Positions 1-52,303 of a stretch of DNA of 52,303 nucleotides are shown piece after piece. How positions within the stretch are numbered: position 1 is the stretch's first letter; every line of letters begins with the position of its first letter. The notes beneath the pieces are model-generated. The model saw nothing but the letters and a program-made list of their open reading frames with translations, was not told the DNA's origin and searched no databases. This stretch comes from a bacterium (GTDB lineage: Bacteria > Patescibacteriota > Minisyncoccia > UBA6257 > GWB1-50-10), in NCBI GenBank assembly GCA_021791395.1, contig JAJYWR010000006.1, forward strand, positions 1 to 52,303, read 5' to 3'. Position numbers and translations under genes: made by a program.

Positions 1-100
1 TAAGAAGCGAAAAACCCGGATTCGATGAAGAAGAAATGGTGAAGAGCCTGCCGAACGAAACGCCGCCTGTCGGAGTTATCAAGGCACTCGACGTACCCAT
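1..100. repeat. inverted repeat, left copy (pairs with 2413..2512)
   Basis: The reverse complement of 1-100 aligns without gaps to 2413-2512 at 85/100 identity. Longest exact runs are 14 nt (actccgacaggcgg; ggcaggctcttcac). Confidence 0.9.
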
Positions 101-151
101 GGCTGCAACACAATGGAGCACTGTTTGAACTTGATACGGGTATGAATCCAT
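1..151 (-). CDS. 5'-truncated paralogue of the 2263..7809 surface protein; no signal peptide or promoter; continues beyond the left edge; possible silent cassette
   Basis: The minus-strand frame offset by one from the recombinase frame reads TAG(181-179)...ATG(151)...MGTSSALITPTGGVSFGRLFTISSSSNPGFSLL. This is identical over 32 aa to residues 52-83 of the 2263 protein. Confidence 0.5.
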   Translation of the reverse strand, partial: MDSYPYQVQTVLHCVAAMGTSSALITPTGGVSFGRLFTISSSSNPGFSLL

Positions 152-1697
152 AGACGTGTAGTTCACTCTGAGTTGCGACTATCCTGTCTACTACATTTCT
201 AATTATGACTTGTTTCGCTGCGAAATCCAATTCCCCGAGATGCTCCGCCGCCAGCTTCGCAAAGGTTTGTATTTCATTCTGACGAGGCAAAGCGAGTTCT
301 TCGCTTTCTTTCTTCTCCGCCGCTGCCTTTACCAATGCACCTTTCAAAGAAGTGATCCTATTCCTCACCGGCTTCGTGTACTCGTCCAATTTCTCAAGTG
401 AAAGAAATCCCGCGCCATATGCTTTCATGTAACGCTCCTCCTCTGCGCCTAACCTCGATATCTCCTGCACCACTACATGGATCTCGGTCGAAGACCTTCT
501 CTTCTTTACGTTTCGCCGCGCGACCCATTGCTTGATCTGATCCGCAAGCAATCTTGGAGAACTCATGAGTGAAGATAGCTTCTGCCACACAAGCTCATCG
601 GCCAAGGTCCCGTTCACCGCCTTCTCATGGCAGGCGGAAGGCCGCGGAAATGTGTGGAGACCCTGAGTGCAAACATAGTACTTGAGTTTGCCCTTTCGAA
701 TAGCGTTACCGTTGCGGCGGTAACCGCAACTGCACCAGATCTTTCCGGCAAGCAAGTACGAATACTTCCGGTGCCTTCTCGAGAAGGTGAAATTAGCCTT
801 AAGTCTTTTCTGCGCTTGCTCAAACAAATCCCTTTCTATAATCGGGGGAACCGGGATCTTGATCCACTCGCTCCGTGGTCTGACTCGGCTACTACTTTTC
901 TTCGTCTTCCGGTATTTATCCATCTTCATCGGATGCTCAGGAACGACCGGGCGTGTCTTCCCATAGTAGGCGTCGCCCATGTACGACTCATTCCTCAGAA
1001 GTCGACAAAGAGTACCGGTTGTCCATGTGCCCCGTCCGCTATTCCTCGGCCTGATGTTTTGTTCGTAGAGGCGCTTCACAATCCCCCTGATCGTCAGTCC
1101 CTCATAGGCAGCCCAGGAGAAGATATTCTTTACTACTCTTGCTTCATTCTTGTTCACCTCGTAATAACCATGCTCTCTGTCGTGGCGTCGGACATATCGG
1201 TAGCCGTAAGGAGCAACGCTGCCAAGAACATGCCCTTCTTTAACCACGCGCAGCTTGCCGAGCCGGAACCGTTCAGCAATCTTTGCTCTCTCGTATTCGG
1301 CGAACAACCCCTTCACTCCTTGAAGAATCCTTTCCTCGCCGTTCCTCGGAACAGGGGTTGTCACAAAGAGTACTTCGGTCCCTGCCTCCCTCAGTTCGTC
1401 CATGACCAGTTCCTGATATGAGTAACGGCGAGCCAAACGGTCTGGATCATACGCTAGTACCGCCTCCCAGATTTTGTTCTTCGCGTCCTGCCGCAGCTGA
1501 TCGAGTTGAGGCCGTACCAGGATATCCCCGCTCCACCCATCATCGATATATTCTTTCACAATGGTATAACCGTTCTCTTTGGCGAATTCCCTCACCGCAG
1601 ACAATTGTGTCTCAATTGTCTTCTCCTCTTCCTGTTTTGCCGTCGATACCCTCGCATAGACGGCGATGAGTTTTATTCCTTTCTTGATTTCCTCCAT
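1..1697 (-). CDS. large serine recombinase (3' end runs off the left edge; no stop codon in window)
   Basis: Hand translation of the minus strand from ATG 1697-1695: MEEIKKGIKLIAVYARVSTAKQEEEKTIETQ...AYDPDRLARRYSYQ...GKLRVVKEGHVLGSVAPYGYRY...WCSCGYRRNG...KYYVCTQG. It has the resolvase catalytic-Ser motif, a recombinase domain, a Cys-rich zinc ribbon and a coiled-coil tail. The frame stays open to nt 1, which is why it is missing from the supplied ORF track. ORF 627..1421(+) is its antisense shadow. Confidence 0.9.
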   Translation of the reverse strand, partial: MEEIKKGIKLIAVYARVSTAKQEEEKTIETQLSAVREFAKENGYTIVKEYIDDGWSGDILVRPQLDQLRQDAKNKIWEAVLAYDPDRLARRYSYQELVMDELREAGTEVLFVTTPVPRNGEERILQGVKGLFAEYERAKIAERFRLGKLRVVKEGHVLGSVAPYGYRYVRRHDREHGYYEVNKNEARVVKNIFSWAAYEGLTIRGIVKRLYEQNIRPRNSGRGTWTTGTLCRLLRNESYMGDAYYGKTRPVVPEHPMKMDKYRKTKKSSSRVRPRSEWIKIPVPPIIERDLFEQAQKRLKANFTFSRRHRKYSYLLAGKIWCSCGYRRNGNAIRKGKLKYYVCTQGLHTFPRPSACHEKAVNGTLADELVWQKLSSLMSSPRLLADQIKQWVARRNVKKRRSSTEIHVVVQEISRLGAEEERYMKAYGAGFLSLEKLDEYTKPVRNRITSLKGALVKAAAEKKESEELALPRQNEIQTFAKLAAEHLGELDFAAKQVIIRNVVDRIVATQSELHVYGFIPVSSSNSAPLCCSHGYVECLDNSDRRRFVRQALHHFFFIESGFFAS

Positions 1698-1882
1698 GGA
1701 TGCTTCGTGGACGAATGCTCGTCGAGAAACTTCTTAAGTTCGCCCTTTGGGATGCGCCATAATGCAGTCCTTCCGCTTCCGAGCTTGTACCCCCTAATGA
1801 GTCCTCCCTTGAGCCATCGCTCAACTGTCCTTCGGTTGACTCTAAGGTACCATGCCACTTCATTCCTCGTCATGAATTCCAT
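1673..1882 (-). CDS. helix-turn-helix DNA-binding protein (excisionase/MerR-like HTH)
   Basis: MEFMTRNEVAWYLRVNRRTVERWLKGGLIRGYKLGSGRTALWRIPKGELKKFL is a typical excisionase-family HTH. It overlaps the recombinase start by 25 nt. The track start at 1918 is the TTG of a -35 box, so I moved the start to ATG 1882. Confidence 0.75.
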   Translation of the reverse strand: MEFMTRNEVAWYLRVNRRTVERWLKGGLIRGYKLGSGRTALWRIPKGELKKFLDEHSSTKHPWRKSRKE

Positions 1883-1888
1883 GCATCC

Positions 1889-1918
1889 ATTATATACCAT
1901 ATTTTGCCTAGCTGTCAA
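1889..1918 (-). promoter_or_regulatory. sigma70-type promoter for the HTH-recombinase operon
   Basis: The minus strand reads TTGACA (1918-1913), 18 nt spacer, TATAAT (1894-1889), then 6 nt to ATG 1882. This predicts a leaderless transcript. Confidence 0.6.
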
Positions 1919-2246
1919 CCTTTGATGGACGCGCTGCTCTCTCGGCCTTCCGACATTCTGCCCACTTGGTCTTTAGGACATCATCGAAAAGAAGATCGAA
2001 TGCCCGATCTAAGCCATCTTGCGCTTCCTTTTCCTGTCCCTTAACCGATTCGTAAGTTACGACCGGCACTTGGTCTTCTTGTTTTGGCATCGTGCGTGGA
2101 CCAAATCAATTACGTATCTCATTAATCTAACGGACAATTCGGTTTCCTATAAGCCAGGGAAATTTGTCGAGCGTGGCAGTTTCGCCAGAGATATGAGGAT
2201 CCCTGTGCCACGAAAGCGAGAAGCCCTCCATTCGACATAACCACTC

Positions 2247-2255
2247 TGGTATAAT
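2247..2255 (+). promoter_or_regulatory. extended -10 promoter element of the giant surface protein gene
   Basis: TGgTATAAT at 2247-2255, 7 nt upstream of ATG 2263. Confidence 0.45.
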
Positions 2256-2262
2256 TAAGGAA

Positions 2263-5200
2263 ATGACCAGAAGGAAATATCTGATCTTGATTTTTGCGGC
2301 GGTGCTTGTTTTGACTCCGGCAGTGACAGCGTTCGCTCAGTTCGTTGGTCCTTCGCAGACCCCGCCTGCGGGAGGCGGGACGCTCCAAGTTGACTCCAGT
2401 TACAATGTGGGATTGGGCACCTCAAGCGCCTTGATTACTCCGACAGGCGGTGTTTCGTTTGGCAGGCTCTTCACGATTTCCTCTTCGTCGAATCCGGGCT
2501 TCTCACTTCTCACTGGTAGCAACCGGTACACCTGGTATGCCGATACCGCATCGGGAACGCTAAGCCTTGCCGGTTCCACCAACGGGAGCGGGGGAAACAG
2601 AGTTCTTCAGATTACACCGAACGGATCAATCTACGGTTACGACTACCACAGTATCAACAACCAGAACTACTACGTCGATCCGGGCTTGAGCATCATGCCG
2701 TACTCCGCGATATTCGCCGGCAGTGTTGGAATTGGAACAACGGCGCCGGGGTATAAATTAGATGTTAGCGGGCAGTCAAGATTTAATGGAGGGATGGAAA
2801 TTGGACCAAATACCGCATGGGATCATATAGCCCTTTCAATTGATAAAACAGTTAACGCTTTTGCAAACGGAAACTGGATTAGAGGTATTGATATTGGTAC
2901 GCCTTATAACGTGGGATCTTATGCGGTTCAGCAAGCCAACGCTATTGAGATTGCCTCGCCAACTTTAATCGGCACCGGAAGCATAGTTAATAGTGCACAG
3001 CTATATATACGTAACCCTGGTACAGTTGCATCAAATAATTATTCTATTTATTCTGAGGCCGGCACAAATTATTTCGGCGGCAACGTCGGCATCGGGACTA
3101 CTAACCCATCGACCCTGCTGGATGTGAATGGCCTTTTTACGTCCAGAGTGGCAAGCGGTGTGGGTGCCGGTGATTTAATAATGCAAACTGGCTGGACCGG
3201 GAACGCCGGCGGCTACATAGATGTGTACACCGATAATGTTGTTCGGAGTCAGATAGGTTCCTACAGTGGCACGAATACTTATTTCAATGCCGGAGCTGGC
3301 GGTTATGTTGGTATTGGAACGAGTACCCCCTCGACGGCTGGTCTGGTTGTAACATCGAATGTGAGCGGAGTAGGAATCGATGTGGCGGGCAACCGCATCG
3401 CGAATCTTGGCACGCCGGTGAATCCGAACGATGCGGCGACAAAGAGTTACGTCGATTCTTCGTACGCTCCCGGCGGATCGTCCGGCAACGTCGGCGGTAC
3501 GGGTACCTCCGGCTACATCCCGAAGTGGACCGGTACTTCGACAATCGCGAATTCTCTAATTTATGACAATGGAACCAACGTCGGCATCGGAACGGCGAGT
3601 CCGGGGGCAAAATTGGATGTAGCTGGGGGAATAAATCTTAGTGGTACTCTCAATCAAGGTACGTCACTGTGGGCTTCTTCGGGCGTCCATACTCTTTACC
3701 AATCGGGCGTATATGGAGATGCAAGGACAAGAAGTTTGTATATCCAGACGTACAATGATGGGAGTAATAATGCTGATGTGTGGCAGTTATTTGGAGGAGA
3801 TCTTGATGCCAGTTATACGCTAGCTTCTCCAAAATTTGCGACATGGACTGCATATCCGGGATTTGCCATGGGTAAAACGAACACTGGTTTAATGGAATTT
3901 GTTACTTATCAGTCGACGGGCACCAATTGGAATCCGGTTAGCCCCACAAATATCATGACGTTCAACGGTGCCGGCAACGTCGGCATCGGAACGACAACGC
4001 CGACAACTGCCGGCCTCGTTGTGGCGACGAATGTTTCAACCGTTGGCATCGATGTCCAGAATAACCGTATTGCGAATGTCGGCACGCCGATCAACGCAGC
4101 GGATGCGGCAACCAAGAACTACGTCGATTCTGCTTTTGCAATGGCAACCTCAACGCAGTACTGGGCACTTTCCGGTTCGAATCTGTACCCGGACAGCACG
4201 TCGTATAACGTCGGCATCGGGACGACAGCACCCCAGACGGCTTTGGATGTTAGAAACGGCATCATCACCGCTGGGAGTAGTGCATCTGTGAATGGCTCGG
4301 TTATTTTACAGGGTTACTATAGCGGCAGCACTGCATTAAGTGTGTGGGGCTCCGAAGAGTCGAGTGGTGCACCAGTCATGGGTTATGGTGTTAACCCAAG
4401 CACTTCCACTCCAGGTAGTTTCTTATCCTCATCTGGCATCAGTAGCCTAAACCGTGCTGCAGTGACCGTCGGTGGCAGTAGTAGTGGCGCTGGGAAAATT
4501 ACATTCTTTACCGGTCCTGCTCAAACAGTTGCTGTGGGATCGCCGGTTACCATATCGCCGGTAATGACCATTTCGAATAATGGCAACGTCGGCATCGGGA
4601 CGACGGCTCCCACAACCGCTGGCCTTGTGGTTTCGACGAATGTTTCGAGCATCGGCATCGACGTGAACAACAACCGTATCCAAAATGTTGGTACCCCAAT
4701 CAACGCAGCCGATGCCGCGACGAAATCATATGTCGATTCTGCAATCACGACGGGTGTGAGCGGCGGCGTGAACGGCACAACCGGCTACCTCGCGGAGTTC
4801 ACTGGCACGAACACCGTTGGGAATTCTGCCATCTACCAATCGGGGAGCAATATCGGTATTGGGTCAACTGCGCCAAATGCAAAGTTGACGATTAACTACA
4901 GTGGAACTCCGACAAATCTTTCTAATGCCTTGGTTGCCTATGGTACAGGAGCACTTGGAACTACGGCTGGCAGCTATGCTTATCCAGCAGAGATTATGAA
5001 CAGTTGTGGTAATCTCTGTCGTTTACAGTTTGCAGCCTATAGACGCGATGCGGGAGGTGGGTGGAATGGTGCCGCCTTTAGAATTCAGTATGGAGTAGAC
5101 AATTCGTATACCACAAGTTCGCGTGCATACATAGAGGAAGGTGCGAGATCTGATTACAATGGCTATATTGTTCTTGGGACGAATGGCTCAGATGCAGTAT

Positions 5201-7809
5201 ACATAAACGGTTCTGGCTATGTCGGTATCGGTACCTCAACCCCTGGAACTAATCTTGATGTGAACGGGAACATTAATTCCCAAGTTTACTACGACCGCAA
5301 CAACACGAATTATTATGTTGAGCCATCGGCCGCCATCCTGCCGTATTCCGCAGTCTTTGCTGGTTCGGTTGGCATTGGAACAACTGGCCCGACATCAATT
5401 GTCCAAATAAACGGTGGCGAGGGCGCACCGGCTACGAGCGGAAACATGAATACGGGGTTGATTCTTTCACATAGCATGGGTGGCCCGGCGTTAAACATTG
5501 GAGTACAAAATGTCGGTTTAGGGACAAGTTATGGTTGGCTAAGCTCGGCTTACGCAAATAATGCAGGGGCGTATAATTATCTTGTCTTGCAGCCAAACGG
5601 CGGCAACGTCGGCATTGGGACGACGGCGCCGGGGCAAAGTCTGACGGTGGCAAATACACTGGCTGTTACTAATACCTCCGGGACGCAATTTTTTCTTATT
5701 GGTAATCAGGATTCAGCCGGCGTCAACAATCCTGGGATAATCGCTGGTTCGAATGGTGCTCTCAGATTTGGACATGGTTCAAGTTGGAGTGGGTCGGGTG
5801 GAACGCTCACAGAAACTATGCGATTAAGTAGTGCGGGCGGTTTATCCCTTGGGAGCAGTTATGTATCAACAGATGCTGGGGCGGGGAATATGATAGTCAG
5901 CGGTAATGTGGGCATCGGGACGGCGAGTCCAGGGACAAAACTCGATGTAAGTGGTGATGTGTACTTGGGTCATCAAGGCACGCCAATTTCGGTTAACTCC
6001 GATTTCGGGAGCAGCGGCGTAGTGTTAGGCGCCAATGAGTATTACAGTGGCGGCTGGAACCTATTTAGCACAAGTATGTACGGTTTTCAGATTGATTTTC
6101 ATACTGCTACAAGCTCAACGCCCGCGGTCAATTTTAACTATTCGGCCCCGGCAGCTAATCCCGTTTCTTACACAACGGTGATGTCTATGTATCCGGGAAC
6201 CGGCAGTGTTGGTCTCGATCTCCATAATTATCGTATCCAAAATGTCGGTACGCCGATCAATGCAGCCGATGCGGCGACAAAATCATATGTCGATTCTGCA
6301 ATCACGTCAGGTGTGAGCGGTGGCGTTAACGGTACCACGAACTACATTGCGAAATTCACCGGCACGAACACGGTGGGAAATTCTCTGATCTATGACAATG
6401 GGACTAACGTCGGCATCGGAACGGCGGGGCCGGGGGCAAACTTACAAATTGGAGATACTTCAAGTGGTTACGTAAGGATAAATAAAAACGGAGGATGGAA
6501 CGAATATTATGCTTCCGAAGCATACCCGAGGGTAACTCTAAGCAGAGACGGAGCCGCATCGGGCGTAGCTGCCTTGATGTTTGGGTTTGGGAGTTCTCCC
6601 CCTAACAACATTATCCAAGCACTGCCTAGCGGTTCGACAGGAATTTCTATACCTAACGGCAACGTCGGTATCAATACCACCGCTCCCGGTACCAGCCTCG
6701 ACGTGAACGGAAACATCAACGTCGGTTCCGTTCTCTACGATCGCACGAATACCAACTACTACGTGAACCCTTCGGGGAATATTATGCCGTACGCGGCAAA
6801 TCTGAACGGGGGTATAAATATGAACGGCAATGTCAACGTCAATTACAATACAGTTACATCTATCGGGCGCAAGCCAAAAGTCGTACTTGTGGGATATAAT
6901 TCGGGATCTCATCCGACATATGATTGGTTGGTCAATAACGGATATATTGTGGGTACTATTGATACTTCCACGCCGGTTGCTACGCTTGCCACACAAGACT
7001 ACGACATATATATGGTTGACGGATCGGCTTGGGGGGATGATTCTTTTAACACTACCCTTTACACGCTTTGGAAGAAATATGGCAAAAACATAATAGATAC
7101 CGGGAATGATACATGTTCGGGCCTTTACCCGGTAGCGAGCTGCACCAGTCAATCTGGATATTCAGGAGCTCCCGGCAATTATTATCATATTATTACAAGG
7201 GCTTATCAGTCGGTCACGGATATCGGTGCCAACGGCGACGGCGGCAATGTTATTACTGCTGTGCGTCCGCCCTTTCAAGTCATCTACACTCAAAATGGAA
7301 ATACGAGTCTTATAGAAGGCGTCATTGGAGAAAGTGAAAAAGGTGGTATTTGGTTCCATGATCAGACTGGATTTATGACTAATACCGCCGATGGTCAGGG
7401 AGTATTATTAAATGTTATAAGATATATGACCGGCGCTGACAGCCAAATGATCAGTTGGCGTATAGCCAATGCGGGATATCGTAATATATTCTCTCCGGAG
7501 GTTGATAATGGAACGGCGACGGGAGCTTCTACCATCGATTGGTCGCAAAGCAATACCCAGACGCTGGTTCTCGGGGCATCGCCGATCGCTCTTACCTTCA
7601 GTAACGGCCAAGCTGGCGCTCACTATACGCTTGCCCTGAAGCAGGATGCGACGGGGAGCAGACTCGTGACATGGCCGGCGAATGTCCGTTGGTCAAGCGG
7701 TGTCGCGCCGACCCTTACGACGGCCGCCAACAAGACCGACTACGTCGAGTTCGTCTATGACGGTCTTTCGAGCACCTTCGACGGCGTCGGCTTCAACGCC
7801 AACTTCTAA
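2263..7809 (+). CDS. giant secreted tail-fibre-like repeat protein (1848 aa)
   Basis: Signal peptide MTRRKYLILIFAAVLVLTPAVTAFAQ. Many GNVGIGTxxPxxxLDV repeats. Four copies of NRIxNxGTPxNxxDAATKxYVDS, a motif typical of phage tail-fibre proteins. The C-terminal ~320 aa are unique. Confidence 0.85.
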   Translation: MTRRKYLILIFAAVLVLTPAVTAFAQFVGPSQTPPAGGGTLQVDSSYNVGLGTSSALITPTGGVSFGRLFTISSSSNPGFSLLTGSNRYTWYADTASGTLSLAGSTNGSGGNRVLQITPNGSIYGYDYHSINNQNYYVDPGLSIMPYSAIFAGSVGIGTTAPGYKLDVSGQSRFNGGMEIGPNTAWDHIALSIDKTVNAFANGNWIRGIDIGTPYNVGSYAVQQANAIEIASPTLIGTGSIVNSAQLYIRNPGTVASNNYSIYSEAGTNYFGGNVGIGTTNPSTLLDVNGLFTSRVASGVGAGDLIMQTGWTGNAGGYIDVYTDNVVRSQIGSYSGTNTYFNAGAGGYVGIGTSTPSTAGLVVTSNVSGVGIDVAGNRIANLGTPVNPNDAATKSYVDSSYAPGGSSGNVGGTGTSGYIPKWTGTSTIANSLIYDNGTNVGIGTASPGAKLDVAGGINLSGTLNQGTSLWASSGVHTLYQSGVYGDARTRSLYIQTYNDGSNNADVWQLFGGDLDASYTLASPKFATWTAYPGFAMGKTNTGLMEFVTYQSTGTNWNPVSPTNIMTFNGAGNVGIGTTTPTTAGLVVATNVSTVGIDVQNNRIANVGTPINAADAATKNYVDSAFAMATSTQYWALSGSNLYPDSTSYNVGIGTTAPQTALDVRNGIITAGSSASVNGSVILQGYYSGSTALSVWGSEESSGAPVMGYGVNPSTSTPGSFLSSSGISSLNRAAVTVGGSSSGAGKITFFTGPAQTVAVGSPVTISPVMTISNNGNVGIGTTAPTTAGLVVSTNVSSIGIDVNNNRIQNVGTPINAADAATKSYVDSAITTGVSGGVNGTTGYLAEFTGTNTVGNSAIYQSGSNIGIGSTAPNAKLTINYSGTPTNLSNALVAYGTGALGTTAGSYAYPAEIMNSCGNLCRLQFAAYRRDAGGGWNGAAFRIQYGVDNSYTTSSRAYIEEGARSDYNGYIVLGTNGSDAVYINGSGYVGIGTSTPGTNLDVNGNINSQVYYDRNNTNYYVEPSAAILPYSAVFAGSVGIGTTGPTSIVQINGGEGAPATSGNMNTGLILSHSMGGPALNIGVQNVGLGTSYGWLSSAYANNAGAYNYLVLQPNGGNVGIGTTAPGQSLTVANTLAVTNTSGTQFFLIGNQDSAGVNNPGIIAGSNGALRFGHGSSWSGSGGTLTETMRLSSAGGLSLGSSYVSTDAGAGNMIVSGNVGIGTASPGTKLDVSGDVYLGHQGTPISVNSDFGSSGVVLGANEYYSGGWNLFSTSMYGFQIDFHTATSSTPAVNFNYSAPAANPVSYTTVMSMYPGTGSVGLDLHNYRIQNVGTPINAADAATKSYVDSAITSGVSGGVNGTTNYIAKFTGTNTVGNSLIYDNGTNVGIGTAGPGANLQIGDTSSGYVRINKNGGWNEYYASEAYPRVTLSRDGAASGVAALMFGFGSSPPNNIIQALPSGSTGISIPNGNVGINTTAPGTSLDVNGNINVGSVLYDRTNTNYYVNPSGNIMPYAANLNGGINMNGNVNVNYNTVTSIGRKPKVVLVGYNSGSHPTYDWLVNNGYIVGTIDTSTPVATLATQDYDIYMVDGSAWGDDSFNTTLYTLWKKYGKNIIDTGNDTCSGLYPVASCTSQSGYSGAPGNYYHIITRAYQSVTDIGANGDGGNVITAVRPPFQVIYTQNGNTSLIEGVIGESEKGGIWFHDQTGFMTNTADGQGVLLNVIRYMTGADSQMISWRIANAGYRNIFSPEVDNGTATGASTIDWSQSNTQTLVLGASPIALTFSNGQAGAHYTLALKQDATGSRLVTWPANVRWSSGVAPTLTTAANKTDYVEFVYDGLSSTFDGVGFNANF
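2413..2512. repeat. inverted repeat, right copy (inside the 5' coding region of the giant protein gene)
   Basis: See the left copy. All 14 differences within the shared 32 codons are third-position synonymous changes. Confidence 0.9.
4675..4830 (+). repeat. intragenic direct repeat, copy A
   Basis: About 85% identical by hand alignment to 6232-6387, including a 27 nt exact run (aaatcatatgtcgattctgcaatcacg). Confidence 0.8.
6232..6387 (+). repeat. intragenic direct repeat, copy B
   Basis: See copy A. The offset is 1557 nt, which is in frame. Confidence 0.8.
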
Positions 7810-7835
7810 TAAGGTCGATATGTTATAATAAAATT

Positions 7836-8297
7836 ATGGAGAAACAGAAGGGTAACGCGTCGGTTAAGTGGATAGCCTTGGGGGTCATCGTGGTCGTTTT
7901 GATTGGCATTTGGATATTCAACGGCACCAAGAAAGCTCAAAACCCGAATTACACATCGAATGCCTCATCGACCTCGACTGCCGATGTTGTGGCGGCAGCC
8001 GTAGCGCAGGATCATTTTTCGGTTGTTAATATCCGTGCCGAAAACGGCAAATTTATTCCTGATACTTTCACGGTGGCGGCCGGCAAGGTTTTAATGATCA
8101 ATTTCACGGGGGTTGACGGAACGTATGACCTCGGCTTTGCGAATCCGAAGATCGGTTTCGACGTCGTCGTGAAGAAGGGTGAAACGCAGGCGTTTGGATT
8201 CGATACAACCGGAAAGACAGCGGGAGATTACGTATTCCATTGCATTCAGTACTGCCCGAAGAGTGGTACGATGCAGGGGACGATGACGCTCCAATAA
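7836..8297 (+). CDS. membrane-anchored cupredoxin-like domain protein
   Basis: An N-terminal TM helix, an S/T-rich linker, then a beta-sandwich-like domain ending GDYVFHCIQYCPKSGTMQGTMTLQ. TATAAT at 7824-7829 lies 6 nt before the ATG. Confidence 0.6.
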   Translation: MEKQKGNASVKWIALGVIVVVLIGIWIFNGTKKAQNPNYTSNASSTSTADVVAAAVAQDHFSVVNIRAENGKFIPDTFTVAAGKVLMINFTGVDGTYDLGFANPKIGFDVVVKKGETQAFGFDTTGKTAGDYVFHCIQYCPKSGTMQGTMTLQ

Positions 8298-8300
8298 GGC

Positions 8301-9056
8301 ATGCGGGAAATCCTTCGGTTGAGTTTTTCGCTCGCGAAGACGAATTTTAAGTTGCGGAACGAGGGGAGTTATCTTGGTATCGTGTGGTACCTCTTGGGTC
8401 CCCTCGCCCTTTTTTTTATCATCCTCTTCGTGAAAGGTGCGGCATTTCCCGGTACCTCCGCTCCGTCGTATCCGATCTACCTGCTTGTTGGCATTACTGG
8501 GTTTAACTTTTTTCGGCAAAGCATTACCACGTCCATCCAGGCGATCAATGCAAATGCCGGTTTTTTGAAATCAATCAACAACGTTTCCCCCGAAACGTTC
8601 GTCCTTTCGACGATCCTCGAGGCCGCCTTTTCACACGCTTTCGAAGTGGCGCTCGTCGCTGTGTTTATGATCTACTTCGGGGTTCCCATCATGGGAATAT
8701 TGCTTTATCCCATTTCGTTTCTGGTCTTTTTGCCCTTTGTTATCGGCGCAGGATTTTTTTGTGCCACGGTCGGCGTTTATACGATCGACCTCGACAATGT
8801 GTGGATGATTTTGAGCCAGCTCCTGTTCTTTGTGACGCCGATATTCTACACCGTCGAGCCGGGGACCGCTCTTTATACCGTGAACCTTTTCAATCCGCTT
8901 TTTTACTTCGTCCGGATTTCCCGCGATCTTCTCATTCACCAATCATTCCCGCCGGTTCGGATATTCGGTGCCCTCCTCGTTGCCGGAGCCATTGCCTGTT
9001 TCATCGGAATCAAGCTTTTCGAGTCGAAAAAACGCGAACTTGCGGAAAGAGTATAA
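8301..9056 (+). CDS. ABC-2 type polysaccharide/teichoic-acid exporter permease (Wzm/TagG-like)
   Basis: 251 aa with about 6 hydrophobic segments. The N-terminus LAKTNFKLRNEGSYLGIVWYLLGP is typical of ABC-2 permeases. It sits 3 nt after the preceding gene. Confidence 0.8.
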   Translation: MREILRLSFSLAKTNFKLRNEGSYLGIVWYLLGPLALFFIILFVKGAAFPGTSAPSYPIYLLVGITGFNFFRQSITTSIQAINANAGFLKSINNVSPETFVLSTILEAAFSHAFEVALVAVFMIYFGVPIMGILLYPISFLVFLPFVIGAGFFCATVGVYTIDLDNVWMILSQLLFFVTPIFYTVEPGTALYTVNLFNPLFYFVRISRDLLIHQSFPPVRIFGALLVAGAIACFIGIKLFESKKRELAERV

Positions 9057-9060
9057 AGGT

Positions 9061-9816
9061 ATGGAAGGTTTGAATGTTCAAAACATATCAAAAACATTCC
9101 ACATCCGGGTTCGTCCCCCCGAAGGCGCCTTGGGACACTTTGTTTCGCTTATTGCAGGCAAGGGGGATACCCGCGAACTTCGGGTGCTGGACGATATTTC
9201 CTTTGATTGCCGGCCGGGGGGAGTTTTGGGTGTTATCGGGCGGAACGGATGCGGAAAGAGCACACTCCTCCGTATCATAGCCGGGATCTACAAAGAAGAC
9301 AGCGGCATCGTCTGTGCGCCGGGGCGCGTTATGTATTTGAGCGGTTTCAACATCGGGCTCCAAAGCAGACTCACGATGCGCGAGAATATCTACCTCGTCG
9401 GTTCCATGATGGGGCTCAAAAAACGGGACGTAAAGCGGTACTTCAACGACATCATTGCATTTTCCGGCCTCAAGGATTTTTTGGATACGAACGTCTACCA
9501 ATTTTCGTCCGGCATGGTGGCGCGGCTCGGCTTTTCTTCCGTCATTAGTTTTATGAGTCACAAGAAACCGGAGGTCGTGCTCCTTGACGAAGTTTTAGGC
9601 GCGGGCGGCGATGCGGAGTTCAAAGAAGAAGCGCTCGAAAAGATGGAGGATTTCATAAATTCCGGAGCCGCGGTCGTCATGGTAAGCCATGACATGAAAC
9701 CAATCCGGAAATACTGCTCTCGGGCGATCTTCCTTGAAAACGGGAAAATTGTCGCGGAAGGGAAACCGGAATCGGTAATCAAGAGGTATGAATCGACGAT
9801 CGGTATTTCCTCATAA
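9061..9816 (+). CDS. ABC exporter ATP-binding protein (Wzt/TagH-like)
   Basis: Walker A GRNGCGKST, signature FSSGM, Walker B VVLLDE. The start was moved to ATG 9061 (MEGLNVQNISKTF). Confidence 0.85.
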   Translation: MEGLNVQNISKTFHIRVRPPEGALGHFVSLIAGKGDTRELRVLDDISFDCRPGGVLGVIGRNGCGKSTLLRIIAGIYKEDSGIVCAPGRVMYLSGFNIGLQSRLTMRENIYLVGSMMGLKKRDVKRYFNDIIAFSGLKDFLDTNVYQFSSGMVARLGFSSVISFMSHKKPEVVLLDEVLGAGGDAEFKEEALEKMEDFINSGAAVVMVSHDMKPIRKYCSRAIFLENGKIVAEGKPESVIKRYESTIGISS

Positions 9817-9836
9817 GGGCGCGTCCCCATATTTCC

Positions 9837-10304
9837 TCAACAACGTTCTCTTTTCCGAGGTATTTTTCCCCATACTCTCTCTGCTTCTCTTTCGGAATCG
9901 TGCACAAAGACCGACCCACCCGGTTTTACGAGGCGTGACGCTTCGTAAATGCTCTTCATTCTGCCGGGTTTGTCGGGTGCGTAGCCGGCAGGGCCGTCGA
10001 CAAGCACCGTGTCCCATGTCGTTTCTCGAATGTCGGCGGGGAGTTTGAGTTCGAGTTTCTCTGGGTGGTTGATGAGTTTTTGCCACTCATCGACGCGGGT
10101 GTCGTAGTGAACGCGATATATTTCGAGTGCGGGGCATTTCTTTTGAATGCGATTGAACCACGCTTCTTCGTCTTCGAGAAAAACCGTTCTTCCGCCGCGA
10201 TTCGCTTTGTTCCAGAAAATGGAGTCGTTCCCCGCGCCGAAGACGAGGAGATTCATCGGCGGGCGGATGGTCTGGAAGATAACGAAAATTTCGGGCGTTT
10301 CCAT
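9837..10304 (-). CDS. DUF579-family SAM-dependent polysaccharide O-methyltransferase (glucuronoxylan 4-O-methyltransferase-like)
   Basis: NLLVFGAGNDSIFW..NRGGRTVFLEDEEAW..YRVHYDTRV..WDTVLVDGPAGY..PGRMKSIY..VFVHDSEREAE follows, motif by motif, the plant GXM/DUF579 pattern as I recall it. Confidence 0.65.
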   Translation of the reverse strand: METPEIFVIFQTIRPPMNLLVFGAGNDSIFWNKANRGGRTVFLEDEEAWFNRIQKKCPALEIYRVHYDTRVDEWQKLINHPEKLELKLPADIRETTWDTVLVDGPAGYAPDKPGRMKSIYEASRLVKPGGSVFVHDSEREAERVWGKIPRKRERC

Positions 10305-11240
10305 TTAAATGCCGAGGAGTTTTCTTGTGATCGCAATGCGGAACCGTGAGAAGCGGATTGAGATCGATTCCACGACGAGGCCGACTTTCCACGCTGCGTC
10401 CGACATGACGCGGAAGGGCGCCCGGTGTGGATAAACGATGAATTGAAAGACGGCCCACGGGACGAACGCAAAGAAGTTCCAAATTCGATGGGAGCGGGCG
10501 CTCTCGTCTTCTTTAAAATAATCGCGGAATGCGGGATCGTGGATACGTTCGACGAAAATCCGTTCGAGGCCGCGCGCCCGTGCGTACTGCGTTCTCCACA
10601 ATTCCCTAAGTGAAGCATCGTGATGGTGTCGGACCTTAAGGTCCGGGAGGAATCTGATTTTTACCCCCTTCTTTTTGAGGCGGAGGAAAAGATCCCAGTC
10701 TTCGTAAGCTTGGATAGTCGGATCGAACATGGTGTCTTTTATGCAATCCGCCCGAATGGCGAAGTTTTTGGTGTCGATGTGTGCGGCGTATCGGCCGTCG
10801 AATTTTGAAAATACGAATCTCCCATCTTCTTCCTGCCGCATGCGGGTCCAGTAGTTTTCGCCCGCCGCTTCTTCAAAACCCATAACCGCATGCTCGTTTT
10901 CTTCCCAAATTGGGCGCGTAATCTGCTTCAACCAATCCTCGGGGACGATGCAGTCGGCGTCGGTCATGGCGATTATATCGCCTTGAGTTCTTGTGATGCC
11001 GGTATTTCGGGCGCTCGCCCGGCCGGGAATGCTTTCGTGCACCACTTTCAAAAAATCGGGGAAGCGTTTTGCGAAATCGTCGATAACACTTCGCGTTTCG
11101 CGGTCGGAATCATTCTCGACGACGATCACCTCGTACGGTTTTTCTGTTTGGTTGAGAACGGCGGTCAAGCAATCGGAAAGTGTTCCGCTCGCGTTCCGCA
11201 CGGGAACGATCACACTAATTTTTGATGCGGACTTTTTCAT
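10305..11240 (-). CDS. glycosyltransferase family 2
   Basis: ISVIVPVRNASGTLSDCLTAVLNQT..YEVIVVENDS plus a TDADC (DxD-type) motif. Confidence 0.85.
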   Translation of the reverse strand: MKKSASKISVIVPVRNASGTLSDCLTAVLNQTEKPYEVIVVENDSDRETRSVIDDFAKRFPDFLKVVHESIPGRASARNTGITRTQGDIIAMTDADCIVPEDWLKQITRPIWEENEHAVMGFEEAAGENYWTRMRQEEDGRFVFSKFDGRYAAHIDTKNFAIRADCIKDTMFDPTIQAYEDWDLFLRLKKKGVKIRFLPDLKVRHHHDASLRELWRTQYARARGLERIFVERIHDPAFRDYFKEDESARSHRIWNFFAFVPWAVFQFIVYPHRAPFRVMSDAAWKVGLVVESISIRFSRFRIAITRKLLGI

Positions 11241-12219
11241 AGAGCGTGGGCGACAGTTTTTTTATGCAGAGCCCAACTTTGCCGACGAGCCAGTCGAAGA
11301 AGTAGAAGATGGGGCGGTAATAGGTGATGAATTTGCGCAGGGCAAGCGATCGGAGATACCGGCGCTTTCGCTCTATCGTCCAGATGTCTTGCGGCTCCCG
11401 CGGGTGCGCGATGTCTATCGCGTCTGCTTTCTCGAGATTTCGTACCCACTCATCGTGGAAAAAGGAAGCCGGAAGCCAGGGTTTCGCCATTACCTCCCGG
11501 ACGAAATGGAAAATGATACCCTCCATTTTTTCGTAGGGCATGCGGTAAGCGCGGTGAGTTCGGAACGGATAGACGTTGAAGAGATCCGAGATCCGGTGCC
11601 ATTTTCGATAAAAGAGAAGGTTGATGGTTGCTTCTTCTCCATATTTGTTCAAAGTGCCGAAACGTTGGTAGAGGTTCATCAGTTTTTCAAACGAGTCCGC
11701 TTCGACGTTGCCGGTTTTGATGGCCATGATGCCGCTGTTGAATGCCCTCCCAAAGAGGGGATATTTCCGCTCCAGCGTTTTAAAAAGCTTGCGGTTGGCT
11801 TTGTTGCGCTTGATAAATTCCTGCCGTAAAGAAGTACCGTGGGCATTCGGCGAAGAAAAGGGCTCTTCGATGTGCACGAGTTCTTCGAGTGATGCCCTGA
11901 TGATAATATCGGCGTCGAGGAAAATAACCCGCTTCCATTTTTTAAAGAAGGGAGTGAAGAGATAGAATTTGTCGAGGACGACGGAAGGGTGCTCCACGCC
12001 GGCGATGCTTTTTTCCGAAAGCGCTTTGCAGGGAAAAACCAAGATCCCTTTCTCCCGGAACCACCGCAAATCCTCCTCCGGGATCTCATGCGCCAAGAGC
12101 AGGAAATCCCCCTGCCACCCTCCGTTCCAGTATGCGGACGAAAAGAGCTGCTTCGCCTGGGGGATGAAGTTCTTGTCGGCAAGGGTGACGAGGACATTTT
12201 TCTTGGAGTTATTATTCAT
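11215..12219 (-). CDS. glycosyltransferase family 8-like, tandem paralogue 1
   Basis: VLVTLADKNFIPQAKQLFSSAYWNGGWQGDFLLL...VIFLDADIII...FNSGIMA. The start was moved to ATG 12219. Confidence 0.75.
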   Translation of the reverse strand: MNNNSKKNVLVTLADKNFIPQAKQLFSSAYWNGGWQGDFLLLAHEIPEEDLRWFREKGILVFPCKALSEKSIAGVEHPSVVLDKFYLFTPFFKKWKRVIFLDADIIIRASLEELVHIEEPFSSPNAHGTSLRQEFIKRNKANRKLFKTLERKYPLFGRAFNSGIMAIKTGNVEADSFEKLMNLYQRFGTLNKYGEEATINLLFYRKWHRISDLFNVYPFRTHRAYRMPYEKMEGIIFHFVREVMAKPWLPASFFHDEWVRNLEKADAIDIAHPREPQDIWTIERKRRYLRSLALRKFITYYRPIFYFFDWLVGKVGLCIKKLSPTLYEKVRIKN

Positions 12220-13222
12220 GTTTGATGCGGATTTTTTCGTAGAAGGAAGGCAATGCCTTTTTAACACCAAGACCGATCTTGCCGATGATTCGATCGATGG
12301 ATGAAAGGAAAGGCCGCTGACTCAAAAAAGGCGATTCCGTTGTTTTGAAGCGGCGCACGTATCTTTTCCAGTCTCTTTTAGTCCATGTCTTTGCCGGTCT
12401 TTGTCGCATCGAAAGATTCATCGCATCCGCTCTCTCTAGGTTATTATTCCACTCTTGGTAAAAAACGGAAGTTGTAAGCCATGGTTTGTTGATGTCCTCT
12501 CCCACAGCATGAAGAATGCCGGCGTCGATTTTTTCGTAGGGAATGCCGTAGGTTCGATAGAGGTAAAACGGGAAAGCGTTTTCGTAGATTGGCAGTTTTT
12601 TCCATTTTTTATAGAAGAACAAGTTGAGCACCGTCTCTTCGCCGCAACGGTCGACATCATCGAAGTATCGGTAAAGAGCGAGGAGTTTGTCGAACACCCC
12701 CTCTTTTATTATTTTGGTTTTAAATGCAAGGACACCGCTGTTCAATGCAGTTTTTTCCATTGAATAATGCGCCTCGACTTCCCGGAGGACCTGTTGATTT
12801 TCGGAATCGGGTTCCAGAAACTCGTCTTGAAGCGTAAAACCGCCCGCCTCGCCGGCCGCGAATGATGCCCGGATGTGCACGAGTTCTTCGAGTGATGCCC
12901 TGACGATAATATCGGCGTCGAGATAGACGACGGTTTTCCACTGCTTGAAGAAGGGGGTGAAGAGATAGAATTTTGAGAGAGCCGCGGACCGGTGCGTCGG
13001 ATCGGAGAAGGTCTCGGATGTAAGCGCCCTGCAGGGAAAAACGATGATCCCTTTCTCCCGAAACCACCGCAAATCCTCCTTCGGGATCTCATGCGCCAAG
13101 AGCAGGAAATCCCCCTGCCACCCTCCGTTCCAGTATGCCGACGAGAAAAGTTGCTTCGCCTGGGGAATGAAGTTTTGGTCGGCAAGGGTTACTAGAACAT
13201 TTTTCTTGGGGTTATTGTCCAT
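12212..13222 (-). CDS. glycosyltransferase family 8-like, tandem paralogue 2
   Basis: It has the same N-terminal 70 aa as its neighbours, plus YLDADIIV and LNSGVLA motifs. Confidence 0.75.
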   Translation of the reverse strand: MDNNPKKNVLVTLADQNFIPQAKQLFSSAYWNGGWQGDFLLLAHEIPKEDLRWFREKGIIVFPCRALTSETFSDPTHRSAALSKFYLFTPFFKQWKTVVYLDADIIVRASLEELVHIRASFAAGEAGGFTLQDEFLEPDSENQQVLREVEAHYSMEKTALNSGVLAFKTKIIKEGVFDKLLALYRYFDDVDRCGEETVLNLFFYKKWKKLPIYENAFPFYLYRTYGIPYEKIDAGILHAVGEDINKPWLTTSVFYQEWNNNLERADAMNLSMRQRPAKTWTKRDWKRYVRRFKTTESPFLSQRPFLSSIDRIIGKIGLGVKKALPSFYEKIRIKHE

Positions 13223-14378
13223 GTTTGATGCGGATTTTTTCGTAGAGGTGCGGATTAACTTTCTTTATGAAGAGGCCGATGCGGCCTACGAGGCGATCGA
13301 TTTTACTTGTGAAGTGATTAAACGATCGGATAAGAGAAGTGGACCAGGCCTTGATGCGCCAACGGGCGTTCGCGGCGAAGATTTTTATGTGCCACCCAAC
13401 AAAGGAAGTAAACCCCATCGTCCGCCAGCCGATGAGTGAAGCATAGCCTCTTATTCGCCACCAGGCATGCATAATGCCGGAACTCAACGGGCGGGTGTGG
13501 AAGGCCAGGGAGATGAAAAAACCAGGAACCGCAAGGGCATGGAGATACTTTTTTTCTTCTTCTTCCGTCCAGACTTTTACCGGCGCCGGTCGCTGCGAAA
13601 AATTCATCGCATCAGCTCTCTTGAGATTCCGCGTCCACTCGGCATGAAAGGGGCTCCCGAGGTCCCAAGGCTTTATCGATTCGACGAAGTGGACAATGAT
13701 TGCCCGGAGGCGTTCATATCCCAGGCCGTACGTGTCGTTCATGTATTTTGGGTATGCATTGTAAACGACGGAGAGCATTTTCCACTGCCGGTAGAAATAC
13801 AAGTTGAACGTTCCTTCCTCGCCGCACAAATTCAAGGGGCCGAACTTCCGATAGAGTGCCGTGATCTCGTCGAAGGAGTTGTCTTGAATAAAATCCGTGT
13901 TGAAAGCGAAAACCCCCGTATTGAACGCCCTTCCGCGGAGAGAATAGGATTCTCGGAGTTCTTTGAAGAGTTTGCGATTTTTTCTCGAAAACTCCTTCTT
14001 GAAATTGAGTCCGGTTGCGTTTGGGGCAAGGAATCCGGTCGTCTCCGTCAACCGCTCGAGTGAGGCTTTAACGATGATGTCGGCGTCGAGGTAGACGACG
14101 GTTTTCCACTGCTTGAAGAAGGGGGTAAAGAGATAGAATTTTGAAAGAACCGTTGCCGGGTGCTGCCGTTCCCCGATGATTCCCTCGCCGAGCGCCCTGC
14201 AGGGAAAAACGATGATCCCTTTCTCCCGAAACCACCGCAAATCCTCCTTCGGGATCTCATGCGCCAAGAGCAGGAAATCCCCCTGCCACCCTCCGTTCCA
14301 GTATGCCGACGAGAAAAGTTGCTTCGCCTGGGGAATGAAGTTTTGGTCGGCAAGGGTCGTGAGGACGTGCTCTTTCAT
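13212..14378 (-). CDS. glycosyltransferase family 8-like, tandem paralogue 3 (longer C-terminus)
   Basis: It shares the N-terminal module and has YLDADIIV and FNTGVFA motifs. Confidence 0.75.
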   Translation of the reverse strand: MKEHVLTTLADQNFIPQAKQLFSSAYWNGGWQGDFLLLAHEIPKEDLRWFREKGIIVFPCRALGEGIIGERQHPATVLSKFYLFTPFFKQWKTVVYLDADIIVKASLERLTETTGFLAPNATGLNFKKEFSRKNRKLFKELRESYSLRGRAFNTGVFAFNTDFIQDNSFDEITALYRKFGPLNLCGEEGTFNLYFYRQWKMLSVVYNAYPKYMNDTYGLGYERLRAIIVHFVESIKPWDLGSPFHAEWTRNLKRADAMNFSQRPAPVKVWTEEEEKKYLHALAVPGFFISLAFHTRPLSSGIMHAWWRIRGYASLIGWRTMGFTSFVGWHIKIFAANARWRIKAWSTSLIRSFNHFTSKIDRLVGRIGLFIKKVNPHLYEKIRIKHGQ

Positions 14379-14407
14379 TATGCAGTGTTGTGTTTATTAT
14401 ATAGTAT

Positions 14408-16468
14408 ATGAAGGTTTTGTATCTCATTGCTTCGGTGAATCATGGGCAGGGAGGACATCTCCACAGCATGAGAGATCTTGCGGAAAACCTTCGGGGGGAG
14501 GGTATCGTGCCGGTTGTTGCCGTTGTAGGCGATGGGAAAGCGACGCGCGTTTTTGATTCTCTTGATTGCAGGAAGTATTTTTTTCTTATGCGCCGCGCCG
14601 GAGAAATGAAGGAAATTCTCGAGAAACTGGAATCGGTGGTGCGCGTCGAGCAGCCGGATGCGATCCATTCATTCGGCAGCCCTGCTTTGTTTGGAGCGAT
14701 GTATCTTTCCCGGATTTTTCGGGTGCCGTTCGTCCATACTCAACTTGACGGCATGGGGCCGGGAGCGCGCTTTCCCCGTATTCCTTATTGTATCGTGTAC
14801 AGCAAGGAGGGGGAGGCCTATTTCAAAAACAATCCGAAATACCGGGAAACGGAGCTCTTTTGTTTTCCCAATCGAGTAGCAAGGGTTACTCCCGACAGAG
14901 CGAGGATAGCGCGACTGAAAAATGAATTACGGCTCCCCCCCGGTTTTATTTTTCTGCGGGTTGCGCGGATCTGCGAGCTATACCGGGAAAGTTTTTTAAA
15001 AAGCATCGCTCTCGTCGAGAGGCTTAATAAAGACGGCATTCAAGCAAACCTTCTTGTTGTCGGCGTAAAGGAAGATCTCGGGGTTTTTGAAGAACTGAAG
15101 CGGCGTGAGAGCGTCTCGGTGCGCATTGTCACCGGAGACGAATACACCTCCGATGCCGACAATCTTATGGATATCGCCGATTGCATCATTGGTGCGGGCA
15201 ACAGCTTCATGGCAGCTGCATCGCTGGGGAAAATACTGCTCACCCCTCCGTCGTTTGCGCGCTACCCCGTCTTGGTGGATGAAAGTAACTTCGAAAAATT
15301 TTTCTTCTATAATTTCCGGTGTACCTTCCCGCGCCCGGCCGATTTCGAACTGGACGAAGGCGAGCGCTATGCCGCGCTCATAAGACTCCTGCAATCCGAT
15401 CGCAGCCGGGAGCGCTACCGGGAATTTTCTCTTGAGCTTTTTGCCGAACATTTCGACGTACGAAAGTTCGTAAAAGAGTACATTCCGCTCTTGAGTCGCC
15501 TTGAATTCCGATCACTTGCGAGCGTGAAAGAGGAGTACCGTCGTCTTTTTGATACTCTTTCCGGCGAGAGTCGCCGCACGGGGGACGGAGTAAGCGCGGG
15601 ATGCCTTCGATTGATGAGCATCGCAATCCTCTCCAGAATGCAGATCCTGAGCTGGTTTCGGAGAGCCGGCTTAATGATTCGGAACCGTATGGATGGAATC
15701 ATCGATATGGCCGCCGCGCACGGTCTTGAAATAAGAGAATTCCGGTTGAAGAAGAAAACCTATGATTTAGTGGTACTTGCTGCAGCGCACAACGAGGAAC
15801 AACTTATGCCGCAGTTTCTTCGCGGTGCTGCGGCCGTCGCGGATGGTATCGTGCTCCTCGATGACGGAAGTACGGATGGCACGAACGAAACAGCCATTCA
15901 CGAAAAGATAGTTTTGAAGGTGCGCAAGAGGGCGCACGTCGGTTTTCGCGATCTTGAAAACAGGAACATGCTTCTTTCTCTCGCGGAACATATTTCCGCA
16001 CGGTGGTTTTTGTTCCTTGACATTGATGAAGTTGTTGACGATCGGTACCGCGACACGCTGCGGGAAACAGTGCGGCGGAGCGATGCCGATATTGTGGAAC
16101 TGGGAATCGTCAATCTTTGGGGTGATAACAGCCACGTCCGCGTCGATACGCCCCCGCCATCGGTGAACGGCGTCCTGTGGCGGCCGCGGCTGTTTCGGAA
16201 AAAAGACGCGATGCACATCGTTTCTTCGAAGCAGCTCCATTTTTCGCTCATACCGTATCAGACTAACCGACAAGAGCGCCGGCCGATCATGGTACGGCAT
16301 TACGGTAATATGACGAAGGAACGGCGGCGAATGAGATATGAACGGTACCGCAAGGAGGACGGCAATCTTGTTTATCAACCGAGCTACGAACATATCATCG
16401 CGGAGGATGTTGTCTTGAAGCCGATCGAAGTTGCCCGGGAGGAGGTTGATCGAGCTGGTGTGTTATGA
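14408..16468 (+). CDS. two-domain glycosyltransferase (GT4-like N-terminal half fused to a GT2-like C-terminal half)
   Basis: The N-terminus MKVLYLIASVNHGQGGH resembles GT-B enzymes. The C-terminal half has VVLAAAHNEEQLMPQFL..LLDDGSTDGT..FLDIDE. TATTAT at 14395-14400 lies 7 nt before the ATG. Confidence 0.65.
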   Translation: MKVLYLIASVNHGQGGHLHSMRDLAENLRGEGIVPVVAVVGDGKATRVFDSLDCRKYFFLMRRAGEMKEILEKLESVVRVEQPDAIHSFGSPALFGAMYLSRIFRVPFVHTQLDGMGPGARFPRIPYCIVYSKEGEAYFKNNPKYRETELFCFPNRVARVTPDRARIARLKNELRLPPGFIFLRVARICELYRESFLKSIALVERLNKDGIQANLLVVGVKEDLGVFEELKRRESVSVRIVTGDEYTSDADNLMDIADCIIGAGNSFMAAASLGKILLTPPSFARYPVLVDESNFEKFFFYNFRCTFPRPADFELDEGERYAALIRLLQSDRSRERYREFSLELFAEHFDVRKFVKEYIPLLSRLEFRSLASVKEEYRRLFDTLSGESRRTGDGVSAGCLRLMSIAILSRMQILSWFRRAGLMIRNRMDGIIDMAAAHGLEIREFRLKKKTYDLVVLAAAHNEEQLMPQFLRGAAAVADGIVLLDDGSTDGTNETAIHEKIVLKVRKRAHVGFRDLENRNMLLSLAEHISARWFLFLDIDEVVDDRYRDTLRETVRRSDADIVELGIVNLWGDNSHVRVDTPPPSVNGVLWRPRLFRKKDAMHIVSSKQLHFSLIPYQTNRQERRPIMVRHYGNMTKERRRMRYERYRKEDGNLVYQPSYEHIIAEDVVLKPIEVAREEVDRAGVL

Positions 16469-16477
16469 TGTTTTCGT

Positions 16478-17479
16478 ATGGAATTATCGCTCGCAATCAT
16501 TGCCGAACCGAGGAGAGGGAACGGCATCATTGAAAAAGGCGTCATTGTTGCAAACCAGTGCGATCGGCTTTCGAAGATTGTGCCGCACCTCAAGGATTAT
16601 TTTTATCTCGTCGAGCGGCGGGGGTGGCTTTGGATGAATGGTGAACAAACCGCTGACGTGAAGCTCGTCGATGATCCGACGACCGTCGAGGAGACGAAAC
16701 GGAAATTTCCGCGTGCCGTCGTCCTTGAATTCGCGAACGGCGATTTCGTGGATACCGACATATTCCGTCCGCTCAATATTCCGAAGATATACACCGGCAT
16801 CCAGATCGCCGCATGGCCCGCATTCAAGCGGCACGAGCTTTTCGTGCGGGCGGCCGCGCTTTTGCCGGATCGGAAGTTCCTGAAATTCGGCCATTTTTGG
16901 GATGAGCCGAAGCCTTGGCGTATAAGCGGAGAACTCCGGAGGAAGCGTCGGATCATGAAGCTTTCGCGGAAGCTTCATGCAAACATCGAATTCCCGTTTG
17001 CTTCTGTAAAGCGCAACGCCGATCTTCCGAATGATCCGGGGGCGATCAACCGCATGATCAATACGGCAAAGATGGGAATTTTGACGAGCGAGCACGAGGG
17101 CTTGAACCGGTTCAAGATGGAGTGTTTATCGGCCGATATACCCATGCTCCTTCCTGAGGATGCCGGCCCCGCGACCACGCGGCACATCAATGAAAAAACG
17201 GGCGTACTTTTCAAACCGACGCCGGAAAAACTCGCCGAAGCGATTCGGTACGTCGAAGGCAACCCCGAACATTTTTCTCCCCGGGCGTACGTTTTGGGAC
17301 ACACCGGAATTCATCATGCCCTTCCGGCGCTGAAGAACGCTTTGAAAACGCTTGCAAAGCGGGACGGGTTTACGCGCGACTACGAAGAAATTTCTTGGAA
17401 TGGGCGAAACGAGAACTTGGCGTGGGCGAAAGGGGATGCCGTTCTCGGAGTCAGGGAAGTAATGAATTCATTTTCTTAA
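16478..17479 (+). CDS. glycosyltransferase, GT-B (group 1)-like
   Basis: The C-terminal part MGILTSEHEGLNRFKMECLSADIPMLL..KTGVLF resembles the GT1/GT4 nucleotide-sugar binding region. The start is uncertain. Confidence 0.5.
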   Translation: MELSLAIIAEPRRGNGIIEKGVIVANQCDRLSKIVPHLKDYFYLVERRGWLWMNGEQTADVKLVDDPTTVEETKRKFPRAVVLEFANGDFVDTDIFRPLNIPKIYTGIQIAAWPAFKRHELFVRAAALLPDRKFLKFGHFWDEPKPWRISGELRRKRRIMKLSRKLHANIEFPFASVKRNADLPNDPGAINRMINTAKMGILTSEHEGLNRFKMECLSADIPMLLPEDAGPATTRHINEKTGVLFKPTPEKLAEAIRYVEGNPEHFSPRAYVLGHTGIHHALPALKNALKTLAKRDGFTRDYEEISWNGRNENLAWAKGDAVLGVREVMNSFS

Positions 17480-18551
17480 TGAAGGTGTCCGCGTCAAACT
17501 CTTTTGCGCGGGCGCAGCAAGCGTCACGGTAGCGGAGAGGATCGCTTTGCAGCTTAAGGTCGATGGTTTTTACCGCCTCGGCGAGTCGTTCTGCATCCAT
17601 CTCGTGAACGAGTACACCCGTTTTGTCTTGAATGACGGATTCGCGGTATCCGCCGTCGTCGGGTGCGATGACCGGTTTTCCGGCAGCCATCGCTTCGACG
17701 GCGGTCATACCGAAGTCTTCGCGTTCGGCCGTTGTTAGGAATCCGATGCATTCGGCGTACAACGTTTTCAATTCTTCGTCGGAGACCCAGTGGAGCAGCG
17801 TGACGTTTTCCGGTTTTAGCCTCTCGAGTTTTTGTTTGTACGACTCGAACTGCCGCGCTCCCTTTTCGTAGCTTCCCGCAATGACAAGTCGTTTGTCCGG
17901 CATGTTCCGGAACGCTTCAAGTTGAATCTCGATGCGCTTGTGTCCGACAAGGCGATTTACCGAAAGCCAATATCCTTTCGGCTTTTCGTATCGATAGTGG
18001 TTCGTTTCAATGGGCGGATAAATAACTGTCGCCTCCGAACCGAAGATCTTCAAAATCCGCTTCCGGACGTTTTTCGAGTTGCAGACCCAACGGTCAACAT
18101 GCCTTGCATACCGTTTGACGAGCTTGCGGTTCGTGGCGGTCCATATGTCGAAGATGGGGCGCATCCACCACGCGAGCGCCTCTCCGCGTACTTGGTTTTT
18201 GAATTCCCAAAGTTCGTCGAGGGGGCCGTGCGCGTACCACACGTTCGGGTGATTATTGACGGCAGCGCCAACTGCCCAATCTCCCGATATCACGAAGCGA
18301 TCGTACTGCCCCGAAAGATCGAGACTCCTGAATTTTCGGAGCGCGAGCTGTTGCCGGAAGGGGGCTTTCACGGGAATTTGACCGATCGACCGGAGGCGGG
18401 GGAGAATATCCTCGAAACCGAAAGCGATTATTTTTTCCCGGTTGATGTTTGTCGTATAAATGTCAGCTTCAAGCCCGCGAGCGAGCGTGAGCGTCACGAT
18501 TTCCGCACCGCCGATGTTATCGAGTGCCTGGTGGAATATGGCCGTTTTCAT
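17451..18551 (-). CDS. glycosyltransferase family 4 (group 1)
   Basis: MKTAIFHQALDNIGGAEIV...EREDFGMTAVEAMAAGKPVIAPDDGGYRESV is a canonical GT4 E-x7-E region. Confidence 0.85.
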   Translation of the reverse strand: MKTAIFHQALDNIGGAEIVTLTLARGLEADIYTTNINREKIIAFGFEDILPRLRSIGQIPVKAPFRQQLALRKFRSLDLSGQYDRFVISGDWAVGAAVNNHPNVWYAHGPLDELWEFKNQVRGEALAWWMRPIFDIWTATNRKLVKRYARHVDRWVCNSKNVRKRILKIFGSEATVIYPPIETNHYRYEKPKGYWLSVNRLVGHKRIEIQLEAFRNMPDKRLVIAGSYEKGARQFESYKQKLERLKPENVTLLHWVSDEELKTLYAECIGFLTTAEREDFGMTAVEAMAAGKPVIAPDDGGYRESVIQDKTGVLVHEMDAERLAEAVKTIDLKLQSDPLRYRDACCARAKEFDADTFIKKMNSLLP

Positions 18552-19590
18552 TTGAGTTCATTAAGGAAAGCATAAAAAGATTCGCAATAAGAAGGATGCC
18601 GAGCATCGCCGAGACGAAAAGAATGTCGAAAAATTCCCGCCCGAGACCGATAGCTCGGAGTGCAAGGGGAATGAGAATGAGGAGCGATCCGATTGCCATT
18701 CCGGTTTTAAATCGAAACGCTTCGTTAAATTTCGCCGCGAGCCCGTTCCGTTCATGGAATTTTACCCAAAGCGAAGTTTTTGCAAAGATGCCGAGAAACG
18801 CGATTTCGAATCCGAGGATGGGGAAAAAAAGTCGCGTGGTCGCGGAACCCGTTTTCAACAAAAGCGACAGAATGCCGAATATGAAGAACAAAAGTCCGGT
18901 GCCGGCGTACCACAAGAAAGGCATTTTGAGGAATAGGTAGCGGAGATGGGCAATGCCGTCGTGGTACCGCCGGAGCTTCGAGGTTCCCCGGCGCACCGCG
19001 TAGGTGATGGGTACTTCGGCGACCGTAAGATGCAATTCTTTTGCTTTGATGATTATTTCCGTCGCAAACTCCATGCCGTTGGTTCTGAAGTCAAACCGTT
19101 CGAACGCGGAGCGGGTCATTGCGCGATATCCCGATTGGCTGTCGGAAACCCGTATACCGAAGAACACCAAAAGAAGAGCGTTGAGGACGGGGGTTCCGAG
19201 AAATCGGTTCGCGGCGGGCATGGAACCCCGTTCCATCATCCCCTTAAATCTGCTGCCAATGACAAGATCCGCTTTCTCGAGTTTTTCCACGAGTTTTGGA
19301 AATTCCTTGAATGAGTACGTGCCGTCCGCGTCGGCGTAGACGAGTATTTCTCCTCGCGCTTGTTTTATTCCTTCGCGCACGGCGAAGCCATACCCTTCGG
19401 TATCGTGTTTTATGAGCACCACGCCTTCCTCGCGGGCGATTGCATCCGATCCGTCGTTCGAGGAATCCGATACGATGATTTCAACGTCGAGGTTTGCCGC
19501 GCGGGCGGTTTCGCGGATTTCCCGGACGCATTCGCGGATCGTGTCCCGTTCGTTCCGGCAGGGAAGGATGACGGAAACTTTTTTACCCAT
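18517..19590 (-). CDS. polyprenyl-phosphate glycosyltransferase (GT2, Dpm1/ArnC-like) with C-terminal TM helices
   Basis: VSVILPCRNERDTIRECV..IIVSDSSNDGSD..VYADADGTYS, followed by about 4 hydrophobic helices. Confidence 0.8.
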   Translation of the reverse strand: MGKKVSVILPCRNERDTIRECVREIRETARAANLDVEIIVSDSSNDGSDAIAREEGVVLIKHDTEGYGFAVREGIKQARGEILVYADADGTYSFKEFPKLVEKLEKADLVIGSRFKGMMERGSMPAANRFLGTPVLNALLLVFFGIRVSDSQSGYRAMTRSAFERFDFRTNGMEFATEIIIKAKELHLTVAEVPITYAVRRGTSKLRRYHDGIAHLRYLFLKMPFLWYAGTGLLFFIFGILSLLLKTGSATTRLFFPILGFEIAFLGIFAKTSLWVKFHERNGLAAKFNEAFRFKTGMAIGSLLILIPLALRAIGLGREFFDILFVSAMLGILLIANLFMLSLMNSNENGHIPPGTR

Positions 19591-19619
19591 CGGTCTTATC
19601 TTATAATCAAAGGAAGCTT

Positions 19620-21332
19620 ATGTCGATTGTACTCGCGCTTGTGCTCTTCTTTGTCCCGGGCTATTTTACGACGTTTTTCTTCCCGTTCATTTCGGGGTTT
19701 TTAAAACGGATTGTCTATGCGCTTGTTCTCGGTGTTTCGTTCGAGGTTATCCTCGGATTTCTCTTGGCCGCTTTCTATTCTCCGCTCATTCATTATTTCC
19801 TCCCGCTCGTTGCGATCGGCACGATTATCCTCGGGTTTTTAAAGAAAAATAAACTACTTATTCTGAGAGATGAGTGGCGGGCGCTTCAGAGACGGGAAAA
19901 GGTTTTTTTCTGTGTCCTTGTCATCCTTGCTCTTCTCGCCGCCGTGTTTGTGTTTTATCCCCACTTTGGCTACCTTTGGCCGATTCACGCCGACGAATGG
20001 GGGGATGTTGCTGCCGTGCAAAGTCTTTTGCGGGGGAGGCCTTTGAATACCAACCCGTATGTTGTGATTCACTCCATTGATTACAAGCCGGGTTTCACGA
20101 GTTTCTTGGCCGGCGTTATGAGTGGCGGAACGGATCCAATCGGAGCCTGGGTGTATTTGCCGGCGTTCAACATGTTTTTGATTTCACTCGTCGGCTCGCT
20201 TGCGCTCTACGAGAAAACGAAAAATTTCTGGGCCGGCGGACTTGTGCCGCTGTTTCTTGCAAGTCTTCGTTCCAGCACGGGCTTCTTGGGGTGGTGGTTT
20301 TTTGTGCCATCCACCTTTGCTCTTTTCTTCGTTTTATTTTTACTCATCGAAGCGCACGGGCTGTTTTTAAAAAGCCGTCTCAATCTTTTCGTTGCCTGCA
20401 CGGTCTCGATCGCTCTTGCACTCGTGTATTTGCCGTTCTTGGGATTTGTTCTTCTTTCGCTGATTCCAATTGCTGGAACGTTTTCAAAAAAATTCCCCGT
20501 CTTGTTTTTGACTGTTGTTTGTATTGGCCTTGCCGCGATCGTTCTTCTGCTTCTCGCAAGTCCGTACAAGGCATTTTGGCCGTCGGGTACCCTGCCGGAT
20601 GTGAGCGCATTTTTTGTGTCAAATATGGCGACGGTCGCATCAATGAGTTTCTACAGTTTCTTTGATGTTATTCCAGTCGTCGTATTTATCGCGGCCGTGT
20701 TCGGGTTTTCTTTTCTTCGGAAAGAAAAATGGGCGCGGGTACTTCTTGCGGCCGTCGTCGTCGGAATTGTGAATGTTACGCTTTTTTATGTCGCCGACGT
20801 TTCTTTTCTCGCTTTTCCCCAGCGTTCGTATTATTTCGCCGCCGCCGTCATTGCCGTTGTAGCGAGTATTGGTTTTGGGAGAATGCTTGCAATGATGCAT
20901 ACGGCGGGCTTTTTGAAGTGGGGAATTGCTCTCGTAGTGCTCGGACTGTCGTTTTGGGGGTATTTTGTTTTACTTGCCGAGACAAGCCCCTATCATCTGG
21001 TTGGCTCGCAAGATCTGAAAGCGCTCGATTGGCTCAAGGGACAGCCGAATATCCAGTACCAATTCGTTCTTTCCGAACCCTCCATGGGGACGATCATTAC
21101 ACCCCTTACGGGAGCTGCCGCGCCGATCAATTGGATTACTCCGCAGGGGAGGGACAACCAGGAAAATCCGCTCCTCTCCTCATTTTTTAATGTAACCGAT
21201 TGCGGCACAAAACAGGAAATCCTTTCCGATTTGAAAACCGGTTTCGTTTACAGCCATATTCCCCAGGATTGTCCGTTTTTGGAGGAGATTTATAATGCCG
21301 ATGGCATTTTCATCTATCGGAGTATGGTATAA
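19620..21332 (+). CDS. polytopic membrane protein, GT-C (ArnT/PMT/oligosaccharyltransferase)-like
   Basis: 570 aa. Hydrophobic segments run through the first ~450 aa, followed by a soluble C-terminal domain. It is divergent from the Dpm1-like gene. TATAAT at 19602-19607. Confidence 0.5.
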   Translation: MSIVLALVLFFVPGYFTTFFFPFISGFLKRIVYALVLGVSFEVILGFLLAAFYSPLIHYFLPLVAIGTIILGFLKKNKLLILRDEWRALQRREKVFFCVLVILALLAAVFVFYPHFGYLWPIHADEWGDVAAVQSLLRGRPLNTNPYVVIHSIDYKPGFTSFLAGVMSGGTDPIGAWVYLPAFNMFLISLVGSLALYEKTKNFWAGGLVPLFLASLRSSTGFLGWWFFVPSTFALFFVLFLLIEAHGLFLKSRLNLFVACTVSIALALVYLPFLGFVLLSLIPIAGTFSKKFPVLFLTVVCIGLAAIVLLLLASPYKAFWPSGTLPDVSAFFVSNMATVASMSFYSFFDVIPVVVFIAAVFGFSFLRKEKWARVLLAAVVVGIVNVTLFYVADVSFLAFPQRSYYFAAAVIAVVASIGFGRMLAMMHTAGFLKWGIALVVLGLSFWGYFVLLAETSPYHLVGSQDLKALDWLKGQPNIQYQFVLSEPSMGTIITPLTGAAAPINWITPQGRDNQENPLLSSFFNVTDCGTKQEILSDLKTGFVYSHIPQDCPFLEEIYNADGIFIYRSMV

Positions 21333-21343
21333 TAGAGAAAAGT

Positions 21344-24300
21344 ATGAAAAGGGAAAAAGTTCTAGTCAGCGTCTTCATTGCTACCTTGATGGTGGGGGTC
21401 GGCGTTCTTGCTTTTTTTCATGTTCCCTTTGTGGAACATGCCCTTGCAAACGTCGGATCGTGGTCCGTTTCCAGTTTAACGGTTAATCCCTACTCTTCTT
21501 CCCAGGTTTCGTTGCAGTGGAGCTGTTCGCCGACGGGAACCGGTATCAATGAAACAGTGTATGAATACTACTGCACGGGAAGTGGCTGTTCGCCGACGAG
21601 CGTTTATACTTCATTCAATTCAACGTGCCCTTCTTCGCCGACCGTGCAATCTATAACTGGTACAGGAAATTTCTCCCCAGGTACCAGCGTGACGTTCCAG
21701 GTTTGCACCGGCGGCGCGTACGGCACCTGCACAAATACGGCAAGTGCAACGACGCTGCCGACGGATCCGGGCACTCTTTCGGCGAGCGCCCAATCTCAAA
21801 CATCAATCTATCTTTCATGGGGCGCTTCGTCCGGCGCAAGCGGATATTACATCTACCGCAATGGGTCGTATCTTACCGCTACGGGGGTGACAAATTATAC
21901 CAATACCGGTCTCACAGCGAACACGAGTTACTCGTATTATGTTGTCGCTTATAACTCCGGAGGGAATTCCGGTGCTTCCAATACTGCTTCGGTAACAACG
22001 TTGCCGTATGCGCCGAGCGTTCCCGGGGCCCCCTCGGTGTCGCCGATAGGGCAAACCTTAATGTACCTTTCGTGGAGTGCTGTTTCCGGTGCGACGAGTT
22101 ATCACGTTGCGCGGTGGGCGCCGGGTATCGATATCCAAACAGTGAGCGGAACTTCCTTTACGGATTATGGTAGCTACAGCATGGCATGCGGTACATCCTA
22201 TTCGTATGAAATTGAAGCATGCAATGCCGGCGGGTGCAGCGGGTGGGGGTCGGGAGCTGCCGCGACAACCGATGCCTGTACCCCGGGCACGCCGACGATT
22301 GGTTCGAATTCGCCAGCAAGCCAATCAACATTCAACCTCACATGGACTCGAAATAACCCACTCGATGAAAGTGGATTTCAAATAGGAAATGCAGCGGCAG
22401 TCGCCGGGAGCGCTGGAGGAAAAACTTGGACGGTCGGTGCTGGATCAACCTCTGGATCGCCGAACGGATATGGTTGCGGTCAACCAGATTCTTTCGGAGT
22501 GAGGGCATATGTGAATACCAATGGACGCACGTATTATTCTGGTTGGTCCGGTGTGAGTAATTCCGCGACAACCGATGCCTGTACCCCGGGCACGCCGTCG
22601 GGCGTTACCTTCACGTCCTACGCCAGCCAAACCTATATTCCGGTTTCGTGGACGCCTACCGCTCCAACCGATCAGAGCGGTTTCGTTGCTACCTTGAATG
22701 ACAGTGGCTTGGGAATGGTCATGGGGAGTGCCACAGCGGGACCGTCGGCAACGTCAGTGAATGTTCCGATGTCCTGCAGTACTGGCGGTAATTCCAACTA
22801 TGTCCAAGCATACGTGAATACGAACGGCCGGACGTATTATTCCAGCCCAGGTACCGGCGCTGCGGCGAAAACGTCCGCCTGTACGCCGAGCGCGCCGTCG
22901 GCGAGCAGTATCAGCGCAAGTTCAATCACCATCACATGGCCGGCTGTTTCCGGTGCTACATATTATCATGTTTCTCAAAATCCGCCGAATTTGGATGTTG
23001 GTACCGTTACCACAAATTCATTCACGGCCAGCAGCTTGAGCTGCGCCACATCCTACACCTTTATGATCTACGCCTGCGACGGTCCGAACAATACGACTGG
23101 CTGCAGTCCGTGGGGGTCGCCGGCGACCATTACTACCAGCGCCTGTCCGGATACCACCCCGCCGACCGTTTCTGCGAACAACTCGTCGAGCGGATGGTAT
23201 AGCAGTAGTCCGACGATAACCGTCTCAGCTTCCGATACCGGTGGATCGGGACTTGCATTTGTGAAGTACACGTGGAATACGAACGTATCGTATTGTTGGG
23301 CTTCCGGTATTACGACTTCGAATGGGGCGAGTCTCACGATACCCGGACAAGGTAGTAATACGCTTTATCTCTGTGCTCAGGATGGTGCAGGGAACCAAGG
23401 GACGTGGAGCGGGCCGTATAATCTGGATACCACGGCACCGGCTACTCCCTCGATTTCAGCAAGTCCATCGGGGTGGACGAATGGCAATGTCACGATATCA
23501 GTTTCCGCCTCCGATACCGGCGGATCAGGACTCAGCACTACCTACTATCGGTGCAATACCAGTAATGCGTCGAGCAGCACTGCTTCGGCCTCGTTCACGT
23601 ATGCCTGCTCCCTGACGGGAGGGCAGACGGCACAGGCATATTCAACCGACAATGCGGGGAATACTGGCGGCACTGGTTCAGTGAGTTACTATATCGACAC
23701 CACTGCTCCGCCATCGCCTTCTTTGAGCCCGACGTCGGCTTTGACCAATAACAGCAATATCACCGTTTCCTTCTCTGCCACCGACAGCGGCGGCTCGGGA
23801 ACCGCTGGCTACCACTACTGCTATACTACGAACGGCTCGACGTGTTCGCCATCGACCTCGGGTTCCAGTGTGACCTTTTCGTCGGTCGGATCATATACGG
23901 TCTGCACCAACGCCTACGACAATGCGGGGAATACTGGCGGCACGACATGCTCGAGTGCAAATGCGTACCAGTATACCTCGGTTTCCGCGCCGAGTTCTTC
24001 CGGCGTCACAGTGAATGCCACGCCGGTTTCCGGATTGTCGACTATTAATTCGACATGGTCGGGGACAGCAAGCGGATTCAATGTGTACGTTCAAGGAGGA
24101 CAGTATTCAACGTCCCAGCTTTTAAGCAGTTCGGCGGCATCGTCCGGGAGTACGAATGCCATCAGCCTTCAGTGCCCCAACAGCTATACCTTTTACACGG
24201 TCGCTTACAACACGGATAATTCTTTGGGCGGCGGAACGTCGGCAAGCTGCAGCGGGGCGTGGGGGAGCATTCCGAATGCTCAGTGCACGGTAAAGACGAC

Positions 24301-24346
24301 GCAGGTCAAACTTACGACGTGCACGCAGGGATTCTTCGGACAATAG
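21344..24346 (+). CDS. giant secreted/anchored protein with fibronectin type III and Ig-like repeats (1000 aa)
   Basis: N-terminal TM/signal sequence. FN3-like units (LSWxxxSGASGYYIYRNG...YSYYVVAYNSGG). Repeated DTTxPxxPSxSASxSGW..ITVSxSASDTGGSGL modules. Confidence 0.8.
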   Translation: MKREKVLVSVFIATLMVGVGVLAFFHVPFVEHALANVGSWSVSSLTVNPYSSSQVSLQWSCSPTGTGINETVYEYYCTGSGCSPTSVYTSFNSTCPSSPTVQSITGTGNFSPGTSVTFQVCTGGAYGTCTNTASATTLPTDPGTLSASAQSQTSIYLSWGASSGASGYYIYRNGSYLTATGVTNYTNTGLTANTSYSYYVVAYNSGGNSGASNTASVTTLPYAPSVPGAPSVSPIGQTLMYLSWSAVSGATSYHVARWAPGIDIQTVSGTSFTDYGSYSMACGTSYSYEIEACNAGGCSGWGSGAAATTDACTPGTPTIGSNSPASQSTFNLTWTRNNPLDESGFQIGNAAAVAGSAGGKTWTVGAGSTSGSPNGYGCGQPDSFGVRAYVNTNGRTYYSGWSGVSNSATTDACTPGTPSGVTFTSYASQTYIPVSWTPTAPTDQSGFVATLNDSGLGMVMGSATAGPSATSVNVPMSCSTGGNSNYVQAYVNTNGRTYYSSPGTGAAAKTSACTPSAPSASSISASSITITWPAVSGATYYHVSQNPPNLDVGTVTTNSFTASSLSCATSYTFMIYACDGPNNTTGCSPWGSPATITTSACPDTTPPTVSANNSSSGWYSSSPTITVSASDTGGSGLAFVKYTWNTNVSYCWASGITTSNGASLTIPGQGSNTLYLCAQDGAGNQGTWSGPYNLDTTAPATPSISASPSGWTNGNVTISVSASDTGGSGLSTTYYRCNTSNASSSTASASFTYACSLTGGQTAQAYSTDNAGNTGGTGSVSYYIDTTAPPSPSLSPTSALTNNSNITVSFSATDSGGSGTAGYHYCYTTNGSTCSPSTSGSSVTFSSVGSYTVCTNAYDNAGNTGGTTCSSANAYQYTSVSAPSSSGVTVNATPVSGLSTINSTWSGTASGFNVYVQGGQYSTSQLLSSSAASSGSTNAISLQCPNSYTFYTVAYNTDNSLGGGTSASCSGAWGSIPNAQCTVKTTQVKLTTCTQGFFGQ

Positions 24347-24362
24347 AGAGAGAAAGAAATAT

Positions 24363-24923
24363 ATGAGCAAGGGAAATAAAAAGATAACGAGCAGACTTTT
24401 AGGGGGATTGATTGTGGTGATCGCTCTCGTTCTGATTTATTTTTTGGTTCCGCCGAAATCGTCCGCACCGTCCGCAAATACCGTAAGTACCAATACGAAT
24501 GTTCCGACATCGGCGCCGGCATCGTCTTCCGCGCCGGCGGGCGCGACCTCGACGTCGTCCGTTCCTTCTGTTTCCGCAACGTCCTCGTATCAGCTGACGA
24601 TGCCCGACGGCATGCTCCCGCTCCATCCGACGGGGGATGCAAAACTCAAGATATTCGGCGTATCTATCACGAAGGATGGTTTTAATCCATCTCTTATTGT
24701 GGTAAACCAGGGCGATGGCGTTGCTTTGAGTGTAAAATCGGTTGATGGGACCTACGATATTTTCTTCCCCGCGCTCGGTTCTGGTACTGGTCAGATCGAG
24801 GAAGGTCAAAGCACCTTTGTTAGTCTCGTCCCGCCGAAAGCGGGGGAATATGTCTTCGAATGCCGCACGTATTGTCCGTACGGCAATCGCATTACGGGCA
24901 AGCTCGTCGTGCTGCCCCGGTAG
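24363..24923 (+). CDS. membrane-anchored cupredoxin-like domain protein (paralogue of 7836..8297)
   Basis: It has the same architecture (TM helix, S/T/P linker) and the shared motifs VDGTYD and GEYVFECRTYCPYG. Confidence 0.6.
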   Translation: MSKGNKKITSRLLGGLIVVIALVLIYFLVPPKSSAPSANTVSTNTNVPTSAPASSSAPAGATSTSSVPSVSATSSYQLTMPDGMLPLHPTGDAKLKIFGVSITKDGFNPSLIVVNQGDGVALSVKSVDGTYDIFFPALGSGTGQIEEGQSTFVSLVPPKAGEYVFECRTYCPYGNRITGKLVVLPR

Positions 24924-24941
24924 AATTTTCTTCCGAAACAA

Positions 24942-24981
24942 AAAAGAGAGAGTCGATGCATACATGCATGCTCTCTCTTTT
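24942..24981. terminator. bidirectional hairpin terminator between convergent genes
   Basis: aaaagagagag (24942-24952) pairs with ctctctctttt (24971-24981). A/T runs lie on both sides. Confidence 0.55.
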
Positions 24982-24999
24982 CGTAAGGGCGTCACGATT

Positions 25000-25497
25000 C
25001 TATCCTCCGATGAGGGTAAATGTGACGCTTTGAGTTTTTCCGCTTCTGTACGTGACATCAGCGGAGAACTCGCGGCCCTCGGTCGATCCGGAAATGTTCT
25101 TCATCCCAGTGATCCAGTCATTCATTGCTGCCGCAGGATTACCTTGCGCGGTTATGAAATAAACGCGCTTGGTTGTTACTGTCATGGAGTCGACGGAGAA
25201 GAAAACTGCCTCTGCCGATGAGTTCCATGTGAGTTTACGCAATACTATCGTAATGTGCGCATACTCTTTTGTCTGAGGCGGGAGAATGCTCTGTTGGCTG
25301 GATTTCCCATTGCCGAGAAAAACCATAGTTGGTGCTCCACTTCCTAGAGTCGGTGACCAGAAGCTCGATGAGCTTGTGTCGCCGTTCAGGATTTTGGAGA
25401 TTGCGGAACTCTGGGGGGCAACGGGAGAAGATTGTTCACATCCGGAGATCATGATCGCCGCTACAGTCGCGAACGCGAGAAACAGGAGCTTTTTCAT
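25000..25497 (-). CDS. hypothetical lipoprotein
   Basis: MKKLLFLAFATVAAIMISGC carries a lipobox-type signal peptide. Confidence 0.6.
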   Translation of the reverse strand: MKKLLFLAFATVAAIMISGCEQSSPVAPQSSAISKILNGDTSSSSFWSPTLGSGAPTMVFLGNGKSSQQSILPPQTKEYAHITIVLRKLTWNSSAEAVFFSVDSMTVTTKRVYFITAQGNPAAAMNDWITGMKNISGSTEGREFSADVTYRSGKTQSVTFTLIGG

Positions 25498-25696
25498 ATC
25501 AATCAGTCCTTTCTTATATTCACTTTCTAAAAAACTCTCAATTGTACTATGTTGGTATTATACCACTCTTCATTATTTTTGTCAAAATCCCCGCCAAATC
25601 CCGCCATTTCCGCACTTTCGGTATCCCGCCCGCTCTCGCCCCCGTTTTCTCCCGCCCTGCACCCGTTCTGCCCCCCGCTCTCCCTCAAAAATTACA

Positions 25697-25739
25697 GGCC
25701 CCCCGCTCTCCTCGAATTTTTGAAGGAGACCGGAGGGCC
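25697..25739 (+). repeat. REP-like palindromic element, copy 1
   Basis: ggccccccgctctcct-cgaatttttga-aggagaccggagggcc forms a ~16 bp imperfect stem. It is preceded by decayed direct copies of the left arm at 25625-25640 and 25671-25686. Confidence 0.75.
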
Positions 25740-25797
25740 TTTAAATCTGTGGATAATTAGAGCCCTCTCTTGGTTTTATTCGGTTTAGAATATTTCT

Positions 25798-26556
25798 ATG
25801 AGGAGGGGGAGGCTAACCGAAGACGGGATCTTTCACGTCTATAATCGAGGGGCCGATAAGCGGGAAATCTTTCGTGATAGCGACGATTACTTGCGTTTTA
25901 TTCATGCGTTATACGAATTCAACGACGAAGATCCGGCTGGCAATATGACCTACGGCTTCGCCAAAAATCCCACCCAGATTTCGATGGTTGACTTCCGAGG
26001 TGTTCCGTCATTGAAACCAAAACACCCGGAGAAGTTGCTCGTTGATGTCTTGGTGTTCACTCTTATGTCAAATCATTTCCATCTTCTCCTGAAACAAAGG
26101 AAGAAAGATGGAATTATGAAATTCATGCAGAAGGTATGTGCTGGGTATGCACTTTATTTCAATGAAAAAAATAAAAGGAGCGGCGTTTTGTTTCAGGGCA
26201 GATTCAAAGCGGTAGAGGTTACGAGTAATGAACATCTCCTCCATTTGCCGTATTATATTCACGCCAACCCCCTGGATTTAAATACGGGTGGAGCGGATGA
26301 GATTAAATTTTTGGATTCGTACCGCTGGAGTAGTCACATGGATTATTGCGGGTGGAGGAACTTCCCTTCCGTTACTCAGAGAGAATTCCTTTTGGAATTT
26401 TTTAATGGTGAGAAAAATTATCGAAAGTCAATTACCCAGTGGGTTAAGGAAAGGAGTAAGAATCTCCGGAAGATTAAGGACGTTGCCCTGGAAGAAGTTG
26501 CTGTTTTCCTTTTCGTGACTACCTTTAGCTTTCAGTTATTATTGGGTGGCGGCTGA
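25798..26556 (+). CDS. REP-associated tyrosine transposase (RAYT; IS200/IS605-like Y1 HUH transposase)
   Basis: HUH motif in LMSNHFHLLLK and the catalytic-Tyr region LPYYIHANPLD. Overall length and order fit RAYT/TnpA-REP proteins. TAGAAT at 25786-25791 lies 6 nt before the ATG. Confidence 0.8.
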   Translation: MRRGRLTEDGIFHVYNRGADKREIFRDSDDYLRFIHALYEFNDEDPAGNMTYGFAKNPTQISMVDFRGVPSLKPKHPEKLLVDVLVFTLMSNHFHLLLKQRKKDGIMKFMQKVCAGYALYFNEKNKRSGVLFQGRFKAVEVTSNEHLLHLPYYIHANPLDLNTGGADEIKFLDSYRWSSHMDYCGWRNFPSVTQREFLLEFFNGEKNYRKSITQWVKERSKNLRKIKDVALEEVAVFLFVTTFSFQLLLGGG

Positions 26557-27182
26557 ACGGTCATTTGTGGGGTTGGAAAATCTGTGAAAGAGAAATCGTT
26601 GTTGTTCCATGAGATCCTCGTGAGACTTACTCCCGCGGGAATTATTTTCCACGATACCTCGTCAACTTGTTCGCCGAGAGGACTGTAGAGGGAAAGTCCG
26701 GAGTTTTGCCTGATGAGGTTGTAAGGTCTCGGCCAATAAGCATCGGCGATCGTAGTTGAGCTCGCTTTTGTGATCAGAAAATATCCATGGGGATTTATCA
26801 CTAATCCCTCAAGTCTCTTTGAAGAAAGGAAAGTTATTTCCCCTCCCGAAGTTGACAATCTTTTTATTGAAAAACCAGTTAAATTTGCCGGTGTGTCGGC
26901 GGGGTTATATAACTCAATAAATGGATCAAGGGAATTATCCCCTGGAAATATTTCGCTCAGAAGAATTTTGGGAATGTCGCCGCCCGACGGCGTCGTTTGT
27001 GGAACATTGGTTGCCTCATAGAGGAGCTCCTCATTGTCGATCATCGATCTTGTTACTCTCCAAAAATAAGCCGGTAAGTTGGTTTGGGGGAGTATAAAAA
27101 AAGCCAAAGCTATCACCACTAGAATGATAGAAGATTTTAATGAGGGATTTTTAGAAGTTTCCTCACCTTCGCGAGTGGCCAT
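26532..27182 (-). CDS. membrane-anchored lamin-tail-domain (LTD) protein
   Basis: A TM helix followed by LLSEIFPGDNSLDPFIELYNPADTPANLTGFSIKRL..GYFLI, the LTD signature. Confidence 0.7.
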   Translation of the reverse strand: MATREGEETSKNPSLKSSIILVVIALAFFILPQTNLPAYFWRVTRSMIDNEELLYEATNVPQTTPSGGDIPKILLSEIFPGDNSLDPFIELYNPADTPANLTGFSIKRLSTSGGEITFLSSKRLEGLVINPHGYFLITKASSTTIADAYWPRPYNLIRQNSGLSLYSPLGEQVDEVSWKIIPAGVSLTRISWNNNDFSFTDFPTPQMTVQPPPNNN

Positions 27183-28885
27183 GCATTTATGGTGTCCTTT
27201 TTCTCGGCGAATCCGCGACGGGCTTGAGCGACGCCGTATCTCAAGATTTGGAAATGTCTCGGTGTATGTGCATCGGAATCAATTGACATTTTCACACCCG
27301 CCGCAACGCACTTTCTGATGTATTCATCTTTCAAATCGGCTCGTTCCGGCAGAGCATCTATTTCAAGGATTGTATTGGTTCTTTTGGCATGACGTATCAA
27401 CTCATCCATGTCAACGTCATACGCCTCTCTTTTTTGTATTACTCTTCCCGTTGGGTGGAAAATAATGTCGACGTTCCTGTTATTCATTGCCCTTTTGATT
27501 CTTTCGGTTTGTTCTTCGCGGGAAAGACTAAAATACGAGTGGACCGAAACCCCTACAACATCCAATTGAGAAAGTATTGAATCAGGAAGATCAAGGGTTC
27601 CATCTTTCAAAATATCGCATTCGCTCCCTTTCAGTACCATCATTCTCTTCCCCTCAGATTTGAGTTTCTTATTGACTTTGTCTATCTCCTCCATTTGTTT
27701 TTTAATTCGTTTTTTATCAAGTCCGCCGGTCATGGCCAGTCGCTTTGTGTGGTCGGTTATCACGATGTATTCCAGTCCGCTCTTCACGGCTTCTCTCGCC
27801 ATCGTCTCTATAGAATCGGACCCATCTGTCCAGTTTGTTTGAACTTGCAAATCGCCCTTGAGATCTCCGTAGCCGATGAGCTTCGGTAACTTGTTCTCTC
27901 GCGCCAATTCTATTTCGCCGGTGTCCTCTCGCATTTCCGGTTCGATATACTGAAGTCCGAGAGCTCGATATAGTTCTTCTTCCGTTCTGCCGGCCACAAA
28001 GGTTTCCTTTTTCCCGCTCACTTTGAAGAGTCCATACTCGTTCAATTTCATTCCTTTCTTGATGGCGATTTCCCGGAGGGCAATATTATGCGCCTTTGAG
28101 CCGGTGAAGTAATTGAGTGCGGCGCCGTAAGATCCTTTTGGAACGATGCGCAAGTCGACATTGAGCCCAGATTTTAACTTGATGGCGGACTTGGTTTCGC
28201 CATGCGCCGTCACCTTGACCACCTCGGGCATCCGAACAAAATAATTCATAATGGGTTCAGCATTCTTTGAGATGGCAAGGATGTCGACATCGCCGATTGT
28301 TTCCTTCATGCGTCGTACCGATCCAGTAACAATTGCTTTTTCGACATCTCTCTGATCATGTATACGTTTTACAATTCCTTCTACTTCAGGCATAACAAAT
28401 CCCAAGATGAACCTGCCGGATGATTTTTCGAGAAATCCCAAGCTTTTCAGGATTTTCTCCTCGCTCTTTTCACCAAATCCCTCCAAGGTTCTTATTTTTT
28501 TCTCCCTTGCTGCTTTTTCCAGATCCCCGATAGTTCTTATTCCTAGTTTTTCGTAGAGGTTTTTAATTGACTGCGGACCAAGGCCCTCTACTTTCCGAAG
28601 GGAATCTATTTCTACCGGCATCTTTTTCTTCAGTTCCTCGTAATATTTTATTTTTCCAGTTTTAATGAACTCTTCTATTTTCTCAGCGATTGAGATGCCG
28701 ATGCCGGGAATGTCTTCAAGGGCTTTTATGCCCCCTTTTTGATATATTTCAGAAACACTTTCTTCAAGTCCTTCGATTGTTTCTGCGACCTTCTCGTAAG
28801 CACGCGGTTTGAAGGGGACGCCATCAATATTAAGGTATTCGGCTATGTCGTAGAGAATTTCAGCAACGGATTTATTGGATGCCAT
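27137..28885 (-). CDS. polX: DNA polymerase X family protein with C-terminal PHP domain
   Basis: VAEILYDIAEYLNIDGVPFKPRAYEKVA..LEDIPGIGISIAEKIEEF (helix-hairpin-helix region), GSVRRMKETIGDVDIL (catalytic Asp region), and PHP motifs (ITDHT, SDAHT). The start was set at ATG 28885, with TATAAT (28898-28893) 7 nt upstream. Confidence 0.9.
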   Translation of the reverse strand: MASNKSVAEILYDIAEYLNIDGVPFKPRAYEKVAETIEGLEESVSEIYQKGGIKALEDIPGIGISIAEKIEEFIKTGKIKYYEELKKKMPVEIDSLRKVEGLGPQSIKNLYEKLGIRTIGDLEKAAREKKIRTLEGFGEKSEEKILKSLGFLEKSSGRFILGFVMPEVEGIVKRIHDQRDVEKAIVTGSVRRMKETIGDVDILAISKNAEPIMNYFVRMPEVVKVTAHGETKSAIKLKSGLNVDLRIVPKGSYGAALNYFTGSKAHNIALREIAIKKGMKLNEYGLFKVSGKKETFVAGRTEEELYRALGLQYIEPEMREDTGEIELARENKLPKLIGYGDLKGDLQVQTNWTDGSDSIETMAREAVKSGLEYIVITDHTKRLAMTGGLDKKRIKKQMEEIDKVNKKLKSEGKRMMVLKGSECDILKDGTLDLPDSILSQLDVVGVSVHSYFSLSREEQTERIKRAMNNRNVDIIFHPTGRVIQKREAYDVDMDELIRHAKRTNTILEIDALPERADLKDEYIRKCVAAGVKMSIDSDAHTPRHFQILRYGVAQARRGFAEKKDTINAWPLAKVRKLLKIPH

Positions 28886-28947
28886 TATTTCAATTATACC
28901 CCATCTCTGCATCATGCGAATTTGCCCCTTTTGCCCACGGAATTTTT

Positions 28948-28990
28948 GGCCCCCCGCTCTCCTCGAATTTTTGAAGGAGACCGGGGGGCC
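28948..28990 (+). repeat. REP-like palindromic element, copy 2
   Basis: ggccccccgctctcctcgaatttttgaaggagaccggggggcc is near-identical to copy 1. Confidence 0.75.
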
Positions 28991-29123
28991 AAAATTTTGG
29001 GGATAAATTCTATTGATAGTTGAATTTTAACTCTTACAATAAGTGATAGGGATAAGCAAAAAAGAGCAACTCGTAAGGGCGTGCTCTTTTTTGTCTTATG
29101 GAGTCGTCAATTCATTCATTCAC

Positions 29124-29663
29124 ATGATGGAAAAAAGCAGGGGGTTTTGGCTATTTGCGGGAATTTTCCTCGGTATTATTGTTGTCGGCGTCGGCATTTT
29201 TCTGTTACAGAATCATATTCAAAAAACCGTTGCTACTCCGCCAGGAGGTGTTTCCTCTCCGGAGGATCAGATACGCGCCGCTGCGGAAATTCAGAAATGG
29301 ATAGAGGCTTACGAAGCTGAAATGAAAGAGGATACCATGGGTGGGGAAACGCCGGAGGAGACGTTGCACCTTTTTATCGACGCGCTCCGGAAGGGCGATG
29401 CGGAATTAGCATCGCGGTACACGCTCCTCGATATCAATGATCCGGATATGCGGGCGAAGTGGAAGGCTGATATTGAGAAAAAGAAGAGAGAGGGAAGATT
29501 GAATGAAATAGCTGATATCTTATCAAGTGCGGTGTATGACGCGTCATCGTCTTATCTGGGTACCGCTTGGTTTTCAGTTCTCAATAAGGATGGCATGGCT
29601 GACTACAGCGCGCTTCTCAAACTCAACAAATATTCCGGCGTTTGGAAAATAGAAAGTATGTGA
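29124..29663 (+). CDS. hypothetical membrane-anchored protein
   Basis: MMEKSRGFWLFAGIFLGIIVVGVGIFLL TM helix followed by a soluble domain. Its TGA stop overlaps the next ATG (ATGA at 29661-29665). Confidence 0.55.
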   Translation: MMEKSRGFWLFAGIFLGIIVVGVGIFLLQNHIQKTVATPPGGVSSPEDQIRAAAEIQKWIEAYEAEMKEDTMGGETPEETLHLFIDALRKGDAELASRYTLLDINDPDMRAKWKADIEKKKREGRLNEIADILSSAVYDASSSYLGTAWFSVLNKDGMADYSALLKLNKYSGVWKIESM

Positions 29664-32600
29664 TGAAAAAAGCATTTATTCCAATTTTCCTATTAGGATT
29701 TTTCATTCTGTCGCCGGATGTTCTCGCTTACGATTCCGGAACGCATGCGTTTTTGACGGAGTCCGCGGTTGACCTCTACAGTAAAACGGCGGCGGTTCAA
29801 TTTCCTCAGGAACTGAAGGATTATTTAATGGATGGTTCCCGTAGAGAAGACGATATTCCGCGATCTTTTAATCATTTCTACGACCCGGTGTATCGGCGTG
29901 GGCTTACCTATAATCCGGTCATCAACGCAGTGAATCTTCCAGGGAAATGGGAAACATCGAAAAGTTGGGCGGAAAATTCCGCAAGTCAAAACTCAATCGT
30001 TTATAAAATTGCGCCGACGATTGCTTCGATACTCTCGGCCGTTGAGCGGGGAAAACTCAGCGATGTCTTGAGCAACTCCGATTTTACATGGCAGAGAGCT
30101 CTCGATCTCTATAAGTCCGGCAAGAAAGAGGAAGCAATCTTCGCGCTGGGACACGTGATTCATCTCATTGAGGATGTGAGCGTGCCGGATCACACGAGAG
30201 ATGATCCGCATCCCGGCGGGAGTCCCTACGAAAATTGGGCGGCGAAGTTTACGCCTGAATCGCCGGATTTGGACTTGGTGAGAACGTTAAATGGTAAACA
30301 GCCGGTCGTTTTCGCCGACCTTGGTTCGTATTTTGATGGTATTGCGAACTATTCCAACAATAACTTTTACAGCCGAAATACGATCGGATTGCAGAGTGGG
30401 TACAGCTTACCGGTTGCGGATATGTCAGATTTAGACGCGAAGGACGGGAAATATCTTGTCATGGGACACGATAGCGAAGGGAATGAATACCCTTTATTTA
30501 AAAAGAATTCAGTGTTAAGTTTACTGTTCGATTTCAAAAATATAACGGTAACGGTGGATGATGGTACAATCCTCGATTCTTATTGGTCTCTTCTTTCAAA
30601 GAAAGCGGTTCAGTATGCCGCCGGCGTCCTGGATCTGTTTTTTAAAACGGTGAAGGCGACGGAGATAGCTAATCAATCGAAGCAAGTTCCAGCGGCGAGT
30701 TCGAACGGACCGAGCATCGCGGGTGCCCCACCCACAGTCATTCCGCAGCCGGTTGCATTTACCGATCGGTCGGTTGTAAAAATCGGCGAAAAAGTAATTG
30801 AAAGTGGTGAACATTTCACAGCACATGGGCAAGTTGCACTTGTTTTTGATTTACCGAATGGAAAATCGACGTCGGTGAACATTCAAGCGGATAACATCGG
30901 TGCTTTTCAGAATATTTATCAAATGCCGCTTGATGCGGTTCTCGGGGTTTATGCGTATTATGCAAAAGATCTCACTACTGGCGCTGTGAGCGGTAAGGTG
31001 ATATATTCGGTTGTTTCAGAAATAGAGGAGGTATTGCCTGCGAATTCAACGGTTATCACTGCAACGAGCAGCGGGCAGGGCATCGCGACCCCGCCAACAA
31101 CGACGGTGACTGCAGGCACAAAACGGTGTTCATTCGAGGTGGGTATCGCCTCAACGCGTACGCCGGTTACTTTCAATGAAATAGCATGGGCGGGCGGAAG
31201 TGAATCGTATGGCTTAAATGCTTCCGACGAATGGTTTGAATTAAGAAACATAACAGGAAGTTCTATTGATCTTTCTGGCTGGCAAATTTTAAGTAAAAAA
31301 GGAAGTATTACAATTTCCCTTCCACCCGGCACAAGTATTTCTCCGTGGGGTTACTTTTTACTTGAGAGGACGAATGATGATTCCGTGCCAAATATAACTG
31401 CGGACTTCATTTATGCCGGTGGGCTTGCTAATTCCGACGACGGTCTTGAGATTTTTGACGCGGATTGCAAACCGGTCGATATAGTAACAGCCGATTCTGA
31501 ATGGCCAGCGGGGGATTCCTCACTCCGTCGTTCAATGGAGCGGAAAAGCGACTTTTCATGGTTTACATCAGGAAATTTCAATGGGAAGATCTTCGGAACG
31601 CCTCGGTCGCCGAACGGTACGGCGTACATCCCTTCTCAGAATCAGGCGGTCTACGTAGGCGGTGGTGGTCAAAATAAGTCATCTGACAATGCTTCTCCGC
31701 CGGACCTTGCAATCACCGAAATGATGTATGATTACCCCGGATCTGATGCTGGTCATGAATGGATTGAGGTGAAGAATGTTGGTATGACGACTGCTGATTT
31801 GAGCGAAATAAAATTTTATGAAGGAGAAACAGCACACAATGTAAACTCCACTGGTGGCGATTATCTTCTTCCTGCGGGCGGTTTTGCGATATTTTCTAAC
31901 GATTCCACAACCATCTTTCAGGATTTTCCGAGCTTTAGCGGTAGCTTGTTTTATGGTTCGTTTTCCTTAAACAATATAAGCGGCTCTGTAGCCCTGAAGT
32001 ACCGGGATACCGTTTTCGGTTCTGTTTCCTATGTTTCAAGTACCGGTGCTCAAGGTGACGGAAATTCTCTGCAGCTCATCGGCGATACCTGGACTTGGTC
32101 TCGTCCCACACCGGGTAGTGAAAATATTCTCGATCAATCACTTATCGCCGATGAAACGCCGACAACAACGCCGACATCCACACCGCCGGTCGTTGGGAGT
32201 AGTACGGATTGTGTTGTGATAAGCGAAGTACAAGTTGGCGGTATTGACGCAGGTGATGAGTTTATTGAACTTTATAATTCCGGTGATCATGATGTAAATC
32301 TATCTGGATGGTCTTTGCAATACCTGAGTGGCGGCGCGGAAGCTGTTTCAAGCTCAACTACTTCAAAAGAAACGTTCGGGGTGGAGGATTCAATCAAATC
32401 GAAGGGATTTTTTCTCATTGCCCGTGGGAAAAGTGACGGTGGAGACAATGGATATGTTGGTACAACCACACCTGACTATCTTTACCGATCATTCAGTCTA
32501 TCCGGCGGTTCAAATGGTGGAGCAGTTCTTCTGGTTTCTACGACGACTGATGTAAATTCGTTGAACGATGGATCAATTGAGAGTAGTCTCTTCTACGGCA

Positions 32601-34207
32601 ATGGGAGTGTTCTCGCAGATTTTCATCCCGCAGCAGTTCCGGAATCTTCCGGAAGTTTGGGACGCAAGGCATTTCGCGATGGGTACTGTCTTTCAGGGCT
32701 TCCGGGCGCGGAGGGGGAATTTCTCGGAAAAAATTGCGAAACAGGGGAAAGCGTCGCCGATTTTGAGGTGTGGCCCGCCGCCAAACCGCAGAATTCGCAG
32801 AGTTTGCCGGAACCGCGTTCATCACCAACTGCCCCCGTGCCGATACCGGGGGAAGATGCGATTGCGAAATACGATTTCAATGGCATGACTATCGGATTTG
32901 CATGGTCGCCGTCCCGTGATTCTACAGCTTCGCCCTCGGGGATGGTGTATGAGCTTTTTGAAGAAAATAATGACAACTTTTCATTGTTTACTGCAACGAC
33001 GGCCGTCTCAGTCGCTTATCCGCTTTCGGAAGTCGGGAAAATATATCATTTTTCGATGACAGCCCTTGATCGCGACGGCATGCCGTCCGCCACGACCAAT
33101 ATCAGTGTCGATGCGCCACTCCCAGTTTCCTCGAGTTCAATTATCTTTTCTCAAAACCTATTGCCGTCATTTTCCGCTGGCAGTCACTATTCGGACAATT
33201 GGTACAGATTGGGAAGAGGTTTTTCCGGCGTTCTCCATGCACTTTTTTTGCGCGGGCTAGTTGATCGGCCGGAATTTTCCTCGTCGCATGTCTATCTTCG
33301 TGAATTCGAAGACAAAGATTACACGCATGAAGTTGCTTTGTTCACGCTTTCCAACAACGCGCCCTTCACGAATGCGGTGCATAATGTGGTTTTGGAGAAT
33401 CTTGACGTGAAATTTCACCCCTTTTCTTATTATCGTCTAGAGACCTATCAGGATTACCAAAACAGGAGTGTGATTCTTGCGGGCACGACGGCGACCGGTA
33501 CCGCCATGAGCAATGCATTTATTACCGACGTGGGGGAGATTTTCAACTATTATCCTTTTTATCCATTCATGGTTATGGAAGGTGAACCGGGGCCGCAGGT
33601 TGATATTTCCATTCCTCAAAAGCCGACCATCCCTCAAATTCAATCAATTGATTTTAATGAAAACGACATGGCGTTGAATATTTCTTGGTCTACCTCGACT
33701 GATCTTGATTCTTTGGATTCGAAGATAACCTACGAGTATAACATTACAAATCTTTCTGATTTTCATGAGTCCGAGTGGGTGCAAGCCGGACCGAATACAT
33801 CTTTGTCATATCCAGTTTCTTTTCCGAATGAATACAAGATAGGAATACGGGCCGTTGACGATACGGGTCTGATGTCGGGTGTGGCTTCGACGACGTGGGA
33901 ATTCCCTGGCGGTTTTTCTTCCTCTGGAATTCAGCTCGAAATCAGTTCCGCTGGGTTCTTGCCGTCGACATTCATAGCAAGAAGCGGATCGGCGATGGCG
34001 GTTTCTCTTGCTGGTGCCGATGATGAGACTCACGTCTTCAAGTTTGATGATCCATCGATCCAACTCAGTCCGAGTGGCGTTGGCCCCATGATGACAAGAG
34101 TTATTACATTTAGTGCTCCTTCTAGTACCGGCGATTATACTTTTCGTTGTGATGTCCCCGGACACGCTGCAAGGGGAGAGGTGGGGACAATGACGGTACA
34201 TCAATAA
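29663..34207 (+). CDS. giant secreted multidomain protein: zinc phospholipase C/P1-nuclease-like N-domain, three lamin-tail domains, FN3-like module, C-terminal cupredoxin domain
   Basis: Signal peptide MKKAFIPIFLLGFFILSPDVLA. GTHAFLTE..GHVIHLIEDVSVPDHTRDD has His/Asp-rich Zn-site-like motifs. LTD signatures: EWFELRNITGSSIDLSGW, HEWIEVKNVG, DEFIELYNSGDHDVNLSGW. The C-terminus reads ETHVFKF...GDYTFRCDVPGHAARGEVGTMTV. Confidence 0.8.
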   Translation: MKKAFIPIFLLGFFILSPDVLAYDSGTHAFLTESAVDLYSKTAAVQFPQELKDYLMDGSRREDDIPRSFNHFYDPVYRRGLTYNPVINAVNLPGKWETSKSWAENSASQNSIVYKIAPTIASILSAVERGKLSDVLSNSDFTWQRALDLYKSGKKEEAIFALGHVIHLIEDVSVPDHTRDDPHPGGSPYENWAAKFTPESPDLDLVRTLNGKQPVVFADLGSYFDGIANYSNNNFYSRNTIGLQSGYSLPVADMSDLDAKDGKYLVMGHDSEGNEYPLFKKNSVLSLLFDFKNITVTVDDGTILDSYWSLLSKKAVQYAAGVLDLFFKTVKATEIANQSKQVPAASSNGPSIAGAPPTVIPQPVAFTDRSVVKIGEKVIESGEHFTAHGQVALVFDLPNGKSTSVNIQADNIGAFQNIYQMPLDAVLGVYAYYAKDLTTGAVSGKVIYSVVSEIEEVLPANSTVITATSSGQGIATPPTTTVTAGTKRCSFEVGIASTRTPVTFNEIAWAGGSESYGLNASDEWFELRNITGSSIDLSGWQILSKKGSITISLPPGTSISPWGYFLLERTNDDSVPNITADFIYAGGLANSDDGLEIFDADCKPVDIVTADSEWPAGDSSLRRSMERKSDFSWFTSGNFNGKIFGTPRSPNGTAYIPSQNQAVYVGGGGQNKSSDNASPPDLAITEMMYDYPGSDAGHEWIEVKNVGMTTADLSEIKFYEGETAHNVNSTGGDYLLPAGGFAIFSNDSTTIFQDFPSFSGSLFYGSFSLNNISGSVALKYRDTVFGSVSYVSSTGAQGDGNSLQLIGDTWTWSRPTPGSENILDQSLIADETPTTTPTSTPPVVGSSTDCVVISEVQVGGIDAGDEFIELYNSGDHDVNLSGWSLQYLSGGAEAVSSSTTSKETFGVEDSIKSKGFFLIARGKSDGGDNGYVGTTTPDYLYRSFSLSGGSNGGAVLLVSTTTDVNSLNDGSIESSLFYGNGSVLADFHPAAVPESSGSLGRKAFRDGYCLSGLPGAEGEFLGKNCETGESVADFEVWPAAKPQNSQSLPEPRSSPTAPVPIPGEDAIAKYDFNGMTIGFAWSPSRDSTASPSGMVYELFEENNDNFSLFTATTAVSVAYPLSEVGKIYHFSMTALDRDGMPSATTNISVDAPLPVSSSSIIFSQNLLPSFSAGSHYSDNWYRLGRGFSGVLHALFLRGLVDRPEFSSSHVYLREFEDKDYTHEVALFTLSNNAPFTNAVHNVVLENLDVKFHPFSYYRLETYQDYQNRSVILAGTTATGTAMSNAFITDVGEIFNYYPFYPFMVMEGEPGPQVDISIPQKPTIPQIQSIDFNENDMALNISWSTSTDLDSLDSKITYEYNITNLSDFHESEWVQAGPNTSLSYPVSFPNEYKIGIRAVDDTGLMSGVASTTWEFPGGFSSSGIQLEISSAGFLPSTFIARSGSAMAVSLAGADDETHVFKFDDPSIQLSPSGVGPMMTRVITFSAPSSTGDYTFRCDVPGHAARGEVGTMTVHQ

Positions 34208-34236
34208 TTTTTTATCTTGGTTATTCACAGGTTTGA

Positions 34237-34278
34237 GGGCCCCCGGTCTCCCTCAATTTTTGAAGGAGACCGGAGGGC
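34237..34278 (+). repeat. REP-like palindromic element, copy 3
   Basis: gggcccccggtctccctcaatttttgaaggagaccggagggc has the same loop and right arm as copies 1 and 2. Confidence 0.7.
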
Positions 34279-34327
34279 AAAATTTTTTTGGGGGTTGTTT
34301 GACGGGGGAAGGGGAGTTTGGTAGCGT

Positions 34328-34536
34328 AAGGATAGCTCCGCTACTTGTTAGTTTTGGATTTAACCGGCTGAGGCTCGGGTGATGCCTCCCCCCAGACCGG
34401 GAGTGCGCCGTCTCCGGTAGGAGGGAGCGGCGTGCGGACCCTTGACGCGACGTACGCGCGTCTGGGTCTATCCTTAGAGTTTGCGCTCTCCTCCTTCGTT
34501 ACCTGATGGTCCTCATGGCCATCAGGTTTTTATTTT
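34328..34536 (+). ncRNA. unclassified structured RNA candidate with its own intrinsic terminator
   Basis: GC-rich and non-coding. Long-range pairings: AAGGATAG (34328-35)/CTATCCTT (34468-75) and CCCAGAC (34391-97)/GTCTGGG (34460-66). Internal hairpins: gaggc..gcctc, ccgggag..ctccgg, cgcg..cgcg. Terminator: cctgatgg-N9-ccatcagg plus a T-run (34503-34536). A separate promoter for the downstream ORF follows. Confidence 0.4.
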
Positions 34537-34563
34537 GACAAATATTCGATTCTATTGCATATT
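34535..34563 (+). promoter_or_regulatory. promoter of the zinc-ribbon ORF
   Basis: TTGACA (34535-40), 17 nt spacer, CATATT (34558-63). AGGAG at 34580-84 lies 7 nt before ATG 34592. Confidence 0.4.
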
Positions 34564-34591
34564 TGTTGTGCACATAAACAGGAGAAAAAAG

Positions 34592-34789
34592 ATGGACTCA
34601 GAAAAGATTGTTACATATCGCTGCCTTGAATGCGGTCACACCCTTGATTTTAAGGGAGCGCCGCCATTTTTTGAGGTGCAGTGCGATATCTGTGATGGGG
34701 AGATGATTCCCGTCTCCTCAGGTTTAAGAAAGAAGGATGAAGAGATTAATTCCGTGGCACAGTCCATGTATCGGGACATGGGTTTATAG
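34592..34789 (+). CDS. small zinc-ribbon protein (65 aa)
   Basis: CLECGH...CDICDG gives two CxxC pairs. It has a good SD sequence. Confidence 0.55.
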   Translation: MDSEKIVTYRCLECGHTLDFKGAPPFFEVQCDICDGEMIPVSSGLRKKDEEINSVAQSMYRDMGL

Positions 34790-34833
34790 ATTTTGCTGGT
34801 GCCTCCTCGGGGGACGGGGAGCGCCGTGCCTCA

Positions 34834-34876
34834 GGCTCGGATGTGAAGTCAAGCACATCTGAGCCCTATTTTTTTG
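34834..34876 (+). terminator. intrinsic terminator
   Basis: A 12 bp stem (ggctcggatgtg/cacatctgagcc) followed by ctattttttt. Confidence 0.7.
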
Positions 34877-34889
34877 GTATGATAATGCT

Positions 34890-35375
34890 ATGAAAGAAAT
34901 CGTCGTCGTTTTGCATAACATCCGGAGTTTGCACAATGTCGGGTCCGTGTTCCGGACTGCGGATGCGGCCGGCGTTTCAAAAATATACCTCTGCGGTATC
35001 ACGCCGAAGCCCGTCGATCCCTTGGGGAACTACCGGCGCGAAATCGCGAAGGTTGCCTTGGGTGCCGAACGGACGGTTCCATGGGAATATTCGCGGTCGA
35101 CGGCCGCGCTTTTGAAAAAGCTAAGAAAAGCAGGATATACAATCTTTGCCGTTGAGCAATCAGCAAAGTCCGTTCCGTATTATGCCTTGAATCCGAAACG
35201 GTATGCCCGTGCCCGCGTTGCGCTCATCGTGGGAAACGAGGTGGAAGGTTTGCCGGCGGGCATTCTCCATTTGGCCGACAAGATTTTGGAGATTCCCATG
35301 CAGGGGAAGAAAGAATCGCTGAATGTTTCGGTCGCGTTCGGCATCGTCGTATTTCGGCTGGTATATAATAAATAA
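34890..35375 (+). CDS. SpoU/TrmH-family RNA 2'-O-methyltransferase
   Basis: LHNIRSLHNVGSVFRTADAAG...LIVGNEVEGL...IPMQGKKESLNVSVAFGIV are the SPOUT motifs. Confidence 0.85.
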   Translation: MKEIVVVLHNIRSLHNVGSVFRTADAAGVSKIYLCGITPKPVDPLGNYRREIAKVALGAERTVPWEYSRSTAALLKKLRKAGYTIFAVEQSAKSVPYYALNPKRYARARVALIVGNEVEGLPAGILHLADKILEIPMQGKKESLNVSVAFGIVVFRLVYNK

Positions 35376-35379
35376 GGAT

Positions 35380-35889
35380 ATGTCAGGGTTTTTAAAAGCA
35401 TTCATTATTCTTCTTGGCGTCGCGATCGGCGTTGCCATGGTGACCATCCCATACGTGGAAGAAGTGAGCAAGGTTCAAAAGAAGGCGGAGGTGAAGATCA
35501 ACGACCAGTACATAACGGTAGACATCGCGAAAGATGAGACGACGAGAGATAAAGGACTTGGCGGCAGGTCGAGCTTGGGCATCAACGAAGGGATGCTTTT
35601 CCTCTTCCCTCAAGCGGGGCAGTATGGATTTTGGATGAAGGATATGTTAATTCCCATTGATCTCATCTGGATCTACCAAGGGAAAATTGTTGGGTTCGAA
35701 CAAAATATGCAGCCTCCGGCACCGGGGACGCCGGATAACGCGCTCCAGCAATATCTTCCGCCATCGCCGGTCGACGAAGTTTTAGAACTTCATGCGGGAA
35801 GAGTTTCTCTTTTGCGGGCGAATGTGGGTGACCGGGTTTTCGTAAAACCGCTCATTCCGACGTCGCAGGTATTGCAAAATCTCCAGTAA
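35380..35889 (+). CDS. DUF192 domain protein
   Basis: GLGGRSSLGINEGMLFLFPQAGQYGFWMKDMLIPIDLIWI...LELHAG. The start was moved to ATG 35380. Confidence 0.7.
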   Translation: MSGFLKAFIILLGVAIGVAMVTIPYVEEVSKVQKKAEVKINDQYITVDIAKDETTRDKGLGGRSSLGINEGMLFLFPQAGQYGFWMKDMLIPIDLIWIYQGKIVGFEQNMQPPAPGTPDNALQQYLPPSPVDEVLELHAGRVSLLRANVGDRVFVKPLIPTSQVLQNLQ

Positions 35890-35908
35890 CGGGGAGGTAA
35901 AAACACGA

Positions 35909-35939
35909 ATGCGTCCGGGAAATTCATCCTCGGACGCAT
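35909..35939. terminator. bidirectional hairpin between convergent genes
   Basis: atgcgtccg (35909-17) pairs with cggacgcat (35931-39). Confidence 0.5.
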
Positions 35940-35948
35940 GTATGTTGT

Positions 35949-36503
35949 TTATGGTAGGTCGTAGACTTCCCGGCAATCGTGACAGAGTGGGCTTGGGCAC
36001 ATCGAAATGTGCTCAAGGGCGTCCTCGTATGCCGGGGAAGGTGCGGATCTGTCCGGCGTGCCGTCCACGATCATCGCGACCGCGGTCATGCAATCCATGA
36101 TCATAGCGGCAAGCCATTCATATTTTTTCAGAACCTCGGAAGGAGTGATGCGTTCGCGCGGAGCGCTGACTGAAGGAATCGCGTCTTTCTTTCCGTACAG
36201 CCACTTTATCTTAATGTATGGCTGCAATCCATTTCCTCCGAAGAACCTGATCTTCATTCCCCAAATGTCGTTTCGCGCCCCTCTTTCGGTCGGTACCTTG
36301 AAATTAGTGAATTCCGCAAGGCGTGCGACGTCTTGGAGAAGGAGTTTGTAACGTACGACTTCTCCTTCCATTTCTCCTTCGAGGCTTTCGAAACTCGACG
36401 GCAGTGCCGACTGGACGACGTTCTTGAAGAATGAACGGTAAAATTTGAATTCGCTGGTGCCAAAGGGAAACGTCCCTGTTTCACCGACTCCGTACTTCTG
36501 CAT
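35949..36503 (-). CDS. hypothetical protein
   Basis: A long ORF with no family recognised. The start is uncertain (36503 or 36554). Confidence 0.4.
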   Translation of the reverse strand: MQKYGVGETGTFPFGTSEFKFYRSFFKNVVQSALPSSFESLEGEMEGEVVRYKLLLQDVARLAEFTNFKVPTERGARNDIWGMKIRFFGGNGLQPYIKIKWLYGKKDAIPSVSAPRERITPSEVLKKYEWLAAMIMDCMTAVAMIVDGTPDRSAPSPAYEDALEHISMCPSPLCHDCREVYDLP

Positions 36504-36586
36504 TCGCACTTTTTCGTTCCGTCTCACAGTACACCTCCTACGGGTTGTGAACAAAAAGGTCTGATTTCATAATAAGATCCGCTTGC

Positions 36587-36615
36587 TTGACCGGTCAAGA
36601 ACGCAAACCTAGAAT
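36587..36615 (+). promoter_or_regulatory. gap promoter (leaderless configuration)
   Basis: TTGACC (36587-92), 17 nt spacer, TAGAAT (36610-15), then 6 nt to ATG 36622. Confidence 0.65.
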
Positions 36616-36621
36616 GAATAT

Positions 36622-37638
36622 ATGGCAAAAGTCGCAATCAACGGATTTGGGAGGATCGGCCGGCTATTTTTTAAAAAATTGTTCGGCGAACAAGGCGTCG
36701 AGATCGTCGCCATAAACGATCTGGGGAGCCTGGAAAACCTGGCCTATCTCCTCAAGTATGATACGGTGTATAAGAAGTATGAGAAACAGGTTGAGACAAA
36801 AGAGGGGAAATTGATCGTCGACGGAAAGGAGATCGCGTTTCTCCAAATCAAGGATCCGACAACATTGCCGTGGAAGGCGATGGACATCGATATTGTGGTC
36901 GAGTCGACGGGTATCTTCGAAGAATACGAAAAGGCGAAGGTGCACCTTCAAGCGGGCGCGAAGCGGGTGGTCATCACCGCGCCAGCCAAGGACGAGGACG
37001 GCTCGGAAGGAAAGACAGTTTTGATGGGCGTCAACGAGGACGAAGCGAAGGGAGTATTTCTCACGTCGAATGGATCGTGTACGACGAATGCTTCATCGCC
37101 GGTCATCCAAATCATGTCGGAGAATCCGGGTATTTTGAAAGCAATCCTTTCGACGACACACGGATATACCGCAACGCAATCGATCGTCGACGGGCCGGTG
37201 AAGGGCAATGACATGCGGCGAGGGAGAGCGGCGGCCCAAAATATCGTTCCCTCGACGACGGGAGCGGCAATCGCCGTGACACGCGCTATTAAAGAACTCG
37301 AAGGAAAATTTGACGGCATTTCACTTCGCGTTCCCGTTGTTTCGGGGTCTATTGCGGACATAACGTTCCTTGCGAAGCGGAAGACGAGCGTGGAAGAAGT
37401 GAATGACATATTCAAAAAAGCTGCAGCATCACCGCGGTGGAAAGGAATTTTGGGTGTTGTGGAGGACCAGGTGGTTTCCTCCGACATCCTCGGAGAACCC
37501 TTCGGTGCGATCGTCGACTTGAATTTCACGAAGGTCGTCGACGGGGATCTCGTGAAGATTCTTTCGTGGTACGACAACGAGGCGGGGTACGTGTCGACGC
37601 TCGTGAGGCACGTCAAAATGATTGCGAGCATCAGTTGA
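36622..37638 (+). CDS. gap: type I glyceraldehyde-3-phosphate dehydrogenase
   Basis: MAKVAINGFGRIGR...SNGSCTTNASSP (catalytic Cys)...WYDNEAGY. Confidence 0.95.
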   Translation: MAKVAINGFGRIGRLFFKKLFGEQGVEIVAINDLGSLENLAYLLKYDTVYKKYEKQVETKEGKLIVDGKEIAFLQIKDPTTLPWKAMDIDIVVESTGIFEEYEKAKVHLQAGAKRVVITAPAKDEDGSEGKTVLMGVNEDEAKGVFLTSNGSCTTNASSPVIQIMSENPGILKAILSTTHGYTATQSIVDGPVKGNDMRRGRAAAQNIVPSTTGAAIAVTRAIKELEGKFDGISLRVPVVSGSIADITFLAKRKTSVEEVNDIFKKAAASPRWKGILGVVEDQVVSSDILGEPFGAIVDLNFTKVVDGDLVKILSWYDNEAGYVSTLVRHVKMIASIS

Positions 37639-37665
37639 CTTGAGTTTTAATTTGTGTTAGAACAA

Positions 37666-37692
37666 AGTGTCCCTTCGGGGGCGCTTTTGTTT
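37666..37692 (+). terminator. intrinsic terminator after gap
   Basis: gtgtccc-ttcg-ggggcgc followed by ttttgtttt. Confidence 0.55.
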
Positions 37693-37732
37693 TAAAAGTT
37701 TGATCTTTTACATATTCATAAGGAGAAAAAAA

Positions 37733-39292
37733 GTGAATAAAATCGTTTTATTTTTCGTCATCTTTTCTGTTTCTGCGTTCGCGCAGGAGCGGATGGTTGC
37801 CAAGGCATCAAGCGCAGAGCTCGAGGCCGTTGGCATAACGGGGAGTAAAGAAATACTTCCCGGCTGGCGGGCTTTTTCGACAAGTGATACGACAGCCGTC
37901 GCACGCGCATTGAAAAATGCTGGATTGTACAGCGAAATAGACCGGAAGGAAATACTCTACGGCGCGGAGCCGGACAGAACGGCAGGGAGCGGGAGTGCAT
38001 TCCAGTGGTGGATTACGGCAAGTGGCGGCTTGTGGCGTGGCAGCTTTTTAAATGCCTGGAAGATAACCACGGGGAGTCCTTCGGTGAAAGTCGGGATCAT
38101 CGATTCCGGCAGCCCTTTGAAGGACGGTGTTTGGACAAGTTCGGTTCTCGACAGTTCCCGGTTCATCGTCGGACCGAGTTTTGTGAACACGACCGACACG
38201 CCCGTCGATTCCGACTGGGCAAATACTGATTATGCGGGGCATGCCACTCACGTTGCCGGGATCATTGCTGCATTGCCGAACGACAGTGTCGGTGTCGCGG
38301 GGATAGACCAACAGTGCAAGGTGGAGATCTATAAATCATTCACCGAGTACGGTTGGGGATATAATTCCTCAATCGCCGATGCGATTTTCCGGTTGACGGG
38401 AGATTCATGCCGCATTGCCAGCATGTCATTCGGGAGTTTGTGGTATTCCCGAATGATTGAGGATGCCATGCGGTATGCCGCGGATCGGAATGTGCTTTGT
38501 GTTGTCGCTGCGGGAAACGACGGTGATGAAGTTCAATCATTCCCCTCCTTTTTCAGCAAGTTCACAACATACAGTGGCAGCGGTATGCCGGGGGTTCTCT
38601 CCGTTGGATCGATCGATCCCAATGGGAACGTTTCTCTATTTTCCAACCGGGGGTATTTCGTCGATATCTATGCTCCCGGCGGAAGCGGCGTCGATTATCC
38701 ATCCGACAGTACCGACATCTTGAGCACGTGGCCGAGCTACTACGTGCTCCTCGACGACACGACGAACGGAAAGCCGGTGGCTAAAAACTATCAATATCTT
38801 GCGGGAACGAGCATGGCAACACCCATGGTCGTCGGCACCGCAAGCTTGATGCTTTCAGTGAATCCGAAACTCACCGCGGCGGAATTGAAAGAAATCATTT
38901 GTTCGACCGCCGATACCATCGAAACGTCAAGCGGACCCGTGCTGGTTTTGGATCCCGGAAGGGCTGTTCAGGGGGCGAAGAACTTCGATGCTGTAATGGC
39001 AGTCCGTCAAGAGATTTCGACGCCTTCCCATTTTTCGCTGAATCAGAACTATCCCAATCCTTTCAATCCGACGACGATCATTTCGTTCGGCCTACCGAAG
39101 AGCGGAGTGGTATCCCTCAATGTTTACAATGCATTGGGAGAACTCGTCCAAAAGCTCGTCGGGGGACAGCTCTCGGCGGGAAAACATGAGTTTTTCTTCG
39201 ATGGTTCCCGCTTGTCATCGGGGGTTTACTTCTATCGGCTCCAGACAGCAGCCGGTTCGGTTTTTACGAGAAAAATGCTTCTCCTTAAATAG
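37733..39292 (+). CDS. secreted subtilisin-like (S8) serine protease with a T9SS/FlgD-Ig-like C-terminal sorting domain
   Basis: GTG start 7 nt after AGGAG. Signal peptide VNKIVLFFVIFSVSAFAQ. Catalytic triad: IIDSG (Asp), HATHVAGII (His), GTSMATPMV (Ser). The C-terminus is QNYPNPFNPTTIISFGLP...SGVYFYRLQTAAGSVFTRKMLLLK. Confidence 0.85.
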   Translation: MNKIVLFFVIFSVSAFAQERMVAKASSAELEAVGITGSKEILPGWRAFSTSDTTAVARALKNAGLYSEIDRKEILYGAEPDRTAGSGSAFQWWITASGGLWRGSFLNAWKITTGSPSVKVGIIDSGSPLKDGVWTSSVLDSSRFIVGPSFVNTTDTPVDSDWANTDYAGHATHVAGIIAALPNDSVGVAGIDQQCKVEIYKSFTEYGWGYNSSIADAIFRLTGDSCRIASMSFGSLWYSRMIEDAMRYAADRNVLCVVAAGNDGDEVQSFPSFFSKFTTYSGSGMPGVLSVGSIDPNGNVSLFSNRGYFVDIYAPGGSGVDYPSDSTDILSTWPSYYVLLDDTTNGKPVAKNYQYLAGTSMATPMVVGTASLMLSVNPKLTAAELKEIICSTADTIETSSGPVLVLDPGRAVQGAKNFDAVMAVRQEISTPSHFSLNQNYPNPFNPTTIISFGLPKSGVVSLNVYNALGELVQKLVGGQLSAGKHEFFFDGSRLSSGVYFYRLQTAAGSVFTRKMLLLK

Positions 39293-39300
39293 GCTTTGAC

Positions 39301-39347
39301 GGGGGAATTTCCATGCTTCATGGAAATTCCCCCTCTTTGTTTTTTTG
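39301..39347 (+). terminator. strong intrinsic terminator
   Basis: A perfect 15 bp stem (gggggaatttccatg/catggaaattccccc) with a 3 nt loop, followed by tctttgttttttt. Confidence 0.85.
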
Positions 39348-39373
39348 GCGCCCTGATTATAAAATGAATAGGT

Positions 39374-39862
39374 ATGATGATTTATATTGGGGCGGATCAC
39401 CGGGGGTTCGATTTGAAAGAAGTTTTAAAAAACAGCCTCAAGCTCGCCGGTTATTCGGTGATGGATTTGGGGAGCGCGGTGAAGGACGAAAACGACGACT
39501 ACCCTGCGATCGCAATGAAAGTTGCGGAAAAGGTAAGTTTGGAAGTTGAAACGGCACGCGGAGTCCTCATCTGCGGTTCCGGCGTTGGCGTTTCGGTCGT
39601 CGCAAACAAATTCAAGGGTATCCGCGCGGCGCTCGTGGGGAATCCCAATCAAGCATTCGATTCGCGGAATGATGACAATGCGAACGTGCTTGCGCTTGGT
39701 TCGAACTATCTCGACGAAGAAACGGCAAAAAAAATCATCGTCACGTGGCTTGAGACGCCGTTTGCTTCCGACGAGCGGTATAAAAGGCGGATTGAAGAAA
39801 TTTCCGCATTGGAAGTTAAAATGTTCAAAGACACCGAAACTGAATCCGAAGACGGATACTGA
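39374..39862 (+). CDS. rpiB: ribose-5-phosphate isomerase B
   Basis: IYIGADHRGFDLK...GVLICGSGVGVSVVANKFKGIRAAL...NDDNANVLALG. Confidence 0.9.
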   Translation: MMIYIGADHRGFDLKEVLKNSLKLAGYSVMDLGSAVKDENDDYPAIAMKVAEKVSLEVETARGVLICGSGVGVSVVANKFKGIRAALVGNPNQAFDSRNDDNANVLALGSNYLDEETAKKIIVTWLETPFASDERYKRRIEEISALEVKMFKDTETESEDGY

Positions 39863-39869
39863 TACCCAC

Positions 39870-40520
39870 ATGAATGTGATCCCTTCGATAAACTTTTTCG
39901 ACGAGCAATCGGTTCGGGGGATTGTCCCGAAGTTAAAAATTCTCCACGAGCGGGGGGTTGATATGATCCATCTGGATATTTCGGATGGAAAATTTACGAA
40001 AGCATTCATGAATCTCGCCCCCGCTTTTTTCGATTCCGTCCTCGGCTCAGATTTTACATTCGAATTGCATTTGATGGTGCAGGACGTCGGGGCGTACCTC
40101 AGGGCTTGGTCGTCTTCGAAAAACGTCGGTGCCGTCGTTATCCATCAGGAATCGGATTTCGATTTTGCCGATGTCCGCGAATTTTGTTCAATGAGGAACG
40201 CTGATCTTGCATTCAGCTTGAAACTCGACGGCAATTTAGAGGATTTCATCGACATGGTCGAAGTTTCAGGTGCAACGACGATCGAACTCTTGTCGGTTCC
40301 CATCGGCTTTTCGGGCGGGAATTTCGATGAATCCGTTTTAGAGCGAGCTGCGTTCATAAAAAAGGTGCACCCCGACTTGAAGATTTTCATCGATGGGGGA
40401 GTAAACGAGAAAACAGCAATCCCCATGAAGAAAAACGGGGTTGATGGGGTCGTAACGGGCTCATATCTCTGGCAGAGTTCGGATGTCGGTTTGGCTTATG
40501 ATACACTAAAGGGTATATGA
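39870..40520 (+). CDS. rpe: ribulose-phosphate 3-epimerase-like protein
   Basis: MNVIPSINFFD...DMIHLDISDGKF...HLMV...IFIDGGVN. The start was moved to ATG 39870. Confidence 0.7.
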   Translation: MNVIPSINFFDEQSVRGIVPKLKILHERGVDMIHLDISDGKFTKAFMNLAPAFFDSVLGSDFTFELHLMVQDVGAYLRAWSSSKNVGAVVIHQESDFDFADVREFCSMRNADLAFSLKLDGNLEDFIDMVEVSGATTIELLSVPIGFSGGNFDESVLERAAFIKKVHPDLKIFIDGGVNEKTAIPMKKNGVDGVVTGSYLWQSSDVGLAYDTLKGI

Positions 40521-42124
40521 AAAGACCGAAGATCATTTTCGTGACGGGCGGGATCATTTCCGGCATCGGCAAGGGGGCTTCAGCAGCCTCCATTAGTTTT
40601 CTTTTGAGGTCGCGCGGCTATCGGATCTTTCCCATTAAGATGGACCCTTATCTCAACAAAGATGCCGGCACCATGAATCCGTACCAGCACGGCGAGGTTT
40701 TCGTGACGGAGGACGGCGCGGAAACCGATCTCGATTTAGGTCACTACGAGCGGTTTTTGAACATGAATTTGGATAAGTTTTCCAATTTCACGACCGGTTC
40801 GGTTTATTCAACCGTCATGGATCTCGAGCGGCACGGAGACTTTTTGGGAAAGACTATTCAGATCATCCCGCACGTCACGAATGAGATCAAGCGGAGGATT
40901 ATAAAACCAGCCGAGGAAAAGAAAGCCGACATCGTGGTGATTGAAATCGGGGGAACGGTCGGCGACATTGAAGAAGAGCCGTTCCTCGAAGCAGCGCGGC
41001 AAATCTCCGGCGAATACGGAGAAGAAAACGTTTCATTTATCCACGTGGTGAAGATTGATTATGTGTTTCCTTCAGAAGAAGAGAAAACCAAACCGATTCA
41101 GCAGTCAGTGCGGCTTCTTCGAGAAGCCGGCATTCATCCCGATTTTTTGATCGTACGATGTAAGAATGAATTCGACGGCGAAATCAAGGAAAAGATAAGC
41201 ATGTTCACGAACGTGCCTCCCGACCACATCGTCGAAGCGCCGAACGCGGGGAGCATTTATGAAGTGCCGCTCAACTTCAGAAAGAAGAAGCTTGATGAAA
41301 ATATTCTGAAATCGCTCGCGCTGCCGATCAAAAAATTGGATATCACTCCGCTCCAGCGGAGGATTAAAAAGATGAAGGGGATCACAAGGACGATCAAAAT
41401 CGGCCTCGTTGGAAAATACGTCGTGAATCCGGATGCGTACCTTTCGGTTATCGAAGCCGTCAAACACGCTGCGATCGAAGCGGGTGTGAAGGCGGATATT
41501 ATTCAAGTCGATTCGGAGCGGGATGATGTTTTGAAGAATATAAAGAATCTCGACGGTATCATTGTTCCTGGAGGCTTCGGCAGACGCGGCATCGAGGGAA
41601 AAATAAAGGCGATTAAATACGCCCGGGAGAATAAGCTGCCTTTCTTGGGGCTTTGCCTCGGCCTTCAAGTTGCGGTCATCGAATTTGCACGCCACGTTGC
41701 CGGTCTCGGGCGCGCGAACAGTACCGAATTCGACTCCCGGACGCCCAATCCGGTCATCGACATCATGCCATCTCAGAAGAATGTGAAGGACTTGGGCGGG
41801 ACGATGCGTTTGGGTTCATGGGACATGGAACTCGTGAAGGGGACGAAAGCGTACGAGATTTACGGCGGTCCCTCCGCAAAGGAGCGTCACCGGCATCGCT
41901 ATGAAGTGAACCCCGCCTACCACGATGTTTTGGAAAAGAACGGGCTTGTTTTTTCGGCGTGGTCAAAAGATGACGATCGGCTTATTGACATGGTGGAGCT
42001 TCAAGATCACCCATTCTTCGTCGGTACGCAGGCGCATCCGGAATTCAAATCGAGATTTTTGGTCCCACACCCGCTCTTTGTGTCATTTATGAAGGCGGCC
42101 GCTCGAAAAAATTTCAAATCCTAA
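40517..42124 (+). CDS. pyrG: CTP synthase
   Basis: [16 protein letters not shown]...[22 protein letters not shown]...GLCLGLQ...HRHRYEVN. Confidence 0.95.
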
Positions 42125-42252
42125 TACCTAAATCCTAGACAATATCAAAATTCCAATATAAGAGATTATAAACACGATGTTTTGAATTTTGAATTTAGGG
42201 CATCGGGATTTATTTGGGATTTAGGATTTTGAAATTAGGATTTCGGTATTGG

Positions 42253-42281
42253 TTGGCTGTATGGGCCGTGCGTTGTATAAT
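42253..42281 (+). promoter_or_regulatory. transketolase operon promoter
   Basis: TTGGCT (42253-58), 17 nt spacer, TATAAT (42276-81), then 8 nt to ATG 42290. Confidence 0.5.
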
Positions 42282-42289
42282 TGGAAGTA

Positions 42290-43150
42290 ATGGTTCCGAT
42301 CCACGACGAAAAGTTGAAATATCTGGAAGAAACCGCAAATAAAATTCGCGAAAAAATCATCGAGATGCTCCTTGAAGCCGGGTCGGGACATTCAGCGGGT
42401 CCCTTGGGCATGGCTGATGTTTTTACGGCGTTCTATTTTCACATCTTGCGACACGATCCAAAGAACCCGCTGTGGCCGGACCGCGACCGATTGGTACTTT
42501 CGAACGGCCACATTTGCCCGGTGCTCTACGCATCGCTCGCTTATGCCGGTTATTTCCCACTTGAGGAACTCATGACACTCCGAAAGATTAATTCCCGCCT
42601 TCAAGGGCATCCGCATCGGGGAACGCTCCCGGGTATCGAGACAACCTCAGGTCCTCTGGGTTCGGGACTTTCCCAAGCGATCGGGATGGCTTTGACAGCG
42701 CGTCTCGACAAAAAGAAGTACCGGATTTACTGCCTTATGTCGGATGGGGAACACGACGAAGGGAACGTTTGGGAAGCGGTACTCTTTGCCGGGAAGAACA
42801 AATTATCCAATCTCACGGTCGTCATGGACCGGAATAATATTCAAATCGACGGGTTTACGGAAAACGTAATGCCGTTGGAACCGCTCCGCGAGAAGTATGA
42901 ATCGTTCAATTGGCATGTCCTCGAGATCGACGGACATAATATGGAACAGCTCGTGGATGCCGTTTCGGAGGCGGAAGCGATCTACGAAAAACCAACGCTT
43001 ATCATAGCTCATACGATTCCCGGGAAAGGGGTGAGTTTTATGGAGAATGATTTTAACTGGCATGGCAAGCCGCCGAACAAAGAGGAAGCGAAGGAGGCGC
43101 TTCACGAACTTCGGACGCTCGGTCGGAGAATACAATCGGAACATGAATAA
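42290..43150 (+). CDS. transketolase, N-terminal (TPP-binding) subunit
   Basis: GSGHSAGPLGMADV...DRLVLSNGH...LMSDGEHDEGNVWEA. This is the split-tkt organisation. Confidence 0.9.
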   Translation: MVPIHDEKLKYLEETANKIREKIIEMLLEAGSGHSAGPLGMADVFTAFYFHILRHDPKNPLWPDRDRLVLSNGHICPVLYASLAYAGYFPLEELMTLRKINSRLQGHPHRGTLPGIETTSGPLGSGLSQAIGMALTARLDKKKYRIYCLMSDGEHDEGNVWEAVLFAGKNKLSNLTVVMDRNNIQIDGFTENVMPLEPLREKYESFNWHVLEIDGHNMEQLVDAVSEAEAIYEKPTLIIAHTIPGKGVSFMENDFNWHGKPPNKEEAKEALHELRTLGRRIQSEHE

Positions 43151-43472
43151 TCATCCGTTGGTGAGAAAAATTTATTTGTATCTCTTTTCCTTCATCGGTT
43201 TGGTTCTTGCGGTGACGGGTTTGGTGCGCCTCGTGAATTTGGGCTTGCGGAGTTTTGTTTTTACCGCCGCAGATCGATATAGTCCGTACCCGGCGACGGG
43301 ACCGGCAGGAAACGGACCATCGGCCGCCGAACTTCAATCTTATCAAGAACAGCAAACGACTTCTAACCGCGAGCGCGATGCGTCGGAATCCCTTGCGTTT
43401 CTTATCGTCGGCATTCCGCTCTATTGGTATCATTGGAAAGTCATTAAAAAGGAAAGAACAAATGTTGAATAA
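43143..43472 (+). CDS. small membrane protein inserted between the two transketolase halves
   Basis: MNNHPLVRKIYLYLFSFIGLVLAVTGLV...LAFLIVGIPLYWYHW has two hydrophobic helices. It overlaps both tkt genes by 8-11 nt. Confidence 0.45.
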   Translation: MNNHPLVRKIYLYLFSFIGLVLAVTGLVRLVNLGLRSFVFTAADRYSPYPATGPAGNGPSAAELQSYQEQQTTSNRERDASESLAFLIVGIPLYWYHWKVIKKERTNVE

Positions 43473-44451
43473 TAAATTGAAATTGAATCCGAAGATTTTT
43501 GACCCAGACATCCCTGAAGTTCCAATTCGGAACGGATTCGGCGAAGGTTTGCTTTTTTTGGGAGATCGCAATGCAAATGTCATCGTGCTCTCAGCCGACC
43601 TTACGGAATCGACTCGTACGGAGAGCTTTGCTAAAAAATTTCCCGACCGTCACTTCGAGGTTGGCGTTGCCGAACAAAACATGGCGACCGTAGCCGCCGG
43701 TCTCGGCATTTCGGGGAAAATCCCCTTCATTGCATCGTATGCGACGTTCTCGCCGGGCCGGAATTATGAGCAGATACGGACGACCATCGCGTACAATAAC
43801 GCGAATGTTAAAATCGCTGGGCATCATGCCGGCGTTTCGGTCGGCCCGGATGGCGCGACGCATCAGGCGACGGAAGATATTGCAATCATGCGCGTCATGC
43901 CCAACATGAAAGTTTTCGTGCCGTGCGATGCGATCGAAGCAAAAAAAGCGACCATCGCCGCCGCTTCGATCGACGGGCCGGTCTATCTCCGGTTCGCGCG
44001 GGAAAAGAGCGCGGTCGTTACGACCGAAGAAACGCCCTTTACGCCGGGGAAAATCGATCTCTTCTGGGATTCGCGGAAACCGCAGGTTGCCATCATCGTC
44101 TGTGGGCTTTTGGTATACAAGGCACTTCTCGCGGCAAAAGAATTGGAAAAAGAAAAGATCGGCGTTTTGGTTTTGAATAATCATTCCATAAAGCCGGTGG
44201 ACGAGAAAACAATTATGAAGGCTGCGGAAAGAACGGGCGCCATCGTGACCGTTGAGGAACATCAAGTTGCCGGGGGTATGGGAAGTGCTGTCGCGGAAGT
44301 TCTCGCGAAGCATCACCCGGCCCCTATTGAATTCGTTGGGATGCGGGATACGTTCGGCGAATCCGGTCCGCCGGAAGCTCTCATCGAAAAGTATGGCATG
44401 AGTGTTGAGGATATTAAAACGGCGGTGAAAAAAGTTATTTTGAGAAAATGA
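43462..44451 (+). CDS. transketolase, C-terminal (pyrimidine-binding) subunit
   Basis: FPDRHFEVGVAEQNMATVAAGL...GPDGATHQATEDIAIMR. Confidence 0.9.
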   Translation: MLNNKLKLNPKIFDPDIPEVPIRNGFGEGLLFLGDRNANVIVLSADLTESTRTESFAKKFPDRHFEVGVAEQNMATVAAGLGISGKIPFIASYATFSPGRNYEQIRTTIAYNNANVKIAGHHAGVSVGPDGATHQATEDIAIMRVMPNMKVFVPCDAIEAKKATIAAASIDGPVYLRFAREKSAVVTTEETPFTPGKIDLFWDSRKPQVAIIVCGLLVYKALLAAKELEKEKIGVLVLNNHSIKPVDEKTIMKAAERTGAIVTVEEHQVAGGMGSAVAEVLAKHHPAPIEFVGMRDTFGESGPPEALIEKYGMSVEDIKTAVKKVILRK

Positions 44452-45473
44452 AGGATATTATCGCCATCGGTTCGGTTACGCGGGATAATTTTCTCGACGC
44501 GAACAACCTTTCCCTGGAGCGCTATCCGAAAACTCCTTCCGGCAGGGCGTTTGTGTTGCCCTTGGGCGACAAGCTCGACGTCGGCCCCATTTATCAGACG
44601 ATCGGCGGGAATTCGGCAAACGCTTCCGTTACGTTTGCGCGGCAAGGTCTCGAAACGGCGTGCGTAGGGCATGTAGGAAACGATGAAAACGGCGAAGCGA
44701 TCGTCCGGCGGCTGAAAAAAGAAGGCGTTGCAACGAGCATGGTTACCATCGATCAAAAACTCCCAACTTCCTTTTCGGCCTTGCTCTTGAAAGGCGGGGA
44801 GCGGATGATTCTGAGTTACCATGGCGCTTCCAATGACTTCAATTTTTCCGATTTCAAAACGAAAGATTTAAAAGCGAAGTGGTGGTACCTCTCGCTCGCC
44901 GGCGATTCGTATAAAATGTTCGGGAAGTTCGTATTTCTCGCTCGCCGGGAGAAGATCGCCGTCGCTTTCAATCCGAGCGGCTATCATTTAAGGAAAGACA
45001 AGAAGAGTATTCTGTCGTCCCTGAAGAACATCTCTTTTTTGGTCCTGAACGAAGAAGAAGCGGCGACATTGACGGGAATTCCCTTCAGCCGTGAACGGGA
45101 AGTATTTCGGAAACTCGATGACCTCATGAGCCCGGGAATTCTTGCCGTCACGAACGGATCGAAAGGCGCCACGGTTTCCGACGGCAAATTCATTTACCGC
45201 GCCGGAACATTCAAGGAAAAAAAGCTCGTTGACCGGACGGGTGCTGGTGATGCTTGGGGCTCCGGATTCGTGGCGGGGCTTTCGCGAAGTGGTGTCACGC
45301 TTTTGAATTTGCATCGTATAACGGAGAGGCAGATCGCGGAGGCGGTTCGTATTGCTTCGGCGAACGCAACGTCCGTCGTGGAACGCGTTGGAGCAACTGA
45401 GGGAATCCTCACAAAAAGAGAACTTAGTGCACCGCGATGGAGAAATCTCATGATTCAGATAGAAAAACTATAA
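44448..45473 (+). CDS. PfkB-family carbohydrate kinase (ribokinase-like)
   Basis: GGNSANASVTFAR...DRTGAGDAWGSGFVAG (PfkB signature 2). Confidence 0.8.
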   Translation: MKDIIAIGSVTRDNFLDANNLSLERYPKTPSGRAFVLPLGDKLDVGPIYQTIGGNSANASVTFARQGLETACVGHVGNDENGEAIVRRLKKEGVATSMVTIDQKLPTSFSALLLKGGERMILSYHGASNDFNFSDFKTKDLKAKWWYLSLAGDSYKMFGKFVFLARREKIAVAFNPSGYHLRKDKKSILSSLKNISFLVLNEEEAATLTGIPFSREREVFRKLDDLMSPGILAVTNGSKGATVSDGKFIYRAGTFKEKKLVDRTGAGDAWGSGFVAGLSRSGVTLLNLHRITERQIAEAVRIASANATSVVERVGATEGILTKRELSAPRWRNLMIQIEKL

Positions 45474-45500
45474 AAATGACCAATTGGAAGTTCTACTACC

Positions 45501-46754
45501 ATGACTTCATCTGATAAAATAGCGAAAATTTTAAGGACCGACAAGGATTATATCGAGAAGATCGAACGTCATTTCTCCGAGATCACGAAGAAGGAAGGTA
45601 TCATGGACGCGATCATGGCGGAGAACGAAAAGAAAATGTCCGATCGGCTATCGCGCCTCGATGTGGACCGAAATGCCGGTGCGAAGGAGATTTATGATGC
45701 CTTGATATCGAAGATAGAGGCCGATAATCACGCCGTATCCATCGCGCTCGGCAATCCGTCGCTCACAAAAATGAGTGACTACGAGGGCATTGTGGAAGCA
45801 ATCAAGAAGGTGAAGGGGGTCGAGCGGGGATTTTTTTTGAAGAAGGAAAAAGCGATCGAATTTTTGAAAAAGGAACCGCCGAAGAAGATACTCGAATTTC
45901 TGAAATACGATTCAGTCGACGCGATGCTCGAGCATGAGGATCTTTTCGAGGTCATGAGCACTCTTCGCTTCATCGAGGGGAGCGAGTGGCTGAATGAAAC
46001 CTTCTTCAAGCAGTACGAAACGCTCACGCCAGCCGACTTTGAAGAGCGGGAAATTGTCATTCGGCCGCTTCCGGAAAAATGGGGACCCGCAGCCCAAGAA
46101 TTCGTCAACAAGAAGTGGCACAATTTGAGTCATTTGAAGGAAATGGGCGTTGTGTTCGTCATCCCGCTTTCACTCGGCATTTCGGGCGAACTTTTGCGGA
46201 TGATGGCTTTAACCTTCCACTATTTGAACGAAATCCCGTTCTACTCCGACATGATCAGGCGATGTGCCGATTTGCCGGAGACCTTCGCGGCGAATCTCAT
46301 TTCGCTCCTCCGGGGCGATGTTCTCGACCGGCATATGCCCGAGGGGGAAAAGACGCTTTGGCTCGTCGTTCAGCGGTATCTCACAAAAGACGACGAGAAT
46401 GAATGGCGACTTTTCGTGCCACATTTGAATCCGGAGGCGATCCATTGGGTGAAGGCGGGGCATGACATCATGAAGCTGGGGGAGGTTCTAAATTACGAAG
46501 GCGTCGATTTGAGCTTTTGGGCGGATCTCGACTGGGTCGGCGATTTCTTCAAGGATGAGCTCGGAGAAGATACGCTCGTGAGCTTCAATCTTGTCGACAC
46601 CGTGATGAGCTTGGTTGAGGAGAAGGAATCGATCAAGTTCATGTATCATCATCAAGAAGCGCTCTGGAATCAGGTTTTCGCATCATACTTCTCGTTCGGG
46701 GAGATGGAGAAGTTTTCGAAGGACTACCTGCCGCAGGGATACTTTGAGATTTGA
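45501..46754 (+). CDS. conserved hypothetical protein (417 aa) embedded in the sugar-phosphate cluster
   Basis: A long ORF with no motif I can assign. Confidence 0.5.
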   Translation: MTSSDKIAKILRTDKDYIEKIERHFSEITKKEGIMDAIMAENEKKMSDRLSRLDVDRNAGAKEIYDALISKIEADNHAVSIALGNPSLTKMSDYEGIVEAIKKVKGVERGFFLKKEKAIEFLKKEPPKKILEFLKYDSVDAMLEHEDLFEVMSTLRFIEGSEWLNETFFKQYETLTPADFEEREIVIRPLPEKWGPAAQEFVNKKWHNLSHLKEMGVVFVIPLSLGISGELLRMMALTFHYLNEIPFYSDMIRRCADLPETFAANLISLLRGDVLDRHMPEGEKTLWLVVQRYLTKDDENEWRLFVPHLNPEAIHWVKAGHDIMKLGEVLNYEGVDLSFWADLDWVGDFFKDELGEDTLVSFNLVDTVMSLVEEKESIKFMYHHQEALWNQVFASYFSFGEMEKFSKDYLPQGYFEI

Positions 46755-46756
46755 GC

Positions 46757-46904
46757 GGAACGGGAATTTCTTCTCTGCCGGCACCGGGCGTTCGCTTGCT
46801 CCAGCGGCAAGCACCGCCCTGCGCTCTCGGCGAAAAATCCGCCAAGGGCGGAACCAATCTTTTTCGCCTCCGAGAGCTGCCATACGGGAAGAAGCTCCTG
46901 TTCC
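46757..46904 (+). repeat. structured ~150 nt element, copy 1 (candidate ncRNA/hairpin-nested element)
   Basis: It starts 3 nt after the stop codon. A 19 bp outer stem (46757-75/46886-904) encloses conserved hairpins. A T-run follows at 46905-14. Confidence 0.65.
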
Positions 46905-46930
46905 TTATTTTGTTGTAATATAATGAAGAG

Positions 46931-47818
46931 ATGAGGAATTTATTGAACACCTTACAATGGGCGGAAGAAAAAGGAGTGGCGTTGCCGCATTTCAACATTG
47001 CGGGATATGAACAGTTCAAGGCGATTGCCGAAACCGCGCGGGATATGAAACTCCCGGTCTTGGTCGGCGTTTCGGAGGGCGAACGGGGATATTTGGGTAC
47101 GAAGCAGGTACGGGATCTTCTCTCGAGTTACAACGAGGAGCATGGAGATAAAGAACATGACGGCGGATTTTGGCTTTTCTTGAATGCCGATCACACGCAT
47201 GATCCGGCGCTCGCGAAAGAAGCGGCCGCTGCCGGTTTCGATGAGGTTCTTTTCGACGGCGGGAAGTTGCCGCTCGACGAAGACATCAAGCAGACCGGGG
47301 AAGTCGTGAAAACGCTCAAAAATATTAACCCCGCGCTCGTCATGGAGGGTGAAATGGGATATATCGGGTCGGATTCGGAAATATGGGACAAGATTCCGGA
47401 AGGCGCCGCGCTTTCGCCCGATGCCCTTACGAAGCCGGAAGATGCCGCCCGGTTCGTTTCCGAAACGGGCGTCGATATGCTCGCACCGGCCGTTGGGAAC
47501 GTCCATGGAATGTTTCGCGGCGGCCACGATCCTCGGCTCGACATTCAGCGCATCAAAGCGATCAAAGATGCGGTGAAGATCCCCTTGGTGCTCCACGGCG
47601 GGAGCGGTACTGTCGATGAGGATTTCGCGGCGGCGATTGATGCGGGTATTACCATTGTCCACATTTCAACTGAAATCAGGGTTGCGTGGCGGAAGGGTGT
47701 CGAGTATGGATTGGAGGAAAAACCCGACGAAGTTGCTCCCTATAAGATCATGCCAGCGGCGATCGAAGGAATGAAAGCGGTCATTGAGGCAAGGATGAAA
47801 TTATTCTACAAACAATAA
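46931..47818 (+). CDS. fba: class II fructose-bisphosphate aldolase
   Basis: LPHFNIAGYEQ...LNADHT...LVLHGGSG. TATAAT at 46919-24 lies 6 nt before the ATG. Confidence 0.85.
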   Translation: MRNLLNTLQWAEEKGVALPHFNIAGYEQFKAIAETARDMKLPVLVGVSEGERGYLGTKQVRDLLSSYNEEHGDKEHDGGFWLFLNADHTHDPALAKEAAAAGFDEVLFDGGKLPLDEDIKQTGEVVKTLKNINPALVMEGEMGYIGSDSEIWDKIPEGAALSPDALTKPEDAARFVSETGVDMLAPAVGNVHGMFRGGHDPRLDIQRIKAIKDAVKIPLVLHGGSGTVDEDFAAAIDAGITIVHISTEIRVAWRKGVEYGLEEKPDEVAPYKIMPAAIEGMKAVIEARMKLFYKQ

Positions 47819-48375
47819 TGGTGATCCTTATCGCTCTCGATGCGATTCTCATTGCAGTGCTCATCTTTCTTCTTGCGTCGCTCATTTATTCGCAGCGCGC
47901 CGGTGCACCGTATGTCCCCATCGAACGGAAAGCGATGCGCCGTATATTGGAGTGGGGGAATCTCAGCCCGCAGGATGTCGTTTTCGATTTCGGGTCGGGT
48001 GATGGCAGGGTTCTTATCGAAGCGGTGCGCCGGTTCGGCGCTCGCGCCGGGATTGGCTATGAAATCTCGTGGTGGCCGTATTTTAAGTCAAAGCTCTTAC
48101 TAAAAAAGAATGGTCTTGTTGGCAAGGTGAAAGTGGAAAGGAGGAGCATTTTCAATATACCGGAATCGATTTTTTCAGATGCCAATGTCTTCTATGTCTA
48201 TACGTCGCCGGAAACCATGAAAAGGCTTGCCGTGACCGAGTTCCCGAAAATGAAAAGGGGTTCGAAGATCATATCGCCGTCGTTCAGGATTCCAGATGGC
48301 GATCATAACTTTCACCTTGTTGATTCGACGGATATCGGTTGGCACCGGGTTTTTATTTATGAGAAAATAAAATAA
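47818..48375 (+). CDS. class I SAM-dependent methyltransferase with N-terminal TM helix
   Basis: VVFDFGSGDGRVLIEA (motif I). No NPPY motif, so it is not HemK. Confidence 0.6.
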   Translation: MVILIALDAILIAVLIFLLASLIYSQRAGAPYVPIERKAMRRILEWGNLSPQDVVFDFGSGDGRVLIEAVRRFGARAGIGYEISWWPYFKSKLLLKKNGLVGKVKVERRSIFNIPESIFSDANVFYVYTSPETMKRLAVTEFPKMKRGSKIISPSFRIPDGDHNFHLVDSTDIGWHRVFIYEKIK

Positions 48376-48469
48376 CGCGAATTACGCGGATACGATATGT
48401 GAATGCCGCGAAAACGAATTTTGCATCATTTGCATGACATATTCGTAATTTCGCATTATACTTGGACCC

Positions 48470-49201
48470 ATGGAAACTCAGGCTATTAATAAAATTATTC
48501 TCGAAATCCGCGCCGGGACGGGCGGGGATGAGGCATCCCTTTTCGCGGGCGATCTGGCGCGTATGTACCAAAAGTATGCGGCAAAGAAGGGGTGGACGTT
48601 TTCCATCCTCGATGCCTCCGAATCAGGGGCAAGGGGATATAAGACCTTAATCGCGGAAATGGGCGGACTGGGGGTGTACGATGCCTTGAAACAGGAATCG
48701 GGTGTCCACCGCGTGCAACGGGTGCCGGTTACCGAGCGGCAGGGGAGGATCCATACGTCAACGGCTTCGGTAGCGGTTCTCCCAATCGTGGAAGCAAAAG
48801 CAGTCGAAATAAAAGAAAGCGATCTGGAGGTCACTTTTTCCCGGGCAGGCGGCCCCGGCGGCCAGAACGTGAACAAGGTTGAGACGGCCGTCCGCATTCT
48901 CCACAAGCCGACGGGCATCGTGGTTTCGTGCCGCTCGGAACGATTTCAGCATGCGAACCGCGAGAAGGCGATGGAAATCTTGCGAGCGAAGCTTTACGAG
49001 ATAGAGCAATTGAGAGCGACCGGATCGATCGACGAGATGCGGCGCGCGCAGATTGGTTCGGGAGAGCGATCGGAGAAAATACGGACCTATAATTTCCCTG
49101 AAGACCGGATTACCGACCACCGGATCGGCAAGAAATTCCACAATATCGAAAAGATCATGGAAGGGGATTTCGATCCCATCGCGAGAGCCTTCGCAAAGTG
49201 A
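48470..49201 (+). CDS. prfA: peptide chain release factor 1-like, lacking N-terminal domain 1 (243 aa)
   Basis: [19 protein letters not shown]...[26 protein letters not shown] (PxT motif)...[20 protein letters not shown] (GGQ). TATACT at 48457-62 lies 7 nt before the ATG. Confidence 0.85.
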
Positions 49202-49360
49202 TTTCTGCATTTCTCGCAAACACGCGTCGGTTTTCCCTGCGAGAAAACCGCGCTCGTTCTCAACCTTGCTCTCTCGCTCCGCTCGAACTGTGCCCGCTCG
49301 GTTTCCGAAACGGTTTATTCAAAATGCAGAAACCACTTCTTTATTAATAAAGTAATAGTG

Positions 49361-49514
49361 TAGCTGACGAGTGTTCTTTCCGTGTGGCAGCTCTCGGAGG
49401 CGAAAAAGATTGGTTCCGCCGAGGAGGCGGATTTTCGCCGAGAGCGCAGGGCGGCCTTGGCCGCTGGAGCCAAGGAACGACCCGGTGCCGGTAAGAAAGA
49501 ACACTCGTCAGCTA
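49361..49514 (-). repeat. structured ~150 nt element, copy 2 (inverted relative to copy 1)
   Basis: A 20 bp perfect outer stem (49361-80/49495-514) overlaps the stop codon of the 49512..50939 gene. The core is roughly 85-90% identical to copy 1. Confidence 0.65.
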
Positions 49515-50939
49515 GCTCCCTTGGCTGTTCAAGACGTCGATGTCGTTTTGATAGTTGTTTGCTTGGTCGACGACCGGCTGGCCGTACCAGAAGCGATAGG
49601 TGTACCAGTTGCCGCCGGCATAGTACTTGGCTGCCGCACACCGCTCGAGGAGTGTTTGATAAGGGGCGACTTTTTGATTCGCTTTGGCATAATTTATGCA
49701 ATTTGCGGAGGAAAGAAGGTCTTTCATGAGGAGTCCCGTTGCGACGAAGGCATCGGAATTGTTCCACGGGTTCGCGGGGCTATCCCCAGTGATCTGCGAT
49801 ATTTGTGATGCGTACAAATTCCATGTCGATGGTATGAATTGAGCCGGTCCCATAGCTCCGCCGTACGCGCCGTCGGAATTCGGACAGGAGACGTATGCGG
49901 ATTGCGAACCTGGATCGATGTTGAGTGACTGGAGAAGCTTCAAAAATATCGGTACGTCGCGAGTCGGATTCATCGCCGTGGTGTATGAGCATTTTCCGAC
50001 GTTTTGTCCCAAAGCGGACTCGCGGTTCAAGATGGCGAGAATGAGCGCAGCTCGGACGCCGGTCGCTCCTTCGGCAAGCTTCGCGTAGTTGTATGCCTGC
50101 TGGAAGGTTAGTTGCCCTCCGCCCAAGAGCTGGAAGATGCGGTTCCGTATTTGAGCCGCCGTTTCTTTGGTCTTCGCGAGGATTTTTTGATAGGTGGCCT
50201 CTTGTCCTCTTGTTTGTTTTAAAAGGGTGGTTTTTTGACTTTGCGTTGTTTGGAGGGAGAATTTTTGCGTGGTTTGAATGTTCTTGAAATTTTGGGTGTC
50301 GGAGAGTTCGCCGGTCAGGGTTTGCTGCTGAGCGACGAGCTGATCTCTCAATTTTTGTATTTGGTCCAACTCATCCCGCATATTGCTTTGGGCCAAAATG
50401 ATGTTATCGACGTTCGAAAAGAAGTCGGAGAGGTTGTTGTTGGCAAGGAGAATCTCGAGGAGATTTTGATTGTCACTTTCGTAAATGGCTTGAATCGAGG
50501 AGGCAAGAGCGTCTTTATTGACGTTGATTTGATTCTCGGTTTGGTTTATCTGGCTTTGGGTGTCCGTGATGTCGCTCGAAAGTTGCGTGAGTTTCAGATT
50601 AACCGCCTTTATTTGGAGGTTGATTTGCGATATTTTCGAGTTCAGATAACGAATCTCGCCGCTCAACGTACTGCCTTGGGCTTGATACTTACTGATTTGT
50701 TGTTGTTGTTGTTCAATTTGGTTCTCAAGATCGGCGAGCTGCGCTTCTAAGGCTGCCCGTTCAGCCTGAGTGTCGGTTGTTGTAGCCGTCTGCCCCGGGC
50801 TCGTCGAGGTGGTTGAGGTTACTCCCGTCGTTGAGGTCGTTTGCGCATGCACGCTGAAAAACCACGCGCCCAGAACGAGGAGCGCGCAAGCAAGAACGAG
50901 CTGTGTTTTTTTCTCACTCACTTCCTTATATAGTAACAA
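49512..50939 (-). CDS. secreted coiled-coil protein with C-terminal lytic transglycosylase domain
   Basis: Signal/TM helix, Q-rich coiled coil, then LAILNRESALGQNVG...GAMGPAQFIPSTW (SLT/MltB-like). The start is uncertain (TTG 50939 or GTG 50921). Confidence 0.75.
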   Translation of the reverse strand: MLLYKEVSEKKTQLVLACALLVLGAWFFSVHAQTTSTTGVTSTTSTSPGQTATTTDTQAERAALEAQLADLENQIEQQQQQISKYQAQGSTLSGEIRYLNSKISQINLQIKAVNLKLTQLSSDITDTQSQINQTENQINVNKDALASSIQAIYESDNQNLLEILLANNNLSDFFSNVDNIILAQSNMRDELDQIQKLRDQLVAQQQTLTGELSDTQNFKNIQTTQKFSLQTTQSQKTTLLKQTRGQEATYQKILAKTKETAAQIRNRIFQLLGGGQLTFQQAYNYAKLAEGATGVRAALILAILNRESALGQNVGKCSYTTAMNPTRDVPIFLKLLQSLNIDPGSQSAYVSCPNSDGAYGGAMGPAQFIPSTWNLYASQISQITGDSPANPWNNSDAFVATGLLMKDLLSSANCINYAKANQKVAPYQTLLERCAAAKYYAGGNWYTYRFWYGQPVVDQANNYQNDIDVLNSQGS

Positions 50940-50979
50940 AAAAAGCGCCCGATTGTTACCGGGTGCCTTTTTGTTTTCC

Positions 50980-51615
50980 TTATTTATTTTCTTCCGTTCC
51001 CGTCTCTGCTCCCTGGGTTGTTTCTGCTGGGGCGGCTTCCGGCGCCGGCGGCGGAGTTTCTTCTTTCTCCTCCTTCATTTTATTTACGATAACAATCACT
51101 GAATTTTCCGGCGTTATTACTTTCACTTCTTTCCCGATGTTCAAGTCCTTGACGTGGATGGCATTTCCTTCATCGGCAAGACCCCCCACATCGATTTCGA
51201 ATTTGTGCGGCAAATGAGCCGGCGTCGCCGAAACCTTTATTTCGTTCATGACTTTCACGACGATGAGACCCTTCTTTATGGCCGGGGCCTCGCCCGTGAG
51301 TTCCACTGGAATTTCCGCTTCTATCTTTTCGTCCATGTTGATCTTGTGGAAGTCGACGGTTGTAACCTCGTCTTTTAGGTGGTCGAAATGGGCGTCGGAG
51401 ATAATGACGGGGAATTTTTCTTTACCGTCAATCGTAAGTGTTACCACGGTATTTTCTCCGGCTTCTTTGAAAATTTTCATGAAATCCCGTGATCCGACAG
51501 AAAGATGTTTATTCTCGATTCCCTTGCCGTACAGCTCGGCGGGAATAAGCCCACTGGCCCGGAGGTTCTTTACCTTCTTACCCAATACACTTCTTTCCTG
51601 CGTTTTTAATTCCAT
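50980..51615 (-). CDS. rplY: 50S ribosomal protein L25/general stress protein Ctc
   Basis: RSVLGKKVKNLRASGLIPAELYGKG...VTTVDFHKI. Confidence 0.9.
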   Translation of the reverse strand: MELKTQERSVLGKKVKNLRASGLIPAELYGKGIENKHLSVGSRDFMKIFKEAGENTVVTLTIDGKEKFPVIISDAHFDHLKDEVTTVDFHKINMDEKIEAEIPVELTGEAPAIKKGLIVVKVMNEIKVSATPAHLPHKFEIDVGGLADEGNAIHVKDLNIGKEVKVITPENSVIVIVNKMKEEKEETPPPAPEAAPAETTQGAETGTEENK

Positions 51616-51621
51616 GGATTT

Positions 51622-51879
51622 TTATTTCTTTGCCTGTTTCTTTGCTCTGACCCTCTTGGTCTTCTTGGGAACCGTTTCGGCTTTGGTCCGACGCGCCTTG
51701 AATTTCTCGATCCTTCCGGCGGTGTCGATCAACTGTTCCCGGCCGGTGTAGAACGGGTGGCATTTCGAGCAGATCTCGACGTGCATCTCGGGAACCGTCG
51801 AGCCGATTGTAAACACATTCCCGCATGCGCAGGTTACTTTCGCTTTTTGGTAATACTTCGGGTGAATATCCTTTTTCAT
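51622..51879 (-). CDS. rpmE: 50S ribosomal protein L31
   Basis: [17 protein letters not shown]...[10 protein letters not shown]. The start was moved to ATG 51879. Confidence 0.9.
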
Positions 51880-51976
51880 GGCGTTCAGTAGCCTTATGGT
51901 AGCACCCATTTTTCCTATTGACAAGCCCCGGGGATCGGCTATACTACTACTCACGCTGTTTGGAACTCTTTCTTGT

Positions 51977-52006
51977 TTGAAAGCTTTTTGAAAAAGCTAC
52001 TAGTAT
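51977..52006 (+). promoter_or_regulatory. possible rRNA operon promoter
   Basis: TTGAAA (51977-82), 18 nt spacer, TAGTAT (52001-06). A leader hairpin gttcggcc-ttcg-ggccgaac lies at 52040-59. Confidence 0.3.
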
Positions 52007-52113
52007 GTAGTTGAAAATTTTTTTAGTTGTCCCTTTCTGGTTCGGCCTTCGGGCCGAACTTGAGAGATTTCGTACGAGGAACTTTATCGATAGGTTTTTC
52101 GTACGGAGTTTCT

Positions 52114-52303
52114 TTTTGAGGATTTGATCCTGGTCCAGGATGAACGCTGGCGGCGTGGATAAGGCATGCAAGTCGCACGGTCCGCAAGGACAGTGGCGAA
52201 CGAGTTAGTAACACCCTAGTACGTACCCCGAAGTGGAGCATAGCCAGCCGAAAGGTTGGATAATTCTCCATGTGGAAGCAATTCTAAAGGCGCAAGCCGC
52301 TTC
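52114..52303 (+). rRNA. rrs: 16S rRNA, 5' end (partial, continues beyond the right edge)
   Basis: GAGGATTTGATCCTGGTCCAGGATGAACGCTGGCGGCGTGGATAAGGCATGCAAGTCGCACGG matches the universal 16S 5' region (27F site and helix 1-5 region). Confidence 0.9.

What the first reader, a model, noticed from the sequence alone, without database searches (positions are those of the whole stretch)
1..2520. Candidate DNA-inversion switch: a serine recombinase cassette bracketed by inverted copies of the 5' coding region of a tail-fibre-like giant surface protein
Seen in sequence:
- The reverse complement of 1-100 aligns without gaps to 2413-2512 (85/100 identical by hand alignment).
- In the frame of the 2263..7809 gene, both copies encode the identical 32 aa GTSSALITPTGGVSFGRLFTISSSSNPGFSLL.
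- All 14 nucleotide differences inside that block are third-position synonymous changes, so both copies look constrained at the protein level.
- The left copy (minus strand, running off the window) has an in-frame TAG at 181-179 just upstream. It has no signal peptide or promoter of its own.
- The right copy has an extended -10 (2247-2255), ATG 2263 and a signal peptide.
- The ~2.3 kb between the repeats holds only a strong promoter (TTGACA-18-TATAAT, 1918-1889), an HTH gene, a large serine recombinase and that expression module.

Established knowledge: the Gin/Cin/Pin/Min invertases and the R64 shufflon swap C-terminal parts of tail-fibre or pilus adhesins by inversion next to their recombinase gene.

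Inference: recombination between the repeats would move the promoter and signal-peptide exon (about 2247-2412) onto the left-hand gene body. That would switch which giant adhesin variant is made, which is plausible for an episymbiotic CPR cell changing host or receptor specificity. Two features would be unusual. The enzyme is a large serine recombinase rather than a small Hin-type one. The invertible segment carries the expression module rather than the variable parts.
Basis: partly seen in the sequence, partly recalled or inferred. Interest (0 to 1): 0.85.

Follow-up and report, generated by a model that had tools for sequence, protein, structure and literature searches.

The report
Serine-integrase junction inside an adhesin gene family
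The inverted repeat is real, but its left copy is the scar where a phage-type serine integrase, whose recombination site lies in the end of its own gene, joined itself to a neighbouring-family surface-adhesin gene; the join differs between samples, so it looks like an active way of rearranging adhesin genes in a CPR bacterium rather than the simple two-state flip first proposed.

Summary
The repeat is confirmed: window 1-100 is the reverse complement of 2413-2512 at 85/100. Both copies encode the same 32 aa, and all 14 differences inside that block are synonymous.

The left copy is more than a second 5' end. The large serine recombinase (LSR) ORF (1697 to 3, minus strand) has no stop codon. 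It runs into the left copy and is fused to it at a GG (97-96).

That GG is the centre of a 38-bp palindromic site, which survives intact in a 67%-identical relative. In other relatives the same point is fused to other adhesin bodies, a membrane-protein gene, or ychF.

Other assemblies show that the junction varies:
- A 100%-identical cassette is joined to a different adhesin body.
- The left-hand body (99/100 nt) exists as an intact 1439-aa adhesin gene with its own signal peptide at another locus.

So site-specific recombination at the left junction is recent and polymorphic.

The right copy shows no sign of crossover. Two cassette alleles stay diverged for about 50 nt past its G-L-G-T site.

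The window is chromosomal (central metabolism genes, 16S rRNA) and holds no second junction.

Best reading: an integrase-type LSR rearranges adhesin genes at G-x-G-T motifs. A programmed switch is possible but unproven.

The parts
1..95 (-). Body L: start of an adhesin body with no signal peptide, (G)TSSALITPTGG..., running off the contig end. This is the target-derived half of the junction (y2).
   Evidence: 99/100 nt identical to the P0237 gene body in L018. No signal peptide or start context, and TAG upstream at 181-179.
96..97 (-). Inferred central GG dinucleotide (CC on the + strand) of the recombination site, i.e. the crossover point.
   Evidence: Centre of the 38-bp palindrome in relative D. 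Identity to L002 and L018 switches within the shared TGGGTAC. The A/B identity jumps from about 80% to 100% here.
98..115 (-). x1 half-site CATTGTGTTGCAGCCATG, inside the last conserved codons of the recombinase (PLCCSHG). In the adhesin frame it reads HCVAAM.
   Evidence: Conserved as CATTRTGTTNNAGCYRTR-GG in cassettes A-E.
3..1697 (-). Large serine recombinase (integrase-type) ORF, 565+ aa, with no stop codon in the window. Its C-terminal tail is encoded by whatever lies beyond the junction.
   Evidence: Pfam Resolvase 5e-30, Recombinase 6e-22, Zn_ribbon_recom 4e-4. PHROG integrase 8.5e-92. Catalytic YARVST aligns to TP901-1 Int. dN/dS 0.07 against allele B.
1673..1882 (-). HTH_17 excisionase-like gene overlapping the recombinase start (69 aa from the ATG; a longer TTG-start ORF reaches 1918).
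   Evidence: PF12728 3.5e-11. PHROG 'excisionase and transcriptional regulator' 8e-9. Present in all cassettes A-E.
1889..1918 (-). Consensus sigma-70-type promoter for the HTH-recombinase operon.
   Evidence: TTGACA-18-TATAAT, 12/12 matches.
1908..2090 (-). Conserved small ORF (60 aa) of unknown function upstream of the HTH gene.
   Evidence: Called in L001-L004. The A and B products align over most of their length. No Pfam or PHROG hit.
2247..2262 (+). Extended -10 (TGgTATAAT, 2247-2255) and ribosome-binding region of the adhesin gene.
   Evidence: The block CTCTGGTATAATTAAGGAAATGA is identical in alleles A and B while the flanks diverge. A similar block lies upstream of another adhesin in L003 (I8).
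2263..2415 (+). Head of the expressed adhesin: signal peptide and residues up to ..SSYNVGL (51 codons).
   Evidence: Translation. It co-diverges with the recombinase cassette between alleles A and B, with dS about 1.9.
2413..2512 (+). Right copy of the repeat: the conserved N-terminal module of the adhesin family. The homologous GG is at 2416-2417, followed by CAC.
   Evidence: Alleles A and B remain diverged to about 2466, so there is no evidence of crossover here.
2263..7809 (+). Giant tail-fibre-like surface protein R (1848 aa) with 16 G-x-G-(T/S/I) motifs and a Phage_phiTE_241_C-type C-terminus.
   Evidence: Its continuity into cupredoxin and the ABC transporter is confirmed in two other assemblies.

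Best explanation
Shown:
- The left arm is one half of a serine-recombinase junction.
- The recombinase is an integrase-type LSR, paired with an excisionase-like HTH gene. Its recombination site lies inside its own last codons: half-site CATTGTGTTGCAGCCATG (115-98) and central GG (97-96).
- At that GG it is joined, in the adhesin reading frame, to the first G-L-G-T motif of a paralogous adhesin gene (P0237 type).
- This leaves that gene's body without promoter or signal peptide behind the recombinase.
- The inverted repeat exists because the captured body and the neighbouring expressed adhesin R share a conserved N-terminal module.
- The junction is recent and polymorphic. An identical cassette is joined to a different adhesin body (T) in another assembly, where body L is an intact gene elsewhere.

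Inferred:
- The window is chromosome and holds no second junction. The events are therefore most likely intrachromosomal recombinations (large inversions) between the recombinase-end site and GG-TAY-type G-x-G-T motifs in adhesin genes.
- Each event uncouples one adhesin body from its expression head and may hand another body back.
- This changes which tail-fibre-like adhesins the cell displays. The HTH protein possibly sets direction.
For: 1. The LSR ORF has no stop and crosses into the arm.
2. L002 is 100% identical to window 93-2979 and then switches to a different sequence. That sequence is 100% identical to the one following the 82%-identical cassette B.
3. L018, from the same sample as L002, carries body L (99/100 nt) behind its own signal-peptide head, next to a PaaX_M gene.
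4. Five cassettes share the half-site but have different partners: A|L, A|T, B|T, C|another adhesin body, E|membrane-protein start. The three adhesin fusions are in frame at G-x-G-T.
5. Relative D keeps an intact site, CATTATGTTCCAGCTATA-GG-TATAGTTGGAACACAATC, with 16/18 dyad symmetry and a conserved native tail.
6. Relatives 59% identical are fused at the same point to the start of ychF.
7. All six partners begin TAY after the GG. Only 2 of 45 G-x-G-T motifs in five adhesin genes do so, and one of the two is the site used in L.
8. The LSR is under purifying selection (dN/dS 0.07 at dS about 1.2) and its catalytic motif is intact.
9. The window is chromosomal: GAPDH, CTP synthase, transketolase, aldolase and Pol X, a 16S rRNA start at 52112, and uniform GC.
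10. Contig E ends 139 nt after the core in a k=141 assembly. That fits an assembly-graph branch at the junction.
Against: - No reciprocal junction was found: neither head'|T nor head'|x2.
- No reads were available, so both states have not been shown in a single sample for the same site pair.
- A|L and A|T come from two different assemblies, which may represent different strains rather than switching cells.
- Canonical LSRs recombine attP with attB, or attL with attR. Direct exchange between a hybrid site and an intact adhesin site would be non-canonical, so two-step reactions must be assumed.
- Relatives C, D and E sit among mobile-element-like genes.
- The sequence left of position 1 is unknown.
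Confidence: 0.55

Rival explanations
1. Ordinary integrated mobile element. The LSR, excisionase-like gene, small ORF and adjacent adhesin are the edge of an element that inserted into a host adhesin gene. A|L, A|T and B|T would be insertion polymorphisms of selfish elements, not a host-controlled switch.
For: - The clade behaves like integrases: PHROG integrase, and fusion to ychF or a membrane-protein gene in relatives.
- An intact attP-like site sits next to a D12 methylase, RuvC and TraG-like genes in D. DUF932 and a methylase lie near C.
- An empty target site exists (L018).
- Diverged cassettes A and B have identical flanks.
Against: - From the cassette rightwards the window is 50 kb of chromosome ending in a 16S rRNA gene. 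It contains no second junction, no head' exon, no PaaX_M and no x2 half-site.
- The link from R to cupredoxin to the ABC transporter is reproduced in two other assemblies.
- The flanking bodies point away from each other, which a simple insertion into one gene cannot produce.
Confidence: 0.25
2. The 2.3-kb segment (recombinase cassette plus promoter plus signal-peptide exon) flips between the two inverted copies. This would alternately express body R or body L.
For: - The geometry is right. The two GG cores are in inverted orientation (CC at 96-97, GG at 2416-2417) and both are in the same codon phase, so an inversion would keep the frame.
- The left junction is demonstrably recombinogenic.
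Against: - The predicted products LSR_A|R, headA|L and headA|T are not in the collection.
- Alleles A and B remain about 60% identical for some 50 nt past the right-hand GG. No recent crossover happened there.
- The right site reads GG-CAC, unlike all used partners, which read GG-TAY.
- The variation actually observed replaces the partner on the left (L versus T) while R stays attached to its head.
Confidence: 0.1
3. No site-specific event. The junctions come from homologous recombination among repetitive adhesin genes, or from assembly chimeras in repeats.
For: - The adhesin family is strongly mosaic. P0235/P0236 and P0237/P0239 share heads and then diverge at points that are not G-x-G-T motifs.
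- The right boundary of A/B divergence (about 2466) looks like homologous exchange.
- Contigs break inside these genes.
Against: - Homology at the junction is only 7 nt (TGGGTAC).
- The same nucleotide position is used in ychF and membrane-protein fusions in distant relatives.
- That position coincides with the centre of a 38-bp palindrome.
- The junction k-mers must exist in reads for both assemblies.
Confidence: 0.07

Closest known systems
Phage and mobile-element serine integrases inserted in host genes (TP901-1 and A118-type integrases, SPbeta SprA/YokA, TnpX). Named from PDB matches and from general knowledge.
   Same: - Resolvase catalytic domain with the YxRVST serine, a recombinase domain and a zinc ribbon.
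- The integrase gene sits directly at the att junction.
- A small excisionase-like partner gene is present.
- The target lies inside a coding sequence, and an empty target is seen in other genomes.
   Different: - The site lies inside the integrase's own last codons, so the C-terminal tail is swapped at each event.
- The targets are a motif repeated in a family of paralogous adhesins.
- 52 kb of adjoining chromosome holds no second junction and no element body.
Mycoplasma pulmonis vsa / HvsR, with the related vsp and vpma systems (PMC2268961).
   Same: - One promoter plus ribosome-binding site plus 5' coding segment.
- Silent bodies that lack a 5' end.
- Site-specific recombination inside the coding sequence that preserves the frame.
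- A recombinase gene in the locus.
   Different: - The recombinase there is a tyrosine recombinase.
- The silent genes are clustered, and both orientations are shown experimentally.
- Here the enzyme is a serine integrase, the partner gene lies at another locus, and reversibility is unproven.
Gin/Cin/Pin/Hin invertases and the R64 shufflon (general knowledge; gene-altering inversions surveyed in PMC9881135).
   Same: - The recombinase lies next to tail-fibre-like or adhesin genes.
- There is a single upstream part and alternative downstream parts.
   Different: - Those enzymes are roughly 190-aa serine invertases that depend on an enhancer, or the tyrosine recombinase Rci.
- Their short inverted repeats are the sites themselves.
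- Here the 100-nt repeat is paralogy, and the site is a 38-bp integrase-type site at the repeat's edge.
Campylobacter fetus sap inversion (from memory; not verified in the papers read).
   Same: A promoter-bearing segment lies between oppositely oriented surface-protein homologues that share conserved 5' coding regions.
   Different: That system is RecA-dependent homologous recombination with no dedicated recombinase. Here the crossover maps to a recombinase site.
SSV-type archaeal viral integrases whose attP lies inside the int gene (from memory).
   Same: The recombination site lies within the integrase ORF, so recombination alters the integrase gene.
   Different: Those are tyrosine recombinases of archaeal viruses, and integration splits the gene rather than swapping a short tail.

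Membership tests
Large serine recombinase (serine integrase) | N-terminal resolvase-type catalytic domain with the nucleophilic serine. | tested here: met
   PF00239, 5e-30, residues 11-156. YARVSTAKQ aligns with TP901-1 integrase YTRVSTTNQ.
Large serine recombinase (serine integrase) | Large C-terminal part: a recombinase domain plus a zinc ribbon. | tested here: met
   PF07508, 6e-22. PF13408 scores 21.1 bits, below the 25.3 cut-off, in the window protein, but is recorded for most close homologues. The protein is 565+ aa long.
Large serine recombinase (serine integrase) | Recombination site with two inverted half-sites around a 2-bp centre. | tested here: met
   Relative D (67% identical to the cassette-A recombinase): CATTATGTTCCAGCTATA-GG-TATAGTTGGAACACAATC, 16/18 symmetric. 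The window keeps only the x1 half plus the GG.
Large serine recombinase (serine integrase) | Directionality set by a separate factor (RDF). | not testable with these tools
   An HTH_17 excisionase-like gene overlaps the recombinase start. Its role is inferred only.
Hin/Gin/Cin/Pin DNA invertases | Small enzyme (about 190 aa): a catalytic domain plus a C-terminal HTH. | tested here: not met
   The protein is 565+ aa with recombinase and zinc-ribbon domains. PHROG integrase scores 8.5e-92 against DNA invertase 2.7e-25.
Hin/Gin/Cin/Pin DNA invertases | Two matching short sites in inverted orientation that bracket the invertible segment. | tested here: not met
   The left site is CATTGTGTTGCAGCCATG-GG-TAC and the right is ACAATGTGGGATTG-GG-CAC. 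Outside TGGG the recombinase-side halves are unrelated.
Expression-site inversion system (Mycoplasma vsa type) | A single promoter plus 5' exon, with silent 5'-truncated bodies. | tested here: met
   Head at 2247-2415. Body L lacks a start, signal peptide and promoter. The same layout occurs in cassettes B and C.
Expression-site inversion system (Mycoplasma vsa type) | The same head found joined to alternative bodies (both states observed). | tested here: not met
   Head A is seen only with R. The predicted headA|L, headA|T and head'|T proteins are absent. This negative is weak because only complete, exact proteins are findable.
Expression-site inversion system (Mycoplasma vsa type) | A tyrosine recombinase (HvsR/Xer1). 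| tested here: not met
   The enzyme is a serine recombinase.
Integrated mobile element with a terminal integrase | The integrase abuts one att junction, and an empty target exists elsewhere. | tested here: met
   Junction at 96-97. The intact target gene is in L018.
Integrated mobile element with a terminal integrase | A second junction and an element body between the two junctions. | tested here: not met
   The window holds no head' exon, no PaaX_M, and no x2 half-site or native-tail remnant. The adjoining 50 kb is chromosome up to a 16S rRNA gene.

The most novel reading that the evidence does not exclude
A chromosomally resident serine integrase, together with its excisionase-like partner, works as a reversible multi-target 'shufflase'. 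Its site, embedded in its own 3' end, recombines with GG-TAY-type G-x-G-T motifs in several tail-fibre-like adhesin genes around the genome. By inversion this parks one adhesin body behind the recombinase (OFF) and releases another. It would be the first serine-integrase-based surface-variation system and the first programmed variation system described in CPR/Patescibacteria.
Probability: 0.3. Interest if true: 0.85.

Novelty: new variant of a known kind. Interest (0 to 1): 0.6.

Why it matters
CPR/Patescibacteria are thought to live attached to host cells. Their giant tail-fibre-like surface proteins are the obvious candidates for host recognition, yet no mechanism for varying them is known.

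This locus shows, at nucleotide resolution and in natural populations, a serine integrase recombining inside such genes:
- The fusions are in frame.
- The partner differs between samples.
- An intact 'empty' copy of the target exists.

If the events are reversible, this is a new way to switch adhesins. It would use an enzyme class so far known for integration, excision and developmental excisions.

It is also of practical interest. The clade's site lies within the integrase gene itself, and the clade has shifted targets (ychF, a membrane-protein gene, adhesin motifs) while keeping a recognisable half-site. That makes it a natural series for studying how LSR target choice evolves.

Tried and rejected
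- **Extending the contig leftward.** Position 1 is the contig end in the only record that carries the giant protein.
- **Metagenome scan** with the x1 half-site pattern. It returned only the known B contig and one chance hit in GC-rich, eukaryote-like DNA.
- **Genome scan** with the recombinase. No relative closer than 59% turned up.
- **Viral scan** with an alignment of eight LSRs. Only relatives at or below 33% identity turned up, so the clade is not in IMG/VR.
- **Exact look-ups of seven predicted chimeric proteins**, both recombinase|body and head|body. None is in the collection.
- **Search for native-tail remnants or x2 half-sites** in the window and in loci L001-L022 and L046. The viral loci L023-L045 were not searched. 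Only D's own site was found.
- **Idea that L and T are parts of one gene**, with A|T a deletion of A|L. This holds for P0235 in another MAG. In the sample concerned, however, L belongs to P0237, which has no T segment. The idea was dropped as the general explanation.
- **Idea of an element boundary right after the giant gene or after the cupredoxin gene.** L015 and L016 are colinear with the window there.
- **Literature.** No paper in the library holds 'Patescibacteria', 'serine recombinase' and 'inversion' together. The assembly prefix JAEHJW appears in no paper.

Full report
**1. Observation**

The repeat is real. Window 3-99 pairs with 2414-2510 over 97 nt at 87%, with BLAST E = 7e-29 and no further copy in the 52 kb. 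The full 1-100 against 2413-2512 comparison gives 85/100.

In the frame of the 2263 gene, both copies encode GTSSALITPTGGVSFGRLFTISSSSNPGFSLL. There are 14 third-position synonymous differences. The only other change is in the preceding codon, ATG versus TTG.

The other reported features also hold:
- The TAG at 181-179.
- The 12/12 promoter at 1918-1889.
- The TGgTATAAT at 2247-2255.
- The recombinase has Resolvase and Recombinase domains and a sub-threshold zinc ribbon.

**2.

The recombinase ORF (1697 to 3, minus strand) has no stop codon. It reads on through the left copy in a different frame and off the window. Position 1 is a contig end. The left copy is therefore physically fused to the 3' end of the recombinase gene.

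**3. The fusion point is a recombination junction**

Contig L002, from ENA assembly ERZ27236928, is 100% identical to window 93-2979 and then continues with an unrelated sequence. That sequence is 100% identical, over the 116 nt available, to the one following a second cassette, B (L003/L004). Upstream of the junction, B is only about 82% identical to A. Identity thus jumps from about 80% to 100% exactly at the junction.

In the adhesin frame the junction reads:
- ..HCVAAMGT|SSALIT.. in the window.
- ..HCVAAMGT|TNPSYKLTV.. in L002.
- ..HCVVAVGT|TNPSYKLTV.. in B.

The downstream ORF in B is a 1290-aa adhesin-like body without a signal peptide.

A third cassette, C, is 69% identical at the protein level (L005-L007). 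It is fused in the same way to another body..HCVPAIGT|TTPASTLDVNG...

A fifth cassette, E (L046), is fused at the same nucleotide to what looks like the start of a membrane-protein gene. Its contig ends 139 nt past the junction in a k=141 assembly. That is what a graph branch at the junction would give.

Relatives 59% identical, in Jorgensenbacteria and Saccharibacteria MAGs, are fused at the equivalent point to the start of ychF..(M)GIVGLPNVGKS...

**4. The site**

Relative D (P0120, L008) and two others (P0119, P0122) keep a conserved 'native' C-terminal tail.

At the point where the others diverge, D has CATTATGTTCCAGCTATA-GG-TATAGTTGGAACACAATC. This is a 38-bp site with 16/18 dyad symmetry around a central GG. 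That is the expected form of a serine-recombinase site.

All cassettes keep the left half, CATTRTGTTNNAGCYRTR-GG. In the window it lies at 115-98, with the GG at 97-96.

All six different partner sequences begin TAY after the GG. Among 45 G-x-G-T motifs in five adhesin genes, only two do so. One of the two is the motif used in body L. The right-hand copy in the window reads GG-CAC.

**5. Identity of the left-hand body**

A search with the whole giant protein found paralogues P0235-P0239. They share ..NYNVGLGT|SSALITPTGGVSFGRLFTISSSSNPGFSLLTG.. behind different signal peptides. The repeat is therefore a conserved N-terminal module of a mosaic adhesin family, which explains the purely synonymous divergence.

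P0237 is 1439 aa long and sits in L018, from the same ENA sample as L002 and L003. Its DNA matches the window's left arm at 99 of 100 positions. The single mismatch is the base just upstream of the shared TGGG.

There the body sits behind its own head, MQKNSRK...NVGLGT, next to a PaaX_M-domain gene. Body L is therefore a full-length adhesin body that is intact in one assembly and parked behind the recombinase in the window.

The body called T is internal to an intact gene, P0235 (..NIGIGT|TNPSYKL..), in another MAG.

**6. What kind of enzyme and context**

- The recombinase matches PHROG 'integrase' at 8.5e-92, against 'DNA invertase' at 2.7e-25.
- The overlapping HTH gene matches 'excisionase and transcriptional regulator'.
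- The catalytic YARVST motif aligns with TP901-1 integrase.
- Between alleles A and B the recombinase has dN/dS 0.07 at dS about 1.2, so both copies are under selection.
- Relatives C, D and E have mobile-element-like or defence-like neighbours: a D12 methylase, RuvC, TraG-like, DUF932 and an AAA ATPase.

The window is different: it is chromosome. It carries an ABC-2 transporter and a glycosyltransferase cluster, Pol X, GAPDH, CTP synthase, a split transketolase, aldolase and the start of a 16S rRNA gene at 52112. GC is uniform.

The link from R to cupredoxin to the ABC transporter is reproduced in two other assemblies.

The window contains no head' exon, no PaaX_M gene, no x2 half-site and no native-tail remnant. 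A simple inserted element with both ends nearby is therefore excluded. The flanking bodies also point away from each other, which a single insertion cannot produce.

**7. The right-hand copy**

Alleles A and B are identical in the first 141 nt of their contigs and 96-100% identical from about window 2466 rightwards. Between the G-L-G-T (2413-2424) and 2466, however, they are only about 60% identical.

Had the right-hand GG been a recent crossover point with a common body, identity would start at the GG, as it does on the left. This argues against the right copy being an active site. The boundary at 2466 looks like homologous exchange, which is rampant in this mosaic family.

The predicted products of the local flip, and of other head|body or recombinase|body combinations, were not found by exact look-up. 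This negative is weak, because only complete identical proteins can be found.

**8. Interpretation**

Shown:
- An integrase-type LSR, with its site in its own 3' end, has recombined at a GG with the first G-L-G-T motif of a P0237-type adhesin gene.
- Identical cassettes carry different partners in different assemblies.
- The target exists intact elsewhere.

Inferred:
- The cassette sits in the chromosome without a second junction. The events are therefore most likely intrachromosomal, that is, large inversions between the recombinase-end site and GG-TAY motifs in adhesin genes.
- Each event switches off the gene that receives the junction.
- With canonical LSR rules this needs attP x attB-type and excisionase-assisted reverse steps. 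Direct exchange between a hybrid site and an intact site would be non-canonical.

I put 0.55 on this reading and 0.25 on plain insertion polymorphism of a mobile element.

**9. Comparison with known systems**

The enzyme is a member of the large serine recombinases; its defining features are met. It is not a Hin/Gin-type invertase.

The layout, with one promoter plus 5' exon and bodies lacking a 5' end, works like the Mycoplasma pulmonis vsa system. There a segment with promoter, ribosome-binding site and the first 714 nt is placed in front of silent 3' bodies by the tyrosine recombinase HvsR (PMC2268961). It also matches the general pattern of gene-altering inversions (PMC9881135). The 'moving expression module' is therefore not new.

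What is unusual:
- The enzyme class.
- The site lying inside the recombinase's own coding end, so that its tail changes at each event.
- The use of a motif repeated across an adhesin family.
- The occurrence in CPR bacteria. This placement rests on source names for recombinase and adhesin homologues such as Jorgensenbacteria, Kaiserbacteria, Paceibacterota and Patescibacteria.

**10. Verdict**

- Novelty: new variant of a known kind.
- Interest is 0.6. It would rise to about 0.85 if read-level data show reversible switching.

Noticed in passing
window 52112-52303 (+): The window ends in the first 192 nt of a bacterial 16S rRNA gene (Rfam SSU_rRNA_bacteria, 123.8 bits). The contig therefore runs from an adhesin repeat at one end to an rRNA gene at the other. 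No tRNA was found in the 52 kb.
   Followed up: partly
L002 versus L003 (window 93 to about 2466 equivalent): Two cassette alleles, A and B, differ at dS about 1.2-1.9 across the recombinase, HTH gene, small ORF, promoter flanks and the first 68 adhesin codons. Yet their flanks are 100% identical on both sides. This is either an ancient dimorphism or two paralogous cassettes with homogenised flanks. Which of the two was not resolved.
   Followed up: partly
window 25670-25756, 28935-28990, 34219-34278, 42178-42244: Short intergenic elements (about 50-66 nt) are repeated within the window. They are 82-94% similar to intergenic sequences in L017 and L003, possibly a REP- or terminator-like repeat family.
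   Followed up: no
window 25798-26556 (+) and 26000-34000: An IS200-like Y1 transposase ORF lies at the start of a lower-GC stretch (0.43-0.47, against 0.50 elsewhere). That stretch also holds lamin-tail-domain proteins, including a 1521-aa protein with a cupredoxin-like C-terminus, and a Pol X/PHP gene.
   Followed up: no
window 7836-8297; L017 8769-9347; L020 131-709: Small cupredoxin-like proteins recur next to adhesin genes of this family in several genomes. The C-terminus of the 1521-aa protein also resembles the gene fragment upstream of PaaX_M in L018 (59% aa).
   Followed up: no
window 8301-19590: An ABC-2 permease and ATPase pair lies next to a GXM-like methyltransferase and nine glycosyltransferase genes (GT2, GT4, GT8). 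This looks like a surface-glycan locus directly downstream of the adhesin.
   Followed up: no
window 42281-43150 and 43255-44451: Transketolase is encoded as separate N-terminal and C-terminal genes. They sit among GAPDH, ribulose-phosphate epimerase, CTP synthase, PfkB kinase and class II aldolase.
   Followed up: no
L001 / window: The only public record found with the giant protein (JAEHJW030002488.1) is listed as 7809 nt, ending exactly at the gene's stop codon. The window continues for 52 kb. Continuity across 7809 is nevertheless confirmed by L015 and L016.
   Followed up: partly
L016 versus window 8301-9056: A 1-nt indel in an otherwise 99.9%-identical contig from another sample shifts the start of the ABC-2 permease gene (223 aa called instead of 251 aa).
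   Followed up: no
L008 1-6091: The relative with the intact site (D) sits next to Prok-E2, JAB/ThiF and BubE genes and a ResIII helicase. This is a ubiquitin-like defence-type cluster.
   Followed up: no
L003 6425-7361; P0235/P0236 C-termini: AAATCCTAAA-type repeats encode ..NPKSQILNSKQ.. near the 3' ends of several adhesin genes. They also form inverted repeats around the neighbouring 23S_rRNA_IVP gene.
   Followed up: no

Follow-up and report, generated by a model that had tools for sequence, protein, structure and literature searches.

A Low-Copy Family of Structured DNA Modules in Gene-End Palindromes of Patescibacteria

Copies of the element and their gene neighborhood

The window (the whole 52,303-nt stretch of Patescibacteriota DNA that was analyzed, contig JAJYWR010000006.1) contains two copies of a short element, c1 and c2, which flank a block comprising fba, a methyltransferase gene, and prfA. 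Both lie at the end of the upstream gene. The stem of c1 begins 2 nt past the TGA of a gene coding for 417 amino acids (45501-46754, + strand), and the TAG of an SLT-domain gene (49512-50939) falls inside the stem of c2, which lies on the - strand.

The module of c1 (46768..46893, +) runs from TTCTT to AAGAA and matches the family covariance model with 143.7 bits (E value of 2e-38). Inside it, the proximal part of the outer stem, P1, pairs 46768-46783 with 46878-46893, P2 occupies 46786-46819 with a CCAGC loop (46801-46805), and P3 extends over 46823-46877 with an AAG cap and an ACCAAUC bulge (46853-46859). The module is enclosed by the 11-nt, mutually complementary distal arms of P1, GGAACGGGAAT (46757..46767, +) and GCTCCTGTTCC (46894..46904, +). 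The 5' arm is locus specific, with no homology to the c2 flank, and is identical in the orthologue of the JAMCYI lineage, where 10 of the 11 positions of the 3' arm, ACTCCCGTTCC, pair with it. P1 is followed by a T-run, TTATTTTGTTG (46905..46915, +; detected by a pattern scan as stem top plus tail), and judged by sequence the two together look like an intrinsic terminator. The distance from c1 to fba, which has the same orientation, is 27 nt, with a TATAAT box between them at about 46921-46926, and this stretch is 100% conserved with respect to JAMCYI.

The module of c2 (49374..49501, -) has a c1-like architecture and matches the covariance model with 135 bits (E value of 6.5e-36), its P2 being formed by CCUUGGCU/GGCCAAGG and its P3 capped by UCCUC. 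Its 13-nt distal arms, TAGCTGACGAGTG (49502..49514, -, including the TAG of the SLT-domain gene) and CACTCGTCAGCTA (49361..49373, -), are part of a perfect 20-bp stem, and both are 100% conserved with respect to JAMCYI. An AT-rich spacer of 22 nt (49339..49360; 95.5% conserved), which could be read as a U-rich tail for either stem, separates c2 from element X (49196..49338, +; module at 49206-49328), a diverged, older copy of the family that belongs to subfamily B. The outer stem of X, AAGTGATTTCTGCATTT/AAATGCAGAAACCACTT, takes in the TGA of prfA. X scored 34.4 bits (E value of 2e-7) with covariance model R2 and 96.5 bits with R3, and we found orthologues of it in L003, L002, and L051.

Over a whole-element alignment, the mean column identity of c1 and c2 is 85%. 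Identity amounts to 84.5% in their common module (126 and 128 nt) and to 86.9% in the inner core; the module includes one 47-nt block at 96% and one 51-nt block at 84%. A 36-mer and a 23-mer core string each occur exactly twice in the window (0 expected from shuffles). A preliminary description of this DNA had reported the two similar inverted copies at upstream gene ends, the T-run after c1, distal outer stems without similarity between the copies but with complementarity inside each, and a compensatory swap plus an inserted base pair in P2, and all of these observations were confirmed here. The distal arms show no relation between c1 and c2, complementarity being found only within each copy, and P2 differs by one flipped and one inserted base pair, the c2 form of the window being the derived state by orthologue comparison. 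X, which adjoins c2, was absent from that description.

Indels of 1, 1, and 2 nt between c1 and c2 rule out coding potential, so the element is non-coding and the 61-amino-acid open reading frame placed over c2 by a gene caller in L089 is spurious. A 97-nt inverted repeat elsewhere in the window (3-99 and 2414-2510), similar at first sight, is a repeated coding segment and is unstructured.

Fold, covariation, and constraint

Both copies are predicted to fold into a three-way junction made of an extended P1, a hairpin P2, and an extended P3 with a CCGCC/GGCGG cap, the arrangement given in the preliminary description. The folding energy is -79.6 kcal/mol for c1 and -89.2 kcal/mol for c2 (z = -7.1 and -9.8), with 0 of 200 shuffles as low, and the opposite strand folds comparably well (-76.7 and -91.6 kcal/mol, respectively). 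The strand asymmetry of G-U versus A-C pairs was uninformative in c1 and c2. Element X folds as RNA with -64.7 kcal/mol on the - strand versus -43.5 kcal/mol on the + strand, and in the family sense orientation it has four A-C mismatches and zero G-U pairs, a predicted preference that would fit a structure able to work from either strand, depending on which one is transcribed.

Comparison across the family supports a fold that is probably under selection. In the family alignments, 91 to 97% of the cells are paired (about 45 to 50% in slid controls) and 21 to 24 pairs have changes on both sides, counts that are biased toward the structure of the model, as the alignments were fitted to it. The covariation score was 0.33 to 0.44, versus 0.14 to 0.18 in shuffles, and 0 of 500 shuffles matched it. 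Covariation across subfamilies affects P1, P2, and P3, and in P2 alone the C-rich loop stays the same on six or more distinct stem sequences. Several unpaired motifs are also conserved across subfamilies, specifically the CCAGC loop, AACC.., CUGC, the bulge after GGAA, and CGCUCUC. Divergence points in the same direction. Between the window and JAMCYI, identity is 0.67 to 0.73 at third codon positions and 0.78 to 0.91 in other intergenic sequence, and it reaches 0.90 to 0.96 in the elements and 1.00 in the c2 distal arms, the elements diverging 3 to 6 times more slowly than third codon positions. Copies of the JAMCYI lineage show 0 to 1 changes in the inner core, with a third-codon divergence from the window of about 30%. 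The pairing, the double-sided changes, the covariation above all shuffles, and the low divergence together argue for selection on the fold, one of three options raised in the preliminary description, which had also suggested the covariation test.

Distribution of the family and its insertion sites

The family to which c1, c2, and X belong is one of structured, low-copy DNA modules of ~125 nt in Paceibacteria-type Patescibacteria, and it is small and previously unannotated. Covariance models, as suggested at the outset, recovered X and further members in other Patescibacteria, at at least five unrelated loci. A Jorgensenbacteria genome carries one copy upstream of a divergent dnaG (L006:3149-3273), alone in the intergenic region and without a co-oriented gene before it, while two copies lie between a 16S gene and a response-regulator gene (L054:19786-19911 and L093:20575-20692). 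A degenerate copy is present at the dnaG locus of another species (L088:2511-2665), in the orientation opposite to that of L006, and L087:3874-3993 is a possible member.

The core of the Jorgensenbacteria copy is 83% identical to c1, including one 29-nt identical run, and the host proteins are about 62% identical. The distribution is patchy, with elements of distant lineages far more alike than the genomes that host them, and as judged from these comparisons the module evidently moves or gets copied between sites and lineages. Genomes have two young copies and one old copy, and the count of two for the young subfamily was also seen in an exact-string scan of genome collections. An exact 19-mer occurred in only 3 species among 185,579 GTDB representatives, and 18/19-mer scans of genome and metagenome collections, which are blind to diverged members, returned the lineage of the window and one Jorgensenbacteria species, the rest being chance matches.

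In agreement with the initial impression of an unfamiliar element, no Rfam 15 family matched it at the gathering threshold, the sole match in the window being the 5' end of a 16S gene. At an E value of ≤10, positions 46500-49800 gave one chance snoRNA match only. On the related loci Rfam found 16S and tRNA only, and ARAGORN gave no match. A phage or plasmid vehicle was rejected, as three pattern scans of IMG/VR gave chance matches only, which neither the covariance model nor nhmmer confirmed, and BLAST found no element among PLSDB plasmids and INPHARED phages.

The homology between c1 and c2 ends symmetrically, at mirror-image positions (TTCTT...AAGAA), and the flanks form a perfect 26-nt palindrome at c2 and a 10-of-11 palindrome at c1 (JAMCYI version). 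The mirror-image ends place each module exactly on the dyad of a palindrome particular to its locus, without target-site duplication. No direct repeat flanks c1 (..GGGAAT/GCTCCT..) or c2 (..GAGTG/CACTC..), the flanks being inverted. The sequences locate c1, c2, and X each at the dyad of its own palindrome, starting at or within the upstream stop codon.

Where the window has c1, c2, and X, close relatives show plain hairpins or inserts of unrelated sequence, and many are without any copy. The c1 site holds unrelated hairpins or nothing in L051, L058, L059, and L048, and in WY2, which is 94 to 97% identical to a c1 carrier, an AT-rich palindrome takes the place of c1. L051 lacks c2, with X directly after the SLT stop. 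Plain bidirectional hairpins occupy the convergent prfA/SLT site in L054, L093, and L099, and L091, L099, and L048 have an empty site between the 16S and response-regulator genes. No empty site bearing the same palindrome was found in L048, L051, L054, L058, L059, or WY2, so that insertion into a pre-existing hairpin is only inferred. Nevertheless, a small element landing in gene-end hairpins would best explain the origin of the copies. The preliminary description had considered a mobile element of this kind, inserting into terminator hairpin loops with the RAYT of the window as a conceivable partner, and had proposed inspecting empty sites. The mirror-image homology ends, the plain hairpins of relatives, and the patchiness favor the element and its sites, while the same-palindrome empty site was not found and the partner did not stand.

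The RAYT-like gene (25798-26556; Y1_Tnp match, E value of 1.6e-6) is preceded by a 43-nt palindrome of its own, GGCCCCCCGCTCTCC..GGAGACCGGGGGGCC, with copies at 25690, 28941, and 34230, which has no similarity to c1/c2. A RAYT/REP link is therefore unsupported, as this gene is accompanied by a different palindrome family.

For the element itself we found neither a transposase nor a conserved terminal inverted repeat, nor any target-site duplication. The ends of c1 and c2 offer 5 bp of perfect and about 9 bp of imperfect inverted repeat, and the Jorgensenbacteria, L054, and L093 copies end differently, the two ends of a copy doing no more than pairing with one another. A MITE would be at odds with the missing target-site duplication, with the two young copies per genome of the exact-string scan, and with the fact that no related IS was seen. 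We rejected a relationship to the IS3 copy in L048 (its ends are unrelated) and an IS200/IS605-derived element, as the 5' nucleotides differ (GAAT, AGTG, AGCC, and CGAT) and P2 and P3 are dissimilar. A retron msr-msd is similar in architecture, but what follows the copies is fba, a convergent prfA, or the response regulator, with no reverse transcriptase next to any copy; the one reverse transcriptase encountered is part of a diversity-generating retroelement (DGR) elsewhere in the Jorgensenbacteria genome. As for an inverton, the dnaG locus does show opposite orientations in two species; there is no invertase gene nearby, and a pattern scan found no promoter-like site inside c1 or c2.

Candidate roles and comparison with known repeats

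The reading we prefer, to which we give a probability of about one half, is that of a structured module, low in copy number and spreading laterally, which comes to lie in palindromes at gene ends and is retained there as terminator or 3'-end structure of the preceding transcript. The module lies where relatives have ordinary terminator hairpins, and the palindrome arms make up the distal P1, these arms being either older than the insertion (a gene-end hairpin) or made at or after it by fold-back copying of the upstream flank. In the folded single strand, P1 would close the junction, with P2 as a hairpin bearing the CCAGC loop and P3 as a long bulged hairpin. This composite hairpin is presumably transcribed together with the upstream gene and may be retained as an intrinsic terminator, a block to 3' exonucleases, or both, with selection maintaining its pairing.

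All copies excluding that of L006 are co-oriented with the immediately upstream gene and begin no more than about 10 nt from its stop. A G+C-rich stem with a U-run directly behind it, downstream of a gene on the same strand, is seen at c1, as in an intrinsic terminator; c2 and X have an AT-rich spacer only, and the Jorgensenbacteria and L054 copies have no U-run. A stem that encloses a 100-nt structured insert is an atypical intrinsic terminator, and a clear U-run is seen at c1 only. A purely structural terminator role also leaves the conserved unpaired motifs unexplained.

Those motifs are one argument for the main alternative, possible though rather unlikely, a dedicated non-coding RNA (small, protein-binding, or self-cleaving/processing) whose functional product is the three-way-junction core. 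The long, perfectly paired P1 would act in processing, perhaps as a target of RNase III, to free the core from the 3' untranslated region, and the patchiness would be due to lateral transfer of a beneficial RNA gene. The covariation of all three stems, the CCAGC loop, GGAA-side bulge, and CGCUCUC kept between subfamilies, the near-invariant inner core of the JAMCYI lineage, the solitary intergenic Jorgensenbacteria copy, and the non-coding indels agree with such an RNA. However, orientation to local transcription varies (the L006 and L088 copies are mutually inverted), X pairs better on the strand opposite to the family sense, and the copies are dispensable, c1 being replaced in WY2 and many close relatives having none. 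In addition, the L088 copy is degenerate, the pattern scan found no promoter-like site before c1 or c2, and there is no likeness to Rfam ribozyme or small-RNA families.

More doubtful is a bolder proposal, in which a mobile structured element of a new kind, with neither terminal repeats nor target duplication nor a linked transposase, would home to the dyads of gene-end palindromes (terminator hairpins) and spread laterally among Patescibacteria, its core having an activity of its own (for instance, self-cleavage or recruitment of a processing enzyme) that punctuates transcript 3' ends.

The nearly equal folding of both strands, the two orientations at dnaG, the conserved loop sequences, and the Y1_Tnp gene in the window could instead indicate a site acting at the DNA level, with hairpins extruded in single-stranded DNA or a cruciform and read by a recombinase or an HUH nuclease, the RAYT-like protein being one candidate, with the loops as protein contacts for propagation or a chromosomal function. 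We consider this very unlikely, as the Y1_Tnp gene is 21 kb off and adjoined by its own unrelated palindrome, of which the window has two further copies elsewhere, the common 5' tetranucleotide that IS200/IS605-type insertion requires is lacking, and co-orientation with the upstream gene (the L006 copy excluded) points to a constraint at the RNA level.

There is even less to recommend a cis-regulatory leader (riboswitch or attenuator) of fba or the response regulator, with P1 and the U-run as a regulated terminator. The position of c1 just before fba, in the same orientation and with a U-run, and of the L054 and L093 copies just upstream of the response-regulator gene would suit it, but the downstream genes are unrelated (dnaG being divergent in Jorgensenbacteria), this small sample suggests no enrichment of any downstream gene class, c2 and X have only a convergent gene beyond them, and relatives have the same genes without the element. 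Moreover, no competing fold could form beside a near-perfect P1 of 18 to 21 bp, c1 and fba have a TATAAT box between them, and no Rfam riboswitch matched. Least probable of all is that the pair serves to invert the 2.4-kb fba-methyltransferase-prfA block, as had been suggested initially, or is a recent segmental duplication: the copies are inverted, 2.4 kb apart, and 85 to 96% identical, and c1-c2 sequence exchange is indicated by inner cores 99% identical to each other in the JAMCYI lineage and by a derived A in GCCA common to both window copies, but gene order and orientation are the same in the carriers (the window, JAMCYI, L089, and L090) and in all non-carriers, inversion would set fba and prfA on the strand opposite their operon, and the flanks share nothing past the module, which excludes segmental duplication.

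Patescibacteria have tiny genomes whose non-coding elements and transcript ends are hardly known, and this family is a concrete, testable case of a conserved branched structure that recurs in gene-end hairpins, is exchanged between lineages, and is then constrained. If the module truly targets the centers of hairpins or palindromes, the insertion mechanism would be an undescribed one, and a core that proved to be an RNA active in its own right would represent a new RNA class. The covariance model can be used to annotate such elements, avoiding spurious calls like the one over c2.

Insertion at the center of a palindrome has counterparts in IS1397 and ISKpn1 (IS3 family) and IS621 (IS110 family), which insert into REP or palindromic units and are autonomous, transposase-encoding elements of 1.2 to 1.4 kb. 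Our element shares with them the center of an extragenic palindrome and differs in being 125 nt long and non-coding, with no related IS seen. With REP/REPIN sequences it has in common the extragenic palindromes at gene ends and a RAYT-like gene in the window, but it is branched, forms no REP doublet, and has no sequence in common with the RAYT-side palindromes. Rickettsia palindromic elements (RPE, 105 to 146 bp) and rRNA intervening sequences are likewise small, structured, sporadic, and laterally spread, lying inside functional sequences or helices where they are tolerated or co-opted. RPEs insert in frame in coding genes and intervening sequences replace the tips of rRNA helices and are cut out by RNase III, whereas the host structure of our element is a gene-end hairpin.

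RPEs are among the repeats listed in PMC3184786, where references on IS insertion into palindromic units are also given. The ERIC or IRU sequences of Enterobacteriaceae are imperfect palindromes of about 127 bp with reported effects on mRNA stability and with terminal inverted repeats, target duplications, and a flanking TA (PMC3184786). By description, they resemble our element in size, in their intergenic, transcribed location, often at gene 3' ends, in their long-stem fold, and in their patchiness among strains (PMC3184786). ERICs, however, number tens to hundreds of copies, whereas the element has 2 to 3 per genome, no duplication, an outer stem specific to each copy, and a three-way-junction core, and similarity in sequence would not be expected. 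SPRITE, an interspersed repeat with a terminator-like predicted RNA structure that suggests a role at the RNA level (PMC3184786), is similar in both respects, but its copies are numerous and have the whole sequence in common, whereas in the family described here the inner module is common and the outer stem is unique to each locus.

Structure and distribution of the element family

Two inverted copies of a structured element, c1 (46757-46904, +) and c2 (49514-49361, -), enclose fba, a methyltransferase gene and prfA, as the preliminary description had reported. They are 85% identical over the whole element, including a 47-nt block at 96% and a 51-nt block at 84%, and each core string is present exactly two times in the 52-kb window, where none would be expected. 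The fold proposed earlier, in which P1 is the long stem that closes the structure, P2 a hairpin and P3 a long hairpin with bulges, is predicted for both single strands, with folding energies of -79.6 kcal/mol (z -7.1) for c1 and -89.2 kcal/mol (z -9.8) for c2. The placement at gene 3' ends also held: the c1 stem starts 2 nt past the TGA of a gene coding for a 417-aa protein (45501-46754), the TAG of the SLT-domain gene (49512-50939) falls inside the c2 stem, and the T-run noted directly 3' of c1 is present (TTATTTTGTTG). No Rfam family matches c1 or c2, even at E<=10, and neither contains a tRNA-like gene.

Additional copies were found, first by an exact scan with the core and then with covariance models. 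Among 185,579 species-representative genomes (GTDB), the core 19-mer has true matches in only three species: a close relative of the window organism (JAMCYI010000016, hereafter JAMCYI), which has c1 and c2; strain WY2.bin70 (WY2), which has c2; and Candidatus Jorgensenbacteria GW2011_GWB1_50_10, with a copy upstream of dnaG (locus L006). The same scan of JGI metagenomes returned the Jorgensenbacteria contig again and no other true match. Covariance models built from these copies recovered diverged members in the window and in contigs of related Patescibacteria (L-numbers). Element X (window 49206-49328, +) lies 22 nt from c2, its outer stem takes in the prfA stop codon, and orthologues of it are present in JAMCYI, WY2 and the relative L051, in which the 417-aa protein is 87% identical. 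Two distant genomes carry a copy between the 16S rRNA gene and a response-regulator gene (L054:19786-19911 and L093:20575-20692, the latter on a second contig of the Jorgensenbacteria genome), while L088 has a degenerate member upstream of dnaG and L087:3874-3993 is a possible distant member. Subfamily A comprises c1, c2, the Jorgensenbacteria dnaG-upstream copy and L088; subfamily B comprises X, L054 and L093, which have the sequence ACYGTGCCCGCTC in common. These copies make up a genuine family of structured elements in Patescibacteria that had not been annotated before.

There is good evidence that the fold of the family is conserved. In alignments fitted to the model, and hence biased toward its structure, 96.6% (7 sequences) and 91.1% (11 sequences) of the cells are paired, and 21 and 24 pairs, respectively, have changed on both sides. 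The covariation score was 0.33 and 0.44, compared with 0.14 and 0.18 in shuffles, a value reached by none of 500 shuffles, and sliding the 3' partner by 1 to 3 columns left pairing at only 43 to 53%. As an independent check, single-sequence minimum free energy folds of c1, c2, the Jorgensenbacteria copy and L087 gave the same three-way junction. P2 is the clearest case of covariation, with at least six unrelated stem sequences around one C-rich loop (GCUUGCU/GGCAAGC, CCUUGGCU/GGCCAAGG, GGCUUG/CAAGCC, CCCCGCC/GGCGGGG, GGUUUUC/GAAAACC and CAAAUUCC/GGAAUUUG). The compensatory change described in this hairpin was confirmed, P2 of the window c2 being the derived state, reached by a base-pair flip and a base-pair insertion.

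Gain, spread and exchange of copies

Window synteny is kept across relatives whose 417-aa protein is 57 to 96% identical. In place of c1, an unrelated 12-bp hairpin is present in L051, a perfect palindrome, also unrelated, in L058, only AT-rich sequence in L059, and another gene in L048 and L054; WY2, which is 94 to 97% identical to JAMCYI, has an AT-rich palindrome instead of the entire c1-bearing spacer. At the c2/X site, c2 is missing from L051, where X abuts the SLT stop codon, and L048 has a different structured insert; the gap between prfA and the convergent gene holds simple bidirectional hairpins in L054, L093 and L099. The site between the 16S rRNA and response-regulator genes is occupied in L054 and L093 and empty in L091 (a window-type strain), L099 and L048. 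Such comparisons provide good evidence that the copies are insertions and that each is acquired or lost as a whole.

Homology between c1 and c2 is limited by TTCTT at the start and AAGAA at the end, and each module lies at the dyad of a locus-specific palindrome. The flanks of c2 (TAGCTGACGAGTG and CACTCGTCAGCTA) form a perfect 26-nt palindrome when joined. Those of c1 are GGAACGGGAAT and GCTCCTGTTCC in the window, and the 3' flank in JAMCYI is ACTCCCGTTCC, palindromic at 10/11 positions. The outer stems of the L054 and L093 copies are perfect (11 and 17 bp), their sequences again being unrelated, and no direct target duplication was found at the module flanks. The module may have landed in existing gene-end hairpins, the usual feature of these sites in relatives and in some cases perfect palindromes with no loop; alternatively, the arms may have been made by fold-back copying of the upstream flank. 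Neither palindrome was found uninterrupted in the relatives compared (TAGCTGACGAGTGCACTCGTCAGCTA for the SLT gene end, GGAACGGGAAT(N0-8)ACTCCCGTTCC for the 417-aa gene end), so that landing in a hairpin is inferred.

The Jorgensenbacteria core is 83% identical to c1, including a 29-nt identical run; the 417-aa orthologues of Jorgensenbacteria are ~62% identical to the window protein, and the coding DNA of much closer relatives (417-aa protein 87% identical) reaches just 67 to 78% nucleotide identity. As so few species carry the young subfamily, vertical descent with conservation is unlikely, and sequence comparison gives good evidence for transfer between lineages as the simpler reading. No mobile vehicle was found in viral contigs, plasmids or phages. 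At the dnaG locus, the element has opposite orientations in L006 and L088, which implies that it was inverted in place across P1 or inserted twice independently.

Inserted copies evolve under constraint: between the window and JAMCYI, identity is 67 to 73% at third codon positions and 78 to 91% in other intergenic regions, compared with 91% for c1 (94 to 95% in its inner core), 90% for c2 (100% in its distal arms) and 96% for X. The proximal part of P1 changes fastest, and some changes there are uncompensated. Within the JAMCYI lineage, c1 and c2 match each other at 99% over their inner cores, and both window copies have a derived A in common; therefore, the two copies exchange sequence by gene conversion. 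Despite this exchange, the block between them, which had been proposed as a substrate for inversion, is inverted in no strain.

Likely role of the element

All copies except the L006 dnaG-upstream one are co-oriented with the gene immediately upstream and start at, or at most ~10 nt from, its stop codon. Downstream of c1, the U-run is followed by a TATAAT box for fba, and c2 and X face each other over an AT-rich spacer between convergent genes, like a terminator pair. In the family sense orientation, X has four A-C mismatches and zero G-U pairs, and it is predicted to fold much better on the opposite strand, which suggests that the structure serves on either strand, depending on the direction of reading. 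The reading we favor, at a probability of about 0.5, is composite: the module would have arrived by movement or duplication, and would now serve as the 3'-end hairpin of the upstream transcript, as a terminator and/or exonuclease block.

A dedicated RNA would account for the conservation of unpaired motifs, which a role as terminator or exonuclease block leaves unexplained, and we consider it a viable though less probable rival; these motifs may instead be recognition features for a mobilizing enzyme. Among known elements, the nearest are structured interspersed repeats from other bacteria (ERIC, SPRITE, Correia and RPE; PMC3184786) and insertion sequences aimed at palindrome centers. The element appears to work like the former, being a member of none, and may insert like the latter, yet it is not one of them. 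It falls outside the definition of a MITE, since copies are very few, the target is not duplicated and terminal repeats are not shared across the family. Also rejected were a riboswitch (the genes that follow the copies are unrelated), a retron (no reverse transcriptase gene adjoins) and a coding sequence (indels are not multiples of three).

Other repeats and genes in the window and its relatives

The RAYT suggested as a partner of the element proved to have 43-nt palindromes of its own, and a link between the two is not supported. This RAYT/IS200-like Y1 transposase gene (25798-26556, +; Pfam Y1_Tnp, E 1.6e-6) has the palindrome GGCCCCCCGCTCTCCTCGAATTTTTGAAGGAGACCGGGGGGCC just upstream (25690-25739) and two more copies in the window (28941-28990 and 34230-34279), and the set looks like a REP-RAYT pair in a Patescibacteria genome.

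Other structured repeats also occur at gene ends. The 150-nt insert of L048 (14530-14705, -) directly follows the SLT stop codon, which its outer stem (GCTGAGGG/CCCTCAGC) takes in; part of it (41-47 nt) is repeated at L048 5256-5296 and L003 2908-2954, and it therefore represents another repeat family using the same kind of site. Adjoining the Jorgensenbacteria copy is element Z (L006 2869-3062), highly structured (-94 kcal/mol), with a stem of ~20 bp starting at the stop codon of the upstream gene and no match to the covariance models of the family. A second interspersed family consists of long, AT-rich palindromic hairpins (~120-150 nt) located at the ends of genes, found between the CTP synthase and transketolase genes of the window (42109-42243), at L057 2149-2297 and at L005 3251-3392 and 6622-6749; in the JAMCYI lineage, one copy has inserted between pfkB and the gene for the 417-aa protein, a site where the window has none. 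A 97-nt inverted repeat (window 3-99, +, and 2414-2510, -; 87% identity) was rejected as a structured RNA and reads as a coding segment (..PGFDEEE.VKSLPNETPPVGVIKAL..) repeated in two genes of opposite orientation.

The gap between fba and prfA, occupied by a small methyltransferase-like gene in the window, holds a diversity-generating retroelement in Jorgensenbacteria GW2011_GWB1_50_10 (LCQK01000003; L093 12810-15238). Its components are a 231-aa target gene whose end is a variable repeat, a template repeat rich in adenine, and a 327-aa reverse transcriptase. The release factor 1 gene (window 48470-49201 and orthologues) is called at just 243-254 aa in every genome examined, its Pfam PCRF match covers the profile only from position 100 onward, and conservation is poor in the 94 nt upstream, where the window and JAMCYI share 33% identity, so the N-terminal domain seems to be missing in the clade. 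The window also has three tandem paralogous ~1-kb genes (11215-14378, -) with 300-nt repeats at 77-83% identity, and an 1848-aa open reading frame (2263-7809, +) in which a GN(V)GIGT-type unit is repeated many times. Last, a LAGLIDADG homing-endonuclease gene is located within or close to the 3' part of the 16S rRNA gene in L054 (18735-19163) and L091 (1858-2286), and in L054 a run of short ATCAGC/GCTGAT repeats is found downstream of the 16S gene.
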